Part shown: piece by piece, positions 1 through 64,000 of the stretch
Position numbering within the stretch: position 1 is the first letter of the stretch
How the letters are laid out: every line of letters begins with the position of its first letter
Assembly (NCBI RefSeq): GCF_963676685.1
Contig: NC_092352.1
Location: 28,396,001 to 28,460,000, forward strand
Reading direction: 5' to 3'
DNA length: 64,000 nt
Origin: Mytilus edulis
Taxonomy: Eukaryota
Notes under the pieces: model-generated
Databases searched by the model: none
Told to the model about the DNA's origin: nothing
Seen by the model: the letters and a program-made list of their open reading frames with translations, nothing else
Made by a program: the position numbers and the translations under genes

Positions 1-442
1 GCTTATAAATGTTGAAGCCAATATGATGCCATATAGATATTTTTATTTTTTATTTTTTTTTGTTTAGGAATGCATCAAAGATGAGATACAAAAACTTTAT
101 TGCTTAAAAGCAACTCTACACAATATTTTGCAATTATTTATCCAATAGCCGCTCAGAATAGCCGTAATAAGATAAGTGCAAGAATATAATGTCTAGTGGA
201 TCACCTGACTTTTCAATAATATACAGGGGCATTAATATATCATTTTTAGTTTTACCTTGGCTCAACCAGGGATGAAATGTTTAAATTCAGCACTAAAAAG
301 TTCACCTTTGATCTTGTTTCACTTATCTTTTTTGAAAATTTGAATTAATTCAAAGCAGAGCAAAACATTTATATCTATCCAAACCCATCGATTTGTATAG
401 TATATGCACAATACAATATGTCTAAACTCTAAAGATATTTAC

Positions 443-559
443 CAAACATTAAAGTGAGTTTAAAGATCACTATCAAAAAATCTGTCAGTCTGATTTTATT
501 GTTCCTGTTTCCATAGCGACGTACAATGGCTGTCAGTACCTGTCTGTTTACAGTAAAAT
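443..559 (-). CDS. Calpain A exon 18 (EF4)
   Basis: [38 protein letters not shown]; 117 nt; GAG acceptor. Confidence 0.88.
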
Positions 560-3500
560 CTCAAAAAGTAAATAAAGGAAAAGCTGTAAAAGATGTATAG
601 CGTAATGTATCATCTGCAACAAAGTAATTATAGGAAAAGATGAAAAGACACTCTGCATGTTCTTACTCCAAAAATTCAACCAAATTTCTGTATCCAACAA
701 AAAAATCATATTCTTCTTTATAAATGACACCACTCACTCATTCTTATGTCGTAATTCCTGATTTCAAAAAAGAAAAAAAATATTGATCAAAATTCAAAAT
801 TGTTCTATCTTTTTAATTACTTCCAACTCAAAATTTTGTCTTTAAAAAGAACTAAAATCAAAACTTTAACTTTCAAGAATGAACACATTATTGTCCTTAG
901 CATACCATCGATCTTAATTCAAAATATTGAAAAACAGAAAGTACGTGTCTGGCAGACCTGAAAAGTGCATACACATTTCAACTCATCACTGATAAACGGC
1001 TGACTAAATATGAAATTATTCTGTTCAATAGTACTTGAAATAAGTGTGTCAAAATTTTTTAACTTCATTTAGCCTTTGGAATAATTCATAGCTCATATTA
1101 TGCCTATTGAAGAAAGTATTTCAAAATTGAAAGTAGATATCTGATAGGTGTAAAAAGTGCTCACATACAGCGTTTTGCATTTGAGCCGATTTTGTTGCAT
1201 GTAAATTACGGGTGAATGTTATTTTTTATTTATCCTCATAAACCTCATTCGTTAGCCAGTTGTACAAATGTTATGAATTGTCAATCAATTGAGATAGCCA
1301 TTTACCAATGTCAATTAATTTGTCTTTATATTCTGTGCTTATCCCAACAGAATGGATTTTCCTCTGCCAGCTCTGAGCCAGATGAAAACGACAACTGTTA
1401 CAGTCTAATTAATATTGTGGAAAAGCATCCATTATTGCGTCAATGAATTGCTTGAAAGTCCATATGCATAACCTCGGCCACAAAAGAAAGCTGTTTTTCA
1501 CCGTAGAGATCGCAAATTATTTTCTACATCACTTCATAACACTGTTCATGTTTCGCTGGTAAGAGGGCGTATTTTTATATTGTTTTTACATCCGTGTAAA
1601 GTATGAAACTGATAAATGTATTTCGGATAGCACTTAAAAGTTCTGTCTATAAATATTGCAGATATATCATTGCAAAGACATTCAAAGCTGAGATGTGTAG
1701 AAAAAATATGTATTCCTGTCTCGTCATCATTTGCACTGACAATCCGATATGTATGGCCAGTATGTACTCACCTATGAAAAACTGTAAATGCAATTAAGAG
1801 CAAATATAGAATTGGCGCAAATGAAAAAATGAAATTGGCGCAAATGATAGAATGAAAATTTTAAAAATCGGCGCAAATGTCATACGCCCCTCACATATAA
1901 TAACTCATCACTGCACAGCTGCTGACCAAATATTAAGTCATTAGTTTCTGTAATGCCTGAGAAAAGTGTGACGAATATATTTGTTGGACTATTGTAGAAA
2001 TGGGAGAGAGGACAGAAAAGGTGAGTTTTTTATGTTTGAAAAGTGGAGTGAACTTGCAAGCCTATCCGAGTACATTTCATTAAAAAATCTTTTATCATAA
2101 TAAGGTATGGCAATGACTTGTAATTTTCAAATATATAGCAGTAAGCATGTTTATTAGAATTAATATGTTATTATGTAACTATGATATATATTGTCTGAGT
2201 ATAAAGATAGGAATTGGGAAATCTTCCTGAAAGTAAATAATTTCACAGTTATGAAACAAACCGACACTGATATAGATATATATCATTTATAGATGTTAAA
2301 AAGCAGGTTTCTTACTATTTCAAGCAGATGGATAACTTTCAAATTCTTTTTAGAACTTCATTAAAAGATGAGTGAGTCTTGTTCATCAACCCTTTTCAGA
2401 ATTGTTATTTTATGATAAGCAATGTATTTCGATAAAGCATGTTTATATTATGTTTTTATTAAGGAACTGTATTAATTCAACACAGATATATCAACAAAGC
2501 AATGTCAAACATCTTATGTGAGCCTATGTTGTACAATATTTCTAGATACTTGTACATCCATGCTCTTAATACAACAGCTAAATAATTCACTTACAGGCAC
2601 CTATATATGGACCTAAATTATTTAATAATTACATACATTTTGTAAAGTTATGAAACATATATTCATCAATCATTTTAATATTTCTATATTTTCTCCTTCT
2701 TAAATAAAAGTTAAATACAAGAATATGGTTTTAATTGAAATCGTTTTCAATTTCAATGAAAAGGACTGGAAATAGAAAGTGTTTTAAACAACAAACATTG
2801 TGACTATCACTACAACTTACTCTGTAGTAAACATATCACGAAGAAACACTACGAATAGGTACAAAGATTATAATTATGTTATTATTTGAAAAGATCAGAT
2901 ATTACAGCATATAATATATTGCATATCAGTAGAAAGCGTAGAAACTAGTTTCGTTATTTGTTGATAAATCTATGCATAACAATTGGTCCAAGTTATGGGA
3001 CATGAAATTTAATGTGAACAAATGTAAACAAATCCACTATAGAAGAAAGAATCCTGAAAATGTTTATACCATGAACAATATTGATATCACTAAAGATGAA
3101 CAAGAAAAGGATCTTGGAATTATTTTTCAAAATGATCTTAAATTTTCACATATATCAAGTAAAATAAATAAAGCCAATAGAACTTTTAACTTTAAAGATC
3201 AATATACATTTTTAAGACTATACGTTGCGTTGGTATGACCACATGTGGAATATGGAAATACAATATGGTATCCGCATTTAAAGAAAGATATTAATGCTGT
3301 AGAAACAGTGCAGATGAGAGCAACTAAATTAATTTCTGATATACGAAATGTAAGCTATGAAGAAAGATTAAAAGTACTTAAACTACCTTCCCTAACTCAC
3401 AGAAGGCGAAGAGGTGATATGATACAAGCGTTCAAAATATTAAAAGGATTCGAAGATATATCTTATGAAAGTTTTTTTACTGTCATCAGTACAAATACCC

Positions 3501-6500
3501 GTGGGCATAATTGGAAATTAGCACAACCTAGATATAACACTTCTTTTTCGATTAAGACATTTCTCACAACGTATTATTAATGATTGGAATAACCTACCAG
3601 TTGAAGTTATTTCATCTAAAACTGTGGAAGCCTTTAAAATTAGTATAGACCGTCATTTGGAGTCAGTCATGTATCAGTTAAGAAATTGATGAGGACACAA
3701 ATAGTTTTCTATATAACTTTTTAATTGTGTGAAATAATGCACCAAATCATGCAGGATTGATGATTGTATCAGTTTTGAAAGTGTACCAAAATATGGTGGG
3801 CTGAAAAGGATAGGATCCTTCCATATGAGTCCCACAACGATCTTACAGGTATAATAACACAATAGATTAAACTTACCTAAAGCCCTGAAAACTTTGCTTA
3901 GATCATATGTATCTACGCTAGCAGTCCCATCCTTGTCAAACTGCTCAAATATTCTCTGTAAAATTATAAAGCAAATCTTAAAATAATCTTAATGGTATTG
4001 ATATAAATAAAGTCATTGGGATTGACTTCCTTTTTTCTATGCACAGATATTCTCTTGCACATCCTTTGGTGTTTTGTGTCTATATAGTAATCTTAGCATC
4101 TCTCTATTTTATATTAATGTAGATTTACTTATTTTTGGTTGTACCAATTTTCTTTGAAGCACTTTATTTTTTCTAGGATACTTGAGTTCTTGGCTCAAAT
4201 AAAAGTTATACAGGAAATTGTATTTTTTTGAACATTCAAACTTGTGTTTTACTAACACTACAACAATCATTTGATTTTGGTACCCAATGAATAATAATGA
4301 ATGAATAGAAATTAGGATTTTTGTTTCACATTTCGTAGCCTGTAAATGTATTATCAGAGATCACAATTACTGTACATAACGATGTAGTTATTACCTTGTA
4401 AGCTTTAATTTCATTCCATCCTTTAACAACTTCATCAAAATTAAGTGCACCAGAACGATTTCTCTGAATTCAGGTTAAGGATGCTAACCTTATAAGTTCT
4501 TGTTCATTGTTACAATTTCTCTGTCTTCTATACGATTTTCCATTTCAAATTTCAAAAATTCAAGTACAGGTATGGATTTACAAAACATTTTTCTATGCTA
4601 TGAAAATGATCAAAGTACAAGATGCAGGTCATTGTTTAGATAAACTCCGGCATGATGCACCAAAAGAAGGTTAAAAAGAAAGAGGGGCCTTGGTGGCCAA
4701 GTGGTCTTAGTAGTTGAAATAAATGTACTTTATATCACTAGACAGTTAACACTGAGGTTGGGAATTAAATCCTGCCTGGGATTGGTGCACTGGACTTCAA
4801 TCTTAAAAGTGGTGTTCAACACCAGTCAATCAGTCAAACTAAAAGAGCAAGTGCACAACAACAAAAAACTGCTTAGACAATAAACAAACTAATGAGATCA
4901 ATAAAATCAAATTACGTCTGATCTAGATTATCTAATTAATAGGCTCTGTCAAAGAAGGTAAAACAAAACTAGAGACATAAACTCTGCAGACATCTGGAAT
5001 ACCTTTGGCCCACTATTTCATATAAAAAGGATACATCCATCAGTGTGACCAGAGATCTAGCTGCCTCTAAACTAAACAGTATGGGTTCTCCAAATTCTGT
5101 AAAAAAAATATCGCACTTATTAATTTTTTACTCAAAATCTTGTGTAAATTTGAATTTCAACATATAAGCTTGCTTTAAAAGTAAATTAATAATAGTCATT
5201 TGAATATGGAAACATAATATTGTCTTCGACTGGGGTGAGAAGGAGAAGAACAGTTACTTCACTTGAAATTTTGATTCATTATTATTCATTGGATACCAAT
5301 TTTTGTAGGTTTCGTGCTTCCCAAGTAACATCAAATTCCAATGTACAACAAATAACGAATTTTCTATTAGAATCTGAATGTATGGAGACTTTGGCAATCC
5401 ACAAAAAATTGGAAGCAACGAAAATAAATGAATACACAGTATTCGAAATGTAAGAAACATGTATTGACAATTCAAGAAGGAAGGCCTCATTATAAATCAA
5501 ATTCAGGACATATTGATCTTCCTGTTTGGTGAGAGATATTAAGGTGATCATTTAATATCTTTTCATAACAGTTGAAATGAATAACAGCAAAATAAAAGTT
5601 GTTCCTTTAATATATAACTAGATATAGGAAGATGTGATATGAGTGCCATTGAGACAACTCTCCATTCAGTAACCATTTATAAAAAGTCAACCATTATAGG
5701 TCGAGGTACGGCCTTCAACATGGAGCCTTGGCTCACACCGAACAAATAGATATAAAGGTCCCCAACAATTACTAGTGTAAAACCATTCCAACGGGGAATC
5801 AAATGGTCTAAATTCTACCTCAGGCATAGATTACCTAAGCTGTATTTGGCAAAACTTTTAGGAATTTTGATCCTCATTGTACTTCAACTTCGTACTTTAT
5901 TTGGCCTTTTTAACTTTTTTGGATTCGAGCGTCACTGATGAGTCTTTTGTAGGCGAAACGCGCGTCTGGTGTATATAAAAAAATTAGTCCAGCTGGTATC
6001 TATGATGAGTTTATCTACATAAAACTATCTTTTACTATATGAATGAATGTCTTGAGAAATCTGTCACATTATTGTTACTTCTCGTAACTTTCCCCCAAAC
6101 AAGTGATGAATCCAATCAATAAAGCTTTAACTTTCATAGTTTTTAAGTAAAGTCTGACCTTTATTGATTTATATGACTTTGGTTTCTCTTTATTAGCCTT
6201 GTAAGTTTTTTTATATTTATTACACAATCATCTCTCATATGAACCATATTAACCATACACATTTACTGATTGCGCATTTTTTGCATGAAATCCCTGAGGG
6301 GTTCATGCTTATATTATATTGGCGAGTTTTGGATGTGTCTATGGGCCACTCGATATCTCTCGGCCGGAAGTCAGAATAAAATTCTCGGAACGTCTCGAAA
6401 GTTTTCGGTCATCTATACAGGTCTGCACAGGTTGTTATCTACGTCCCTTGATGGCCCTTGACGACGCAATTATATTTGTTTTAAAACTTCCACTGTACAC

Positions 6501-9500
6501 TGAGTGTATCTGGGTCAATTATAACGTGGTATTGTCTGTTGTCTCGATAACATGTAAACAAATTATGTTTGAAGATTTAACCACGGGATACTGTGTATTT
6601 CATCATAGACTTACGGGATAGAACATTCTGTTTAAAATGTTAATTTTAGATCGGAAAACAGAAAGATAATATTCTTATCAAAAGAATTTAATTCAATCGG
6701 AATCAAAGAAATATATAAAAAATATATAGTACTTTATTTATGTTTCTGAAGAAACTAACAATGATTGAAATCAGAATATTTTCAGAGTTTCAATAAGAAA
6801 TAAGTATTTTATATGACAAGATACTCTGCTTTGGTGTTTTTAAATATTCATTTGTAAATGAAACATAAAAATTAAATCCAAATAAATTCTTGCATCCTAC
6901 AAAAAATGTTTATAAACAATAATCATTATATTTCTACCTTAATTATTTCATACCATTTTAGTATTTAGCCGGGTTTTATGAGTAATTATTATTTTTTTTT
7001 GTAATATAATATATCCGTAAAACGGAAAGTAAAATAAATTTATTAAATATTTAAATTTTAAACGGTCGTGAACAAAAATACTTGTGTTTCCAATTCATAA
7101 AGAATGATTTTAAATCCTTGCAGCTCACAACAACCGCAAAAATAATTTACAATAATCACAATAAAATTTAATTACAACCATAATGTTGATTATTTTATAC
7201 TGTTTTAGTATGGATTTAGAAGTCTTTGCTTATATTTTGTATAGTAATATATTCACACAGTTTAACCCATTTCTCTGACGTCAGACTATTGTTCTAACAG
7301 TGGATTATTTTTCAAGAATCCACTGACAACCATGTTAACTTAAGATAACTTACATCATAACTTTAAACTTTTAACTTACGATATGTTATCCTCTCAAAAA
7401 CGAGTGACTAATGAAAGGTTCGAACTCGCGCGTATTTTCGACAGTAAAGCTAGTAGTCTATGCACGATACCACTAGACCACGAGTGCTGATAAAAATTAA
7501 TATTTAAATATCACTCTTATAGCGTATATCTGCCAATAAACTGTAATTCCTGTCTTTTTGTTATCTAATATATATAATAAACACTATAAAATCAAGGAAT
7601 TGTAAACATTACAGTTATTAGTACAATTACTTGATAAAATAAACATCCATGTACACATTACACTTATCACTTCAAAGTACAAGGCCTTTCTCTTTTCATC
7701 ATAGCAAATGCTTATTTTTGTTTTTATAATGATATCATACTATGCTCACTTAATTTTTTTGTTTGTTTGATTATAAATGGTCCAAATTTACATCTACATT
7801 TAACTGACTCTTATGGGAATAAAGTGTGATAAGCTACGACTGTAAAACTACTTCTGTGACGGTACAACTAGAAACAAAATCGTCAACTTTATAGTATAAA
7901 TGAAATATAGATACCTCTAAGATTAAATATAATTTTTAGGTAGAGAAAAACATTACAAAAAAAAAATCATTCCGGGTACTAGGCTTGAACTTGGCAAAGT
8001 TAATATCACAGATATTTCTTTCGTGCCAACGACTAGACGATCACGGCTATGAACAGCAGACATGATACATTGCAAAATTGACATAATTATATATTGTACA
8101 TTTGTAACAAAAGCAATTCTGCTAGGGTTTCAGATTGCGTACCACATATAATACTAGTTCATTAACTTATTGACGATGGATACCAAATGCAATAACGTTA
8201 AAATAATCAAAACATAATAAAGAGTAACCAGTTTACACAAAATTTACGTAAAAATTTTCAATTAAGACCAATAATTGTATCTATTTTAACACCATCTGGT
8301 GTCTAGTGAAGTGGTGTTATTGTGAAATTTACAATTTAATATGGTTTAATCATTTATTAGGTGTATTGTAAATACAACCAAATGAGAGATATAAACGACA
8401 TTACCTTTCACATTATGTTTCTAAATACTATATATCTATATATTGAAGGTTTCAAAAAGTTGGTAATTATTTTTTTTTAACTTTTCAAAAAAAGATTAAA
8501 AACATTCCATATATTAATTATATGTCTTTTTGAATGAATTATGAATACTAAATTCTACTCAATATCAATTATTTGTAATGATTAAACATTGAATGAAATA
8601 ATTCTTTACAGATACAAAATCTGGTAATAAAAAGGGGAGATAACAACACATTTAAGTTAAATTGAACTTACTTTAAGTTAAATATAAATGTGAACCGTGT
8701 GGATCTAGTCATTTCCAGCCATTAGCGGAGAAAAAAGACAAAATACCTTATTATTTGCATGAAAGTCCGTTGATTCATTGTCAGATAATGAAACAGATAG
8801 TCATTTTACTAGAAATGGGTTAAGCTAGAGAATTGATAAGAAGTAGTGAATTCGAAAACGATAATCAACTCGCGACTAAAGTCGCTCGTTGATTATCGTT
8901 TACGAATCCACTACTTCTTATCAATTCTCTACTACGGAATGTTAGAATTTAAAAGTAGATTCATTCGATAAATAAAATGTCCATCCGTAAATACTTGACG
9001 TTCGTGTTTATTGATATTATATATATTCAAAAGAATTTGAAAAAAAAATTACTGACCGGAACGTTAGTTTATTATAAAATTTTAATTCAATTTTTGTTTG
9101 TTTGTTTGTTTTAATAGTTTAACCTTATAGCATCTACATATTTGTACTATGTTACGGTTTTGAAAATTGTATTCATTGTGTTGACCAACTTTCCTACACG
9201 TCTTGATTCGTTCACATTATAGATCACATTTCAAAAGCACACTATCGGTTTGCGTTCTCACAAATTCCGGATAAAATGCCAATGAATCCTGAGTCAAAAC
9301 ATTTAGTGTAGGCCGTTTGACATTCGAATTCAACTATTAGATTAAGATATGTGATGACGCAAATGTGTATTCTTTTCCTGAGCTTTCTATTTACTATTTC
9401 GTGCGCTAAAATACTACTTGCATGCAATACTATTAAATTCACTCGTGAAAGCTTATTTTCGTTTTTGTTATCTAAATTCAGGACACGGCAGAAAGAGCTT

Positions 9501-12500
9501 TACATATGACTTTCAAGCACGATCATTACTAACGGTATTCTAACCTCGAGTTGTTTCTCTTTTGTTTCTTTTTTGAGTCATTGTCCTATTATAAACTTTG
9601 ACCTTTTCGAAAAGCTAAGGATTGTCTACCCAAGGAATAGATTCCTTAACTTTGTAATGTATTTCGCCTTTTAACTTTTTTCATTCGAGCGTCACTGATG
9701 CTTTTTTGTAGACTTAACTCGTGTCTGGCGTACATCATTTTAATTCTGGTATCTTTTTATATCTACATACCTTTTTATATATTTTTTTTTAAAGTGTGCA
9801 CAGGTTTATAAACTTCTGAATTAAGAAATTCTTCGGCAAAACTAAGTTTCCCTGTAGAATGTTTGAATTGATTTAAGTAAAATCAGGAAATCCTTAAAGT
9901 TTGAGATGTTTTATGAGATCAAAATAAGTCTCTTCATAAGAGGTCCCAATCAATTGCATGCCACAGGTTTCACCGCATACAACATCTAACATGAGTAAAG
10001 ACAGCTTCAAATACGAGTCGGATATGATAGATAAAATAAATGCATCCTGAATTCCAGATTATAAAGCAAACTGAGTGTATAAAATATTGCGATAGGTTTG
10101 TGCAATTTGTATAAGTCATCTGGTTAGTAGGATTGCCAAAGGGTTATAATCGAGAAAAAAAAATATGTGCATTCCCAAATGATAAATATAATAGTCGAGC
10201 TTTAAAATAGCTATTCAAATAGAAGCTGTAAATATATACTTTCAACTGGCTTCTTCTTTTCACAGTCAATTATTTCAATTCAAAAGCAAACACAAATTCA
10301 GCAACAATCTTTTGGTGACCCGGCAGTCAGCGGTCTTAGGTTCATGTATTGCTTTTCTTTTTTTAAAGAAAGCAACTTGTTTTAGTAATTACAAGGAAAT
10401 GTAGAAGAATACCTCTATGAGACATTACTCCAACAACTCTATAAAATCAGAACACATCCTTTTCAACAATTGTCTACACCTACAGTTGAGCACGACTACG
10501 ACAGGTAATTTGTAAGGGGTCGTCTCAAAAGTATAGATTGAAAATAATACTATTGATTACTATTGGACTTATTGCTTGAAATTTATTTGATTGGCAATGA
10601 AGGTAGAGTCTAATGACATGATTTTTTTTAAAATTTTGAATGAAGAAAAGGATTATTTTTACGGCATAAAAAAGAAGAGAAAATAATGGGGGGAAAACGG
10701 TGATCTGTGATCGACTAAAAAGGAATCAAATATAAAAACGAGGCATAATGTAAAATTTGTCACATCATTAACTAAAATATCAACCATGTGAAGGCCGTAC
10801 AAATTACCAACATTTTCAGGACTTGGTTCAGGCGCAAAAAACTTGGGACGGGGTTTTATTATTCTAATTGGATAAAAAAAAAAGACGAAATTTAGAAAGA
10901 ATCATACGTACAAAAAATAGAAAAGATAATTAAACCGGCAAAGCTTTGTCAAAGAAAAGAGAAACAGAAACAATTTCTGACCCGTTGACAAAAAAATGAA
11001 ATAAAGCAATGACAGTGTAACATATAAACATATGGTTCTACGATAAAGGGACAACGTATTTTGTTCTTTTAGAACACGTACAATTATATTGGTCAATCAG
11101 TTCGTGAAGATTACCATATAATTAAATTGGACTTCCAACCCCTGATTAGCACTGTTTAAAAAAGAATTTGCAATGACAAAGCTGTATAGTAACTAGCGTG
11201 ATAAATTATAAATTCCACACGCAGGTTATTTTGCTTATAATAAACAATGATACATTGGAACGAAAAGTCAATGAAGTCCCCTACCTATTCATGAAGGAAT
11301 GCATCAACTTTAACAAGGTATCTTCAAGCGGTGTAGTCCTTCGTTGATAAAAATGGCAATTTGATCTTTCCTTCGAAATTTGGAACTTTATGTTTTTACC
11401 CCATCCGAAATTGAATATGTACACTGGGTACGGTTTTGATCGTTTGAAAAATACAAACTCGACCGTGTTTACAAGTGTGTAAGACACGGACAAACAATCC
11501 AGTTATTCTGTTTCATATTTCTCATAAATTTTCAGAAAGAAACTTTTGCAGATATACATTTATCGTTATTGGAATGCGGCAAAATTTTAAATGTTAAGAG
11601 AAAGCGGATAAGATGCGGAATGATTGCAATATTTTTTCAATCAACTCAACGTGAAATCTCGTGTAAATACAGATAGAAATATATTTTATTCCTTTTTTAT
11701 TAATAAATATGTTTTGTAGCTAACGTGAGGGTATCCAAATTGCGCCTTTTTTCACAGTTTTTTAACAAACGTTTATGTATGCTTCAGACAAAAGTTTTCA
11801 TTATGTGTTTATTTGGTAAATGTATCATTATTTGCTATATGGTTTCACCAATTTAATTTTGAATCCAGATAGAATCATAGAAAATTGGTCTAAATTTACA
11901 TGCAAACCATCAATGATTTTGCAATGAGGAGTACCCAAATTTCATCCATGCCAAAATTCGCATCGTCAAAAGTCGAATAAAAGAGCTTTTGTTTAATTTC
12001 TTCAAATATTTTGATCAATTGGATATAAGTCCATGCTTCCTTTTCAGTTTTTAAGAAATGGATACTTGTAACATACTGTATTTGCTAGTTTTAAAAAGAT
12101 GACGTTTTGATGGCGTTGCATGGCGACGTTTCCGTACATTTTGCTTTTTCAGTAAACACTTCATCTGTTGTTAAATACTGTGAACGTTTCGTGCATATCT
12201 AAATATTTTTACTTATGTTGAAAGACGTGCATTGTATCAAATCATAAAGATACAAATTACTTAGTCTTTAAGAAATCTTGTAAGATTTCTGCTGCTATTT
12301 TTTTTGATAAATAAGTGCAATTTGGGTACTCAGTGCAATTTAGGTACCGTTACGTTATATACTTTGTATAACCGCCAAATCAAATTTGTATACGTTATAA
12401 TAGTAAGACGTTTTTGTCTTTGAGACGACCCCTCCATTTTACCTGTAAACTGTAGGTGTCATTAGTCGGTGTCGAGAGTTATTGAAAAGTTCTAGTAGCA

Positions 12501-15500
12501 TTCTATAACTAATCTCTACCTTTAACTGTTATTGTAAGCTACCCTATACCTTACCTAATGCAGAAAATTCTCTAAGAAATTTTTTCAATTCTATAGCATA
12601 TATATGTCCATCTTCAGTGGCATACTTTATAAACAATTCCTTCACTGGATCTAAAGGTTTTGTTGTCCTTTGCTACAGAAAAAAAAGAAGATATCATACA
12701 AACACTTATTTTATCATATTAACTACATACCTGTCTTAAACTTATTCCTTCGGATTTTGTTCACATTATACAGGTGTTAAGTGTACAAAGGTTAAGATAC
12801 TAACAAATATTCAGTCATTTCCAATGCAAGTGTTGAGTTTACACATTTTCTGCTATAAATATATGCAAGGTTTCAATATAGATAGATTTTTTTTTGACAC
12901 AATTTAAATTTGAGTTATTTCCCTTTGTAGCCACTTTGAGGGTTGAATACTTAATTTGCTTTTTTTTCTTACCAAAATGAAATGTAAGGTACAAACTCTC
13001 ATAAGAGAGTACTTATCCTTACTAGATAGTAGTGATGACACAAGCAAGGCTAAAAGAAATCAAAATTGTTCTAAAAACATTTATTTTGAATTTCTACAGT
13101 CAGTATAACATGTTTAATTAGACTGATTTATAATGGAAGACCTCAAACATTGTAAGTAAGGGAAGTAACATTGACACAAATTATGGCCTTCTTTTACTTT
13201 AAGGGTCCCTATACTTTAGGGGTAGCATTCATTTATGGTAATGGTTAGGTTAGGGGATTTTTTTAGGGTTATGTTTTTATGGTTAGGGCTAGTGTTATGG
13301 TTAGGTATGGGTTAGGGTGAGATTTTAGGTTTAGGATAGTTTAGAAATGCCCTATAAGGGTTGGGACCGCTAAAGTAAAAGGTGGCACAAATTTTGTTAA
13401 TTCACACATTTCTCTATTCAACTGCCAGATAGCTAATGACTAGGACAAGCATCCTGTATCCTTTTTTCTCTTAACTTTCTGAGTATAATTCATTATGTGA
13501 AGAGAACATGTTTTTGTCTGTTAATTAGGTAAACCAGTTTTTACATAATATCTATGAATTACAATTACTTACAAGTTCATTCTTATCAACTTCTTCCAGT
13601 AATCTGAAATATTCTTAAATTTAATATCATTAAACAAAACATCATATGATGCAAAATCAAAATGCAGCATTTAACAAATATTTCAATTTGTATTTGTAGC
13701 AACTTCCTCATACAAATTTGAAGAATGTATGATAAAAAATAATTGAAGGCACTATCCTGATGAAAACTGAAATGATGGACAGAATGACAGAAGGACCAAA
13801 TCATTATATCCTCCCCAACTTCGTTGATTGGTATATAATCACAAATTATTCATTGTATATGAGATGATGTGATATAACTTTTAAAAAGACAGACACAAAA
13901 TATTTGTCTTTTACTATTTGTATGTATAATGTTTGGTTTTAAAAGTTTAAATTCCAGAGATGTGTGGTACTTGATGCCAATAAGATGGCAAACCAACATA
14001 CAAAGACAGATTTCAGATCACTTCGTCTAGCTCTATAATGCCTTGAGTAAAAAAAACCAATGTTATCAACAGTTAATGTAAAAAAAATCAAATCAAAATG
14101 GATTCCTGGAATATAGCCCATCCCTAGATTTTCGATGCAGTTCAACTTTTTCCATGAAAAAATGATGGAAAATGATAGAAATTTCGTTTTTTCCATGGAT
14201 TTCCAGGGAAAATATTCCATCACAGATGGAAAACTTTTAAGTGTTACTTATTCCATCATTTTTCATGATAAGATGGAAAAATTTCCATGGAATTCCATGG
14301 AAATAATACAAATTACATACATTAATTCTTTATCATCAATTGAACATGTGAGCCAGTGAAAGAAATGCAAAGTGCCATCTGGTTTCTCTTTGGGGTTTGT
14401 GTAGAAGACAGGAAGTGATATGACCATACAGTGTGAGGCCAAATGTAGGGTAGCACATGGATTTATACATTTTTGTGCAATCATTATTACTTCAAACATA
14501 AAAATGGTAAATAAATAATAAATGGATAATCTTTTATTAAAATATATATAAAATATTCAAGATATAGGTAAGTATTCAATTGGGCCTCTTTAGAAGAAAT
14601 CAGATAACTCCTCATACAACCCCCAACACATTGATAATTTGAACTTGCAATGGATATGCAGGCAACAAACAAAGATGTCTTCTCTTCTGAAAAAAATGCA
14701 AAATTTATATTGGACGTAGATTAAATAGTTTCAAATAGTTCTTGACATTGAATAGTGCAGATTTATTCTCTGATGACTTGCATTGACTGTTGGATCTAGG
14801 AGCATATTTTTTGGTAAGTAAACTGAATTAGATTCTTTCATTTTGAGTGTGTGCAAGCTCCTTTAGTTCAATATAATAACATAATGAAAACATATATAGT
14901 AGATTTTTCACTTATAATTATAATGATTGGGTATAAAGACAAGACAAACTGTATATAGTGTATTATAATAACTAATAATCCACTAATGAATTAATTTGGT
15001 TATAAATTTAAGATCTGTTGAAATTGGTTGCCAATGAGAAATAGATCCATAAAAGTAAAAAAAAAGTGTATCTTTACAGCAAACTGCAGATCAAAACAAT
15101 TATTTAGGACAAAGACTTAAGTTGTTAACCATTATTGTGTTAAAGACATTATTTAAAGAATATAACTTTATTTAACAGTAAAAATATTTTTAGGTATCAT
15201 GAGGAAGAAATGAAACTCCAAATAAAATGGTTAATGTTGTTCTACAAGATGGATCTACTGAAGCCTTGTGTTGACAAAAGTGACATTTATAACCTTAATT
15301 TCTTGATATAAAAGCAGTGCAAACATATACCAATTTTGAAAGTTTTTGTTGTTTATTGTATTTATTAGAATACATCAAATGAATTTGAATTAAAGGTTAA
15401 AATGATGGTTGAGTCTATTGTTTATTACTGACCAGTGCAAGACTCAATGAATTTGAATTAATGGTTAAAATGATGTTTGAGTCTATTGTTTATTACTGAC

Positions 15501-18500
15501 CAGTGCAAGACTCAAAAGACCTTACAAACTCAAAAAAGCATGGCACCTATTTTTTTTCCATTCATTATTACAGATACGGTTAAACAGGGTATATTGTCAA
15601 AAGGTTAATTTGAGCAATCCATTTTAAATGGAAATGATGGAACTATTTCCATGGAATTCCATGGAAAATGTTTCAGATGGAAATATTATTATTTGCCTTT
15701 TTTCTCTTTTTATTTTCCATGGATTTCCATGACAAACAGGTTCCAATACTCCATGGAATTCCATGAAAAAATATTCCATGGCATTCCATGATAGATGATG
15801 GAAAATCTAGGGATGAATATATAGTTATCAAAAGTACCAGGATTATAATTTTATACGTCAGACGCGCGTTTCGTCTACATCAGACTCATCAGTGACGCTC
15901 AGATCAAAATAGTTAAAAAAACAAATAAATACAAAGTTGAAGAGCATTGAGGATAAAAAATTCCTAAAAGTTGTTCAATTTCAGCATTGTTTTTTTTTCT
16001 TTTCTTTCATAACCAACATCATTTTTCTGTTGTTTTTTTTTTTTAATTTGACTTAAATATTGAATTCCATTCAAAGCAAACCAATCAGACAAACACATAA
16101 TACTGAGTAATAATTCCTCTTACCCACTTTCAGCTGGTTTCTCTGTGTACAATCTAAGCATAAATTTGGCTTCAACATGTGCCTCAAATGTACTAGGTAT
16201 TAGAGCATATACACCAGGGTCTAACTCAAATCTTCTTGTCACATGACGGTTGTTTTCATAACTCCCTGAACTTTCTTGTAGAATAAAATCATTTCTAAGA
16301 GCTGATTCTTCATCTAGTGGTCTCCTTTGTAATTCTCTCATCTGTACAAACATTAGGTTACACCATTTAAATTTATATACAACTCTGAATTCTCTGAATA
16401 AGATCTGTGGCTAGAGGTTACACTCAACATTTAGCTGCATAATAAACATTTTTTGAATTTGAAATTTTTGAATATGAAACCATCATTTGCAATCATTTGT
16501 GATCCCATAGTAATCTGTCATTTTGGATCACAAATTCCACATGATTGATCTAGAGTTTTACTAAAAAAACAATTTTGTAGAAGAAATTAGTTCATTTGTA
16601 TGAAGTAACTTAAATAAATCCTTTATAATTTCTGTCACTTTTGTTTCAGAACCATTACTCTTTTTAAGTAATTGTAGAAATTCCTTTTTAATGGGAGATA
16701 ACTAAGACGAATTAGTTGTACAAAAGCAGCCATTTTTTAATAAGTGCTGTCATCCATATTTTTTTATTATCAAAAGACCCTTTCCTACTAAAGTTCATGA
16801 AAATCACATAGTTACCTTATACACTTTAAATCCTATAAAAACAGAGGATTTATTATTCATTTCTTTCTGTGTCAAGGTTGCAATCAGGGTACATAACCCT
16901 GAATTGTCTTTTATATCCACATCTTTTAGTGTAATAAAAAACTGAAGATTTTTCCAGAAAAGATCTAAAAAGAAGAAAGTCAAAGGTAAAATGTCTAAAT
17001 GATTTCCAGCTACTTTTTCTTTAATCATCGAACACTGATTTGGTCGCATTCAAAATATATAGCACCATTATTGTGAAGAACTGAAAAAAAAATTAACTTG
17101 CCCTGTCCTTTTTCACACCCTTTACACTTACCCGACAATTAGGAGAATTGAAGAGAGACTGACAATTTAAACATATTTTATTTAAATTTGAAATTCACAA
17201 TTCTTCTTATAAAATCATTCAAGTAATTCCTTCCTTTATATCAGTTATTCAAACACATCTATGACATTTTCTTTTTTAGTAAGCTCAATTATTCTGTTCA
17301 GTTCTCACCAAAAGATGTGATCAGCTGTGCTAGCATAGCTGTAACTATCTACAACAGTTACTGATACTGTAGTGAATTAATTCCTCCTGCCTGCCTAAGT
17401 TGGGCTGTTAAATACAACCTTTAACAGTCATGTTTCTTGATTTCTAGGTTCGAAATATTTTCTATAGTATTCAATGCTCCACTTATTTCAACTAATTTCC
17501 TATATGTTTATGTGGACAATTGCCACAATTTCCAACAGCCACTTAGGAGAAGATTATTCCCCTTACTTTAATTATGAATGGCATAACTTGCAGAAATCTA
17601 TTTATTTCCTTTACCTTGGTATGGATGATTGCCACAACCTCCAGCAGTAAGTCCCCTTATCCATGCATCATGGTAGACTGTTACTTCCCAATTTTGTTTC
17701 CTCTGTAAAATAAATCCATAAATAAATATGTCTAAAAGAGGGACGAAAGATACCAAAGGGACAGTCACACTCATAAATCTAAAACAAACTGACAACGCCA
17801 TGGCTAAAAATAAAAAAGACAAACAGAAAAACAATAGTACACACGACACAACATAGAAAACTAAAGAATAAACAACACGAACCCCACCAAAAACTAGGGA
17901 TGATCTCAGGTGCTCCGGAAGGGTAAGCAGATCCTAACAATCTCAGGAAAGTCATGCACTTTTACAATTTTCGTAAGCTTGTTGCTGTTTTTTCTAAATT
18001 TACATTGAATAGCATGGTCAGAAGTGAAATTTCACTTTTAATATTCTCTACCCTTCATTGATTACTATTGGTTAAAAAAGTATCCATTGAATGAAAGTTC
18101 AAAGATTAATATGACTATATTGTATTTGCGCTTGAAGTATTTTAACATCTATTAAATAAAAAAGGATGCCACTTATCATAGGTAACACAAAGTTTTTACG
18201 TCAATATAATCTTCAGAACCTTCAGTGAGCAAACTCTTATACCCCTCAGATAAAAAAGATTTAACAGAGACATAGTGTTTCACACAAATCTCTATAATCT
18301 GACTGAAAAACAAACTGATAAGCAAACTGAACGACTGAGTCAATGACTGAATTACAGACAGACAACACTTTCTTGAATTATTTTACATTTATTTGTCACT
18401 TCGGGGTCTTTTATAGCTGACTATAAGTTATGAGTTTTACTTATTGTTGAAGGCAAACATATGAGGACTTATGGTTGTTTGAAATTTCTGTGTCATTTGG

Positions 18501-21500
18501 TCTCTTGTGGAGAGTCGTCTCATTGGCAATCATACCACATCTTCTTATTTTCACATATAAAAAATATATATATAATCCAAGTATCTTCTTAGTGACGAGA
18601 TTAATAATTACATTTTAGTAGTCAACATCTGTCCTTTTCATATAGATGTCAAAATATTTAACAAATACCTCATCATTGGCTATTTCTGATGTTAATGAAT
18701 CTGGCTGTAAATGGCACAATTGGATTTCATCAAATATTCTTAATACATCTAAAAATGATATCCTGTTGAAATAAAAAAAAACATAAGGAAGTCAATTACA
18801 CAATCCTCCAACACAAATGAACAGTTGTGCCATGAGTGCTCTACAAAATAGTAATCTGATATAAAAAAAAAATCTATGCTAGCATCTTCTGTTGTTTCAT
18901 ATTCTTTTCTTTTTTTCTAAAACTTCGAACTATTGCAAAAAATAATACATCATTTGATTGTTTAGTTGTTGTGCTCCAATATAGCATCTGCAATGAGGTA
19001 TTGTTTATTTGTTGAATATCTGATATAGATATTACATGGAAATTAAAACCTATGTCACATGACATGAACAATACGCCTGTATTGTACCATGTATCATATA
19101 CCCAGTACCGCACACCTGTTTTTATATATCACACTAAAACATATGTTAGGTTGAACTCTACATTTGCATCAATGTTGTACTAAACATTAATATTTTTAAT
19201 TCTCATATGGCTTCGGTCCTCTGACTATCAGTTATCATCAGGCATTGATGTGTACAGCATGCGGTACCGAGTCTCTTATGAACAGCGGATAATGATGAAT
19301 ATGTTTTACTTGACTGGCTAAACAGCCTTCGCACATAAAGCTAACAGCAGTAAACTTATTTTGTCTGCATGTATAATTCTATATGCATACGTGCAGTAAA
19401 AAAAAATTGAAGTGAATTTGATATAAAAGTTTTAGGTACATCAATTTTTTCAAGCAAATAAAGGCAACAGTAGTATACCGCTGTTCGAAATTCATAAATC
19501 GATTAAGAAAAAAAAAACAAATCGGGGTTATAAACATCTTTGTGAATAGATAATTACCAGAATTCTCCATCATCTCTAATGACTATTCCAAGTTTTGTCC
19601 GTGCTTCTGGCGAGATGTTCTTAATTTGTTCTGAGCTACAAAATATCAGCAGCCATTTTACCAACAACCTGCTGCCCAACACGCCAATGGGCGTAATGGG
19701 CAGTAAGTAAGTAAGTATTTTTACCAACAAATTTACATGCAAAAATGTGTTTTTAAGGTAGCACAATACAAAGATTTTGTTACTCCCAATCAGACAACTT
19801 TAAACTGATGTAATTCATTTCATCCTTCTTTATATTTTATAAATAAGGTACCAAAAGAAAGAAGAAAGATTAATCTTTCAAATTGTGATAATTTCATTAT
19901 GACATAATTATTACATAATTAATTATTATGTAATTAGTTGCTATATTGTGATGTCCACACTTGAATGAATTTAGCTTCTTTGTTCTTCATAGCATCCCAA
20001 AATATTTTATATATTCTTGTACAACACAGCTTGACCTCCAAAACTGTGTCTCAGATTTCCAAAAACATCAATAGAACAAATTGTATACCCAATTGAATTT
20101 AGTGGTCTCTTATGAATTGATGTTGCAAACTTCATTGAAGATTTATGAGAGAATGAAATACAATAGGAAAAATCTGAGACACAGTTTTGGAGGTCAAACT
20201 GTGTTGTACAAGAATATATAAAATATTTTGGGATGCTATGAATAACAAAGAAGCTAAATTCATTTAAGTATAGACATCACAATATGGCAACTAATTACAT
20301 AACAATTAATGATGTACAATGTAATACTTATGTCATAATGAAATTATCACAATTTGAAAGATTGGTCCTTCTTCTTTCTTTTGGTACCTCATTTATAAAA
20401 TTTAAAGAAAGATGAGCGGAATTATATCAGTTTAAAGATGTCTGATTGGGGATGAAAAATCTTTGTATTGTGCTACCTTAAGTCATGCATTATTCAATAA
20501 AACTAACAATTATTGTTAATATGATTTCTAGAAAAGCGTTACAGCTGTCAAGAAAAAAATGATTGATGTGTTACTTTGACATTTCTATTTTTGAAAAATC
20601 CTGTTTAGTTGTGGAACTGATCTATTTCTTTCTCTGTGTTGCTTAATGCATTTAACATATAGCTCATCTTATCAATTACATAAATACTTAACCACTAGAT
20701 AATCATTAACAACTGGTAAAAATCTCTATGCAACTTAGTCCTGGTTGTCAAGTGTTTTCATACAATACATAAAGTATTAAATGATTCGCATTCTTGAGTG
20801 CACGAGATTGTAGGTTAATGCAGTTCATAGTAAAACTAATGAATTCAGTAATTCATAACAAAAAAATAACACTGAGAATCCTATATATAGCATTTTAATC
20901 AGAGAAGTTTTACCTCCCTCTTTTTCTGTCCTATATTTTAAAGATAAAAACTAAGTAACGTACTGATCAGACCAGTCTCCCGTCCATTCTGAGTTACCCC
21001 ATGGATTTCTAAGACGTAACAACTGTATATTTTTGCCTTTGTATGGTACCTGTGGGAAAATTAAAAAATATCAAAATTAATTTCAATCTAAAAATCAAGT
21101 CCTTTTTTCTTATTACATGTATATGATTTATTCTCATCCATAAATAACAATTTCCTAATATTTTGAGCTAAATTCATTAATTAATATCAGCTATAGGTAG
21201 CCTGTTCCAAGGCAAAACATCTGAACCAATCCAACAATGAGTTATTTTCCAGTGGCAGTTTAAATTTCCATTCCTTCATCTTGGTTGGCCCTTCTTGTTA
21301 AATAATCTGAATTTGTTATCATTTTAAATATACATGAAATATTTGCCACTAGAAACGAGCAACAATCAATCAATAACATCAAAGATCTACAATGAAATAT
21401 ATAATTTTTATCCAATAATACAAAAGAAATGGTAATGTTTATAAAAGTTATGACTAAAGTGCAACAAACATTGTAATGCTTTCTAGCATATGTTAAGGAC

Positions 21501-24500
21501 AATTGGTCCAGAAATTTATAATCTAGTGTTGCAAGATTTAATATCTTTATCTTAAAATGAAATAATACATCACAAAAGATATTATACATTTTCTAGAATT
21601 AAATTTTTTCAAACTTAAATTCATTATCAATTTGTCGTTATGTTCATGTTTTATGTTAAAATAAAAAAAAGTACACATATTATTTGAACAGATATAATTA
21701 TAAAATATATCTCCATAAACAAACCGAAGTAATTCCTGTTATGCTATAGGCATGTCCCATTACCAAACCATTGGACATCTCAACTTCTGGTGTTCTTGTG
21801 TTTCCTGGCAACTACAAAACATCACAGCCATTATTTTGTATGTATTTTATACAGTTCTCTTTATGGGAACCAGTAGATTATATGTGAGTATTGAGTATGT
21901 GACTATACTCAAATAAGAGTCTGAGTTTATACATGATGGACTGTTTGAAGTAAAATCACTAAATACCTACATTCAGTCAAAATATAAATCAAGCTAACTG
22001 TTCAAATTAAACTCAGACAGTTTAAACACTAAAATCTATGTAAAAATGTTACACATCTGTTACAGAAACTTTGTAATGTTATCCATCAAGCATAAGTATA
22101 TCGGATTAATTATTGACAAATAAACAATAAAGAACATTTCTATTCAACAAAATTTGATAGTTTTTCATTTATAATCTTTAAAAGATGCAATGCATGCTAT
22201 TGGGGCTTGACAAATCATTGCTTCAATTCGTAAATCTATGTATCAAAAAATTTCTGGAGTGTCCAACGTATTTAAATTCTGCCTATAACTTACATTGATA
22301 CCAGCACCCATTAAGGAATTCATCTGATAACTTTTCCATACTAGATCATATAAATTATCTGGTATCTTCGACTTGTCTTTCAGATCTATAGTTTCTGGTA
22401 TTGAACCAGTCATATCTACGATGGCATCTTGTGTTTTACCACCATCTAATGCTTCGTAGTTACCTCGCAATCTACACAATGTAAATAATAAATAACCCCT
22501 GGTACATGTAAGAGAGCAAGAAACTCAATATAGTAACATTGTAATATAAGACGTGTAAATATATGTTTCATTACTAATGAAGAGGATCACAACCTCCATT
22601 TTAAAAACGAAACAAGCAAAGTTTTACTATAGAATATGTGTAAAAAGACTTTCTTTGAAAAGAAAATCCTTTATTAATAATTTTTTTTTATATGTACTGC
22701 TTTTGAATTTTGTTTTCTAGTACTTTATTCATCTTCATATTCTGTATGCAGTGACCTTAACCATGACACCTTTTGTTTAAAATCTGCCAATACCACAACC
22801 AAAAGTGCAAAGGGAAAATCCCAGGTTTAAAAATATCCCTTATCCGTGTTTAAGATATACGAAGATGTGGTATGAGTGCCAAGTCACAATTTGTAAAAGT
22901 ACAACCATTATAGGTTAAACTATGGTTTTAATCACAGAACCTCAATTCAACTGAACAATAAGCTATAAATTGCCCCCAAACTGACTAGTATAAAATCATT
23001 AAAACGGGAAAACCAACGGTCTAATCTAATAAGAAACCAAAAAAAGGGGGAACACGTATGAACCAAATCAACAAATTTATGACAACCACTGAACCTCAGG
23101 TTCCTGACAAACATTTTTTGGTTATTTCATCAACAAAACAACAAAAGGTATGATGAGAAATACTTTATTTTTCTAAGTACAAGTGCAGACACAGATTAGT
23201 GTGGATAATAAATGTTAGATTATTTATATAAGAATGCTTGACAGTGTTATCATCACCAACTTTATATACTGGCACCCAGATTTTGTTGAAAGTATAAAAA
23301 AATAAATGGTTGTTTCTAATATCATGTAAAAGACAACTTTAATACTACTGGATATATCACAGTACAAGGTTGGTTATTGATTGATTTATTATCGGTTGCT
23401 TAACGTCCAGTGGAATAAATTTTATAAATGTCAAAACAAGATCAAATTTTCAATACATACAATACTGAATATACAGGTCACATGCTAGGAATAATTGGGA
23501 TGAATGGAGAGAAATCAAGACTGCTACTGGAAAATGAGCATAAATTAGATAAGGCCAGAGTAGTTTTGCCTGGCAAAAAGGTCATCTGCAGACTCCTCAA
23601 AGAGTTGTTGCAAGGATTCTTTATGTGGAGAGAGCTAAACACTCTCTCACTTCAATGTGAGGTACCTGACAAAGAAACATACTTAGCATAAGCCTTCTCC
23701 AAGAGAGCTGGCCAAAATTCATCTAGATCACTATTGTTTCTTGCATATATCAGCTCCCTGCCATCTGTTGGTAGTAAATCATCAACGATGACCTCCACCC
23801 ATTTACCATACCACCAAAAGTTAAAACGAAATAAACCTGTCAAAAGAGTAATGTTATGATCTGAATTGATAATAAAATACAGGAAATTTCTAAGATGGGA
23901 AGAGAGAGGGAAAGTTACCAAAAGGACATACCAAAAATAAACAGAGAATGTCTAACAATCTTTTATTGGACTGTTATTCCTAATTGCATAAATTTGCTAA
24001 AAGTTTATATGGAAAAAAAATAAAGATTCTATCTGTTTACCATGTTTCTGCAAAAAATACAATCTTGGTTAAAATGATCTAACGACAATGATATCAGTTA
24101 TATGGTTCGATACTGACCCCTTATGGATCCAAAGAGGGTTAGTAAAATACATTAAGATACATGTTTACTCTATAGTATGAAATTAAACATATCTAGAAAA
24201 ATCCAATTGCATTAATCTGCTATCTATTTATATGTATATCAATACTTGTGTTCAGATCACTTATATGACCATCAGAGGTCTCTGGAGGTCAACTCGATAG
24301 TTAATTAGATGGCATCAAGACTAAACTACACATGAAACAAAAACTAAATATTATCGAGCCAAAGACTTGTAAATTGTTTATTTTAGATTTTTTTTTACAA
24401 TTTGGACAAATGTTTCACATGGTAATTAATCAAATATGAGAATTTGAGTCAAATCGGTGAATTTGAATTTGACAGAGTGCCCATTTAAATATAAGAGGTT

Positions 24501-27500
24501 AATTGACATCATTGGTCATTTGACCTGTTTCTTGGTCTTACTTTGTTGAACATTTTGCTGATTAAAATTTCTTTTAATCTTCAATCATAACCACTTAGAA
24601 ATGTCATAAAAATATTGATTCAGGGGCTACAACTCAAATGGGGTTTCTGATTCGTCTAGCAAATAAAAATGGACCTACTGATTATTTTTAACCAATGTCA
24701 GTTTGCCGTTACTGCTTCAGCTTTGAGCCGAAATCTACATTTTGTCTCTACATTCTTTTCTAGCTATGGCAGACATGGTTGCTGAGCAACCAAAATAAAA
24801 AACACAAACTTTATACTAAATACCATAAGACTCATATACCCAGTTTCAGAGAAGAAGATCTTTGAAATAGTTTACATCGATGACGGACAACGGACACCAA
24901 GTTATGTCAAAAGCTCACTTGGCCCTGTGAACCAGGTGAACTTATAAATTGATAAAAAAAATCTCAATATGTGGTCTTATATTTCATATTCAAGTACAAC
25001 AATGAATCTAATAATAGATAAAAGTAGTGAATATTTTTGTCTGTTTGCTGGAGCATGCAACCATACCAGTTTTATGTCTATACAAAGTCATGCAATCTTA
25101 TTATCTGGATCATGTGTTGTTGTTGTTCATTGTTGTTTGTCTATGTTTGTATATTTGTTTTTCCAGAGGAGTTAGCTGTTTATAGTTATTGTACTTTGCA
25201 ATATTTTTGGTAACAGTAAATCCTGCATTCATTTTCATGTAATGGGTATAATACATTGATATTTCTAATTTGATAATATAGAGATATGAAACGTTTCCAA
25301 AAATGTTTTTGGTGGTTACCTGTCTATTTAAATTTTGGCAAGTTGATCTGTCCTATTGAATAAAGCCTGTCTCTTTGGTGTACGTCTAAAAATACAAGCA
25401 AAGTCTAAAACTCTTTGTCAAAATCTTGATCTATTGGTACACATCTAAACATACCTCCATGATCTCTGTCAAAATCTTGGTCTATTGGTACACATCTAAA
25501 CATACCTCCATGATCTATGTCAAAATATTGGTCTATTGGTACACATTTAAACATAACTCCATAATCTCTGTCAAACTCTTGGTCTATGGGTATGTGTCTA
25601 TACATACCAGCGCAGAATTTGTTAAAAAAAAAAATTGTACCACCCCTAAACATACCTGCATAATTTTTGTCAAAATCTTGTTCTTTCTGTACACATCTAA
25701 ACAATAGTTTAGGTTGGGTAGATACCACAGCTGCCCCTGCTATGAACCAACAGTTTCCTGAAATATTCAACATATAAATACCATGGGAAAGAAAATTTGA
25801 CAGAAAGAATATAAAATCTCAATGTGTAATTTTTAATTCTCATTGTGTTTTTTATAAAGTTTTGAAATCTCAGTGTGTAAATTTTTCGAAAAATGGTTTA
25901 AAAACAGTTTTGACGAGAACGACTTGTCATGGTTAAGCAATAATTCAATCAGTTAGCCTCTGGTGGATAGTTCGTCTGTTGTCATCTAATTGGGATTCAT
26001 ACAAAAATGCCCCTGTTATATTAATAATGTCCTCAACATATCAATTCCAGATATCTTTACTTTTTGTGAGTTGTTGCACTAAGAATTAGACACATGTATG
26101 CCGCAAACCATAAATTAGAGCCGATCATCGGTATGTAGATGCAACAGGTAATAAGTTAACAAAATTAATCAAAACCTGCCGCATCGTACAACCGGATTCA
26201 AAGGACCGGCAGTCAAATATCTGCATACATGATAGAAAAAAGCACTGGTTGAAAATGGCAATCGGGAACACAGGTTCTATCTGAAGTAGGATAGCTGGTG
26301 ATAGGGTGTGTGAATACAAATATAATAATATAGCACTGCTAGTTACACAAATATGAAGGACCGCAAGTTGTTTATATCAGGTTGTTTTAATTCAATAATA
26401 GGTTGTTAAAGTTACATTAATTTCCTAACTAACCATAAAGTATTGATACCTAAATAATAGTTCACTGACCAATGTAAATATGATTTGTTTATTCCAGCAT
26501 TTACATCAATCTAACTCACCTAAACTCCCTTGGTCTAAATCATGCCTTGAAAGTCCGTCTTTTACGAATCTAGGGTTGTCAACCAGTTCCTGGAAGTAAA
26601 TATATATTATGTGAATCAAATGATAAATTACTGTATGCTATAACCAGCTTATGTATTAGTAATAGTTTTTTTCCAGAATCTTCTAGAATAAACATTAAAT
26701 ATTTTCCACTAAACATTATTTAAACAAACAACAATCTATCGATCAGCCCATGGGCAGAATCTTCTTACCAGTATATCAGAAGTAGGTTTACTGTTTTTGG
26801 TTGGAGTGAAATGTCAAGTGTATGTGAGACTCGAGTAACTTTATTAGTAGTATCAAGTTGCATATGGCTATCGTTTATCTTTCTTCTTTTTTGTTTTAAA
26901 ATAAATCGACTTAATCAGTTACTGCACTTGATTAAACTCTCAATGGAATCGGTTTCTAGAGTTCAATGCTATATGATACTAGGAATTATGTATTAGATGT
27001 ACCTTGCGGTCTGGAAGTCGTTTAAGCGACGGAAAAGGACATGAAAACTTTGTCTTCTTTCTTGTTACGTCTAGTGGCAATTATCACATGCAATCAAAGA
27101 CGATAACAATTAATGGCTGAAGGACTTTCTTATTACTTTCTTATAATAATACTGAATTATAAGAAACATTCATACGAAGATCCAGAAACCTGAAAAAAGT
27201 CTTATTTTTATTTATTCGAGCGTGAACAAAAGTTGTATCATCATACTGCCTATCATAAGCTTCTTACTTAGATTACTTAGTTTCAGCAGAGACATATAAT
27301 ACAAAGTATTAAATGTCTCTGGTTACAGCCCTTCAACGGTTCCGGTACTTATACATCCTCGGATTCCAAATGTTTGGCTTTGAGCGTTCATGATGAATGT
27401 AAATCCAGAAAAGCACTTCGGACGCATTGAAATGATTAAACGTGTTGTTTTCAATTCTTTAGATCCGATGAGTGGGTCGATACCTCTGCTGGTGACGCTC

Positions 27501-30500
27501 AGATCAAAATAAAAAAAGCCAAACAAGTACAAAGTTGAAGAGCATTGAGGATCCAAAATTACAAAACGTTGTGCCAAAAAACAGGTGAGATTATATATGC
27601 CTTGGATAAGAAAATCCTTAGTTTTTGTAAAAAATCAAAGTTTGGTAAACAGGAAATTTATAAAAATGACCACATAATTGATATTCATGTCAACACCGAA
27701 GTGGTTTACCAATATCCATGAAAATCGGTTTTAAACGAATACAAATGAATCCACAGAAGGTTTGGTAATAATGAATATTGATGCTGATTTGTTGGTAATA
27801 ACCTCGCTTTAATATTCAACATTAATGTAAAAAAAAAATCTTCAGTTCAGGTGCAATAAAATGAAATAAATAATTAAAAAAACGTCTGTCGATATGTGCA
27901 TCTGGGTATTGACTTAGACTTAAATCTGTCACGAGAGAACACTAATTGGGTATTGTCTGGTAGAATGTAGTTTTTGTTTTGTTTTGTTATCATTTACATG
28001 AACGTTCTACTGTGGTCAGATTTAGCACGGAGACATCTATAAAATTACTAGTGCATCATAGACAAAACCAGCCTTTCGTTTCATGTGGTTGTTGTTATAA
28101 TGTTTTTATTTGACATGCATATATCAACAACTATATTTAACGATTTAATTAAATAGTACGAGCACGTAAGATTCCTTGGACTCAGGGTATCCTGATAATT
28201 TAATTAAATAGTACGAGCACGCGAGATTCCTGGAAATCAGGGTATCTAACATTTTAATTAAATAGTACGAGCTCGCGACATTCCTGGAAATAGGATATCT
28301 AACAATTTGATTAAATAGTACGAGCACGCGAGATTCCTGGAAATCAGGTTTCTAACAATTTAATTAAATAGTACGAACACGAGAGTTAATATGGGTGTGA
28401 TGTTTTTAGGGGATTGGGTTTTTTTAATTAACTGTTTTGGAATGAATTTCTGAACAATACAAAAACAGCAGATTGTTTATCGCTTGTTAACGTCAGCACA
28501 AAACTAAACAAGGTTTTACACTAGTTTTGGGGCCTTTTATAGCTTGTTGTTCGGTGTGAGACAAGGATCCGTGTTGAAGTCCGTATCTTGACCTATAAGC
28601 GATACTTTTATAAATTGTTATTTGGATGGAGAGTTGTCTCATTGGCACTCATACCACATCCTTCTATATCTATTTACATCACGACGAGGTTCATATTCAT
28701 AGTTTTGCCTCTTGGATTACAACTCTGTTTCTGTGGATGCCAATAAGAATGACAAACAAAACACAAACTAGTCATTGCTTGCGCGTGGTATTGAAAAATC
28801 ATAGCGAGCATGATCATGAAGTTTTTTAAAGGTTGCTCCAATAGCTAGGTCCGTATTGAGTTAGATTAACTAACAGCACTGTGATATATTTCCATCCATA
28901 CTCTTTAACTTTTTTTACTTAAGAATTGAATGCTTCTTTTTGTAACTTCATTGGGGTGTAAAAGCGTTGACCGAAGTACATTTTGTATGACGCGCGGAAG
29001 GCGCTTGATTCTAAAAATGTGCGCACGGTCAACGCCTTTACAACCCTATGAAGTTACAAAAAGAAGCATTCAATACTTATAATTACATTTTTAAGCTACG
29101 ATCATGAAAACACGAATTTTATAATTGTTTTATTTAATACACCTGTGCACTTTATTGTGGGACCATGTGTTATCATGAATGAAAAGTTTTATTGAGTAAT
29201 GCAATTGCTTAAGGAATAACACGTGATGTGCAGTTAGCCAATCAGAATAAAGTATCATAATGAAACATACATCTAATGTAATTATTGATAGTCCACAAGC
29301 AGAGGTATCGACCCAGTGATGAAAAATTTGAAAACAACACGTTTAATTATTTCAATGCGTCTCAAGCGCTTTTTTTGATTTACCTTTATCAGGAACGCTC
29401 AAAGCCAAACATTTGAAATCCGAGGATGTATAAGTACCTTAACCGTTGAAGAACTGTGTGACAAAAAAATACCTAAAATTGATAGCCAAATTCATCTAAA
29501 GTCATCTTTGCCTGAGGGAGTTGAAACCTGAGTTTCTTAATAATTTCAAAATTCATAAACGGACAATTTTAGAAAAGTTAGTTAAATTATATCAGTATCG
29601 AAATACTGACTACTGAGCTGGTGATACCCTTTGGGACTGATAATCCACCAGCAGAGATGTCGACCCAGTGATGTATAAATAAAATAAAAACTACACGTTT
29701 AATTATTTCAATGCGTCCGAAGCTCTTTTCTTGACAACTTGCATTGTATATCGCAATTTTGCTATTGAAAATTACAAAAGTATAAATAGTTTCCTTATTT
29801 TGGTTTCAGTTAATTATATTTTATAACGATTTAATTTCGGAAATTTACAATAGAACAGTTAAAAAATAAGAAAGAAATTTAATTAAACGATTCGTAAAAA
29901 TATCATATGACACCGGCGAATTATTGATTAGAGTATGTTTAGGATTCCCAAGGTTTAATAAAATTGAGAATGGAAATGGGGAATGTGTTTTTAAGAGACA
30001 ACAACCCGAACATATAACAGACAACAGCAGGTCTTCAATGCAGCGAGAAACTCCCGCACCCGGAGGCGTCCTTGAACTAGCCAATAAACAAATATCTATG
30101 ATCATCAATACTAGTACAGTGATAATGGACGCCATACTAAACTCCGAATAATACACAAAACACTAAAATTGAAAATCATACAAGACTAACAAAGTCCAGA
30201 GGCTCCTCACTTAGGACAGTCGCAAAAATCGGCGGGGTTAATCATGTGTTTTGAGATCTCAACCCTCAACCCTTCCCTATACCTCTATCCAATTAAGAAC
30301 AGTAAATGATTAACAGTACGCACAGTAAAATTCAGTTCAAGAGAAGTCCGAGTCCGATGTCAGTAGAGGAAACAAAAGAAAATAAACAAAATGACATAAA
30401 TAACAACAGTCTACTCTACTATCAGTTACTGGCATGGCAGGTCCAAACCTCAGTTAAACAGATTGAAAAATTATGCCTTCACCATATGAATATCTATTAA

Positions 30501-31216
30501 ATCTACTAATATTTATACATATTTAGATATTGATTAAATGGGAATAATCTTAGTTTATAGTGTAGTATTCCGTAAAATTACCATTACTATAATGTTGATA
30601 AATAAAGAACCATATACAATAAGTTCACCACATACAATATATGGTCAATGTCAGGAAAATATAAACTTTTTGTAGGAGGCTGAGAAACTGGGGAAGGGCG
30701 AGGTTCTACATAATAACTTTAAGCCCATATTTTTTAATTATGATTTTAAATGTCGAATTTTTAGTAGATTAAGTTTATATATTTTTCTGACATTGACCTT
30801 ATATTGTTTTTATACTGCAACTGAAATTTATACATTGATAGCTTTTTAAATCATAACACAAATGTCAAACTTATTTTCATCCCTTAATGCACCTCTCTGA
30901 TTGTGGAGAAAGTGTTCAATGATGAAATTGACATTATACAAAATATAGCTATGTAACTATATTCAGGAAATAATACAACTATAGTTGCAGTATAATAACG
31001 TTTAGCATGACAATGTCAACAAATTCTCCTACTCACCCCTGGACGTTTCCATATAATGCTCCGTACTCCTGAACTCCGAGGCTGTGAGCCGGAGAATGTT
31101 AGTGAGGATGTACTAGGTGAAAAATCAGGATCAACAAATAGTTTTTCATTCCGAAGAAGTTCTCTTTTAAGTCCTAAATAATCTTCTTGTCTTACGAGCC
31201 CCCTAGGTAAACTCAT
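443..31216 (-). CDS. Classical calpain, copy A (exons 1-18; 3' end runs off the window start)
   Basis: Exon sizes and phases are identical to copy B, with no stops or frameshifts in the joined exons. Triad motifs QGSLGNCW, GHAYS, RNPWG. Window base 1 aligns to ~39699 in copy B intron 18, so exons 19-20 should lie just outside the window. Confidence 0.93.
1168..1889. mobile_element. Non-autonomous TIR element with 8-bp TSD
   Basis: Imperfect TIR (GGGCGTATGACATTTGCGCCGATTTT), subterminal GGCGCAAATG repeats, TSD CTCACATA; empty site in copy B at ~40830. Confidence 0.8.
2981..3850 (+). mobile_element. 5'-truncated CR1/L2-type LINE remnant (RT C-terminus + 3' UTR)
   Basis: [55 protein letters not shown]; in-frame stop and internal deletion; absent from copy B. 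Confidence 0.88.
3877..3955 (-). CDS. Calpain A exon 17 (EF3)
   Basis: [26 protein letters not shown]; 79 nt. Confidence 0.92.
4395..4463 (-). CDS. Calpain A exon 16 (EF2)
   Basis: [23 protein letters not shown]; 69 nt. Confidence 0.92.
4464..5034 (-). other. U12-type (minor spliceosome) GT-AG intron 15, copy A
   Basis: 5' splice site GTATCCTTT; branch site TCCTTAAC (4474-4481) ending 8 nt before the AG; no polypyrimidine tract. Confidence 0.93.
4684..4838 (+). mobile_element. tRNA-derived SINE remnant inside the U12 intron of copy A
   Basis: A box TGGCCAAGTGG, degenerate B box, (CAAT/CAGT) tail; absent from copy B. Confidence 0.6.
5035..5096 (-). CDS. Calpain A exon 15
   Basis: [20 protein letters not shown]; 62 nt; followed by a U12 donor. 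Confidence 0.92.
7396..7487 (-). pseudogene. tRNA-like / Pol III promoter remnant
   Basis: A box TGGTCTAGTGG, B box GAGTTCGAACC, T5 terminator; cloverleaf degenerate. Confidence 0.55.
7957..8047 (-). pseudogene. tRNA-His-like remnant
   Basis: Starts GCCGTGATCGTCTAGT like metazoan tRNA-His; CTGTGAT at the anticodon position; degenerate GTTCAAGCC; T-run. Confidence 0.5.
8826..8931. repeat. 106-bp near-perfect palindrome (foldback)
   Basis: 52-bp arms, 4 mismatches, 2-nt loop. Confidence 0.9.
10460..12489. mobile_element. ~2-kb TIR element with a nested TIR element (11721-12357)
   Basis: Inverted terminal blocks CTTTTCAA, ACACCTACAG, ACAGGTAA, AGGGGTCGTCTCAAA; flanks join in copy B at ~44200; inner TIR TAACGT..GGTA.C.AAATTGC. 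Confidence 0.7.
12555..12672 (-). CDS. Calpain A exon 14 (EF1)
   Basis: [39 protein letters not shown]; 118 nt. Confidence 0.92.
13185..13387. mobile_element. 203-bp MITE with a TTAGGG-like core and 8-bp TSD
   Basis: TIR GCC..CTTTTACTTTA..GGTCCC; TSD CAAATT(A/T)T; empty site in copy B at ~44887. Confidence 0.75.
13573..13603 (-). CDS. Calpain A exon 13 (31-nt linker exon)
   Basis: cag|...[10 protein letters not shown]|gtaagt; needed for the phase 2 to 0 join. Confidence 0.88.
14119..15815. mobile_element. 1.7-kb non-autonomous DNA transposon with CCATGG subterminal repeats
   Basis: TIR CATCCCTAGATTTTC / GAAAATCTAGGGATG; many TTCCATGGAA motifs; absent from copy B. Confidence 0.8.
16124..16341 (-). 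CDS. Calpain A exon 12
   Basis: MRELQRRP...[13 protein letters not shown]...[13 protein letters not shown]; 218 nt. Confidence 0.95.
16816..16964 (-). CDS. Calpain A exon 11
   Basis: [14 protein letters not shown]...FIGFKVYK; 149 nt. Confidence 0.93.
17615..17702 (-). CDS. Calpain A exon 10
   Basis: [29 protein letters not shown]; 88 nt. Confidence 0.93.
17735..17935 (-). mobile_element. SINE/LINE 3'-tail fragment just upstream of the copy A exon 10 acceptor
   Basis: Flanked by duplicated CTAA; copy B shows the empty site gtctaacaatctc. Confidence 0.6.
18669..18762 (-). CDS. Calpain A exon 9
   Basis: [31 protein letters not shown]; 94 nt. Confidence 0.93.
19558..19635 (-). CDS. Calpain A exon 8
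   Basis: [25 protein letters not shown](W); 78 nt. Confidence 0.93.
19757..20477. mobile_element. Kolobok-like palindromic non-autonomous element (TTAA TSD)
   Basis: GGTAGCACAATACA termini with ~320-bp inverted arms, TTAA on both sides; single TTAA at the empty site in copy B (~50550). Confidence 0.85.
20964..21049 (-). CDS. Calpain A exon 7 (catalytic Asn)
   Basis: [28 protein letters not shown]; 86 nt. Confidence 0.95.
21725..21811 (-). CDS. Calpain A exon 6 (catalytic His)
   Basis: [29 protein letters not shown]; 87 nt; donor GTTTGT. Confidence 0.92.
22294..22471 (-). CDS. Calpain A exon 5
   Basis: [11 protein letters not shown]...DMTG...SLMGAGIN; 178 nt. Confidence 0.95.
23683..23836 (-). 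CDS. Calpain A exon 4
   Basis: [22 protein letters not shown]...[12 protein letters not shown]; 154 nt. Confidence 0.95.
25405..25706 (-). repeat. 51-bp tandem repeat of the exon-3 3' end plus splice donor (copy A)
   Basis: Unit GTATGTTTAGATGTGTACCAATAGACCAAGATTTTGACAGAGATCATGGAG; ~5 intronic units. Confidence 0.9.
25656..25757 (-). CDS. Calpain A exon 3 (catalytic Cys)
   Basis: [33 protein letters not shown]; 102 nt. Confidence 0.92.
26520..26589 (-). CDS. Calpain A exon 2
   Basis: [23 protein letters not shown](G); 70 nt. Confidence 0.93.
28141..28905. repeat. Ectopic copy of the calpain upstream region (including the TTCCTGGAA array) inside copy A intron 1
   Basis: Colinear with ~31645-33090; sites at 28227, 28281 and 28334; absent from copy B intron 1 (~60530). 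Confidence 0.85.
28920..29079. repeat. 160-bp palindromic foldback
   Basis: TAAGAATTGAATGCTTCTTTTTGTAACTTCAT ... ATGAAGTTACAAAAAGAAGCATTCAATACTTA. Confidence 0.85.
29961..30495 (+). mobile_element. Interspersed repeat family AATTGAGAATGGAAATGGGGAATGTG (also 35276-35470; 55313-55378 on minus)
   Basis: Three dispersed copies; empty site in copy B at ~60790. Confidence 0.8.
31037..31216 (-). CDS. Calpain A exon 1
   Basis: MSLPRG...FVDPDF...WKRPG, donor gtgagt; 180 nt. Confidence 0.9.
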
Positions 31217-31277
31217 AATTGATGTCAATGTCCTTCTGGAAAACGGGTAAAGCGTTTCCTCTGGGCTACACCGGTCT

Positions 31278-31315
31278 AATGTGAAAGTAGTATTCTAAAT
31301 CCTGCAATTTATATA
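31278..31315 (-). promoter_or_regulatory. TATA box + Inr-like core promoter, copy A
   Basis: TATAAA (31313-31308) begins 31 nt upstream of the central A of TTTCACATT (31282); same spacing in copy B. Confidence 0.55.
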
Positions 31316-31620
31316 AGAAATGATACATCTTTTATACAATGGAAGAAAGATGATATGGATAGATTTCGCTGTGCATTGGTATGATATATATATTTTTTTA
31401 ATTTTGATGTGCATTGATACGATCTATATGTCTCTGAGGGTGTGTATTGATATGGTGTTTGTCTTTAAAGCATCACTATAATAACTGTCTTTGAATTTAA
31501 GTTTTTACATACTAAAATTTATCCTTTTTTTTCAAAATATTTGTTATACTTATAAAACATTTGCTTATCAGTGCTTTGCAGAATGCATAATTGACATATA
31601 TCCCCCCCCTGTTGCCTTTT

Positions 31621-31835
31621 ATTCCTGAAAATAAGGGTATCTTACAATTTAATTAAATAGTACGAGCACGTGATTCCTGGAAATCAGGGTATCTAACAAT
31701 TTTATTAGATAGAACGAGCACGCGAGATTCCTGGAAATTAGGGTATCTAACAATTTTTAATTAAATAGTACGAGCACGCGAGATTCCTGGAAATCATGGA
31801 ATCTTACAATTTGATTAAATAGTACATGCATGCGA
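31621..31835. promoter_or_regulatory. ~54-56 bp tandem repeat carrying TTCCTGGAA (STAT/GAS-type) sites, upstream of copy A
   Basis: Intact sites at 31674, 31728 and 31784 plus a variant at 31622; copy B has a single site at 62055. Confidence 0.6.
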
Positions 31836-32077
31836 GTATAGGTGTGATTTTTTAGGAGATTGGGGTTTTAATTAACTGTTACTGATATAAATTTCTCGAC
31901 GATACAAAGACAGTAGATTGTTTGTCGCTTGTTAACGTCAGCACAAAACCAAACATGGTTACATCGCGACGATGGTCATATTCATATGTTTGCCTCCTGG
32001 CTACAACTCTGTTTCTGTGGTTGCCAATATGAATGACAAACACAAAATAAACTATGCATGGCTTGCGCGTGGTATTA

Positions 32078-32974
32078 AGGTAGCACAATACAAAGAATTT
32101 TTACTTCCAATCTCAAACCCTTAAATGCTGTCACTTTCTTAAGAATGCATGTAAATTAATAAAAGACGTATATATCGATAGATAAAAGATTAATTCTTTA
32201 AATGAATGCAATATTTTTGTTATGCAATTATTATGTAATCAATTATTATGCAATTAATGGCAAAATCGTGGTCAGTTCACCTGAATGAATTTAGCTCTTC
32301 CATCTCTATAACTATACAGGAAATTTATATGAAATCTTAATCAACACAGCAGGAGCTACAAAAGGGTGTCTCAAATTATCATTATATTGTGAAACATCAT
32401 TATATTGTGAAACATCATTATATTGTGAAACATCGTTATATTGTGAAACATCATTATATTGTGAAACATCATTATATTGTGAAACATCATTATATTGTGA
32501 AACATGGAATCTCAAAGTTAATACTGAAACAAGAATGTGTCCAAAGTACACGGTATCGCTATTGTATTATATTCTCTAATAAATCTGTAATTAGTGTAAA
32601 CATCCTTACCAAAAAAAGTAGATAATGTTTGATTAGGTGTAAAATTTGATCTTTACATTCTATCCGATATCTGAGACACTCTTTTGTAGATAATGGATCT
32701 AGGAACAACATATAATAAAATCAACTCTCTCGGGGTAACCATGAAGAAGCTAATTTCAGTTGAAAGTGGAAATTTCTTGTAAAATTTTGTAGACACAGTT
32801 AACATTGTAATTGGTTATATAATTGTTGTATAATACTAACATTGCATTATTTTGAAAGAATAATCTGTTAGCTATCTGTAAAACCACTTTATAATAAATT
32901 TAAGCATTATAAAGAAAGTTACAGCATTTTAATATTGTGAAATTGGAGGTATACAATCTTTGTACTGTGCTACC
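32078..32974. mobile_element. Related Kolobok-like element upstream of copy A
   Basis: Same GGTAGCACA termini; empty site preserved in the intron-1 copy at ~28790. Confidence 0.8.
32380..32505. repeat. 18-bp minisatellite x7 (CATTATATTGTGAAACAT)
   Basis: Direct inspection; lies inside the Kolobok-like element. Confidence 0.95.
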
Positions 32975-33401
32975 TCAGAAAAATCATGGCGAGCATGCTC
33001 ATGAAGTTTGTGGAAGGTTGCTCCAATAGCTAGGTCTGTATTGAGATAGATCAACTAATAGCACTTGGATATACTGCCATGAATACTCTTATACTTTTAC
33101 GGAGGTACATGTTGCTCTTAGAGGTGAGATAAAATATCCCACTGTAGAAAAATAGACTGCGGCTTTATAAAAAATGATTGCTATTCAGACACATATCTAC
33201 CAAAGATCAAATGGCGTGGATGTAAGTTATTATAGCCATTTCAATACTATGAAAACATGAAAGATTACACATTTTTTCTGCACAATTTCACAATTTAATG
33301 ACAAATGTCAAACTATTTACGCATTCATTTGTGCTAAGGAATGGACAAGAAATGAAAATTAACGTATTCAGTTGTTTTCAGTCACCAATTTTACCAAATA
33401 A

Positions 33402-33822
33402 TTATCAAAGGTACCAGGATTATAATTTAGTACGCCAGACGCGCGTTTCGTCTACATAAGACTCATCAGTGACGCTCATATCAAAATATTTATAAAGCCA
33501 TACAAGTTCAAAGTTGAAGAGCATTGAGGATCCAAAATTCCAAAAAGTTGTGCCAAATACGGCTAAGGTAATCTATGCCTGGGATAAGAAAATCCTTAGT
33601 TTTTCGTAAAATTCAATGTTTTGTAAACAGGAAATTTATAAAAATGACCACATTATTGATATGCATGTCAACACCGAAATGTTGACTACTGGGCTGGTGA
33701 TACCCTCGGGGACGAAACGTCCACCAGCAGTGGCATCGACCCAGTGATGTAAATAGTTATCAAAGGTACCAGGATTATAATTTAGTACTCCAGACGCACG
33801 TTTTGTCTACATAAGACTCATC
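33402..33822 (+). mobile_element. Interspersed repeat family TTATCAAAGGTACCAGGATTATAAT (other copies ~5815-6015, 9590-9760, 15822-15970, 27480-27700, 38157-38203)
   Basis: Multiple dispersed copies in both orientations; here one ~355-bp unit plus the start of a second. Confidence 0.8.
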
Positions 33823-34720
33823 CAAAGAATTAATTTCCTTTGAAAACTTTTATAAATGACATGAGTAATATAACTGCAAAATATAAGTAAAAGTGTAAAA
33901 CAACAATGTGACACACTTTATAGCATATTTCGTTTCGCCTATGTATAATGGATTGACCGATTGGGCTCAAACTCTCATCTTTGATGGGTAACATACTTAA
34001 ACGTTTTATGTAAATTACAAAAATGTCTAGAATAAACTATTAACAATGCATGGACTCGATAATAAGTATCAGCAATTCGTGTTTATTAGTTTAGACGTCA
34101 TCTGATTAACCATCGAAATTACTGCCGAAGATTGCCGACGGTTAAAAACCCCGATAAGAACACAAATATAAATAAATTGCTACCTCATGTAATGGGATTT
34201 TTTTAGGTCTATTTGATTTCCTAGTGTAGTTACCTGTATAAGAATTGTTTTGTGTGTGGATCGAATCGAACGGTTGTCCTTGTTCTGCTTTCCATGTTGA
34301 CATTTTTTTCCTTTTAATACATGTGCAACCCATCTCCAGCTTTAGGGTAAAATTGAAGGTCACATAAATACGGATTCATTGAAGTCGAAGTATTCACTTG
34401 CAAGTGAATAATTTATCAGCGATGATTTAGCCTTCTTTAACAAAATTAAACCAAACTGGCTACTCAAGCCAATAATATTTCATTATTCCACTTCTATCAA
34501 TGACGGGAAAGTTTTAACTGATAGAGGAATCAGTCTCGGAGGGGGATATAAAACTTTAGTGTTAAGAGTAAAATCATGAATATAACTCAATAAATCTGCA
34601 AAAGGTTTTCAGCAAATATCAATTATTTTGATAAATCACCATAACAAAGCACTCTGCTTGATTCTTAGTCGGACAGGTACTTAGATTAAATAACACTGAG
34701 CATCGGAATATGCTTCATAC

Positions 34721-34743
34721 ATATATATATATATATATATATA
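34721..34743. repeat. (TA)n microsatellite
   Basis: Direct inspection. Confidence 0.9.
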
Positions 34744-35475
34744 CACTGTCACATTGTAACAACGGTTCATGTCGCTAAGGGAGATGACACAAAAAAAAAT
34801 CACCTTTTCGAAATTAAAGCTTTATAGAAGAAATAGGAAGATTTGGCATGATTGCTAGTGAAACGAATATCTAAATGTGGTTAAAATTGTAAGAATATCG
34901 TTGGAAGCCTCTGGCTAAGGTTCTCTCTAAAGACATTGATTATAAACCAACATCACTAGATTGTATAAAAAATGTTTTTATCTTTTGCCCCATTTGTCCA
35001 ACCTTTACAAAAATTGGTTAGAGAGTGTTTAATGGGTTGAACAAGATTCCTACTGAATTTGAAGTTCATAAGGTCGAACTTTCAGGTTAAAATAGCCCAT
35101 TTACTTGCTCTCGTCATTGTGTATTATAGTTCACCATTGATGATAGGCTATTGTTTCATAAAATTTTATTTGGAGTTATTCATATCTCATCTGATCGTAG
35201 TTTACATAGTAGTGTTGACATATTCAATGAAATTGAAAATGTTATTTATAAATGAATCAGATTTACAAGTTTCGAATTGAGAATGGAAATGGGGAATGTG
35301 GCAAAGAGACAACAACCCGACCATAGAATAGACAAAAGCAGGTCACCAATATGTCTTCAATGCAGCGAGAAATTCCCGCACCCGGGGGCGTCTTTCAGCT
35401 GGCTCCTAAACAAATATATATACTAGTTCAGTGATAATGAACGCCTTACTAAACTCCAGATTATACACAAGCAAC

Positions 35476-35601
35476 TGTTTACTTGGTGATTTCAATGCAC
35501 ATTATAGTAACTACAATGAATCTGTAGACCTCGAAAGAAATATTCTTGACTTTTATAATGTGCCAACTGTCAATAATGTTGTAGATGATTGTGTTATGTA
35601 A
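35476..35601 (+). mobile_element. LINE APE-endonuclease fragment
   Basis: Translates CLLGDFNAH, the GDFN motif of non-LTR retrotransposon endonucleases. Confidence 0.55.
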
Positions 35602-36331
35602 TTTAAGTTTTTTTGTCCTTCATTGAACTGTTGATGTCATCCGTAAGAAGTATTATTATAGAGTACGTTCTACAATTAATCATGATGATTTGGTATGTAA
35701 AAGTAGAGGGTGTTAGAAAAATTCGAAAAGACAAATTAACAAGTTTCAGAAGGCATTATAAGTATATTGCGTGGTCTGCGTACCACGGCTCCTAAGTCTT
35801 ATTGCTCATTGTTAAACAAGGGCTCTGAGAAGGTACTGAAAATTGTTTACATGAACTCTAAATAACAGATTGTTCAATTATATGGAAAGTTTAGGATTAT
35901 TATGTGAAGAACAGACAGGGTTCAGAAAGGGGTATGGCACTGTTGATTATATATTTAATTTGAAATGTCTCGTTGATTTGTATTTATTTAGGAGGAAAAC
36001 CAGGACAGATTTCCCAATAGCATTATAGTGTATGCACAATCTCTGGATGATAAAGCCCTTAAAAACATCTCTTAGTAATCTTTGCAATGCAAAATTCTGC
36101 ACCTATCTAACATTTCTTCATTGGTAAACGGACAAAAAGTCACAGCCAGGACATAAAGTCACAAATTTGGTAGGACAAAAAGTCACAAATAATCGTTGAC
36201 AATTGTTTGAATATATTTGAGAAATATCTAGAAATATAAACTTTTTGTTACATATATTTATATTAACGTTTAAGACATTGTCTTTATATTTCAAAAATCA
36301 AGATTTATCTAATTTTAATCATGCAAAGGAT

Positions 36332-36780
36332 ATAGAATGAAATTCAAAACAGTGTGGCTGTGGCCATTGATTGACACATTAAATTCATCCATTGACTGGG
36401 ACAATTTACGTGAACGTTTGTATGTAACGACCACTGTTCACGACGTACCTACGATAGACATTTAAACTGTGGGGTCACCAAAGGTTTCTTGACGCCTTTA
36501 ATTATAAAATAATTCGAAAAATTAATCAGGAAAAACCTTTATGTTTTGATTTATATACTTGATATAAATCAAAACATCGTGTTATTTCTGATTAATTTTT
36601 CGAATTACTTTATTAAGGTGTTGAAAACCTTTGGTGACCCCATAGTTTAAGTGTCTTTAAAAAGTACATAGTGAGCAGTGGTCGTTACATACAAACGTTC
36701 ACCTAAATTGTCCCAGTCAATGGATGAATTTAATGTGTCAATCAATGGCCACAGCCACACTGTTTTGAATTTCATTCTAT
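36332..36780. mobile_element. ~450-bp foldback MITE nested in an element with GGACAAAAAGTCAC terminal repeats (~36125-37000)
   Basis: Arms are near-perfect reverse complements over more than 200 bp. Confidence 0.85.
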
Positions 36781-38291
36781 TCGTTGGCACCGCGAAGCCT
36801 TTTAAGTGCCAATCCACTAAGACATTTTGTTTTCTTAAAAATTATTTGATCATCTTTGATATTGTTTAGAAAAATTTTGTTTACAAAGTTGGTTTTTATA
36901 CAATAGTTCAAGAAAATACATTTTTTTAAGATGAGCATTTTCTTATTCAAAGAAAACTATCTAAAAAAATAAATTGTGACTTTTTGTCCTGTGATTTTCT
37001 GTGTATGACAGTTGTAAATTTCCCTCTTTTCATTCGATTCAATCTACCAATTGTTTTAATCGTAAATTTATTCTCATCCTCAATGATTCCTCAATATATA
37101 GCGTTGGATGTTAAACATGTGAAAATCAATCAATTAGTATTGAACACCACTATGGGGAGTTAAATGTGATTTTTTTTTTCTTAAAATAAATAATCAGTCT
37201 TGTATATTTGAAGAACCAATACTCAGTTCTATGTAACAATTAAGTTTTGAATTTTTATCTCCAATACTGCTTAACAGAGTGACTTCATATTTAGTCAGGA
37301 GCTCAACAATGATGAGTTGTAAATGGGTAGCTTTTTCAGATCTGTTGAACACCTAGTTTCTTTTTTCCCCTATACTTTGAACAACATGTAAATGCATGTC
37401 TAGCACACCAACATGTGTATTTAATTTAAGACCAACTTAACGATTAGTCTGATTCTATGAATGATGCTTATAGTTATTTATTTATGTGGAGTTATAGATA
37501 AACAACACCTACCCCTACTTTTTTCAACATCTTTTGCTAGTCTAATGATATTATCCTGTCCACTCCTCTTGCAAGAGACTGAACCAAACCATGGCTAGCA
37601 ATGATGGTTAGCTTTGGATATTCCAAAGATAGGTTTGAACTTATAAAATATAAAGTAGAAAATGACATTGTGTAGGAAAGATTATCACACATTTGTTAAG
37701 AATACAAATTGTATTGCCTATATGCCAAAGCCACAGATTTGCCCTTGTCATATTTCTGCAAGGTCAAATAACCGTTTATCTTGCTCTGTTATTAATGCCA
37801 GTATAATGAAGTGTTCCTCATCAGGGTCAATTAAAATGACAGCAGAATTTGTTGAAGAAATGAAAAAAAAAATACCAGTGCTTTGAAAATTTTAATGTTA
37901 AAGGACTATAGTTTTGAACTGTAGGGGACCTGTGATAAATGATTTCAGTGAAGGAAAATAAATTAATGTGGTGTGATCAACATTCTTTCCACTTACAAAC
38001 ATTTGTTCAATATGTGATAAATAGATTATAGTAGGTCCTTCTTCATGTTGGCCTTTGTATCAACCCATAGGAGATCTCAGCCAAGTGTGTTGGGCTGATA
38101 TGAGAGTATCTGGATGATTCTAAGGCTGATACTGAAACAAGGCATGTTCTAACTATAGTTATCAAAAGTACCAGGATTATAATTTAGTACGCCAGACGCG
38201 CGTTAGATGTGTAAATGTTTCATTGAAATAAATTGTTGTTAAGCTATGCCTGCTCAAAGAATAATTATGTAAGATAAAACAAGAAACATAC

Positions 38292-38297
38292 TTTATT
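38292..38297 (-). terminator. Candidate polyadenylation signal of copy B
   Basis: AATAAA followed by a GT/T-rich tract, ~810 nt after the stop codon. Confidence 0.4.
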
Positions 38298-39104
38298 CAA
38301 AAATAAAATAAAAATTTTACAATTAAATGTACATTTAGCATCTATTTCCTGTACAAATCATGCATATAAAATAAGATATTCGATTAAAATTCAGTGTATT
38401 TCATTTTAAAATTCGCACCTATTACTATATTCGTTATTGCAGAAATCAAAATTATGACAAAAAACTTACTATGATAAGAAGTTTTAAGAGATTCTATAAT
38501 ATTGATGGTAATGACAGTTGAAGAGTACTGATGATTGGAGTTTTAACGACCTTGACTGATTTTACAGTCCTCGCACCGTGGACAGAGTACTGGTAGAAGA
38601 CCATATATATAGTGTTGATTGGGTCTTGGGTCGGAGGCAGTTTAATATATAAAATGCTGATCATAAAACTTTCGAGTCAGTTTTTTGTACTCGTACTCAA
38701 AAATCAACCAATCAAAATTGCTGGATTTCATGTTTCGAGCACTGAGCAAAGTTTTATGACTTCAAACCCAGGAATACTGATTCATTTGATCAAAATGTTG
38801 GCCAATAAATAAAAAAAATTACATTGAATGTTAGCTTTTTAACTTAAAAAAATTACTTTAGATAGTATATGGAATCTCAGTAGACAAATTTTGGCAAAAA
38901 ACTGAGAAAGAAAGGTTTGAAAATGTAGGCAAGATATAACAATTGGTTCTAAATGGTGACAATAACACACACAGTAAGGCTGTAAAAATATAAGCTTAAA
39001 ACTTGCTGCCATTTCTAGAAAAAGTCTTTGTACAAACACAATTCATTGTAATGTTATTCGTAGAGTTATCCTCATGGATTTCTGATGTTTGGTCGATCAA
39101 TTGG

Positions 39105-39131
39105 TCAGCAGTACATTGTGTAGTATAGATA
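39105..39131 (-). CDS. Calpain B exon 20 (last coding exon)
   Basis: Strong pyrimidine tract ctttttcag, then [11 protein letters not shown], a calpain-like C-terminus. Confidence 0.85.
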   Translation of the reverse strand, partial: YLYYTMYC

Positions 39132-42100
39132 CTGAAAAAGAGAAAAGACATTTCTCCAAATATTTCATGATTATGCAATTGTATGCCTTTAAAAAAAACG
39201 TTTGACTAACACTCGCTGTTCTGTTGAACTCTATTAAAAAAAAACTTTATATAGAAACAAGAAAAAATATACCAATTCAAAACTGTACATGAAGGAATTA
39301 GTTTTTAATGTTTTGCTTTTGAACATGGTTAAAGAGAAACAAAGGTCAGTGAACATTTCCCCTGTTGTAGAATGGATAAATACTTTAATCTTCAAATCTA
39401 AATTGAGATAATGTGGGTTTTAGTAAGATTGAATTCTCATTACTTTTCTTGTAATTATTTAACATTGAAAACTTACTTCATTTAAGGTGAATGAAGCAGC
39501 ATCATTATTACCACCGGTTTTCAACTGCTGTTCCTTGAATAGTTCTAAAATAGAATAGAAAGATGCTTTTTAAAGTAAATAGACTTTGCAATACAAAGTT
39601 TTCATCAATAACCTTGAAGCAAAAACAAACTCCTAAAATACCTGACACAAATGCAAGCAATGAAACAATTATAACAAATAAATAAAGAATGTATGTTTGC
39701 TTATTAATGTTGAAGTCCATATGATGCCATATAGATATTTTCATGTTTTAGTTTAGGAATGAAACAAGATGAGATACAAAAAACGTTAAAGATTATATTA
39801 AATTAGAGGATTAAAAAAGCATCTATACAAAATATTTTGCAATTATTTATCCAATAGCCGTTAAAAGATTAGTGCAAGAATATATTGTCTACTAGATAAC
39901 CTGACTAAACAATAATATACAGGGGCCTGAATATATCATTTTTAGTTTTTTTACTTTGGCTCAACCAGGGATGAAATCGGCAAATTCAGCCCTAAAAAAA
40001 ATCACTTTTATTAACTGTGATCTTATTTAAATAATCTTATTGGAGAATGTGAATTAATTCAAAGCAGAGCAAAACATTTATATCTATCTAAAAAAGACAT
40101 TACTAGGTTGTGAAACTTTAGTCCCATCTGTTTGTATAGTATATGAACAATAAAATATGTTTAAACTCTTAAGATATTTACCAAACATTAATGTGAGTTT
40201 AAAGATCACTATCAAAAAATCTGTCAGTCTGATTTTATTGTTCCTGTTTCCATAGCGACGTACAATCGCTATCTGTACCTGTCTGTTTACAGTAAAACCT
40301 GAAAAAGTCAATAATGTAAATGTTTAAAAACTGTAAAAGATCATTGGCGGATCCAGGGGGTGGGGGGTTGAAAACCCCCCCCCCCCTTTTTTGGGGGCCG
40401 ATTAATGGCTGGATCCACCTTTGAAGATGTATAGTAAAGTAATGTATCATTTACAACAAAGTGATCATATGAAAACATGAACACACACTCCACATGTTCT
40501 TATTCAACAGTTCAACTAAAATGAACTGAAATCAAACTTAAACTTTCAAGAATGAACACATTGGTGTGGTTAGCATATCATCAATCTTTATTCAAAGTTT
40601 TAGAAAACAGAAAGAAGGTGTCTGGGAGACCTGAAAAGCGCATACACATTACAACTCATCACTGATAAACAGCTGACTGAAATCATTCTGTTCAATAGTA
40701 CTTGAAAAAAGTGTGACACAAATATTTAACTTCATTTAGCCTTTGGAATAATTCATAGTTCATGTATCCTATTGAAGAAAGTATTTGATTTTCAAAATTG
40801 AAAGTAGATATCTGATAGTTGTAAAAAGTGCTCACATATAATAACTCATCACTGCAAAGCTGTGACCAAATATTAAGTCATTAGTTTCTGTAATGCCTGA
40901 GAAAATTGTGATGAATATATTTGCTGGACAATTGGAGGAATGACAGACAGGATAGATAAGGCGAGTTATTTGATGTTTGAAAAGTGCAGTGAACTTGCAA
41001 GCATATCAGATAAAAAAAAATATTATGTGATGGCAGTGAGAAGACGCTTGTAATTTGCAAACATATAGCAGTAAGCATGTTTATTAGAATTAACATATAA
41101 ATACAATTATTTCAGTATAAATGCAGGAGTCAGGTAATCTTTCTCAAAGTTTATAATTTCACAGTTATACCAACCAACACTGTTATAGATTTAAATATCA
41201 TTTATAGATATAAAAAATGCAGATTTTTTTACTATTTCAAGTAGATAGATAACTTTTAAAAACTATTTAGAACTCCATTAAAAAATAGGTGATTTATGGG
41301 CATCAACACTTTTAAGAATTGTTATTTCATGAGAAGCAAAGTATTTAGATAAAGCGATTATGTATTTATGGAAGTGTATTAAAGGGATATTGTCTATCAC
41401 AGATATGTCAACAAAGCCAATTCAAGCATCCTATGTGAGGCTATGTTGTACAATATGTCTAGATACTTGTACATCCATGCTCTTACAACAGATAAATAAT
41501 TCACTTACCGGCACCTATATATGGACCTGCATTATTTAATTATGACATAAAGGTATAATACATTTGATTATAATCAATTAGTTTAATATTTCTGTATTGC
41601 CTTCATCTTTAATTAAAATGTTATACAAGAATAGAGTTTTGATATTGAAACTAATTTAATTTGAAGACTGGAAATGAAAAGTGTTTTAAACAACAAACAT
41701 TTTGACTATCAGACTTACACTGTAGTAAATGTATCATGGTGAAACACTACTAATAGGAGTGAGGATTATTATTATGTCATGGTTTGAAAAGAATGGATAT
41801 TAGAGCAAACTGTGGATTCATTTATATTTGTGGATACCAATTTTCGAGGATTGAGGAAAAATAGTATTTTAGTGGTTACTTTTCATGGTTTTGCCAAAAT
41901 CTATATTCTAGCCTATATACAATTTCTACTATTGTGTCTTTAAAGAAGATATATTCGTGGTTTACCTCTTACCACAAAATCCATGAAAATTGGTATCCCA
42001 ATGAAAAATAATGAATCCATAGTAAAATATATAGCATATCAGTAGAAAAAGAAGTGGCATTAATAGTTTAAATATGCATAATAACTCAATGAATCAAAGC

Positions 42101-45100
42101 TCACCTAAAGCACTGAAAAGTTTGCTTAGTTCGTATGTATCTACGCTGGCAGTCCCATCCTTGTCAAACTGCTCAAATATTTTCTGTAAAAATATAAATC
42201 AAATCTAGATATAACCTTTTTATAAAAAAGCTGTTGGCATCAAATTGGCTTTCTCTCATTGTATGCGTAGATATTCTCTTTCACATTCATTGGTGTTTTG
42301 TGGATGTATAGCAATCTTATCATTTCTCTATTTTTATACTACTGAAGATTTATTTATTTTTGGTTGTAACAATTTTCTTTAAAAAAAAACATGTTTCATT
42401 TGTTAGGATACTTGATTTCTTGGCTTGAAAAAGTTATTTAGGAATATGTTTATTTTTAACTTTCAAATTTGTGTTTTTAGGGATTTTTCCACATTCCTGT
42501 CCTATTAATGTTTATCAGGGATACACATTACTAACATATCTACCTTGTAAGCTTTAATTTCATTCCATCCTTTTACAACTTCATCAAAATTGAGTGCACC
42601 AGAACGATTTCTCTGAATTTAGGTTAAGGATGATAATAAAAATTCTGTTCATTGTTCACTTCTTTGTCTTCCATACAAACATAATTTTCCGTTTCAAGTA
42701 ATTGCTATACAAAACATATTCTCTTTGCTAGGAAAATCATCAAAGAATCAGAAATAGGGTAATTTTTAGATACTCTCTGGTATGATGGACAAAAAAAGCA
42801 AGTACACAACAAAAATAACTGCTTGAACAATAAATAAACTAATGTAATCAGTAAAAACAAATTATGTCTGATCTTGGTAACCTAATTAATAGGGTCCTTT
42901 AAAAAAGGTAAAAAGATAGAGACTTAGTCTCTGCAGATATCTGAAATACCACTGGCCCACTATTTAATATAAAAGGATACATCCATCAGTGTAACCAGAG
43001 ATCTAGCTGCCTCTAAACTAAACAATATAGATTCTCCAAATTCTGTAAAAATAAAATCACACTTATTTATATTTACTTAAAATCTTGTGTAAAATGAATT
43101 CTATAAGATGGACGTACATATAAAAAAGATGTGGTATGATTGCCAATGAGACAACTGTCCACACGAGACCAAAATGACACAGACATTAACAACTATAGGT
43201 CACTGTTAGGCCTTGAACAATGAGCAAAGCCCATACCGCATAGTCAGCTATAAAAGGCCCCAATATGACAATGTAAAACAATTCAAACAAGAAAACTGAC
43301 GGCCTTATTTATATAAAAAAATGAATGAAAACAAATATGTAACACATAAACAGATGACAACCACTGAATTACAGTGAATTAATCATTTGAATATGGAAAC
43401 ATTATATTGTCTTCAACAGGAGAGAAGAGTTACTTCACTTCAAATTTCCAAATATTGTAAAAATGTGTAATGAAAATCTAAGAAGGAAGGCCTCACAAAA
43501 TTTCGTTGTAAATTGTACAAGTGTTCCTTCATAAACAAATGATAGAACTAATTGAAGGTTTAGGACATATATATCTTTATGTTTGGTTTGAGATATTTAG
43601 TTCATCATTCAATACATATAAATAAGGCTGTCACATTTCTATTATTTCTCATAAATTACCCCCCCCCCCCCCCCCCCCAACAACAACAACAACTGATTAA
43701 TCCCATCAATAAAGCTTAAACAATAAAATTTCCTCTGGAAAGGTTGCCCTTTATTATGACTTTGATTGTTCTTTATGAGCCCTGTTAGTTTTTATGATGT
43801 TTATTACACAATCATCTTTCATATGAGCCAAATTAACTGTAACCAGGAGTAAGTTTGGTAAGAGCAAAATATATAAAGTTCAATGTTACAAGATTAAATA
43901 TTTTAAGTTGACTTAAAGACATGTGAGAAAGTTAAATAGAACTTTTAGTGTCAAAGTTTTATTCTAAAGCGTTGATTTTTACATCCCAAATAGGTCAATA
44001 TAAAAAAATTTGGGGATATTTGACAAACCAACAGGATTTCGCCCAAATTTAGGACTAGGAAAATTAGAGCTCAAGCATCGGCAAAATAAATATTCAAGTT
44101 ACAAACATTATTTTAAAAGATTTTTTTTGTCAACGTATGCACTCTATGTTTCGTGTCTAATAGTCAATGGAAATTCTAAAATAAAAGCAGAACACATCCT
44201 ACTATTATTCTATAAAAAATCTCTGTCTTTAACTGTTATTGTTGAATCCCTCTTTACCTTACCTGATGCAGATAATTCTCTAAGAAAATGTTTTAATTCT
44301 TTTGCATAAATATGTCCATCTTCAGTGGCATGCTTCATAAACAATTCCTTCACTGGATCTAATGGTTTAACTGGCTTTGGCTACCGGGAAAAAAATGTAC
44401 TTTAGATGAAACTAGTTTAATCATATTAAATTACATACCTGTCTAAACCTAACTCCTTTGGGACTAAACATTTTTTTTCACATAAGACATGTGTTTAGTG
44501 TACGTACAAAGGTTTAAATACTATCAAATATTTACAGTCAGTTCCAATACAAGTGTTCAGTTTTCACAAAGTTTCTGATTATGCAAGGTTTCACTATAGA
44601 TAGGTTTCTTTATTATACAATTTAAATTTGAGTCATTTGCCTTGGCTGCCATTTGGAGGGGTAATTATTTATTTTCCTATTGTTGTACAAACCAGTCTGA
44701 TGAGAGAGTACTGATCCCTACTAGATGGCAGCAATGAATCAAGCAAGGCTAAGAGAATCTAAAATGTTTAAAAACATTTATTTTGAAGGTCTACAGTTCA
44801 GTATGGCAAGTTGAATTTGGCTAATTTATCAAGGAACTTCGCACATAGACCCCAACATGGTGACAGAAGGGAGATTTACTCTGGCTCAAATTGTGTCAAT
44901 TGATACTTTTCTCTTTTCAACTGCCAAACAGCTAATGATTATGACAGACACCATAAATAAGCAAATGTATCCTTTTTTTTTCTCATAACTTTCTCAGGAT
45001 AATTTATTTTGTGAAGAGAACATGATTTTGTCCTACAGGTAAACCAGCATTTAAATGAATCAAATTAATAGCAGTTTACTTACAAGTTCATTCTTATCAT

Positions 45101-48100
45101 CTTCTTCCAGTAACCTGAAATGTTGATAAAATTGATTAAATTTTAATATTATTTAAACAAAATTTCATATTATACATCGTCAAAATGCAACATTTTTGAA
45201 GTTTCCAACCTGTTGCAACTTCCTCATACAAATTTGAAGAGGATTTGATAAATAAAGATGAAGGCACTATTCTGGGGAAAACAGGAATGCTGGACAGAAT
45301 GACAGAAGAGTCAAACCATTACATACTTTACAACTTCATTGATTGATATATAATCCCATATTATTTATCCTTTTTCTATGTTATTATATTTTAGATGTCG
45401 GCTAAGCATTAATGAGACAGACTCTAAATATTTGCTTTTACTATTTGTATGTATAATTTCTAGCTTTAATATTCCAAATTAAAAATATGAGTGTACAAAT
45501 TGTGCCAGTGAGATGGTAGCCCCACATTTATACAAATAAGCTAAACAACATATAGATTTAACATACAGTATCCCATGATAAATAGGTATCAGAATAATCA
45601 ATATGTCAAGCTCTAAAACAACTTGAGTTAAAAAATGACAATTTTATCATCATTTAGTGTAAAAAAACAAAACAAAATGGATTCCTGGAATATTCTTGTT
45701 CATTTTCAGCATTTTTTTCCTATTCTTTCCTAACCATTGGGCTTTTTCTGATTTTTTGGGGGAAATTTTATTTTGAATACATAATTTCTCAAGAATCAAC
45801 ATAAATCCATTGAAAAAACAAACCAATCAGACAATACACTAATACAATTTAGCTTTACAGGTAATTTTAAAGTTAATCTTAAGTGATTAACTTCAATGGT
45901 AGCACATGTTTCTTTTAATCTGTATTGGAATATGTAACTGGTTATTTTTTTAGAAAAATTTAGTACACTTTTCTGGCAAAATTAGTACTTTTAAAGTAAT
46001 CAATTCTTATTATTTTTACAAGATGTTTTTCCATAATGTAGAAAAACAACTTTAGAATTCCACTTACCCACTATCAGCTGGTTTCTCTGTGTACAACCTG
46101 AGCATAAATTTGGCTTCATCATGTGCCTTGAATGTACTAGGTATCAAAGCATAAACACCAGGGTCTAACTCAAATCGTCTTGTGACTTCACGATTGTATT
46201 CATAAATCCCTGATCTTTTTCGTAGAATTAAAGCATTTCTTGGAGCTGATTCTCCGTCTAGTGGTCTCCTTTGAAATGCTCTCAACTGTACAAAAATCAG
46301 GTTATACATGTTCAAATTTAAATAAAAATCTGAATTGTTTGAATAAGATTTGTGGCTAGAAGTTAGTACATTCAAAATTTAGCTGCATAATGAACATCTA
46401 ATTATATATTATTTTTCAACAATACCTTTATAAATATGGACCTTTCATATGCAGACATTTGTGATAGCATATTAATCTGTCATTCTGGCATAACAGATTA
46501 CTGCATATAATAGGTTCAGATTTTCACCAAAATAACCTTTATTACTGCAGAAATAGTTCAATAAATGAGGTAGATCATTTAGTTCCTTCTCATGGTAGAG
46601 ACTTTTATTACAGAAACAGAAAAAAAATTCAGCAATTGCCTTATAATGGGAGATAACTCAGATAGTTTAGTTGAACAAAAATGTAATGTTTATTTTTCTT
46701 CTTTTTTTTTAGAAAGAGGCACTGTTACCCTTATATTTTCTGATTATCAATAAACCTCTTTTCTATTAAAAATCACAAAATTACATAATTACCTTATAGA
46801 CATCAAATCCTATAGCAACAGTTGATTTATTATTCATTTCTTTCTCTGTCAAAGTTGCAATCAGGGTACATAACCCTGAACTGTCTGTTATATCCACATC
46901 TTTTAGTGTTATGAAAAACTGAGGATTTTTCCAGTAAAGATCTGAAAAAAAGAAAATCCAAGGTAAAATTTCTAAATAATTTCCAGCTAATTTTCTATAA
47001 TCATTGAAAACTGATTTAGTCACATGCAAAAAATATAGCACTATTTTTTTTTTCGTTTTTAGAACTGTAAAAAAACAACAACAAGGTCATAACTTGATCT
47101 GTCCTTTTTTACACCCTATATACTTGCCTAACAATTAGGGCAATGGTAGAGGCTCAATGTAAACATATTTTTATTTATATTTGAAATTCACCTGGTGTGG
47201 AAATGTCTATGTTTTCTTCCACATTAACATTTATTTTCTTTATATATCATCATTTAATTAATCCCTACTCATATCATTATTCAAATACATGAATGACATT
47301 TTTTCATTTTTTTTTTAGCTAAATTTTTCTGTTCAGTTCTCTACAAAATACCTGAATCAGATTTGCTGGCATGAATGAAAGTATTTACAACATTTACTGA
47401 AACTGTAGTAAAGAATCTCCTTCTGCCTAAGTAGAATTATCTCCCCTGCCTAAGTTGGGTTGTTAAATACAACCTTTCACAGTCATGTTTCTTAATTTCT
47501 AGGTTTGAAATATTTTCTATAGTCTCCAATACCACTTATTCAAAATAGCCTCTAATATGTTTATGTTGACAATTGCCACAATTTCCTCCAGCCATCAGTT
47601 CTCACAAAAAAACCTGAATCAGCTTTGCTGGCATTACTACTATCTACAACAGTTAATGATATTGTAGTAAATTATCTCCTCCTGTCTTAGTAGAATTATC
47701 TCCACTTGCTTAAGGATGTACACCTCTGAGAAGCCAAAAATTTCTAGAATTAAAAATTTTCTAAACCTGAATTTTTGGTTTTCATGACTGTAAAAAAATA
47801 ATTGGTGATGAAAAAATCCTATGGTGGTGCACTTCTTTTTTTGCTACGGCCTTTTGAAAGTACCTAATTTTGATAATTTTTCCATTTTTCATCAATTTTT
47901 ACCTATTTTTGGGGCTATTATCATGAAAAAAATCACAGTTCTACAATCAAGTTTTTTGTCATACTTTGTATAAAGGTGAAGGTGACCTATCTGAATAAAT
48001 TTGAATAATAAAAAAAATATAAGTAGGTGTTAATATTATAAGAAAGTTTTATCATATTTTGATGCTTTTTTGAGTCAAATTTATCATTGTTGTCAATTTT

Positions 48101-51100
48101 GAAAGTTTGTGACTTTTCTCCCTTTTAAGAAAAAATATGCACATATTTTTTCAACTTATTTGTTATAATTGATTGAAAAAATACATATCTAAGAAATTTG
48201 AAAAGAAAAAAGAATGTGGGATGTACATGTTTCTGGTAAAATCATTTTTTGTATTCCTCACCCATTTTCTCAAAATTTTGGCTACAAAGACTGACTTGAT
48301 TGGTAATAAAATTTGAAAAATTGATTACTCAAAAACTACTCATTGGAAATACCCAATTTTTTCGCAGAGTTAAGTTTGATTATAACATTTTTTAAATTCA
48401 TTGATATTTTCCACTTGTATAACATATTTTTAAAAAAATTCCAGAACGAGATTTCAACGAGACTGAAACGTCAGAAGAATACATCCTTAAGTTGGGATGG
48501 TTGATACAACCTTTTTAAAAGTCATGTCTCTTAATTTCTAGGTTAGAAATATTCTCTATAATATCCAATGCTCCACTTATTCAAATTATTCTCCTGTTCA
48601 TTCTTTTGGACAATTGTCACAATTTTCAACAGCCCTTTAGGAGAAGATTATCTCCCCTAACTGAAATGAATTGCTATACAGATGTATGACATAGCTTGAA
48701 ACAGATAACTTCCTATACCTTGGTATGGATGATTTCCACAACCTCCAGCAGTAAGTCCCCTTATCCATGCATCATGGTAAACTGTTACTTCCCAATTTTG
48801 TTTTCTCTGTAAAATAAATCCAAAAATAAATAGGTCTAACAATCTCTGGAAAGTCTTCATTATGAAAATTTCTATACCACACAATATGCTTGAGCAAAAA
48901 AATGTACTTGTACACTTTTTGTTAGCTTGTTACTATTTTTATTTAGTTATTCCGTGATTTGTGGTCACAACATTATACGTTTTTCGTTGATGAAGGTGAT
49001 GATCGGTGATGGTGATGATGATGTTTGATGTATGATGAGATTGATATATGATGTGACCACTTGATATAATGTTGTGACCACAGCATATAATGGTGTGAGC
49101 ACTGCATATAATGTTGTGAGCACTGCATATAATGCTGATCATTAACATAAGGCAGTAATGGCGTTCCAAAAACACAAGCTTCTTACTTCCATATCATCTT
49201 CAGAACCTTAAGTGAGCAAGCTCGGATACCCCTCAGTCAAAAAGATTTAAAGGGGAAATATTGTTCAACGCAAATCTATACTCTAACTAAAACAACCAGA
49301 CTGACAGACCAACTAAAGACAGAGTGAATGATTGAATGACAGACATGTCAAACAATATATAATCCATAAGATATAGGAAGATATGGTATGAGTGCCAATG
49401 AGGCAACTCTCCATCTAAGTAACAATTAATAAAAGTAAATCATTATAGGTCAAGGTACAGCCTTTAACACAGAGCCTTGGCTCACCCCAAACAGCAGCTT
49501 TCTCTAAGTGAGGGGTATAATAATTTGATTTTAGTAGTCAATATTTGTTCTTAATATATATTTAACAAATACCTCATCATTGGCTATTTCTGATGTTAAT
49601 GAATCTGGCTGTAAGTGACACAATTGGATTTCATCAAAGTTTCTTAATACATCTATAAATGGTATCCTGTGGAAATAAAATAAAACATAGAAAAATGTAT
49701 CACACAATACTCAACCAAAAATGTATCACACAATACTAAACCAAAAATGTATCACACAATACTCAACCAAAAATGTATCACACAATACTCAACCAAAAAT
49801 GTATCACACAATACTCAACCGAAAATGTATCACACAAATACTCAACCGAAAATGTATCACACAATACTCAACCAAAAATGTATCACACAATACTCAACCG
49901 AAAATGTATCACACAATACTCAACGAAAAATGTATCACACAATACTCAACGAAAAATGTATCACACAATACTCAACCGAAAATGTATCACACAATACTCA
50001 ACGAAAAATGTATCGCACAATACTCAACCAAAAATGTATCACACAATACTCAACCAAAAATGAAGAGATCTAATATGAGTGCTATACAGAAATATAAAAG
50101 AGTAGTGTGACGAAGCACCCATGCATTAAACTAGATTTAAAAGAGAAACATACTTAACACTTTTCGATATGAACATAAATAAAGTATGGTTATGACACTA
50201 AAATATATGATAATTTAAACATTACATATGTATCACTGTTTATCAACAATAGTTTACAGTTTATCAGGACATCTGTCCTCTAATAGTTTTTTAGGCATGG
50301 TAACAGCATTCAGTACAGATTTCTCATGTTTTATAAAGTGCAGTAAAAAAAATTATTGAAGAGATTATTTTGCTGAAAAATACAAGCAACATCATTATGA
50401 GTATATTTGAAGAATTACCAGAATTCACCATCATCTGTAATGACTATTCCAAGTTTTGTCCGTGCTTCCTGTGAAATGTTCCTGATTTCATCTGAGCTAC
50501 AAAAAACCAGCCATTTGTACCAACAAATTTACACGAAAAAAAAATGTTTTTAAGTCATGCTTAATTCAATAAAACTAACAATTATTAGGTCTTTCCACTT
50601 TTCTGTGGAAAGACCTATTGTTTTTCTTCTGATTATTTTTTTTTTCTTTCGCCTAATAATGTTCTTGCAATAAATATTTCTTTCGCAATATGTCACTTAG
50701 ATATTTGGTATATGATATGGAACAGTTTATGCGCTTTTGAAATTTACCCTGCGTAACCGAATACTTTTCTTTGTAGGAGTTATCTCCCCAAACACTGTTT
50801 TCCTTGTGTCCACGACTCCTTCGCAACCGTAAAAGATTACGACAAATTTATTTTATAAAATTGCTCGTTATAACCTTCGCATGATTTGTCCAATTTCGAC
50901 CGAAGCAATATGAACGCTCCATATGAGAGTTATTTCCCCTTTTTTATTTGAAATTTTGAAATGTATTTTAAACTGAAACACCATAAGTGATAGAGACCTA
51001 GGATCTTTTGATTTGAGGTCCTTGGTCCAAAAAAATGAAAATTTGGTCAAGGTCAAAGGTTAAGGTCATTTTCTAATTTTTTGAATTAGGCTTATTTCCA

Positions 51101-54100
51101 CTCATTTCCAGAAACTGTATAAGATATCGACAAATTATTTTGACTAAATTGTTAGTTGCGACATGTCGTAACTTAATAATTTTAGTTGAAAGGGTGCGTA
51201 GACAATGAATGGGAGTTTTTGCCCCTATCATATCTAAAATTATGCGTAAAGTGATATAACTTATTAATCATACATATTAGAGACCTAGGGTCTTTTGATT
51301 TGAGATCCTCAGTTTGTGACCTTCAAATTGAGGTCAAGGTCATAGGTTAATTTGACATTCTAGATTTTGACCTTTGCTTTAAATTCATATCTATACATCA
51401 TAAAGCCATATGAACTGACATTTTAGACTTGATTTTAATATTTTAATATCAAAATAGATATTAACTGGTGGAAAGACCTTCAATTGTTCTCTGAACAATT
51501 GGTTTTTAATTGTTTATAAGATTTCTAGTGTGAAAAATGGAACAGCTGTCAAAAGAAAACAATAAAAATCTTGTTATTTATAATTTTATTACAAGTAAAA
51601 TTATGTATTACATGCATTGTAGATGCTTGTACATAATTTCTGTTTTTCTTTTATACAATCCCTATCTTTAAAAATTTCTTCTGAAGTTGTCTGACTGATC
51701 TATTATCTCTTTCTTTGTCTGTGTTGCTCTATTCATTGAACAAATAGCTACATTTCAAACATTGGCTTAATTTCAAAAGTAAAAGCCACTTGAAAATCTT
51801 AACTACTTATAAAAATCTCTATTAAAGGGACTTAGTTTTGGTGATCGGTTAATACTTGAGTGCAAGAGACTGTAGGTTCAGTTTAAATTCAAACTAAAGA
51901 ATTCAATACTGGATACCACAGATTTTTTTATATAAACATCAAACTTATCCAACAAATCTTGCATTCCATATCAATTTTTAAATAAAAACTAAGCAACTTA
52001 CTGATCAGACCAGTCTCCCTTCCATTCTGATCTGCCCCATGGATTTCTAAGACGTAACAACTGTATATTGTTGCCTCTGTATGGTACCTGTATGAAAATT
52101 CATCAGTATCAAAATTGTTTTTAATCTGAAAACTACTAGTCCTTTCTTCTCATTATATGATAGAATCATTTTCATAACAGCATGGACAAGACCATTACTT
52201 GGCGGGCTCAGGTTATCAATTGACTGGTCAGATTAGGTGAATGTTCGTCTCTAACACCAACTCGTCAGGTGGTACATGTACTGTTGCATTCTAAACGTCT
52301 AAATCAGATACTAATATGAATAACAAGCAGAGGACTTAACCTTGTGTGTTGATTTAAATGTTGAATACTTAAACTTTCTTGTTTTGTTCTTGTGCACCTA
52401 CATGTGATTTACTTTATTCTATTTGAATCCCCATTGGAAGGCCCCTGACAGACTGAGTGAGTGAAAATCACTGTTATCGATAGCTGATGACAAACGCGTT
52501 TAAGATAAATGATTCAGACTTGTTATTACCAACATAAATATTGCTGTTGTCCACGCTGTTATGAAAATGATACAATTGTCATAAATGATTTCTGAATGGA
52601 GCTTTCATTCATTAAAAAAAAAATCCAACATTACATAAGAAATGGTCACATTAATAAATGTTAAAATGAAAGTGCAACATTTAATATTTAGCATGTTAAG
52701 GACAATTGGTTCAGTAATTTGGAATCCAGTGTTGCAAAATTTGATATTTCTATCTTAGAATGAAATAATCCATCAAAAAAGATATTATACATTTTCTAAT
52801 GAACTTATACATCCATTGTATCTATTTTCAAAATCAAATTTAATTATTATCATTTTTCACGATCACATTTTATTTTTAAATAAAAGTATATTAGAAGGCA
52901 TATTTGAACAGATATATATGTAGCTATAACAATAATCTCTATAAACATACCGAAGCAATTCCTGTTATGCTGTAGGCATGTCCCATGAACAAACCATTGG
53001 TCATCTCAACTTCTGGTGTATTGGCATTTTCTGGTAACTACAAAAAATCCCTGCCATCATTCTATATGTATTTTGTACAGTCCTCTTTCTATTTATTGGA
53101 ACCAGTAAATTAGGGTGGCTCAAGTTAAAGTTACATATATTTATGTGAGTATTGAGTATGTTACTATACTCAATTAAAGCCAGAGTTTGGACATGATGGA
53201 CTGTTTGTAGTGATAGTATCACCAAATGTCTACATTCAATAAAAATATAAATTTATCATAACTGATAAAACTGAACTCAAACGGTTTGAAAACTTAAAAT
53301 ATTGTTGACAATGTGATTTAATAAAAGGTTAGACACACAAACATCTGTCACAGAAACTCTGCAAAGTTATCTATTAAGTATTATATATATCTAGCCAATT
53401 ATTGACCAAAAAAAACCCGAACATTTCTATTCAACAAAATTTTCAAGGTTTCAGTCAAATTTCACTGATTGTCTTTGAATGTACACTGTTAGCTATTGGG
53501 ACTAAAAAATCATTGTCTCAATTCATAAAATTATGTATTAGCAATTTCTTGAGTGTTAAAAAATATCTATTTGACTTAAATTTTTCCAAAAAACTTACAT
53601 GAATACTAGCACCCATTAAGGAATTCATCTGATAACTTTTCCATACTAGATCATATAAATTATGTTGTATCTTTGACTTGTCTTTCAGATCTATATATTC
53701 TGATATTGAACCAGTCATATCTACGATGGCATCTTGTAATTTACCGCCATCTAATGCTTCGTAATTACCTCGCAATCTACAAGATATAAATAATAGTATA
53801 GCCCTTCTGCATGTAAGGGAGCAAGAAACTCAATCTAGTTACCATGCAATATACAAAGTGAAAACATATGTTTTGTTACTAAGGAAGAGGACACAAACTT
53901 CCATTTCAAAAACAAAACAAGAAAAAAGAGATTTTTGAAAGAACACTGTCACAGCTAGTAATAAATCTATAAATTAAATTAAAAAAGCTTTATTTTCTTG
54001 AGATAAATTGGTTTATTTTTACTTTTATTTTTGTTAGTTTGAAATGCTGCATCAAAGGTAAATTAAGAGTAGATTTGACAAAAAAGAGGAAAAGGTTTTA

Positions 54101-57100
54101 TACAAGTGAACGGCTTAGTATTACAATAAAATATGTGTACAAAGACTTTCTTCGAAAAGAAAATTGTTTATTCTATTTAATTTTCAGATATATACTGCTT
54201 TTGAATGATGTTTTGTAGTACCCTTATTCATATTCAGCTTTCAGTGAACTTGACCATGACACCTGTTGTTCAAAACACATCAATATCACACACAGCCCAA
54301 GTTCTCAGGTTTAAAAGTATCCTTTTTCAGTATTTTAGTTCTTTTATCACAATACAATAAAACATAGTGTCAGAAATACTGCATTTTTTAGATTTTTTTT
54401 CAAGAAGCATTTACATTAAAGATTTTAAAGATGATGAGAGCGAATATTTTTGTAAAGTATAAGTGTGGACACAGATCAGTGTGGAACAAATTTAAAAAAA
54501 AAATTGTGTTAGTGTGCTTGACAGTGTTATCATCACCAAGTTTATAATTGGATAAGAGTAGATTTTTAATTGCAAAAGGTCACCTACAGACCCTTCATAG
54601 AGTTGTTGCAATGTTTTCTGTATGTGGAGGGAACTGTCTCACTGAAAATGTGAGGTATACAAAAAACATACTTAGCATAAGCTTTCTCCAGGAGAGCTGG
54701 CCAAAATTCATCTGGATCACTCCTGTTTCTGGCATATATCAGCTGCATGCCATCTGTTGGTAGTAAATCATCAACGATGACCTCCACCCATTTACCATAC
54801 CACCAAAAGTTAAAACGAAATAAACCTAAAGTAAAAAGAATAAAGTTATAATCTGAATGAGAATGAAATAGAGTAAATTTTTAAGATGGATAAAAGGGGT
54901 GAATGATACCAAACAAACATTTGAATTCATAAGTAGAAAATAAACTGACAAGGCCAAACAATCTTTTCTTGTTTTTTGGATTGTTATTTCATACATTTGC
55001 TAAATGTGTACAGGAAAAAAATTAAAGATTCTCTCTATTTACCAGAGTTTTTGCAAAAAACTACAATAAGGACAGAAGTCTTTAATAAATATAAAAGGTT
55101 ATATATTCTTAGGTCTTTTCCTGTCCATTTAAATTTTGAAAGTTGAGCCGTCTATACATCTAAACATATCTCCGTAGTCCTTGTCAAAGTCTTGGTCTAT
55201 TGGTATATATCTTAAAATTCCAGCATAGTCCTTGTCAAAGTCTTGGTCTATTGGTATATATCTTAAAATTCCAGCATAGTCCTTGTCAAAGTCTTGGTCT
55301 ATTGGTATACATCTGTTGTCTGTTCTATCGTTGGGTTGTTGTCTCTTTGACACATTCCCCATTTCCATTCTCAATTTTTTTATCTAAACATACCTGCATT
55401 TTTTTGTGGGAAAAATTTGGTTGATCATGTAGGAAATCACTGAAGCATAACTGGAGTGGGCCCTCTCTTAGGCAATCATTGGGCCGCCACTGTTTTTGGT
55501 TTATTGATACACATCTAAAACATACCTGCATAATCTCTGTCAAAATCTTGGTCTATTGGTACACATCTAAACAATAGTTTAGGTATAGTAGATACCACAG
55601 CTGCTCCTGCTATGAACCAACAGTTTCCTATAATATTTTAATATTTTAAATAGCATGTTAAAGAATAAACTGAAACATAAGTAGACTTATATATTTGAAT
55701 AAAGGATATGTATGTTATCAAACGAAAGAGACAACATCCCAACAATAAAATAAAACAAAGGAAACATCCATGAAAGGATATTCTATATCATCATCATAGA
55801 TCTATGTCAGCATCACATTACCATCAACATCTCATCATCATCAGCTTACCGCCAACATCTCATCAGATCATCATTGAGGATCATCATCATCATCATCTTA
55901 ATTACCATCAATATTTCGTCATGATAATTATATCATCATCATCCTTCCATCAACATCTTCATTTCTCCAGTTTAAAAATATATGACTGCAGAGCCATGTA
56001 ATTATATACAGATAAATTGTAGTCTAACACAGCATCATGTTTAAGGTTCAGTTTGAGCGGTGTTTCATGTTGTATCATGTTTCTCAATTAGGAAATTTGA
56101 CACATTAACTGCATGATGATTGACATGCCTTTATATCGTACTTAACTTCTCCTCTAGTACAAACGTTGAAGTGATTTCATTTCAATTTTATATCTGGTAA
56201 TTCTACTATAGGTAAATATGTACTGCTAGGTCTACCTTAGGTAATCTACGTTATTCAGTCCTGAACATGCTTGAAATATTTGCTACTGGACGCTAATCAA
56301 TCGTTCGATCAATTTGGATAGTTGTCGTCAATTGGCAATCATACAACACCTCCTTGTCATATAATAATGTCTTCAAGATATAATTTCCACATCTTAACTT
56401 TAAAACGATTCATAGGTTAATGGTCAATGAAAATGTAACTGTGAATATGAACACATGTATTGCTTATACCAGGTTGTTACTTCACATAATTGGTTTTTAA
56501 AATCACATCCCTTTCCTAATCAAGTAAAAGATATCATCTTTGTTTTACTAACCATAAAGTGTTGATACCTACAATTTAGTTCAATGAAACTACTGTAAAC
56601 ATTACTTGTTTTACAGCATCGTTTATCTCATTCTAACTCACCTAAAACTCCTTGGTATAAATCATGCCTCGAAAGTCCGGCTTTTACGAATCTAGGATTA
56701 ACAACTAGGTCCTGGAAGGAAACGTATTTTATGTGAATTAAATATAAATTTTGTATGCTATTACACGACCCTAATCTATGTCCTTTCTAGTTTTACAACT
56801 TAGCGCGTAGTTATATGTGCGGGATATAACAACATAAGTCGAAATGGGGACATTTGAATTGATATCTAATGTTGGGAGAATGTCACGATCCCCGAACGGA
56901 ACCTCTTCAGCAGTTCTTTGGTGGAGATACTTGCCACTGAACGTTAAGCAAATACAATGGTAAATCGTTGGATTACGTTTGACGTCGTGAAATTAATCCA
57001 AGATAAGAAATATCGAGTGACCCAGAGTCCTAATGTGGCATACAACAAAGTCTAAACAATTCAGAGTATGCTACAAAAAGTTAAGTATTCTCAAGTAAAT

Positions 57101-60100
57101 AAATAAAGCCGTTAGTTTTCTTGTTTGAATTGTTTAACATTGTCATTTCGGGGCCTTTTATAGCTAACTATATGCGGTATGGGCTTTGCTCATTGTTGAA
57201 GGCCGTACGGTGACCTACAGTTGTTAATTTCTGTGTCATTTTGGTCTCTCGTGGAGAGTTGTCTCATTGGCAATTATACCACATCTTCTTTTTTATACAT
57301 CAAGTAAGTATACCACACATTGATACGCATCTACATGTCATTTCTCACTTTTTAACTTACTACCAGACAAGTGATTACTTGAGCAAGAGTTGTACGTCCT
57401 CAGTTTAGAGAATATGTTTTGTTAGGGTTGGTGTTGCTTATTTTCCAGTTTTTATTTTTAATTTTTTTTTGTAAAGGTTTATTATGCATTTGTTATATTA
57501 AGTTTTCGAAGAAAGTGAGTTGATATCGTGATAGATGTGTCTAACCGTCTTTCCGTTTGTCCGTCCGAAGATATTTGAAAGTATACTAATACATATGACA
57601 TTTTAGTATACAAGTTAAACGCTTCGGTAAATTTCGAATAGCACACTGTGGTGTGTTGAAGGATGGAAATTTTTCAGGCATTAATTTCAATTGTCACAAG
57701 ACGGAAATAAAGTCCTTGTTTTTCTTTTAAAATTTGTTCCAAAAGAGTCCTGATGCTAATTTGTGTGTGTTATCAGACGTCTGGAAGTCGGTTAAGCGAC
57801 GGGGAAAATTAATGAAATTTTCTTTCTTTTTATAACATTGAACTACTAGTATTGAAACATTCATATGAAGATCCCGAAACATGAAAAAAAAGCCTTAGTT
57901 TTCTTTATTTGAGTGTGAACAAATGATATATCATCTTACTGCCTATCGTAAGCTACTTCCTTAGTTTCAGTTGAAATACATACCAATGTACCATTAGCCA
58001 GCAATGTGCATTTATACGTCACCAGTTACAAAATTGTATAGCATACACGAGTTGATAAATGTTTTATTGCCAGTATAAGGACAAAATCATAACTAAGATG
58101 ATAAAAGTATTGTACATAGGTGTTGTTAATATTACGCACATCTCATAAATATGTACTAAAAGGAGCACCACAATAACCCACGTTCGACATTGAAGGCATT
58201 GAATGATAGCACATTGGTCTTTAATGTCCAGTGGCAATTATTACACCTGTATCATATATATTAGTGACATACAGACTTCAAAACCCTGCTTTGTACCATA
58301 CTGACTTACTGAGTTGTATTTTTACGCTCGTGTTTACAAGGTTACAGTCAGCAGGACGAAAGTCCTTCATTAAATGACGACCTAATATACCACAATTTAT
58401 ATGAATTTTGAAAGTTGTATCTATTGTATATACATACAGCACTTTAAGCAGTACATGAGCAATTGGCCATGTCTTAGAATATGACGGGATTTTTTTTTCG
58501 AGACCATTAGCCAGGTCAGCTTATACAAGTCCACACAAAACCTAATTAACCAGTGCAACTGAACGAAATCCAAAAAAAAACATGTTTGTAGCAGAAAGTT
58601 TACGGTAAGGGCCCATACTTTGTTCTGTTCTTGAACGAAAACTGGTTGAAAAAATGACATAATTTGAAGCTTGAATTCCTAATGATCAACCTACAAGTAC
58701 GAACAACGTTAACATAAGGCGACAGTTAGGACATATCTACGAAAATCTCGTAATTAAATTTCTATGTCATTTTATACACCCAGTATATAGCTTCTTTGAT
58801 AAGAATTTTGAAATCTATGTTACCCCATCTGGATTCTAAGAGACTCTACAGTGTGCTTTTGATACGAAAATTCCAGGCACATAAGAAAATGCTGTCATTC
58901 TACAAATTATGTGAACCTACTAGTAGAGTTGTATTCAATTGTTCACAGTTTACTAGAATCCTCAATGACACAATCGTATATCTATCATTTTGTCGTAGAA
59001 GATCCTTCGGCAGAAAACTGGCGATAAAAATAATATTTCACGAAGGTGTGAAATAGTAAATATGACAATAAATTGACGACAGCAGTAATTTGTTAATAAT
59101 ATATCTAATAATTTTGAAGTGGAGGTCACTATCCGATTCATCATCTGGACGATGTGGGTGGACTTATACATTTAATTCGGGAAATCAGTTCTGTGTTGGG
59201 AGGGAGCTTTTGCGAACAAAGAGTTGAGGGGAGCTGGCTGGGTTCATGACGCCCTAACGTGAAATAGAAATATAGAATAATAATAAAAAGAAAAGAATAA
59301 TGACAACATCAGCCACTATATATAAAAAAAAATGTAATAAAAATGCGATCTAAATATTATGACGATGACACTTACAGGTTGGCGGCAAAATCTATGTCGG
59401 CAATAATGTCGACATTTCTAAACATAAAAAAATATATGGGCTTTACAAAAAAACAAAGGACTTGCACAGAACGTTAATGATCTATACAATATACACTTTG
59501 CTTTATAGTAAGCGAAAATCAAAAAGATCAATAGATAACAAGACCTTTATTTGTATATCTTTACGTCCTTATGAAAGGTAAGACATAAAAAGATAAACTT
59601 GGTATGTAGCTCTTTTGATAAAAACAATAAAAAAAAGTTATATTTTACCGGCCAAATTTATATTTGATTTTTAATTTTTGGTGTTTTAAAGCCATATTTT
59701 AAGCACTGCATTTAAGCTATTTCGTGGAGGCCAGTTTTTAATTGGTGGAGGTAGCCCCATATTTCTATATTTTATAGATGTACCGCATTGTAATATACAT
59801 TGGTCACAAATGCCAGAAAAAATAAAAATACGGCATTCAACCAGAAACTCGTCTGAATATGCATGAAATGTTTGCCACTGGACAAGCAACAATTGTTGTA
59901 TTTCCAAGGTGTTGTTTTTGGCATCAATTAATAATATCAATAATATGGGTTCATTTTTTTCAAGGTTACACATTTTCGTAAATGTGTTTTTTTTATGGAA
60001 GATATCTGATGCAAATGTTTTGCAAATGTTTATATGCAAGTCTTAGATACACAATCTAATTTTAAATTAATTTAATTCGTGGTTTACAGTTATCCACGAA

Positions 60101-61159
60101 ATCAACGAAAATTGGTATTAATCGAAGACAAATTAATCCACAGAAGGTTTGGCAATAATGAATATTGATGCTGATTTGTTGGTAATAACCTCGTTTTAAT
60201 ATTGAACATTAATGTCTCAAAAACCTGAAAAACAAATCTTCAGTTCAGGTGCAATAAAATTAATTAAATAAACGTCTGTCGATCTGTGCATCTGGCTATT
60301 GACTTAGACTTAGATCTGGCACAAGACACCAATTATTGTCTGGTAGAATGTAGTTTTTGTTTCGTTTTGTTATCTTTTACATGTACGTTCTACTGTGATC
60401 AGATTAAACATGGAGACATCTATAATATTACTAGTGCATCATAAACGAAACCAGTCTTTCGTTTCATGTGGAAATTAGTATACTGTTTTTATTTGACACA
60501 TATATATCTGTATATATCAACAACTATATTTATTCAACATAAAATCTGATCTATAGCAAAACCACCATAGACAACTCACATTGTATATTGCAATTTTGTT
60601 GTACAATAACAAAAGTATAAAGTTTCCTTATTTTAGTTTCCGTTCATTATATTTTATAACGATTTCATTTCGGAAATTAACAATTGAACAGTTAAAAAAT
60701 AAGGAAGAAATTTAATGAAACGATTCATAAAAAAAACTCATATGTCACCGGCGAATTATTGATTAGAATATCTTTTGGATTCCCAAGGTTTAAATCTACT
60801 AATGTTGATATATATAGATATTGATTATATACACGAGAATAAACTTAGTTCATAATATAGTGTAGTATTCCGTAAAGTTACCATTACTATAATATTGATA
60901 AAAATAGAACCATATACATTTAGTTCACTACCTGTTAATAACGTTTAGCATGACAATGTCAACAAATGCCCCTACTCACCCTCGGACGTTTCCATATAAC
61001 GCTCCGTACTCCTGAAATCCGAGGCTGTGCGCCGGAGAACGTTAGTGAGGAGGTACCAGGTGAAAAATCAGGATCCACAAATAGTTTGTTATTCCGAAGA
61101 AGTTCACTTTTAAGTCCTAAATAATCTTCTTGTCTTACGAGCCCCCTAGGTAAACTCAT
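39105..61159 (-). CDS. Classical calpain, copy B (complete; 20 coding exons, 684 aa; CysPc-CBSW-PEF)
   Basis: Exons join in frame with GT-AG boundaries; total 2055 nt from ATG (61159) to TGA (39105). Motifs QGVLGNCW (Cys), GHAYS (His), RLRNPWG (Asn), DDGEFW, AGGC, NPQF, IPSTF; EF-hand loops [12 protein letters not shown] and [12 protein letters not shown]. Orthology to a numbered CAPN cannot be assigned without a phylogeny. Confidence 0.95.
39477..39544 (-). CDS. Calpain B exon 19 (degenerate EF5)
   Basis: tttag|..[22 protein letters not shown]|gtaagt; 68 nt, phase 1 to 0. Confidence 0.88.
40182..40298 (-). CDS. Calpain B exon 18 (EF4)
   Basis: [38 protein letters not shown]; 117 nt. Confidence 0.92.
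40341..40402. mobile_element. Tiny MITE (CATTGGCGGATCCAG...CTGGATCCACC) with G/C runs
   Basis: Inverted ends, duplicated AAGAT; empty site in copy A at ~590. Confidence 0.65.
42105..42183 (-). CDS. Calpain B exon 17 (EF3)
   Basis: [26 protein letters not shown]; 79 nt. Confidence 0.92.
42544..42612 (-). CDS. Calpain B exon 16 (EF2)
   Basis: [23 protein letters not shown]; 69 nt. Confidence 0.92.
42613..42980 (-). other. U12-type GT-AG intron 15, copy B
   Basis: 5' splice site GTATCCTTT; branch site TCCTTAAC at 42623-42630. Confidence 0.93.
42981..43042 (-). CDS. Calpain B exon 15
   Basis: [20 protein letters not shown]; 62 nt. Confidence 0.92.
43122..43375 (+). mobile_element. Interspersed repeat family AAGATGTGGTATGATTGCCAATGAGACAAC (other copies ~5630, 18395, 22862, 28525, 49375, 57105, 62540)
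   Basis: At least 8 dispersed copies in both orientations, with paralog-specific presence or absence. Confidence 0.8.
44263..44380 (-). CDS. Calpain B exon 14 (EF1)
   Basis: [39 protein letters not shown]; 118 nt. Confidence 0.92.
45084..45114 (-). CDS. Calpain B exon 13 (31-nt linker exon)
   Basis: [10 protein letters not shown], donor gtaagt. Confidence 0.88.
46068..46285 (-). CDS. Calpain B exon 12
   Basis: LRAFQRRP...[22 protein letters not shown]...; 218 nt. Confidence 0.95.
46793..46941 (-). CDS. Calpain B exon 11
   Basis: [14 protein letters not shown]...AIGFDVYK; 149 nt. Confidence 0.94.
47714..48486. mobile_element. Kolobok-like element (TTAA TSD) in copy B intron 10
   Basis: TIR GGATGTA....TCTGA; TTAA on both sides; absent from copy A. 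Confidence 0.8.
48719..48806 (-). CDS. Calpain B exon 10
   Basis: [29 protein letters not shown]; 88 nt. Confidence 0.93.
48990..49140. repeat. (GAT)n-rich tract and 21-bp tandem repeats
   Basis: ATAATG(T/G)TGTGAGCACTGCAT-like units. Confidence 0.75.
49573..49666 (-). CDS. Calpain B exon 9
   Basis: [31 protein letters not shown]; 94 nt. Confidence 0.93.
49691..50062. repeat. 26-bp minisatellite, ~14 copies (AAAAATGTATCACACAATACTCAACC)
   Basis: Direct inspection; explains the three overlapping repetitive ORFs. Confidence 0.95.
50419..50496 (-). CDS. Calpain B exon 8
   Basis: [25 protein letters not shown](W); 78 nt. Confidence 0.93.
50585..51507 (+). mobile_element. HINE/DINE-1-like (non-autonomous Helentron-type) element
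   Basis: 5' AGGTCTTTCCAC..GTGGAAAGACCT hairpin, 3' sub-TIR GTGGAAAGACCT followed by stem-loop CAATTGTTC-TCT-GAACAATTG, T-rich ends; empty site in copy A at ~20510. Confidence 0.75.
52002..52087 (-). CDS. Calpain B exon 7 (catalytic Asn)
   Basis: [28 protein letters not shown]; 86 nt. Confidence 0.95.
52166..52571. mobile_element. ~400-bp MITE in copy B intron 6
   Basis: TIR ATCATTTTCATAACAGC(A/G)TGGACAA. Confidence 0.7.
52951..53037 (-). CDS. Calpain B exon 6 (catalytic His)
   Basis: [29 protein letters not shown]; 87 nt. Confidence 0.93.
53599..53776 (-). CDS. Calpain B exon 5
   Basis: [11 protein letters not shown]...SLMGASIH; 178 nt. Confidence 0.95.
54672..54825 (-). CDS. Calpain B exon 4
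   Basis: [12 protein letters not shown]...[15 protein letters not shown]; 154 nt. Confidence 0.95.
55150..55575 (-). repeat. Homologous 51-bp exon-3-end repeat (copy B), interrupted by TE fragments
   Basis: Units encode [17 protein letters not shown]; most donors mutated. Confidence 0.85.
55526..55627 (-). CDS. Calpain B exon 3 (catalytic Cys)
   Basis: [33 protein letters not shown]; 102 nt. Confidence 0.93.
55785..55965. repeat. Degenerate (CAT)n microsatellite
   Basis: Direct inspection. Confidence 0.8.
56642..56711 (-). CDS. Calpain B exon 2
   Basis: [23 protein letters not shown](G); 70 nt. Confidence 0.93.
60980..61159 (-). CDS. Calpain B exon 1
   Basis: MSLPRG...WKRPR, donor gtgagt; 180 nt. 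Confidence 0.9.
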
Positions 61160-61221
61160 AATTATATGTCAATATCCTTTAGGCAAACAGGTAAAGCGTT
61201 TCCTCTGGGCTACACCGGTCT

Positions 61222-61259
61222 TATGTGAAAGCAGTATTTTAAATTATGCAATTTATATA
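61222..61259 (-). promoter_or_regulatory. TATA box + Inr-like core promoter, copy B
   Basis: TATAAA (61257-61252) begins 31 nt upstream of the TCA at 61226. Confidence 0.55.
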
Positions 61260-61557
61260 TATTTACTTTACAATTCATACTGCATATTAACGCTAACGAA
61301 TCCACACTGTCACACGGATGAAAGACTGAACTTGGATTTAAATATAAAAAAGAAAGGTAGAGAGGTCCCATAGAGGTTGGTCGTAAATAACCAATATTGT
61401 GTAGATATATGCGTTTGTCCTGCTTGTTTACCTCCCAGTTGTTATAATAATGTTATAATTTTCTATATTTTATAGACGGACATAAATCCAAACAAAAGGT
61501 ATAAACATAATAAATGATACATCTTATTTATACAATAGAAGATAAATGATATGGAAA

Positions 61558-61808
61558 GATTTCGCTCTGCATTGGTATCATATACTATTAAAGTATGTCT
61601 TTAAAACTTCGATGTGTAATGGTATGATATGTATCTTTAAAATTTCGCTCTGCATTGGTATCATACTATTAAAGTATGTCTTTAAAACTTCGATGTGTAA
61701 TGGTATGATATGTATCTTTAAAATTTCGCTCTGCATTGGTATCATATACTATTAAAGTATGTTTTTAAAACTTCGATGTGTAATGGTATGATATATTTCT
61801 TTAAAATT
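61558..61808. repeat. ~81-bp tandem repeat x3 upstream of copy B
   Basis: Unit TTTCGCTCTGCATTGGTATCATACTATTAAAGTATG...; not amplified in copy A. Confidence 0.9.
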
Positions 61809-64000
61809 TAGATATGCAGTGGTATGGTGTATGTCTATAAGTAGGGTGTGCATTGGTATGGTGTTTGTCTTTATAGTTTAAAGTATCACTATAACTAACT
61901 GACAATTTCGTTGTTTTTTTTTTTGTTTTTTTTTTTTAAAGTTTTTACATAATAAGATAGAACCTTTTTGTGGTTAATTATATAGTAAATACTTATCAAC
62001 ATTTCCTTATCAGTGATAAGTGCACCATAGACGTATCCCAACTGTTGCCTTCTATTCCTGGAAATCAAGGTATCTAACAGTTTAATTAAAAAGTATGATC
62101 ACGCAATTCAATAGAGGTCTGATTTTTTATGAGATTGGGTATCTAGATAACTGTTCCAATAATTAATTTCTGGACGATACAAGGACAGCATATGTTGTTT
62201 ATCGCTTGATAACGTCTGCACAACACCAAACAAGGTAATGTCGCGATGAGGGTCACATTAATAATTCCCCTCCTGGTTTAAAACTGCGTTTCTGTGGGTG
62301 CCAATATGAATAACAAACTAAATACAAACTATTTGTATTTTTATCCATCTGATGAGTCAAGCCTTTTCAACTGTTATACCACTGTTCCAGGTTAGGTAAG
62401 GGTTGGGATCCCGCTAACATGTTTAACCCCACCATATTCTCTATGTATGTGCCTTTCCAAAGTCAGGAGCCTATAATTAAGTGGTTGTCGTTTTTTTATA
62501 TGTTACATACCGGTAATTGTTTTTCGTTCATTTTTTAACATAAATTAGGCCGTCCCTTTTCTCGTTTGAATTGTTTTTTCAGTGTCATTTCAGGGCCTTT
62601 TATAGCTGACTATGCGGTATGGGCTTTGCTCATTGTTACAGGATATACGGTAGAGACTAGTAGTTGTTTATTTCTGTGTCATTTTAGTCTGTTGTGGAGA
62701 GTTGTCTCATTGGCAATCATACCACATCTTCTTTTTTATACTCATTGGTTGTGAGTATAAAAAAAAACCAATTCATAGCGATTATTCAAATGACGTTTGT
62801 TAAAGGTTGGAACTTTCTCTCAATAATAGGTAATGAATTAAATTAATTAACAGCACTGGGATATGCTGTCACACCGTACTTTCACGTTGTTTCAGTGGCA
62901 CATGTCTCTCTCTCCTCGAGGTGAGACCAAAATATCAGACTGTAGAAAATAAACTGCGGCTGAACAGAACATACGATTTGATATTCACCAAAGATCACTG
63001 AATTGCGTTAATGTAAGCTATAATAGTCATTTCAATCCTCTCCACACCATTACATGACAGATTATATACTTGATTTTCTGCACAATTTCACAATTTAACG
63101 ACAAATAAAACTGTTTACGTAATTATTTGTGCGTAGGAACGGACAAGAATTTACAAGAAAAAGATTACGTTTTTAGTTGTTCTCAGACACCAATTTTAGC
63201 TATGAATTAACTTCCTTTGAAAATGATTTTACAAATGGCATGAATTATATAACTGAAAAATATTATATAAAGTTTAAAACAAAACCAATGTAACATGCTT
63301 TATATAGCACATTTCGTTTCGCCTATGTATGGTATAATGACACACTTCATTTTTCTTAATGAAGTGTGAATGAAGTGTAAATTGGTATCAATATGAACTT
63401 TTTGTAAAAACCCCAGCGTCATGAAGTTTTTTAAAGGGACATTAGCTGGCAAATTCATGTTCACCGATTTGTCTGAAATTCACATAGTTGATTTATAAAA
63501 TACTTAAACGTATATCTAAATGACAAAAAAATATCATAAACGAATAACAATGCATGAACTCGATAAAAGGTATCAGCATTTCGTGTAATTTTGGTTAACT
63601 TAAATGTCATAATTAACAATCGAGGTGACCTCCAAGCCGACTGTCATATCATCCGAAATGAACATAAATATAAATAGATAACGACCACGTGCAATTTGAT
63701 TTAACTAGGTCTGTTTGATTTCATATTGTAGGTGACTGTATAAGAATGATCTTTTGGGGGATCGAATCATATACTGTCACATTTATACAGCGGTACCTGT
63801 CGCTCCCGGAGATGCGACCAAAAATAAAATCACCCTTTAGAAATTAAAGCTTTATAATAAAAATAGGAAGACGTGGTATGATTGTAAGTGAGACAAATCA
63901 GTCAATTATCTAAATGTGGGTAAATTTGTAAGAGTATTGTTGAAAGCCTCCGACAAAGGTTCTACTAAAGGCATTGATTTTAAACAGACAACTCGAAATT

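Follow-up and report, generated by a model that had tools for sequence, protein, structure and literature searches.

How did DNA from upstream of a calpain gene of Mytilus come to lie inside the first intron of that gene, and does it do anything there? An earlier note on this DNA had read an intronic stretch as a copy of the gene's own upstream regulatory block. We analysed a window of 64,000 nucleotides, and all coordinates are positions within it. Four of 24 runs, the contig runs X1, X2 and X5 and the RNA run X24, supplied depth over 26400-32300. The copy of upstream DNA in calpain intron 1 is a fresh instance of a type of event already known. The event is unsurprising in itself because local duplication of regulatory DNA is common. 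It is a well-preserved case of upstream DNA that ended up inside a gene, with a readable left junction. The second calpain gene, paralog B, has one site and an empty intron and is the internal control.

The calpain paralogs and the intronic block

The window contains two calpain genes in tandem, both on the minus strand. It is AT-rich, with a GC content of about 31%.

Beyond position 1 to ~31315, minus strand: paralog A.
~39.5-61.3 kb, minus strand: paralog B.
31315, 31216 and 31037, minus strand: TATA box, ATG and end of coding exon 1 of paralog A.
26517..26589, minus strand: exon 2 of paralog A, with acceptor TTCCAG/GAA, a 9-mer identical to the array sites described below.

We infer a transcription start for paralog A at ~31285. 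Four of the six exon pieces matched Peptidase_C2 or Calpain_III in Pfam. The full-length match of paralog A is P0001, a calpain-B-like protein of M. edulis. It contains Peptidase_C2, Calpain_III and an EF-hand tail, as a classical calpain does. It is 94 to 100% identical to most paralog A exons by tblastn, and the lower identities are from matches that run over exon borders. None of the titles listed in our literature searches describes this calpain locus, and the main text of PMC7653742 does not mention calpain.

Three observations concern the gene models. In both paralogs the intron after exon 3 holds about three tandem repeats of that exon's 3' end, 51 bp or 17 codons (25412-25592 and 55153-55314). 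These repeats are possible alternative donors or a possible exon elongation. P0004, a M. galloprovincialis model, joins the C-terminal exons of B to the 5' UTR and body of an A-like gene. It is probably a fused annotation, and it reveals the same tandem order, B then A-like. P0044 lacks the N-terminal 289 residues.

The block lies in intron 1 of paralog A. The features around it are as follows; those with no strand given are unstranded.

28134..28913: the block, with ~615 bp homologous to A upstream and a repeat insert of ~165 bp.
31621..33098: donor-type region, with the A upstream array (31621-31836), its flank and an interrupting element (32078-32977).
28514..28678: high-copy repeat that entered the block once it had been copied; further copies at 5612-5784, 49369-49496 and 57146-57289.
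28789..28794: empty site of the 32078-32977 element, spanned by contigs 28644-28939.
28914..29285: high-copy element with a foldback head of ~165 bases (hairpin z=-16) and a tail; it abuts the distal end of the block.
29286..29733: second high-copy repeat family, in fragments; also at 27325-27703 and 33398-33822.
60532..60570: uninterrupted site in intron 1 of paralog B, with ~37-40 bases that A is without.

The block is a colinear, same-strand copy of the A upstream DNA at 31638-33098 and is ~86% identical to it. The match runs in three segments. Positions 28171-28515 match 31621-31960 (84.3%), 28674-28792 match 31959-32076 (86.6%), and 28793-28913 match 32978-33098 (86.0%). Strand and order are kept in all three (84-87%), as the earlier note had it. 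Its limits of 28141 and 28905 were nearly right, but the true span is slightly wider. The template is nearby, about 3.5-5 kb away with an offset of 3.5-4.2 kb, and has the same orientation.

The block was said to lack the TATA box and exon 1, and it does. Comparison with exon 1, the TATA box and the proximal promoter gave matches of only 10-15 nt (E at least 0.2). It also lacks the insertion at 32078, whose empty site is at ~28792, and it contains a repeat insertion of its own at ~28514-28678; both had been noticed before. Its reported absence from intron 1 of B is borne out. The only match there is the repeat insert, and the B intron is continuous across the site (A 28139 corresponds to B 60532, and A 29733 to B 60570). 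The A-specific insertion as a whole is 28134-29733 and contains the block, the foldback element and the second repeat.

The 32078-32977 element has terminal inverted repeats and a left TTAA; "Kolobok-like" is a label from the earlier note. It contains a minisatellite of 18 bp x7.1 at 32378-32505. Positions 19747-20057 are related to its left end. Further foldback or inverted structures are at 8826-8931, 36322-36789 and 19747-20481.

The block begins with a tandem array.

28134..28385: tandem array of the block, 4.7 units of 53-54 bp, with a broken site at ~28172.
62054..62107: single array unit upstream of paralog B, with TTCCTGGAA at 62055.
28487..28496, plus strand: TTAACGTCAG motif, found only in the block and in A upstream (31932); B differs.

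The array contains 4.7 units in the block, about 4 upstream of A and 1 upstream of B. Intact TTCCTGGAA sites are at 28227, 28281 and 28334 in the block, all three as first reported, and at 31674, 31728 and 31784 upstream of A. The count of six intact array sites around the A start against one for B is thus confirmed (three, three and one). Relative to the inferred A start, they lie around -0.4 to -0.5 kb and around +3 kb. The six A sites are not six independent events, because they are copied from one unit. The chance of one TTCCNGGAA per 54-base unit is ~4e-4. The TTCCTGGAA site fits TTC-N3-GAA, and each array has three in tandem, where two or more mark a tandem element.

As a correction to the earlier note, TTCCTGGAA also occurs outside the arrays in the window, at 14103, 26587 and 45682. 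The copy at 26587 is, on the gene strand, the exon-2 splice acceptor of A (26587-26595). Both paralogs have kept the copy at 14103/45682. The TTAACGTCAG motif is present in the block at 28487, as claimed, and we take it to be half-CRE-like. GCACGCG lies next to the site in most units (28214-28225 and equivalents; TCGCGTG on the gene strand). TCGCGTG is presumably XRE- or HES-like. STAT is therefore not the sole candidate factor.

Ancestry, junctions and donor of the block

The DNA was copied from upstream into the intron. The intronic copy is the derived one because A upstream is flanked on both sides by homology to B upstream. The 40-base spacer of B has no source in the A insertion (other matches are at most 15 bases) and so gives no sign that B once had the block and lost it.

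The copy arose in the A lineage. The alignment of the block, A upstream and B contained 396 columns, with 274 identical, 66 in which the block equals A, 26 in which it equals B, 20 in which A equals B, and 10 all different. Among the informative columns, 66 against 26 and 20 make the block the sister of A upstream (p<4e-5). The earlier note had seen B-like bases at some positions of the block, and AACAAGG and TTTATCGCTT are indeed common to the block and B. It had taken them to suggest a third paralog. That argument is wrong, since equal rates predict 26 vs 20 columns (p=0.46). Because the block is sister to A upstream, these bases require no third paralog. They are changes in A upstream since copying. 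Of its two proposals, an old duplication of upstream DNA or a donation by a third paralog, the duplication stands on the homology, the tree columns and the contigs. The B-like bases lend nothing to the second, and the case for an A-like donor has other grounds, given below.

The first partial unit of the block ends like A unit 1 (CACGT), and unit I3 has a variant in common with A4. These details suggest that the array already had ~5 units at copying and that the copy starts inside A unit 1.

28132..28150, plus strand: left junction, TATATTT then AACGATTTAATT, 12 of 13 bases like an array unit; bridged in X1, X2 and X5.
29815..29836, plus strand: intron-1 word repeated at the left junction, with the same reading and three extra bases.

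The left junction and the intron beyond the right junction have an exact 13-base word in common. Equivalent array words (6 of 6) reach only 7-8 bases. None of 4000 random 150-base windows reached 12, in a test chosen after the sequence was seen and in AT-rich DNA. Microhomology is present at the left junction in the form of this word, and the right (distal) junction is occupied by repeats. A right-flank word at the left junction points to a partial 5' tandem duplication or to a template switch that lost exon 1.

We read the block as what is left of a single old rearrangement within the A lineage, a local repair or replication accident, and as having little or no function (probability about 0.55). 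The event would have come after the A/B split and after the upstream unit had grown to about five copies. The 5' end of the gene (the start of intron 1, exon 1, the promoter and ~600 bp upstream) may have been duplicated in tandem. Alternatively, a stalled fork may have switched template, and a single event would yield the same product. Short-homology joins (the 7-base TATATTT repeat and the 13-base word) would have removed the second exon 1, TATA box and proximal promoter. Upstream DNA would be left within intron 1. Transposons would later have entered the copy, the original and the distal junction.

Microhomology-mediated template switching and tandem duplication with deletion (FoSTeS, MMBIR) leave short-homology junctions, jumps of a few kilobases and small target loss. 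The block has a short-homology junction, a jump within a few kilobases and a small target loss as well. It differs from such cases in that it has one readable junction, is old and is overlaid by transposons. Wheat VRT-A2, in the available part of PMC8364232, is also an intron-1 insertion of local sequence with loss of target DNA, and its authors proposed alternative end joining for that rearrangement. The wheat insert consists of 160 bp of units that flank the site and has a mapped phenotype, whereas the mussel block is ~600 bp, old and has no known phenotype.

The timing bears on the donor.

27714..31388 (compared with 60101-61584): tract of low A/B divergence, a gene-conversion candidate.

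Non-coding A/B divergence is 91/985 columns in this tract, 1177/6527 in other introns and 253/1254 upstream. The tract covers exon 1 and looks like gene conversion. Synonymous divergence is 0.09 in exon 1 and 0.175 in other exons, which is not significant (p=0.20). Positions 1-1167 against 39699-40838, in the 3' part of the gene, are a second candidate conversion tract. Candidate tracts diverge by 0.09-0.11, about half of the 0.18 in other introns.

The block differs from A upstream at 56/396 columns, and the flanks differ from B at 73/766 (p=0.023). The block-to-A distance is the larger, which calls for patchy conversion at a later time, more rapid change upstream or a different donor. Relative ages are 0.157/0.316=0.50 or about 0.149/0.235=0.63 for the block and 0.099/0.206=0.48 for the flank tract. 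If upstream DNA merely diverges faster, both events may be of similar relative age. Otherwise the donor would be another A-like copy. With 20 lineage-specific changes against 26 in A upstream, the block has evolved no faster than the original. It is therefore no less constrained than the real upstream DNA of A.

The donor may have been a different A-like paralog or haplotype that had diverged by then, with its upstream DNA serving as the repair template once the exon-1 tract of A had been homogenised with B. We consider this doubtful but worth keeping in view. In addition to the distances, it draws on the protein tree, which holds 11 proteins (8 from Mytilus and 3 outgroups) chosen from 57 and may be distorted by conversion. 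Four A-like proteins (P0001, P0004, P0005 and P0044), two of them from M. galloprovincialis, form a clade with 100/100 support and are only 88-91% identical. Among edulis, galloprovincialis and trossulus, the B orthologs have 98-99% identity. An X5 contig (record 24) holds a further version of the upstream DNA. Over 31756-32047 it has 25 differences and 6 gaps against A, compared with 35 and 7 for the block and 55 and 14 for B. Against this donor, exon 1 in X1 at a likeness of at least 88% gave only A and the exact B pattern (14/14 differences). No closer donor was found in X1, X2 and X5, and the B-like bases are not evidence for one.

Two kinds of variation were seen beside this. Contigs ~91% like A that are neither block nor B cover 31756-32047 (X5 record 24) and 27077-27271 (X2 record 11). 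They would represent either divergent alleles or one more paralog. Both within and between species of Mytilus, A-like calpains differ by 9-12%, and the B orthologs (P0003, P0006, P0013 and P0014) by 1-4%. The A-like calpain is a candidate for a daughter gene that evolves fast or varies by presence and absence. PMC7653742 describes dispensable genes and hemizygous regions of Mytilus, and paralog A is similarly a fast-diverging copy beside a conserved B.

It is improbable that the foldback element transduced the block, or that its hairpin caused a break that was repaired from the upstream template. The earlier note had suggested that the adjacent foldback mediated the capture. The element does start within a few bases of the distal end of the block, and its hairpin is very stable. 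No match to it exists at the donor end, however, within A 33050-34000 or B 62850-63500 in the window. Rather than a target-site duplication, there is a loss of ~37-40 target bases. High-copy repeats fill 18 of the 30 bins here anyway, and microhomology explains the left junction. Capture by the foldback is unsupported because it has no copy at the donor end and no target duplication. Nearby repeat copies are only 70% alike, too low for recombination of this age. Recombination between the copies at 29466-29675 and 33534-33751 was ruled out on that identity.

Possible regulatory role

The block most likely does little or nothing. Any activity would be that of a redundant, distal group of motifs ~3 kb downstream of the start. 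From its sequence it is a candidate duplication-born shadow enhancer. Should the sites prove active, paralogs A and B would offer a natural test of STAT-site dosage and of how duplication gives rise to enhancers in bivalves. Our literature search turned up no paper that maps STAT binding sites in promoters of bivalves.

We give a minor share of belief to a working intronic shadow enhancer that doubles the STAT input to paralog A. Each array has three intact TTC-N3-GAA sites in tandem. In the part of PMC2441806 that was available, tandem consensus sites mark real STAT5 elements, some of them intronic, but tandem consensus sites in intron 1 also occur there without binding. The tandem STAT elements TTCNNNGAA of that paper resemble the mussel locus in having several consensus sites in tandem. 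They differ in that the mussel sites are predicted and are units of a 53-54 bp minisatellite, and the published data concern mouse STAT5 and not mussel STAT. The block is present under two organism labels, which is compatible with retention by selection.

The STAT-site enhancer of the earlier note fares only in part. The motif matches to TTC-N3-GAA are real, but no selection on the sites was seen. Deviations number 3/72 in the sites and 29/360 elsewhere in the units (p=0.33), in a test of little power. Six of the 8 A-lineage units have an intact site, and among 46 nine-base windows 10 are at least as well preserved as the site. The sites thus have no excess conservation, and a repeat is inserted ~17 bases from the TTAACGTCAG motif. 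RNA run X24, of which ~19% was read, gave no reads on the array, no A-type reads and single B-letter reads on exon 1, and has no power. The protein cluster of paralog A has 1 member. That of paralog B has 18, including edulis, trossulus, galloprovincialis and californianus proteins, and some of its members are Logan-derived.

The duplication-born shadow enhancers of Ness et al. (preprint, PMC13345019), as presented in the available part of the text, have two homologous non-coding blocks per gene with candidate sites retained, and so does this locus. The homology expected of such a pair is present here (84-87% in three colinear segments). Those elements have measured enhancer activity, and the block is known from sequence alone. 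Unlike them, it comes from promoter-proximal DNA and is located in intron 1.

A more ambitious version combines several of these steps. One complex event would have homogenised the A/B exon-1 tract and placed a promoter-less copy of the STAT array in intron 1. Paralog A, as a fast-evolving daughter calpain, would then carry six working STAT sites, placed to either side of its start, where the conserved parent has one. This would be the birth, open to dating, of an immune-responsive shadow enhancer in a mussel, kept across species. We hold this chain as a whole to be unlikely.

Decoy splicing is a minor rival because the 9-mer equals the exon-2 acceptor on the gene strand. The intronic sites would act as decoy 3' splice sites that send exon 1 into a dead-end transcript and lower the output of A. 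On the gene strand each site reads TTCCAG/GAA, as the true acceptor does, and the first site gives 63 in-frame codons and then a stop. The pyrimidine tracts are weak, however, and the public gene model of paralog A takes the true acceptor. RNA depth in X24 is zero over 27976-28369, which is a powerless test. We think this very unlikely.

Copy number and assembly

The block is low-copy by contig depth, on which its copy number rests and which is itself no copy number. Depth in the array bin was 118.6, 24.4 and 4.4 (X1, X2 and X5), close to the single-copy flank (103, 15.7 and 7.6). Repeat bins of X1 had depths of 1e4-1e7, and 18 of the 30 bins of the region exceeded 10,000. The contrast between array and repeats is two to five orders of magnitude. 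The array bin and the bridging contigs are at single-copy depth in 3 of 3 contig runs. No terminal repeats or target-site duplication are visible at the block, and ~37-40 target bases are missing.

In X1 and X2, contigs run across the left junction (27777-28228) with no differences. These two runs are not independent because study and contig limits are common to both, and they may be the assembled animal. The left junction is bridged also in X5, which has another organism label and comes from another study (27998-28288, 6 differences and 1 gap). The contig 28644-28939, in X1, X2 and X5, covers the empty site of the Kolobok-like element. It enters the foldback by 26 bases, below the 31-base rule for the distal junction. 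None of the contigs listed spans the whole A-specific insertion.

The earlier note would have given up its reading for an ordinary high-copy transposon or an assembly artefact. The low copy number of the block, and the contig that crosses its left junction in the independent run X5, show that it is neither a common transposon nor a misassembly. We set both aside as extremely improbable: identical contigs in X1 and X2 and an insertion that no listed contig spans would suit an artefact, but misassembly cannot give 14% divergence and private insertions in each copy, and the X5 junction and single-copy-level depth argue against either.

A metagenome scan for a 22-base pattern of the array had 0 matches. 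A second scan, for the exon-1 protein, produced 601 pattern stretches, of which 0 were confirmed. Rfam gave 0 matches over 27500-33500.

In run X2, A-specific contigs over 26400-32165 had depths of 10-13, and the B-type exon-1 contig had 20.6. This would fit a hemizygous paralog A, or one whose other allele is very divergent; in X1 the ratio is less clear-cut. Paralog B contains two further minisatellites, one of 83 bp x3.2 in the proximal promoter (61559-61825) and one of 26 bp x14.3 in an intron (49691-50062).
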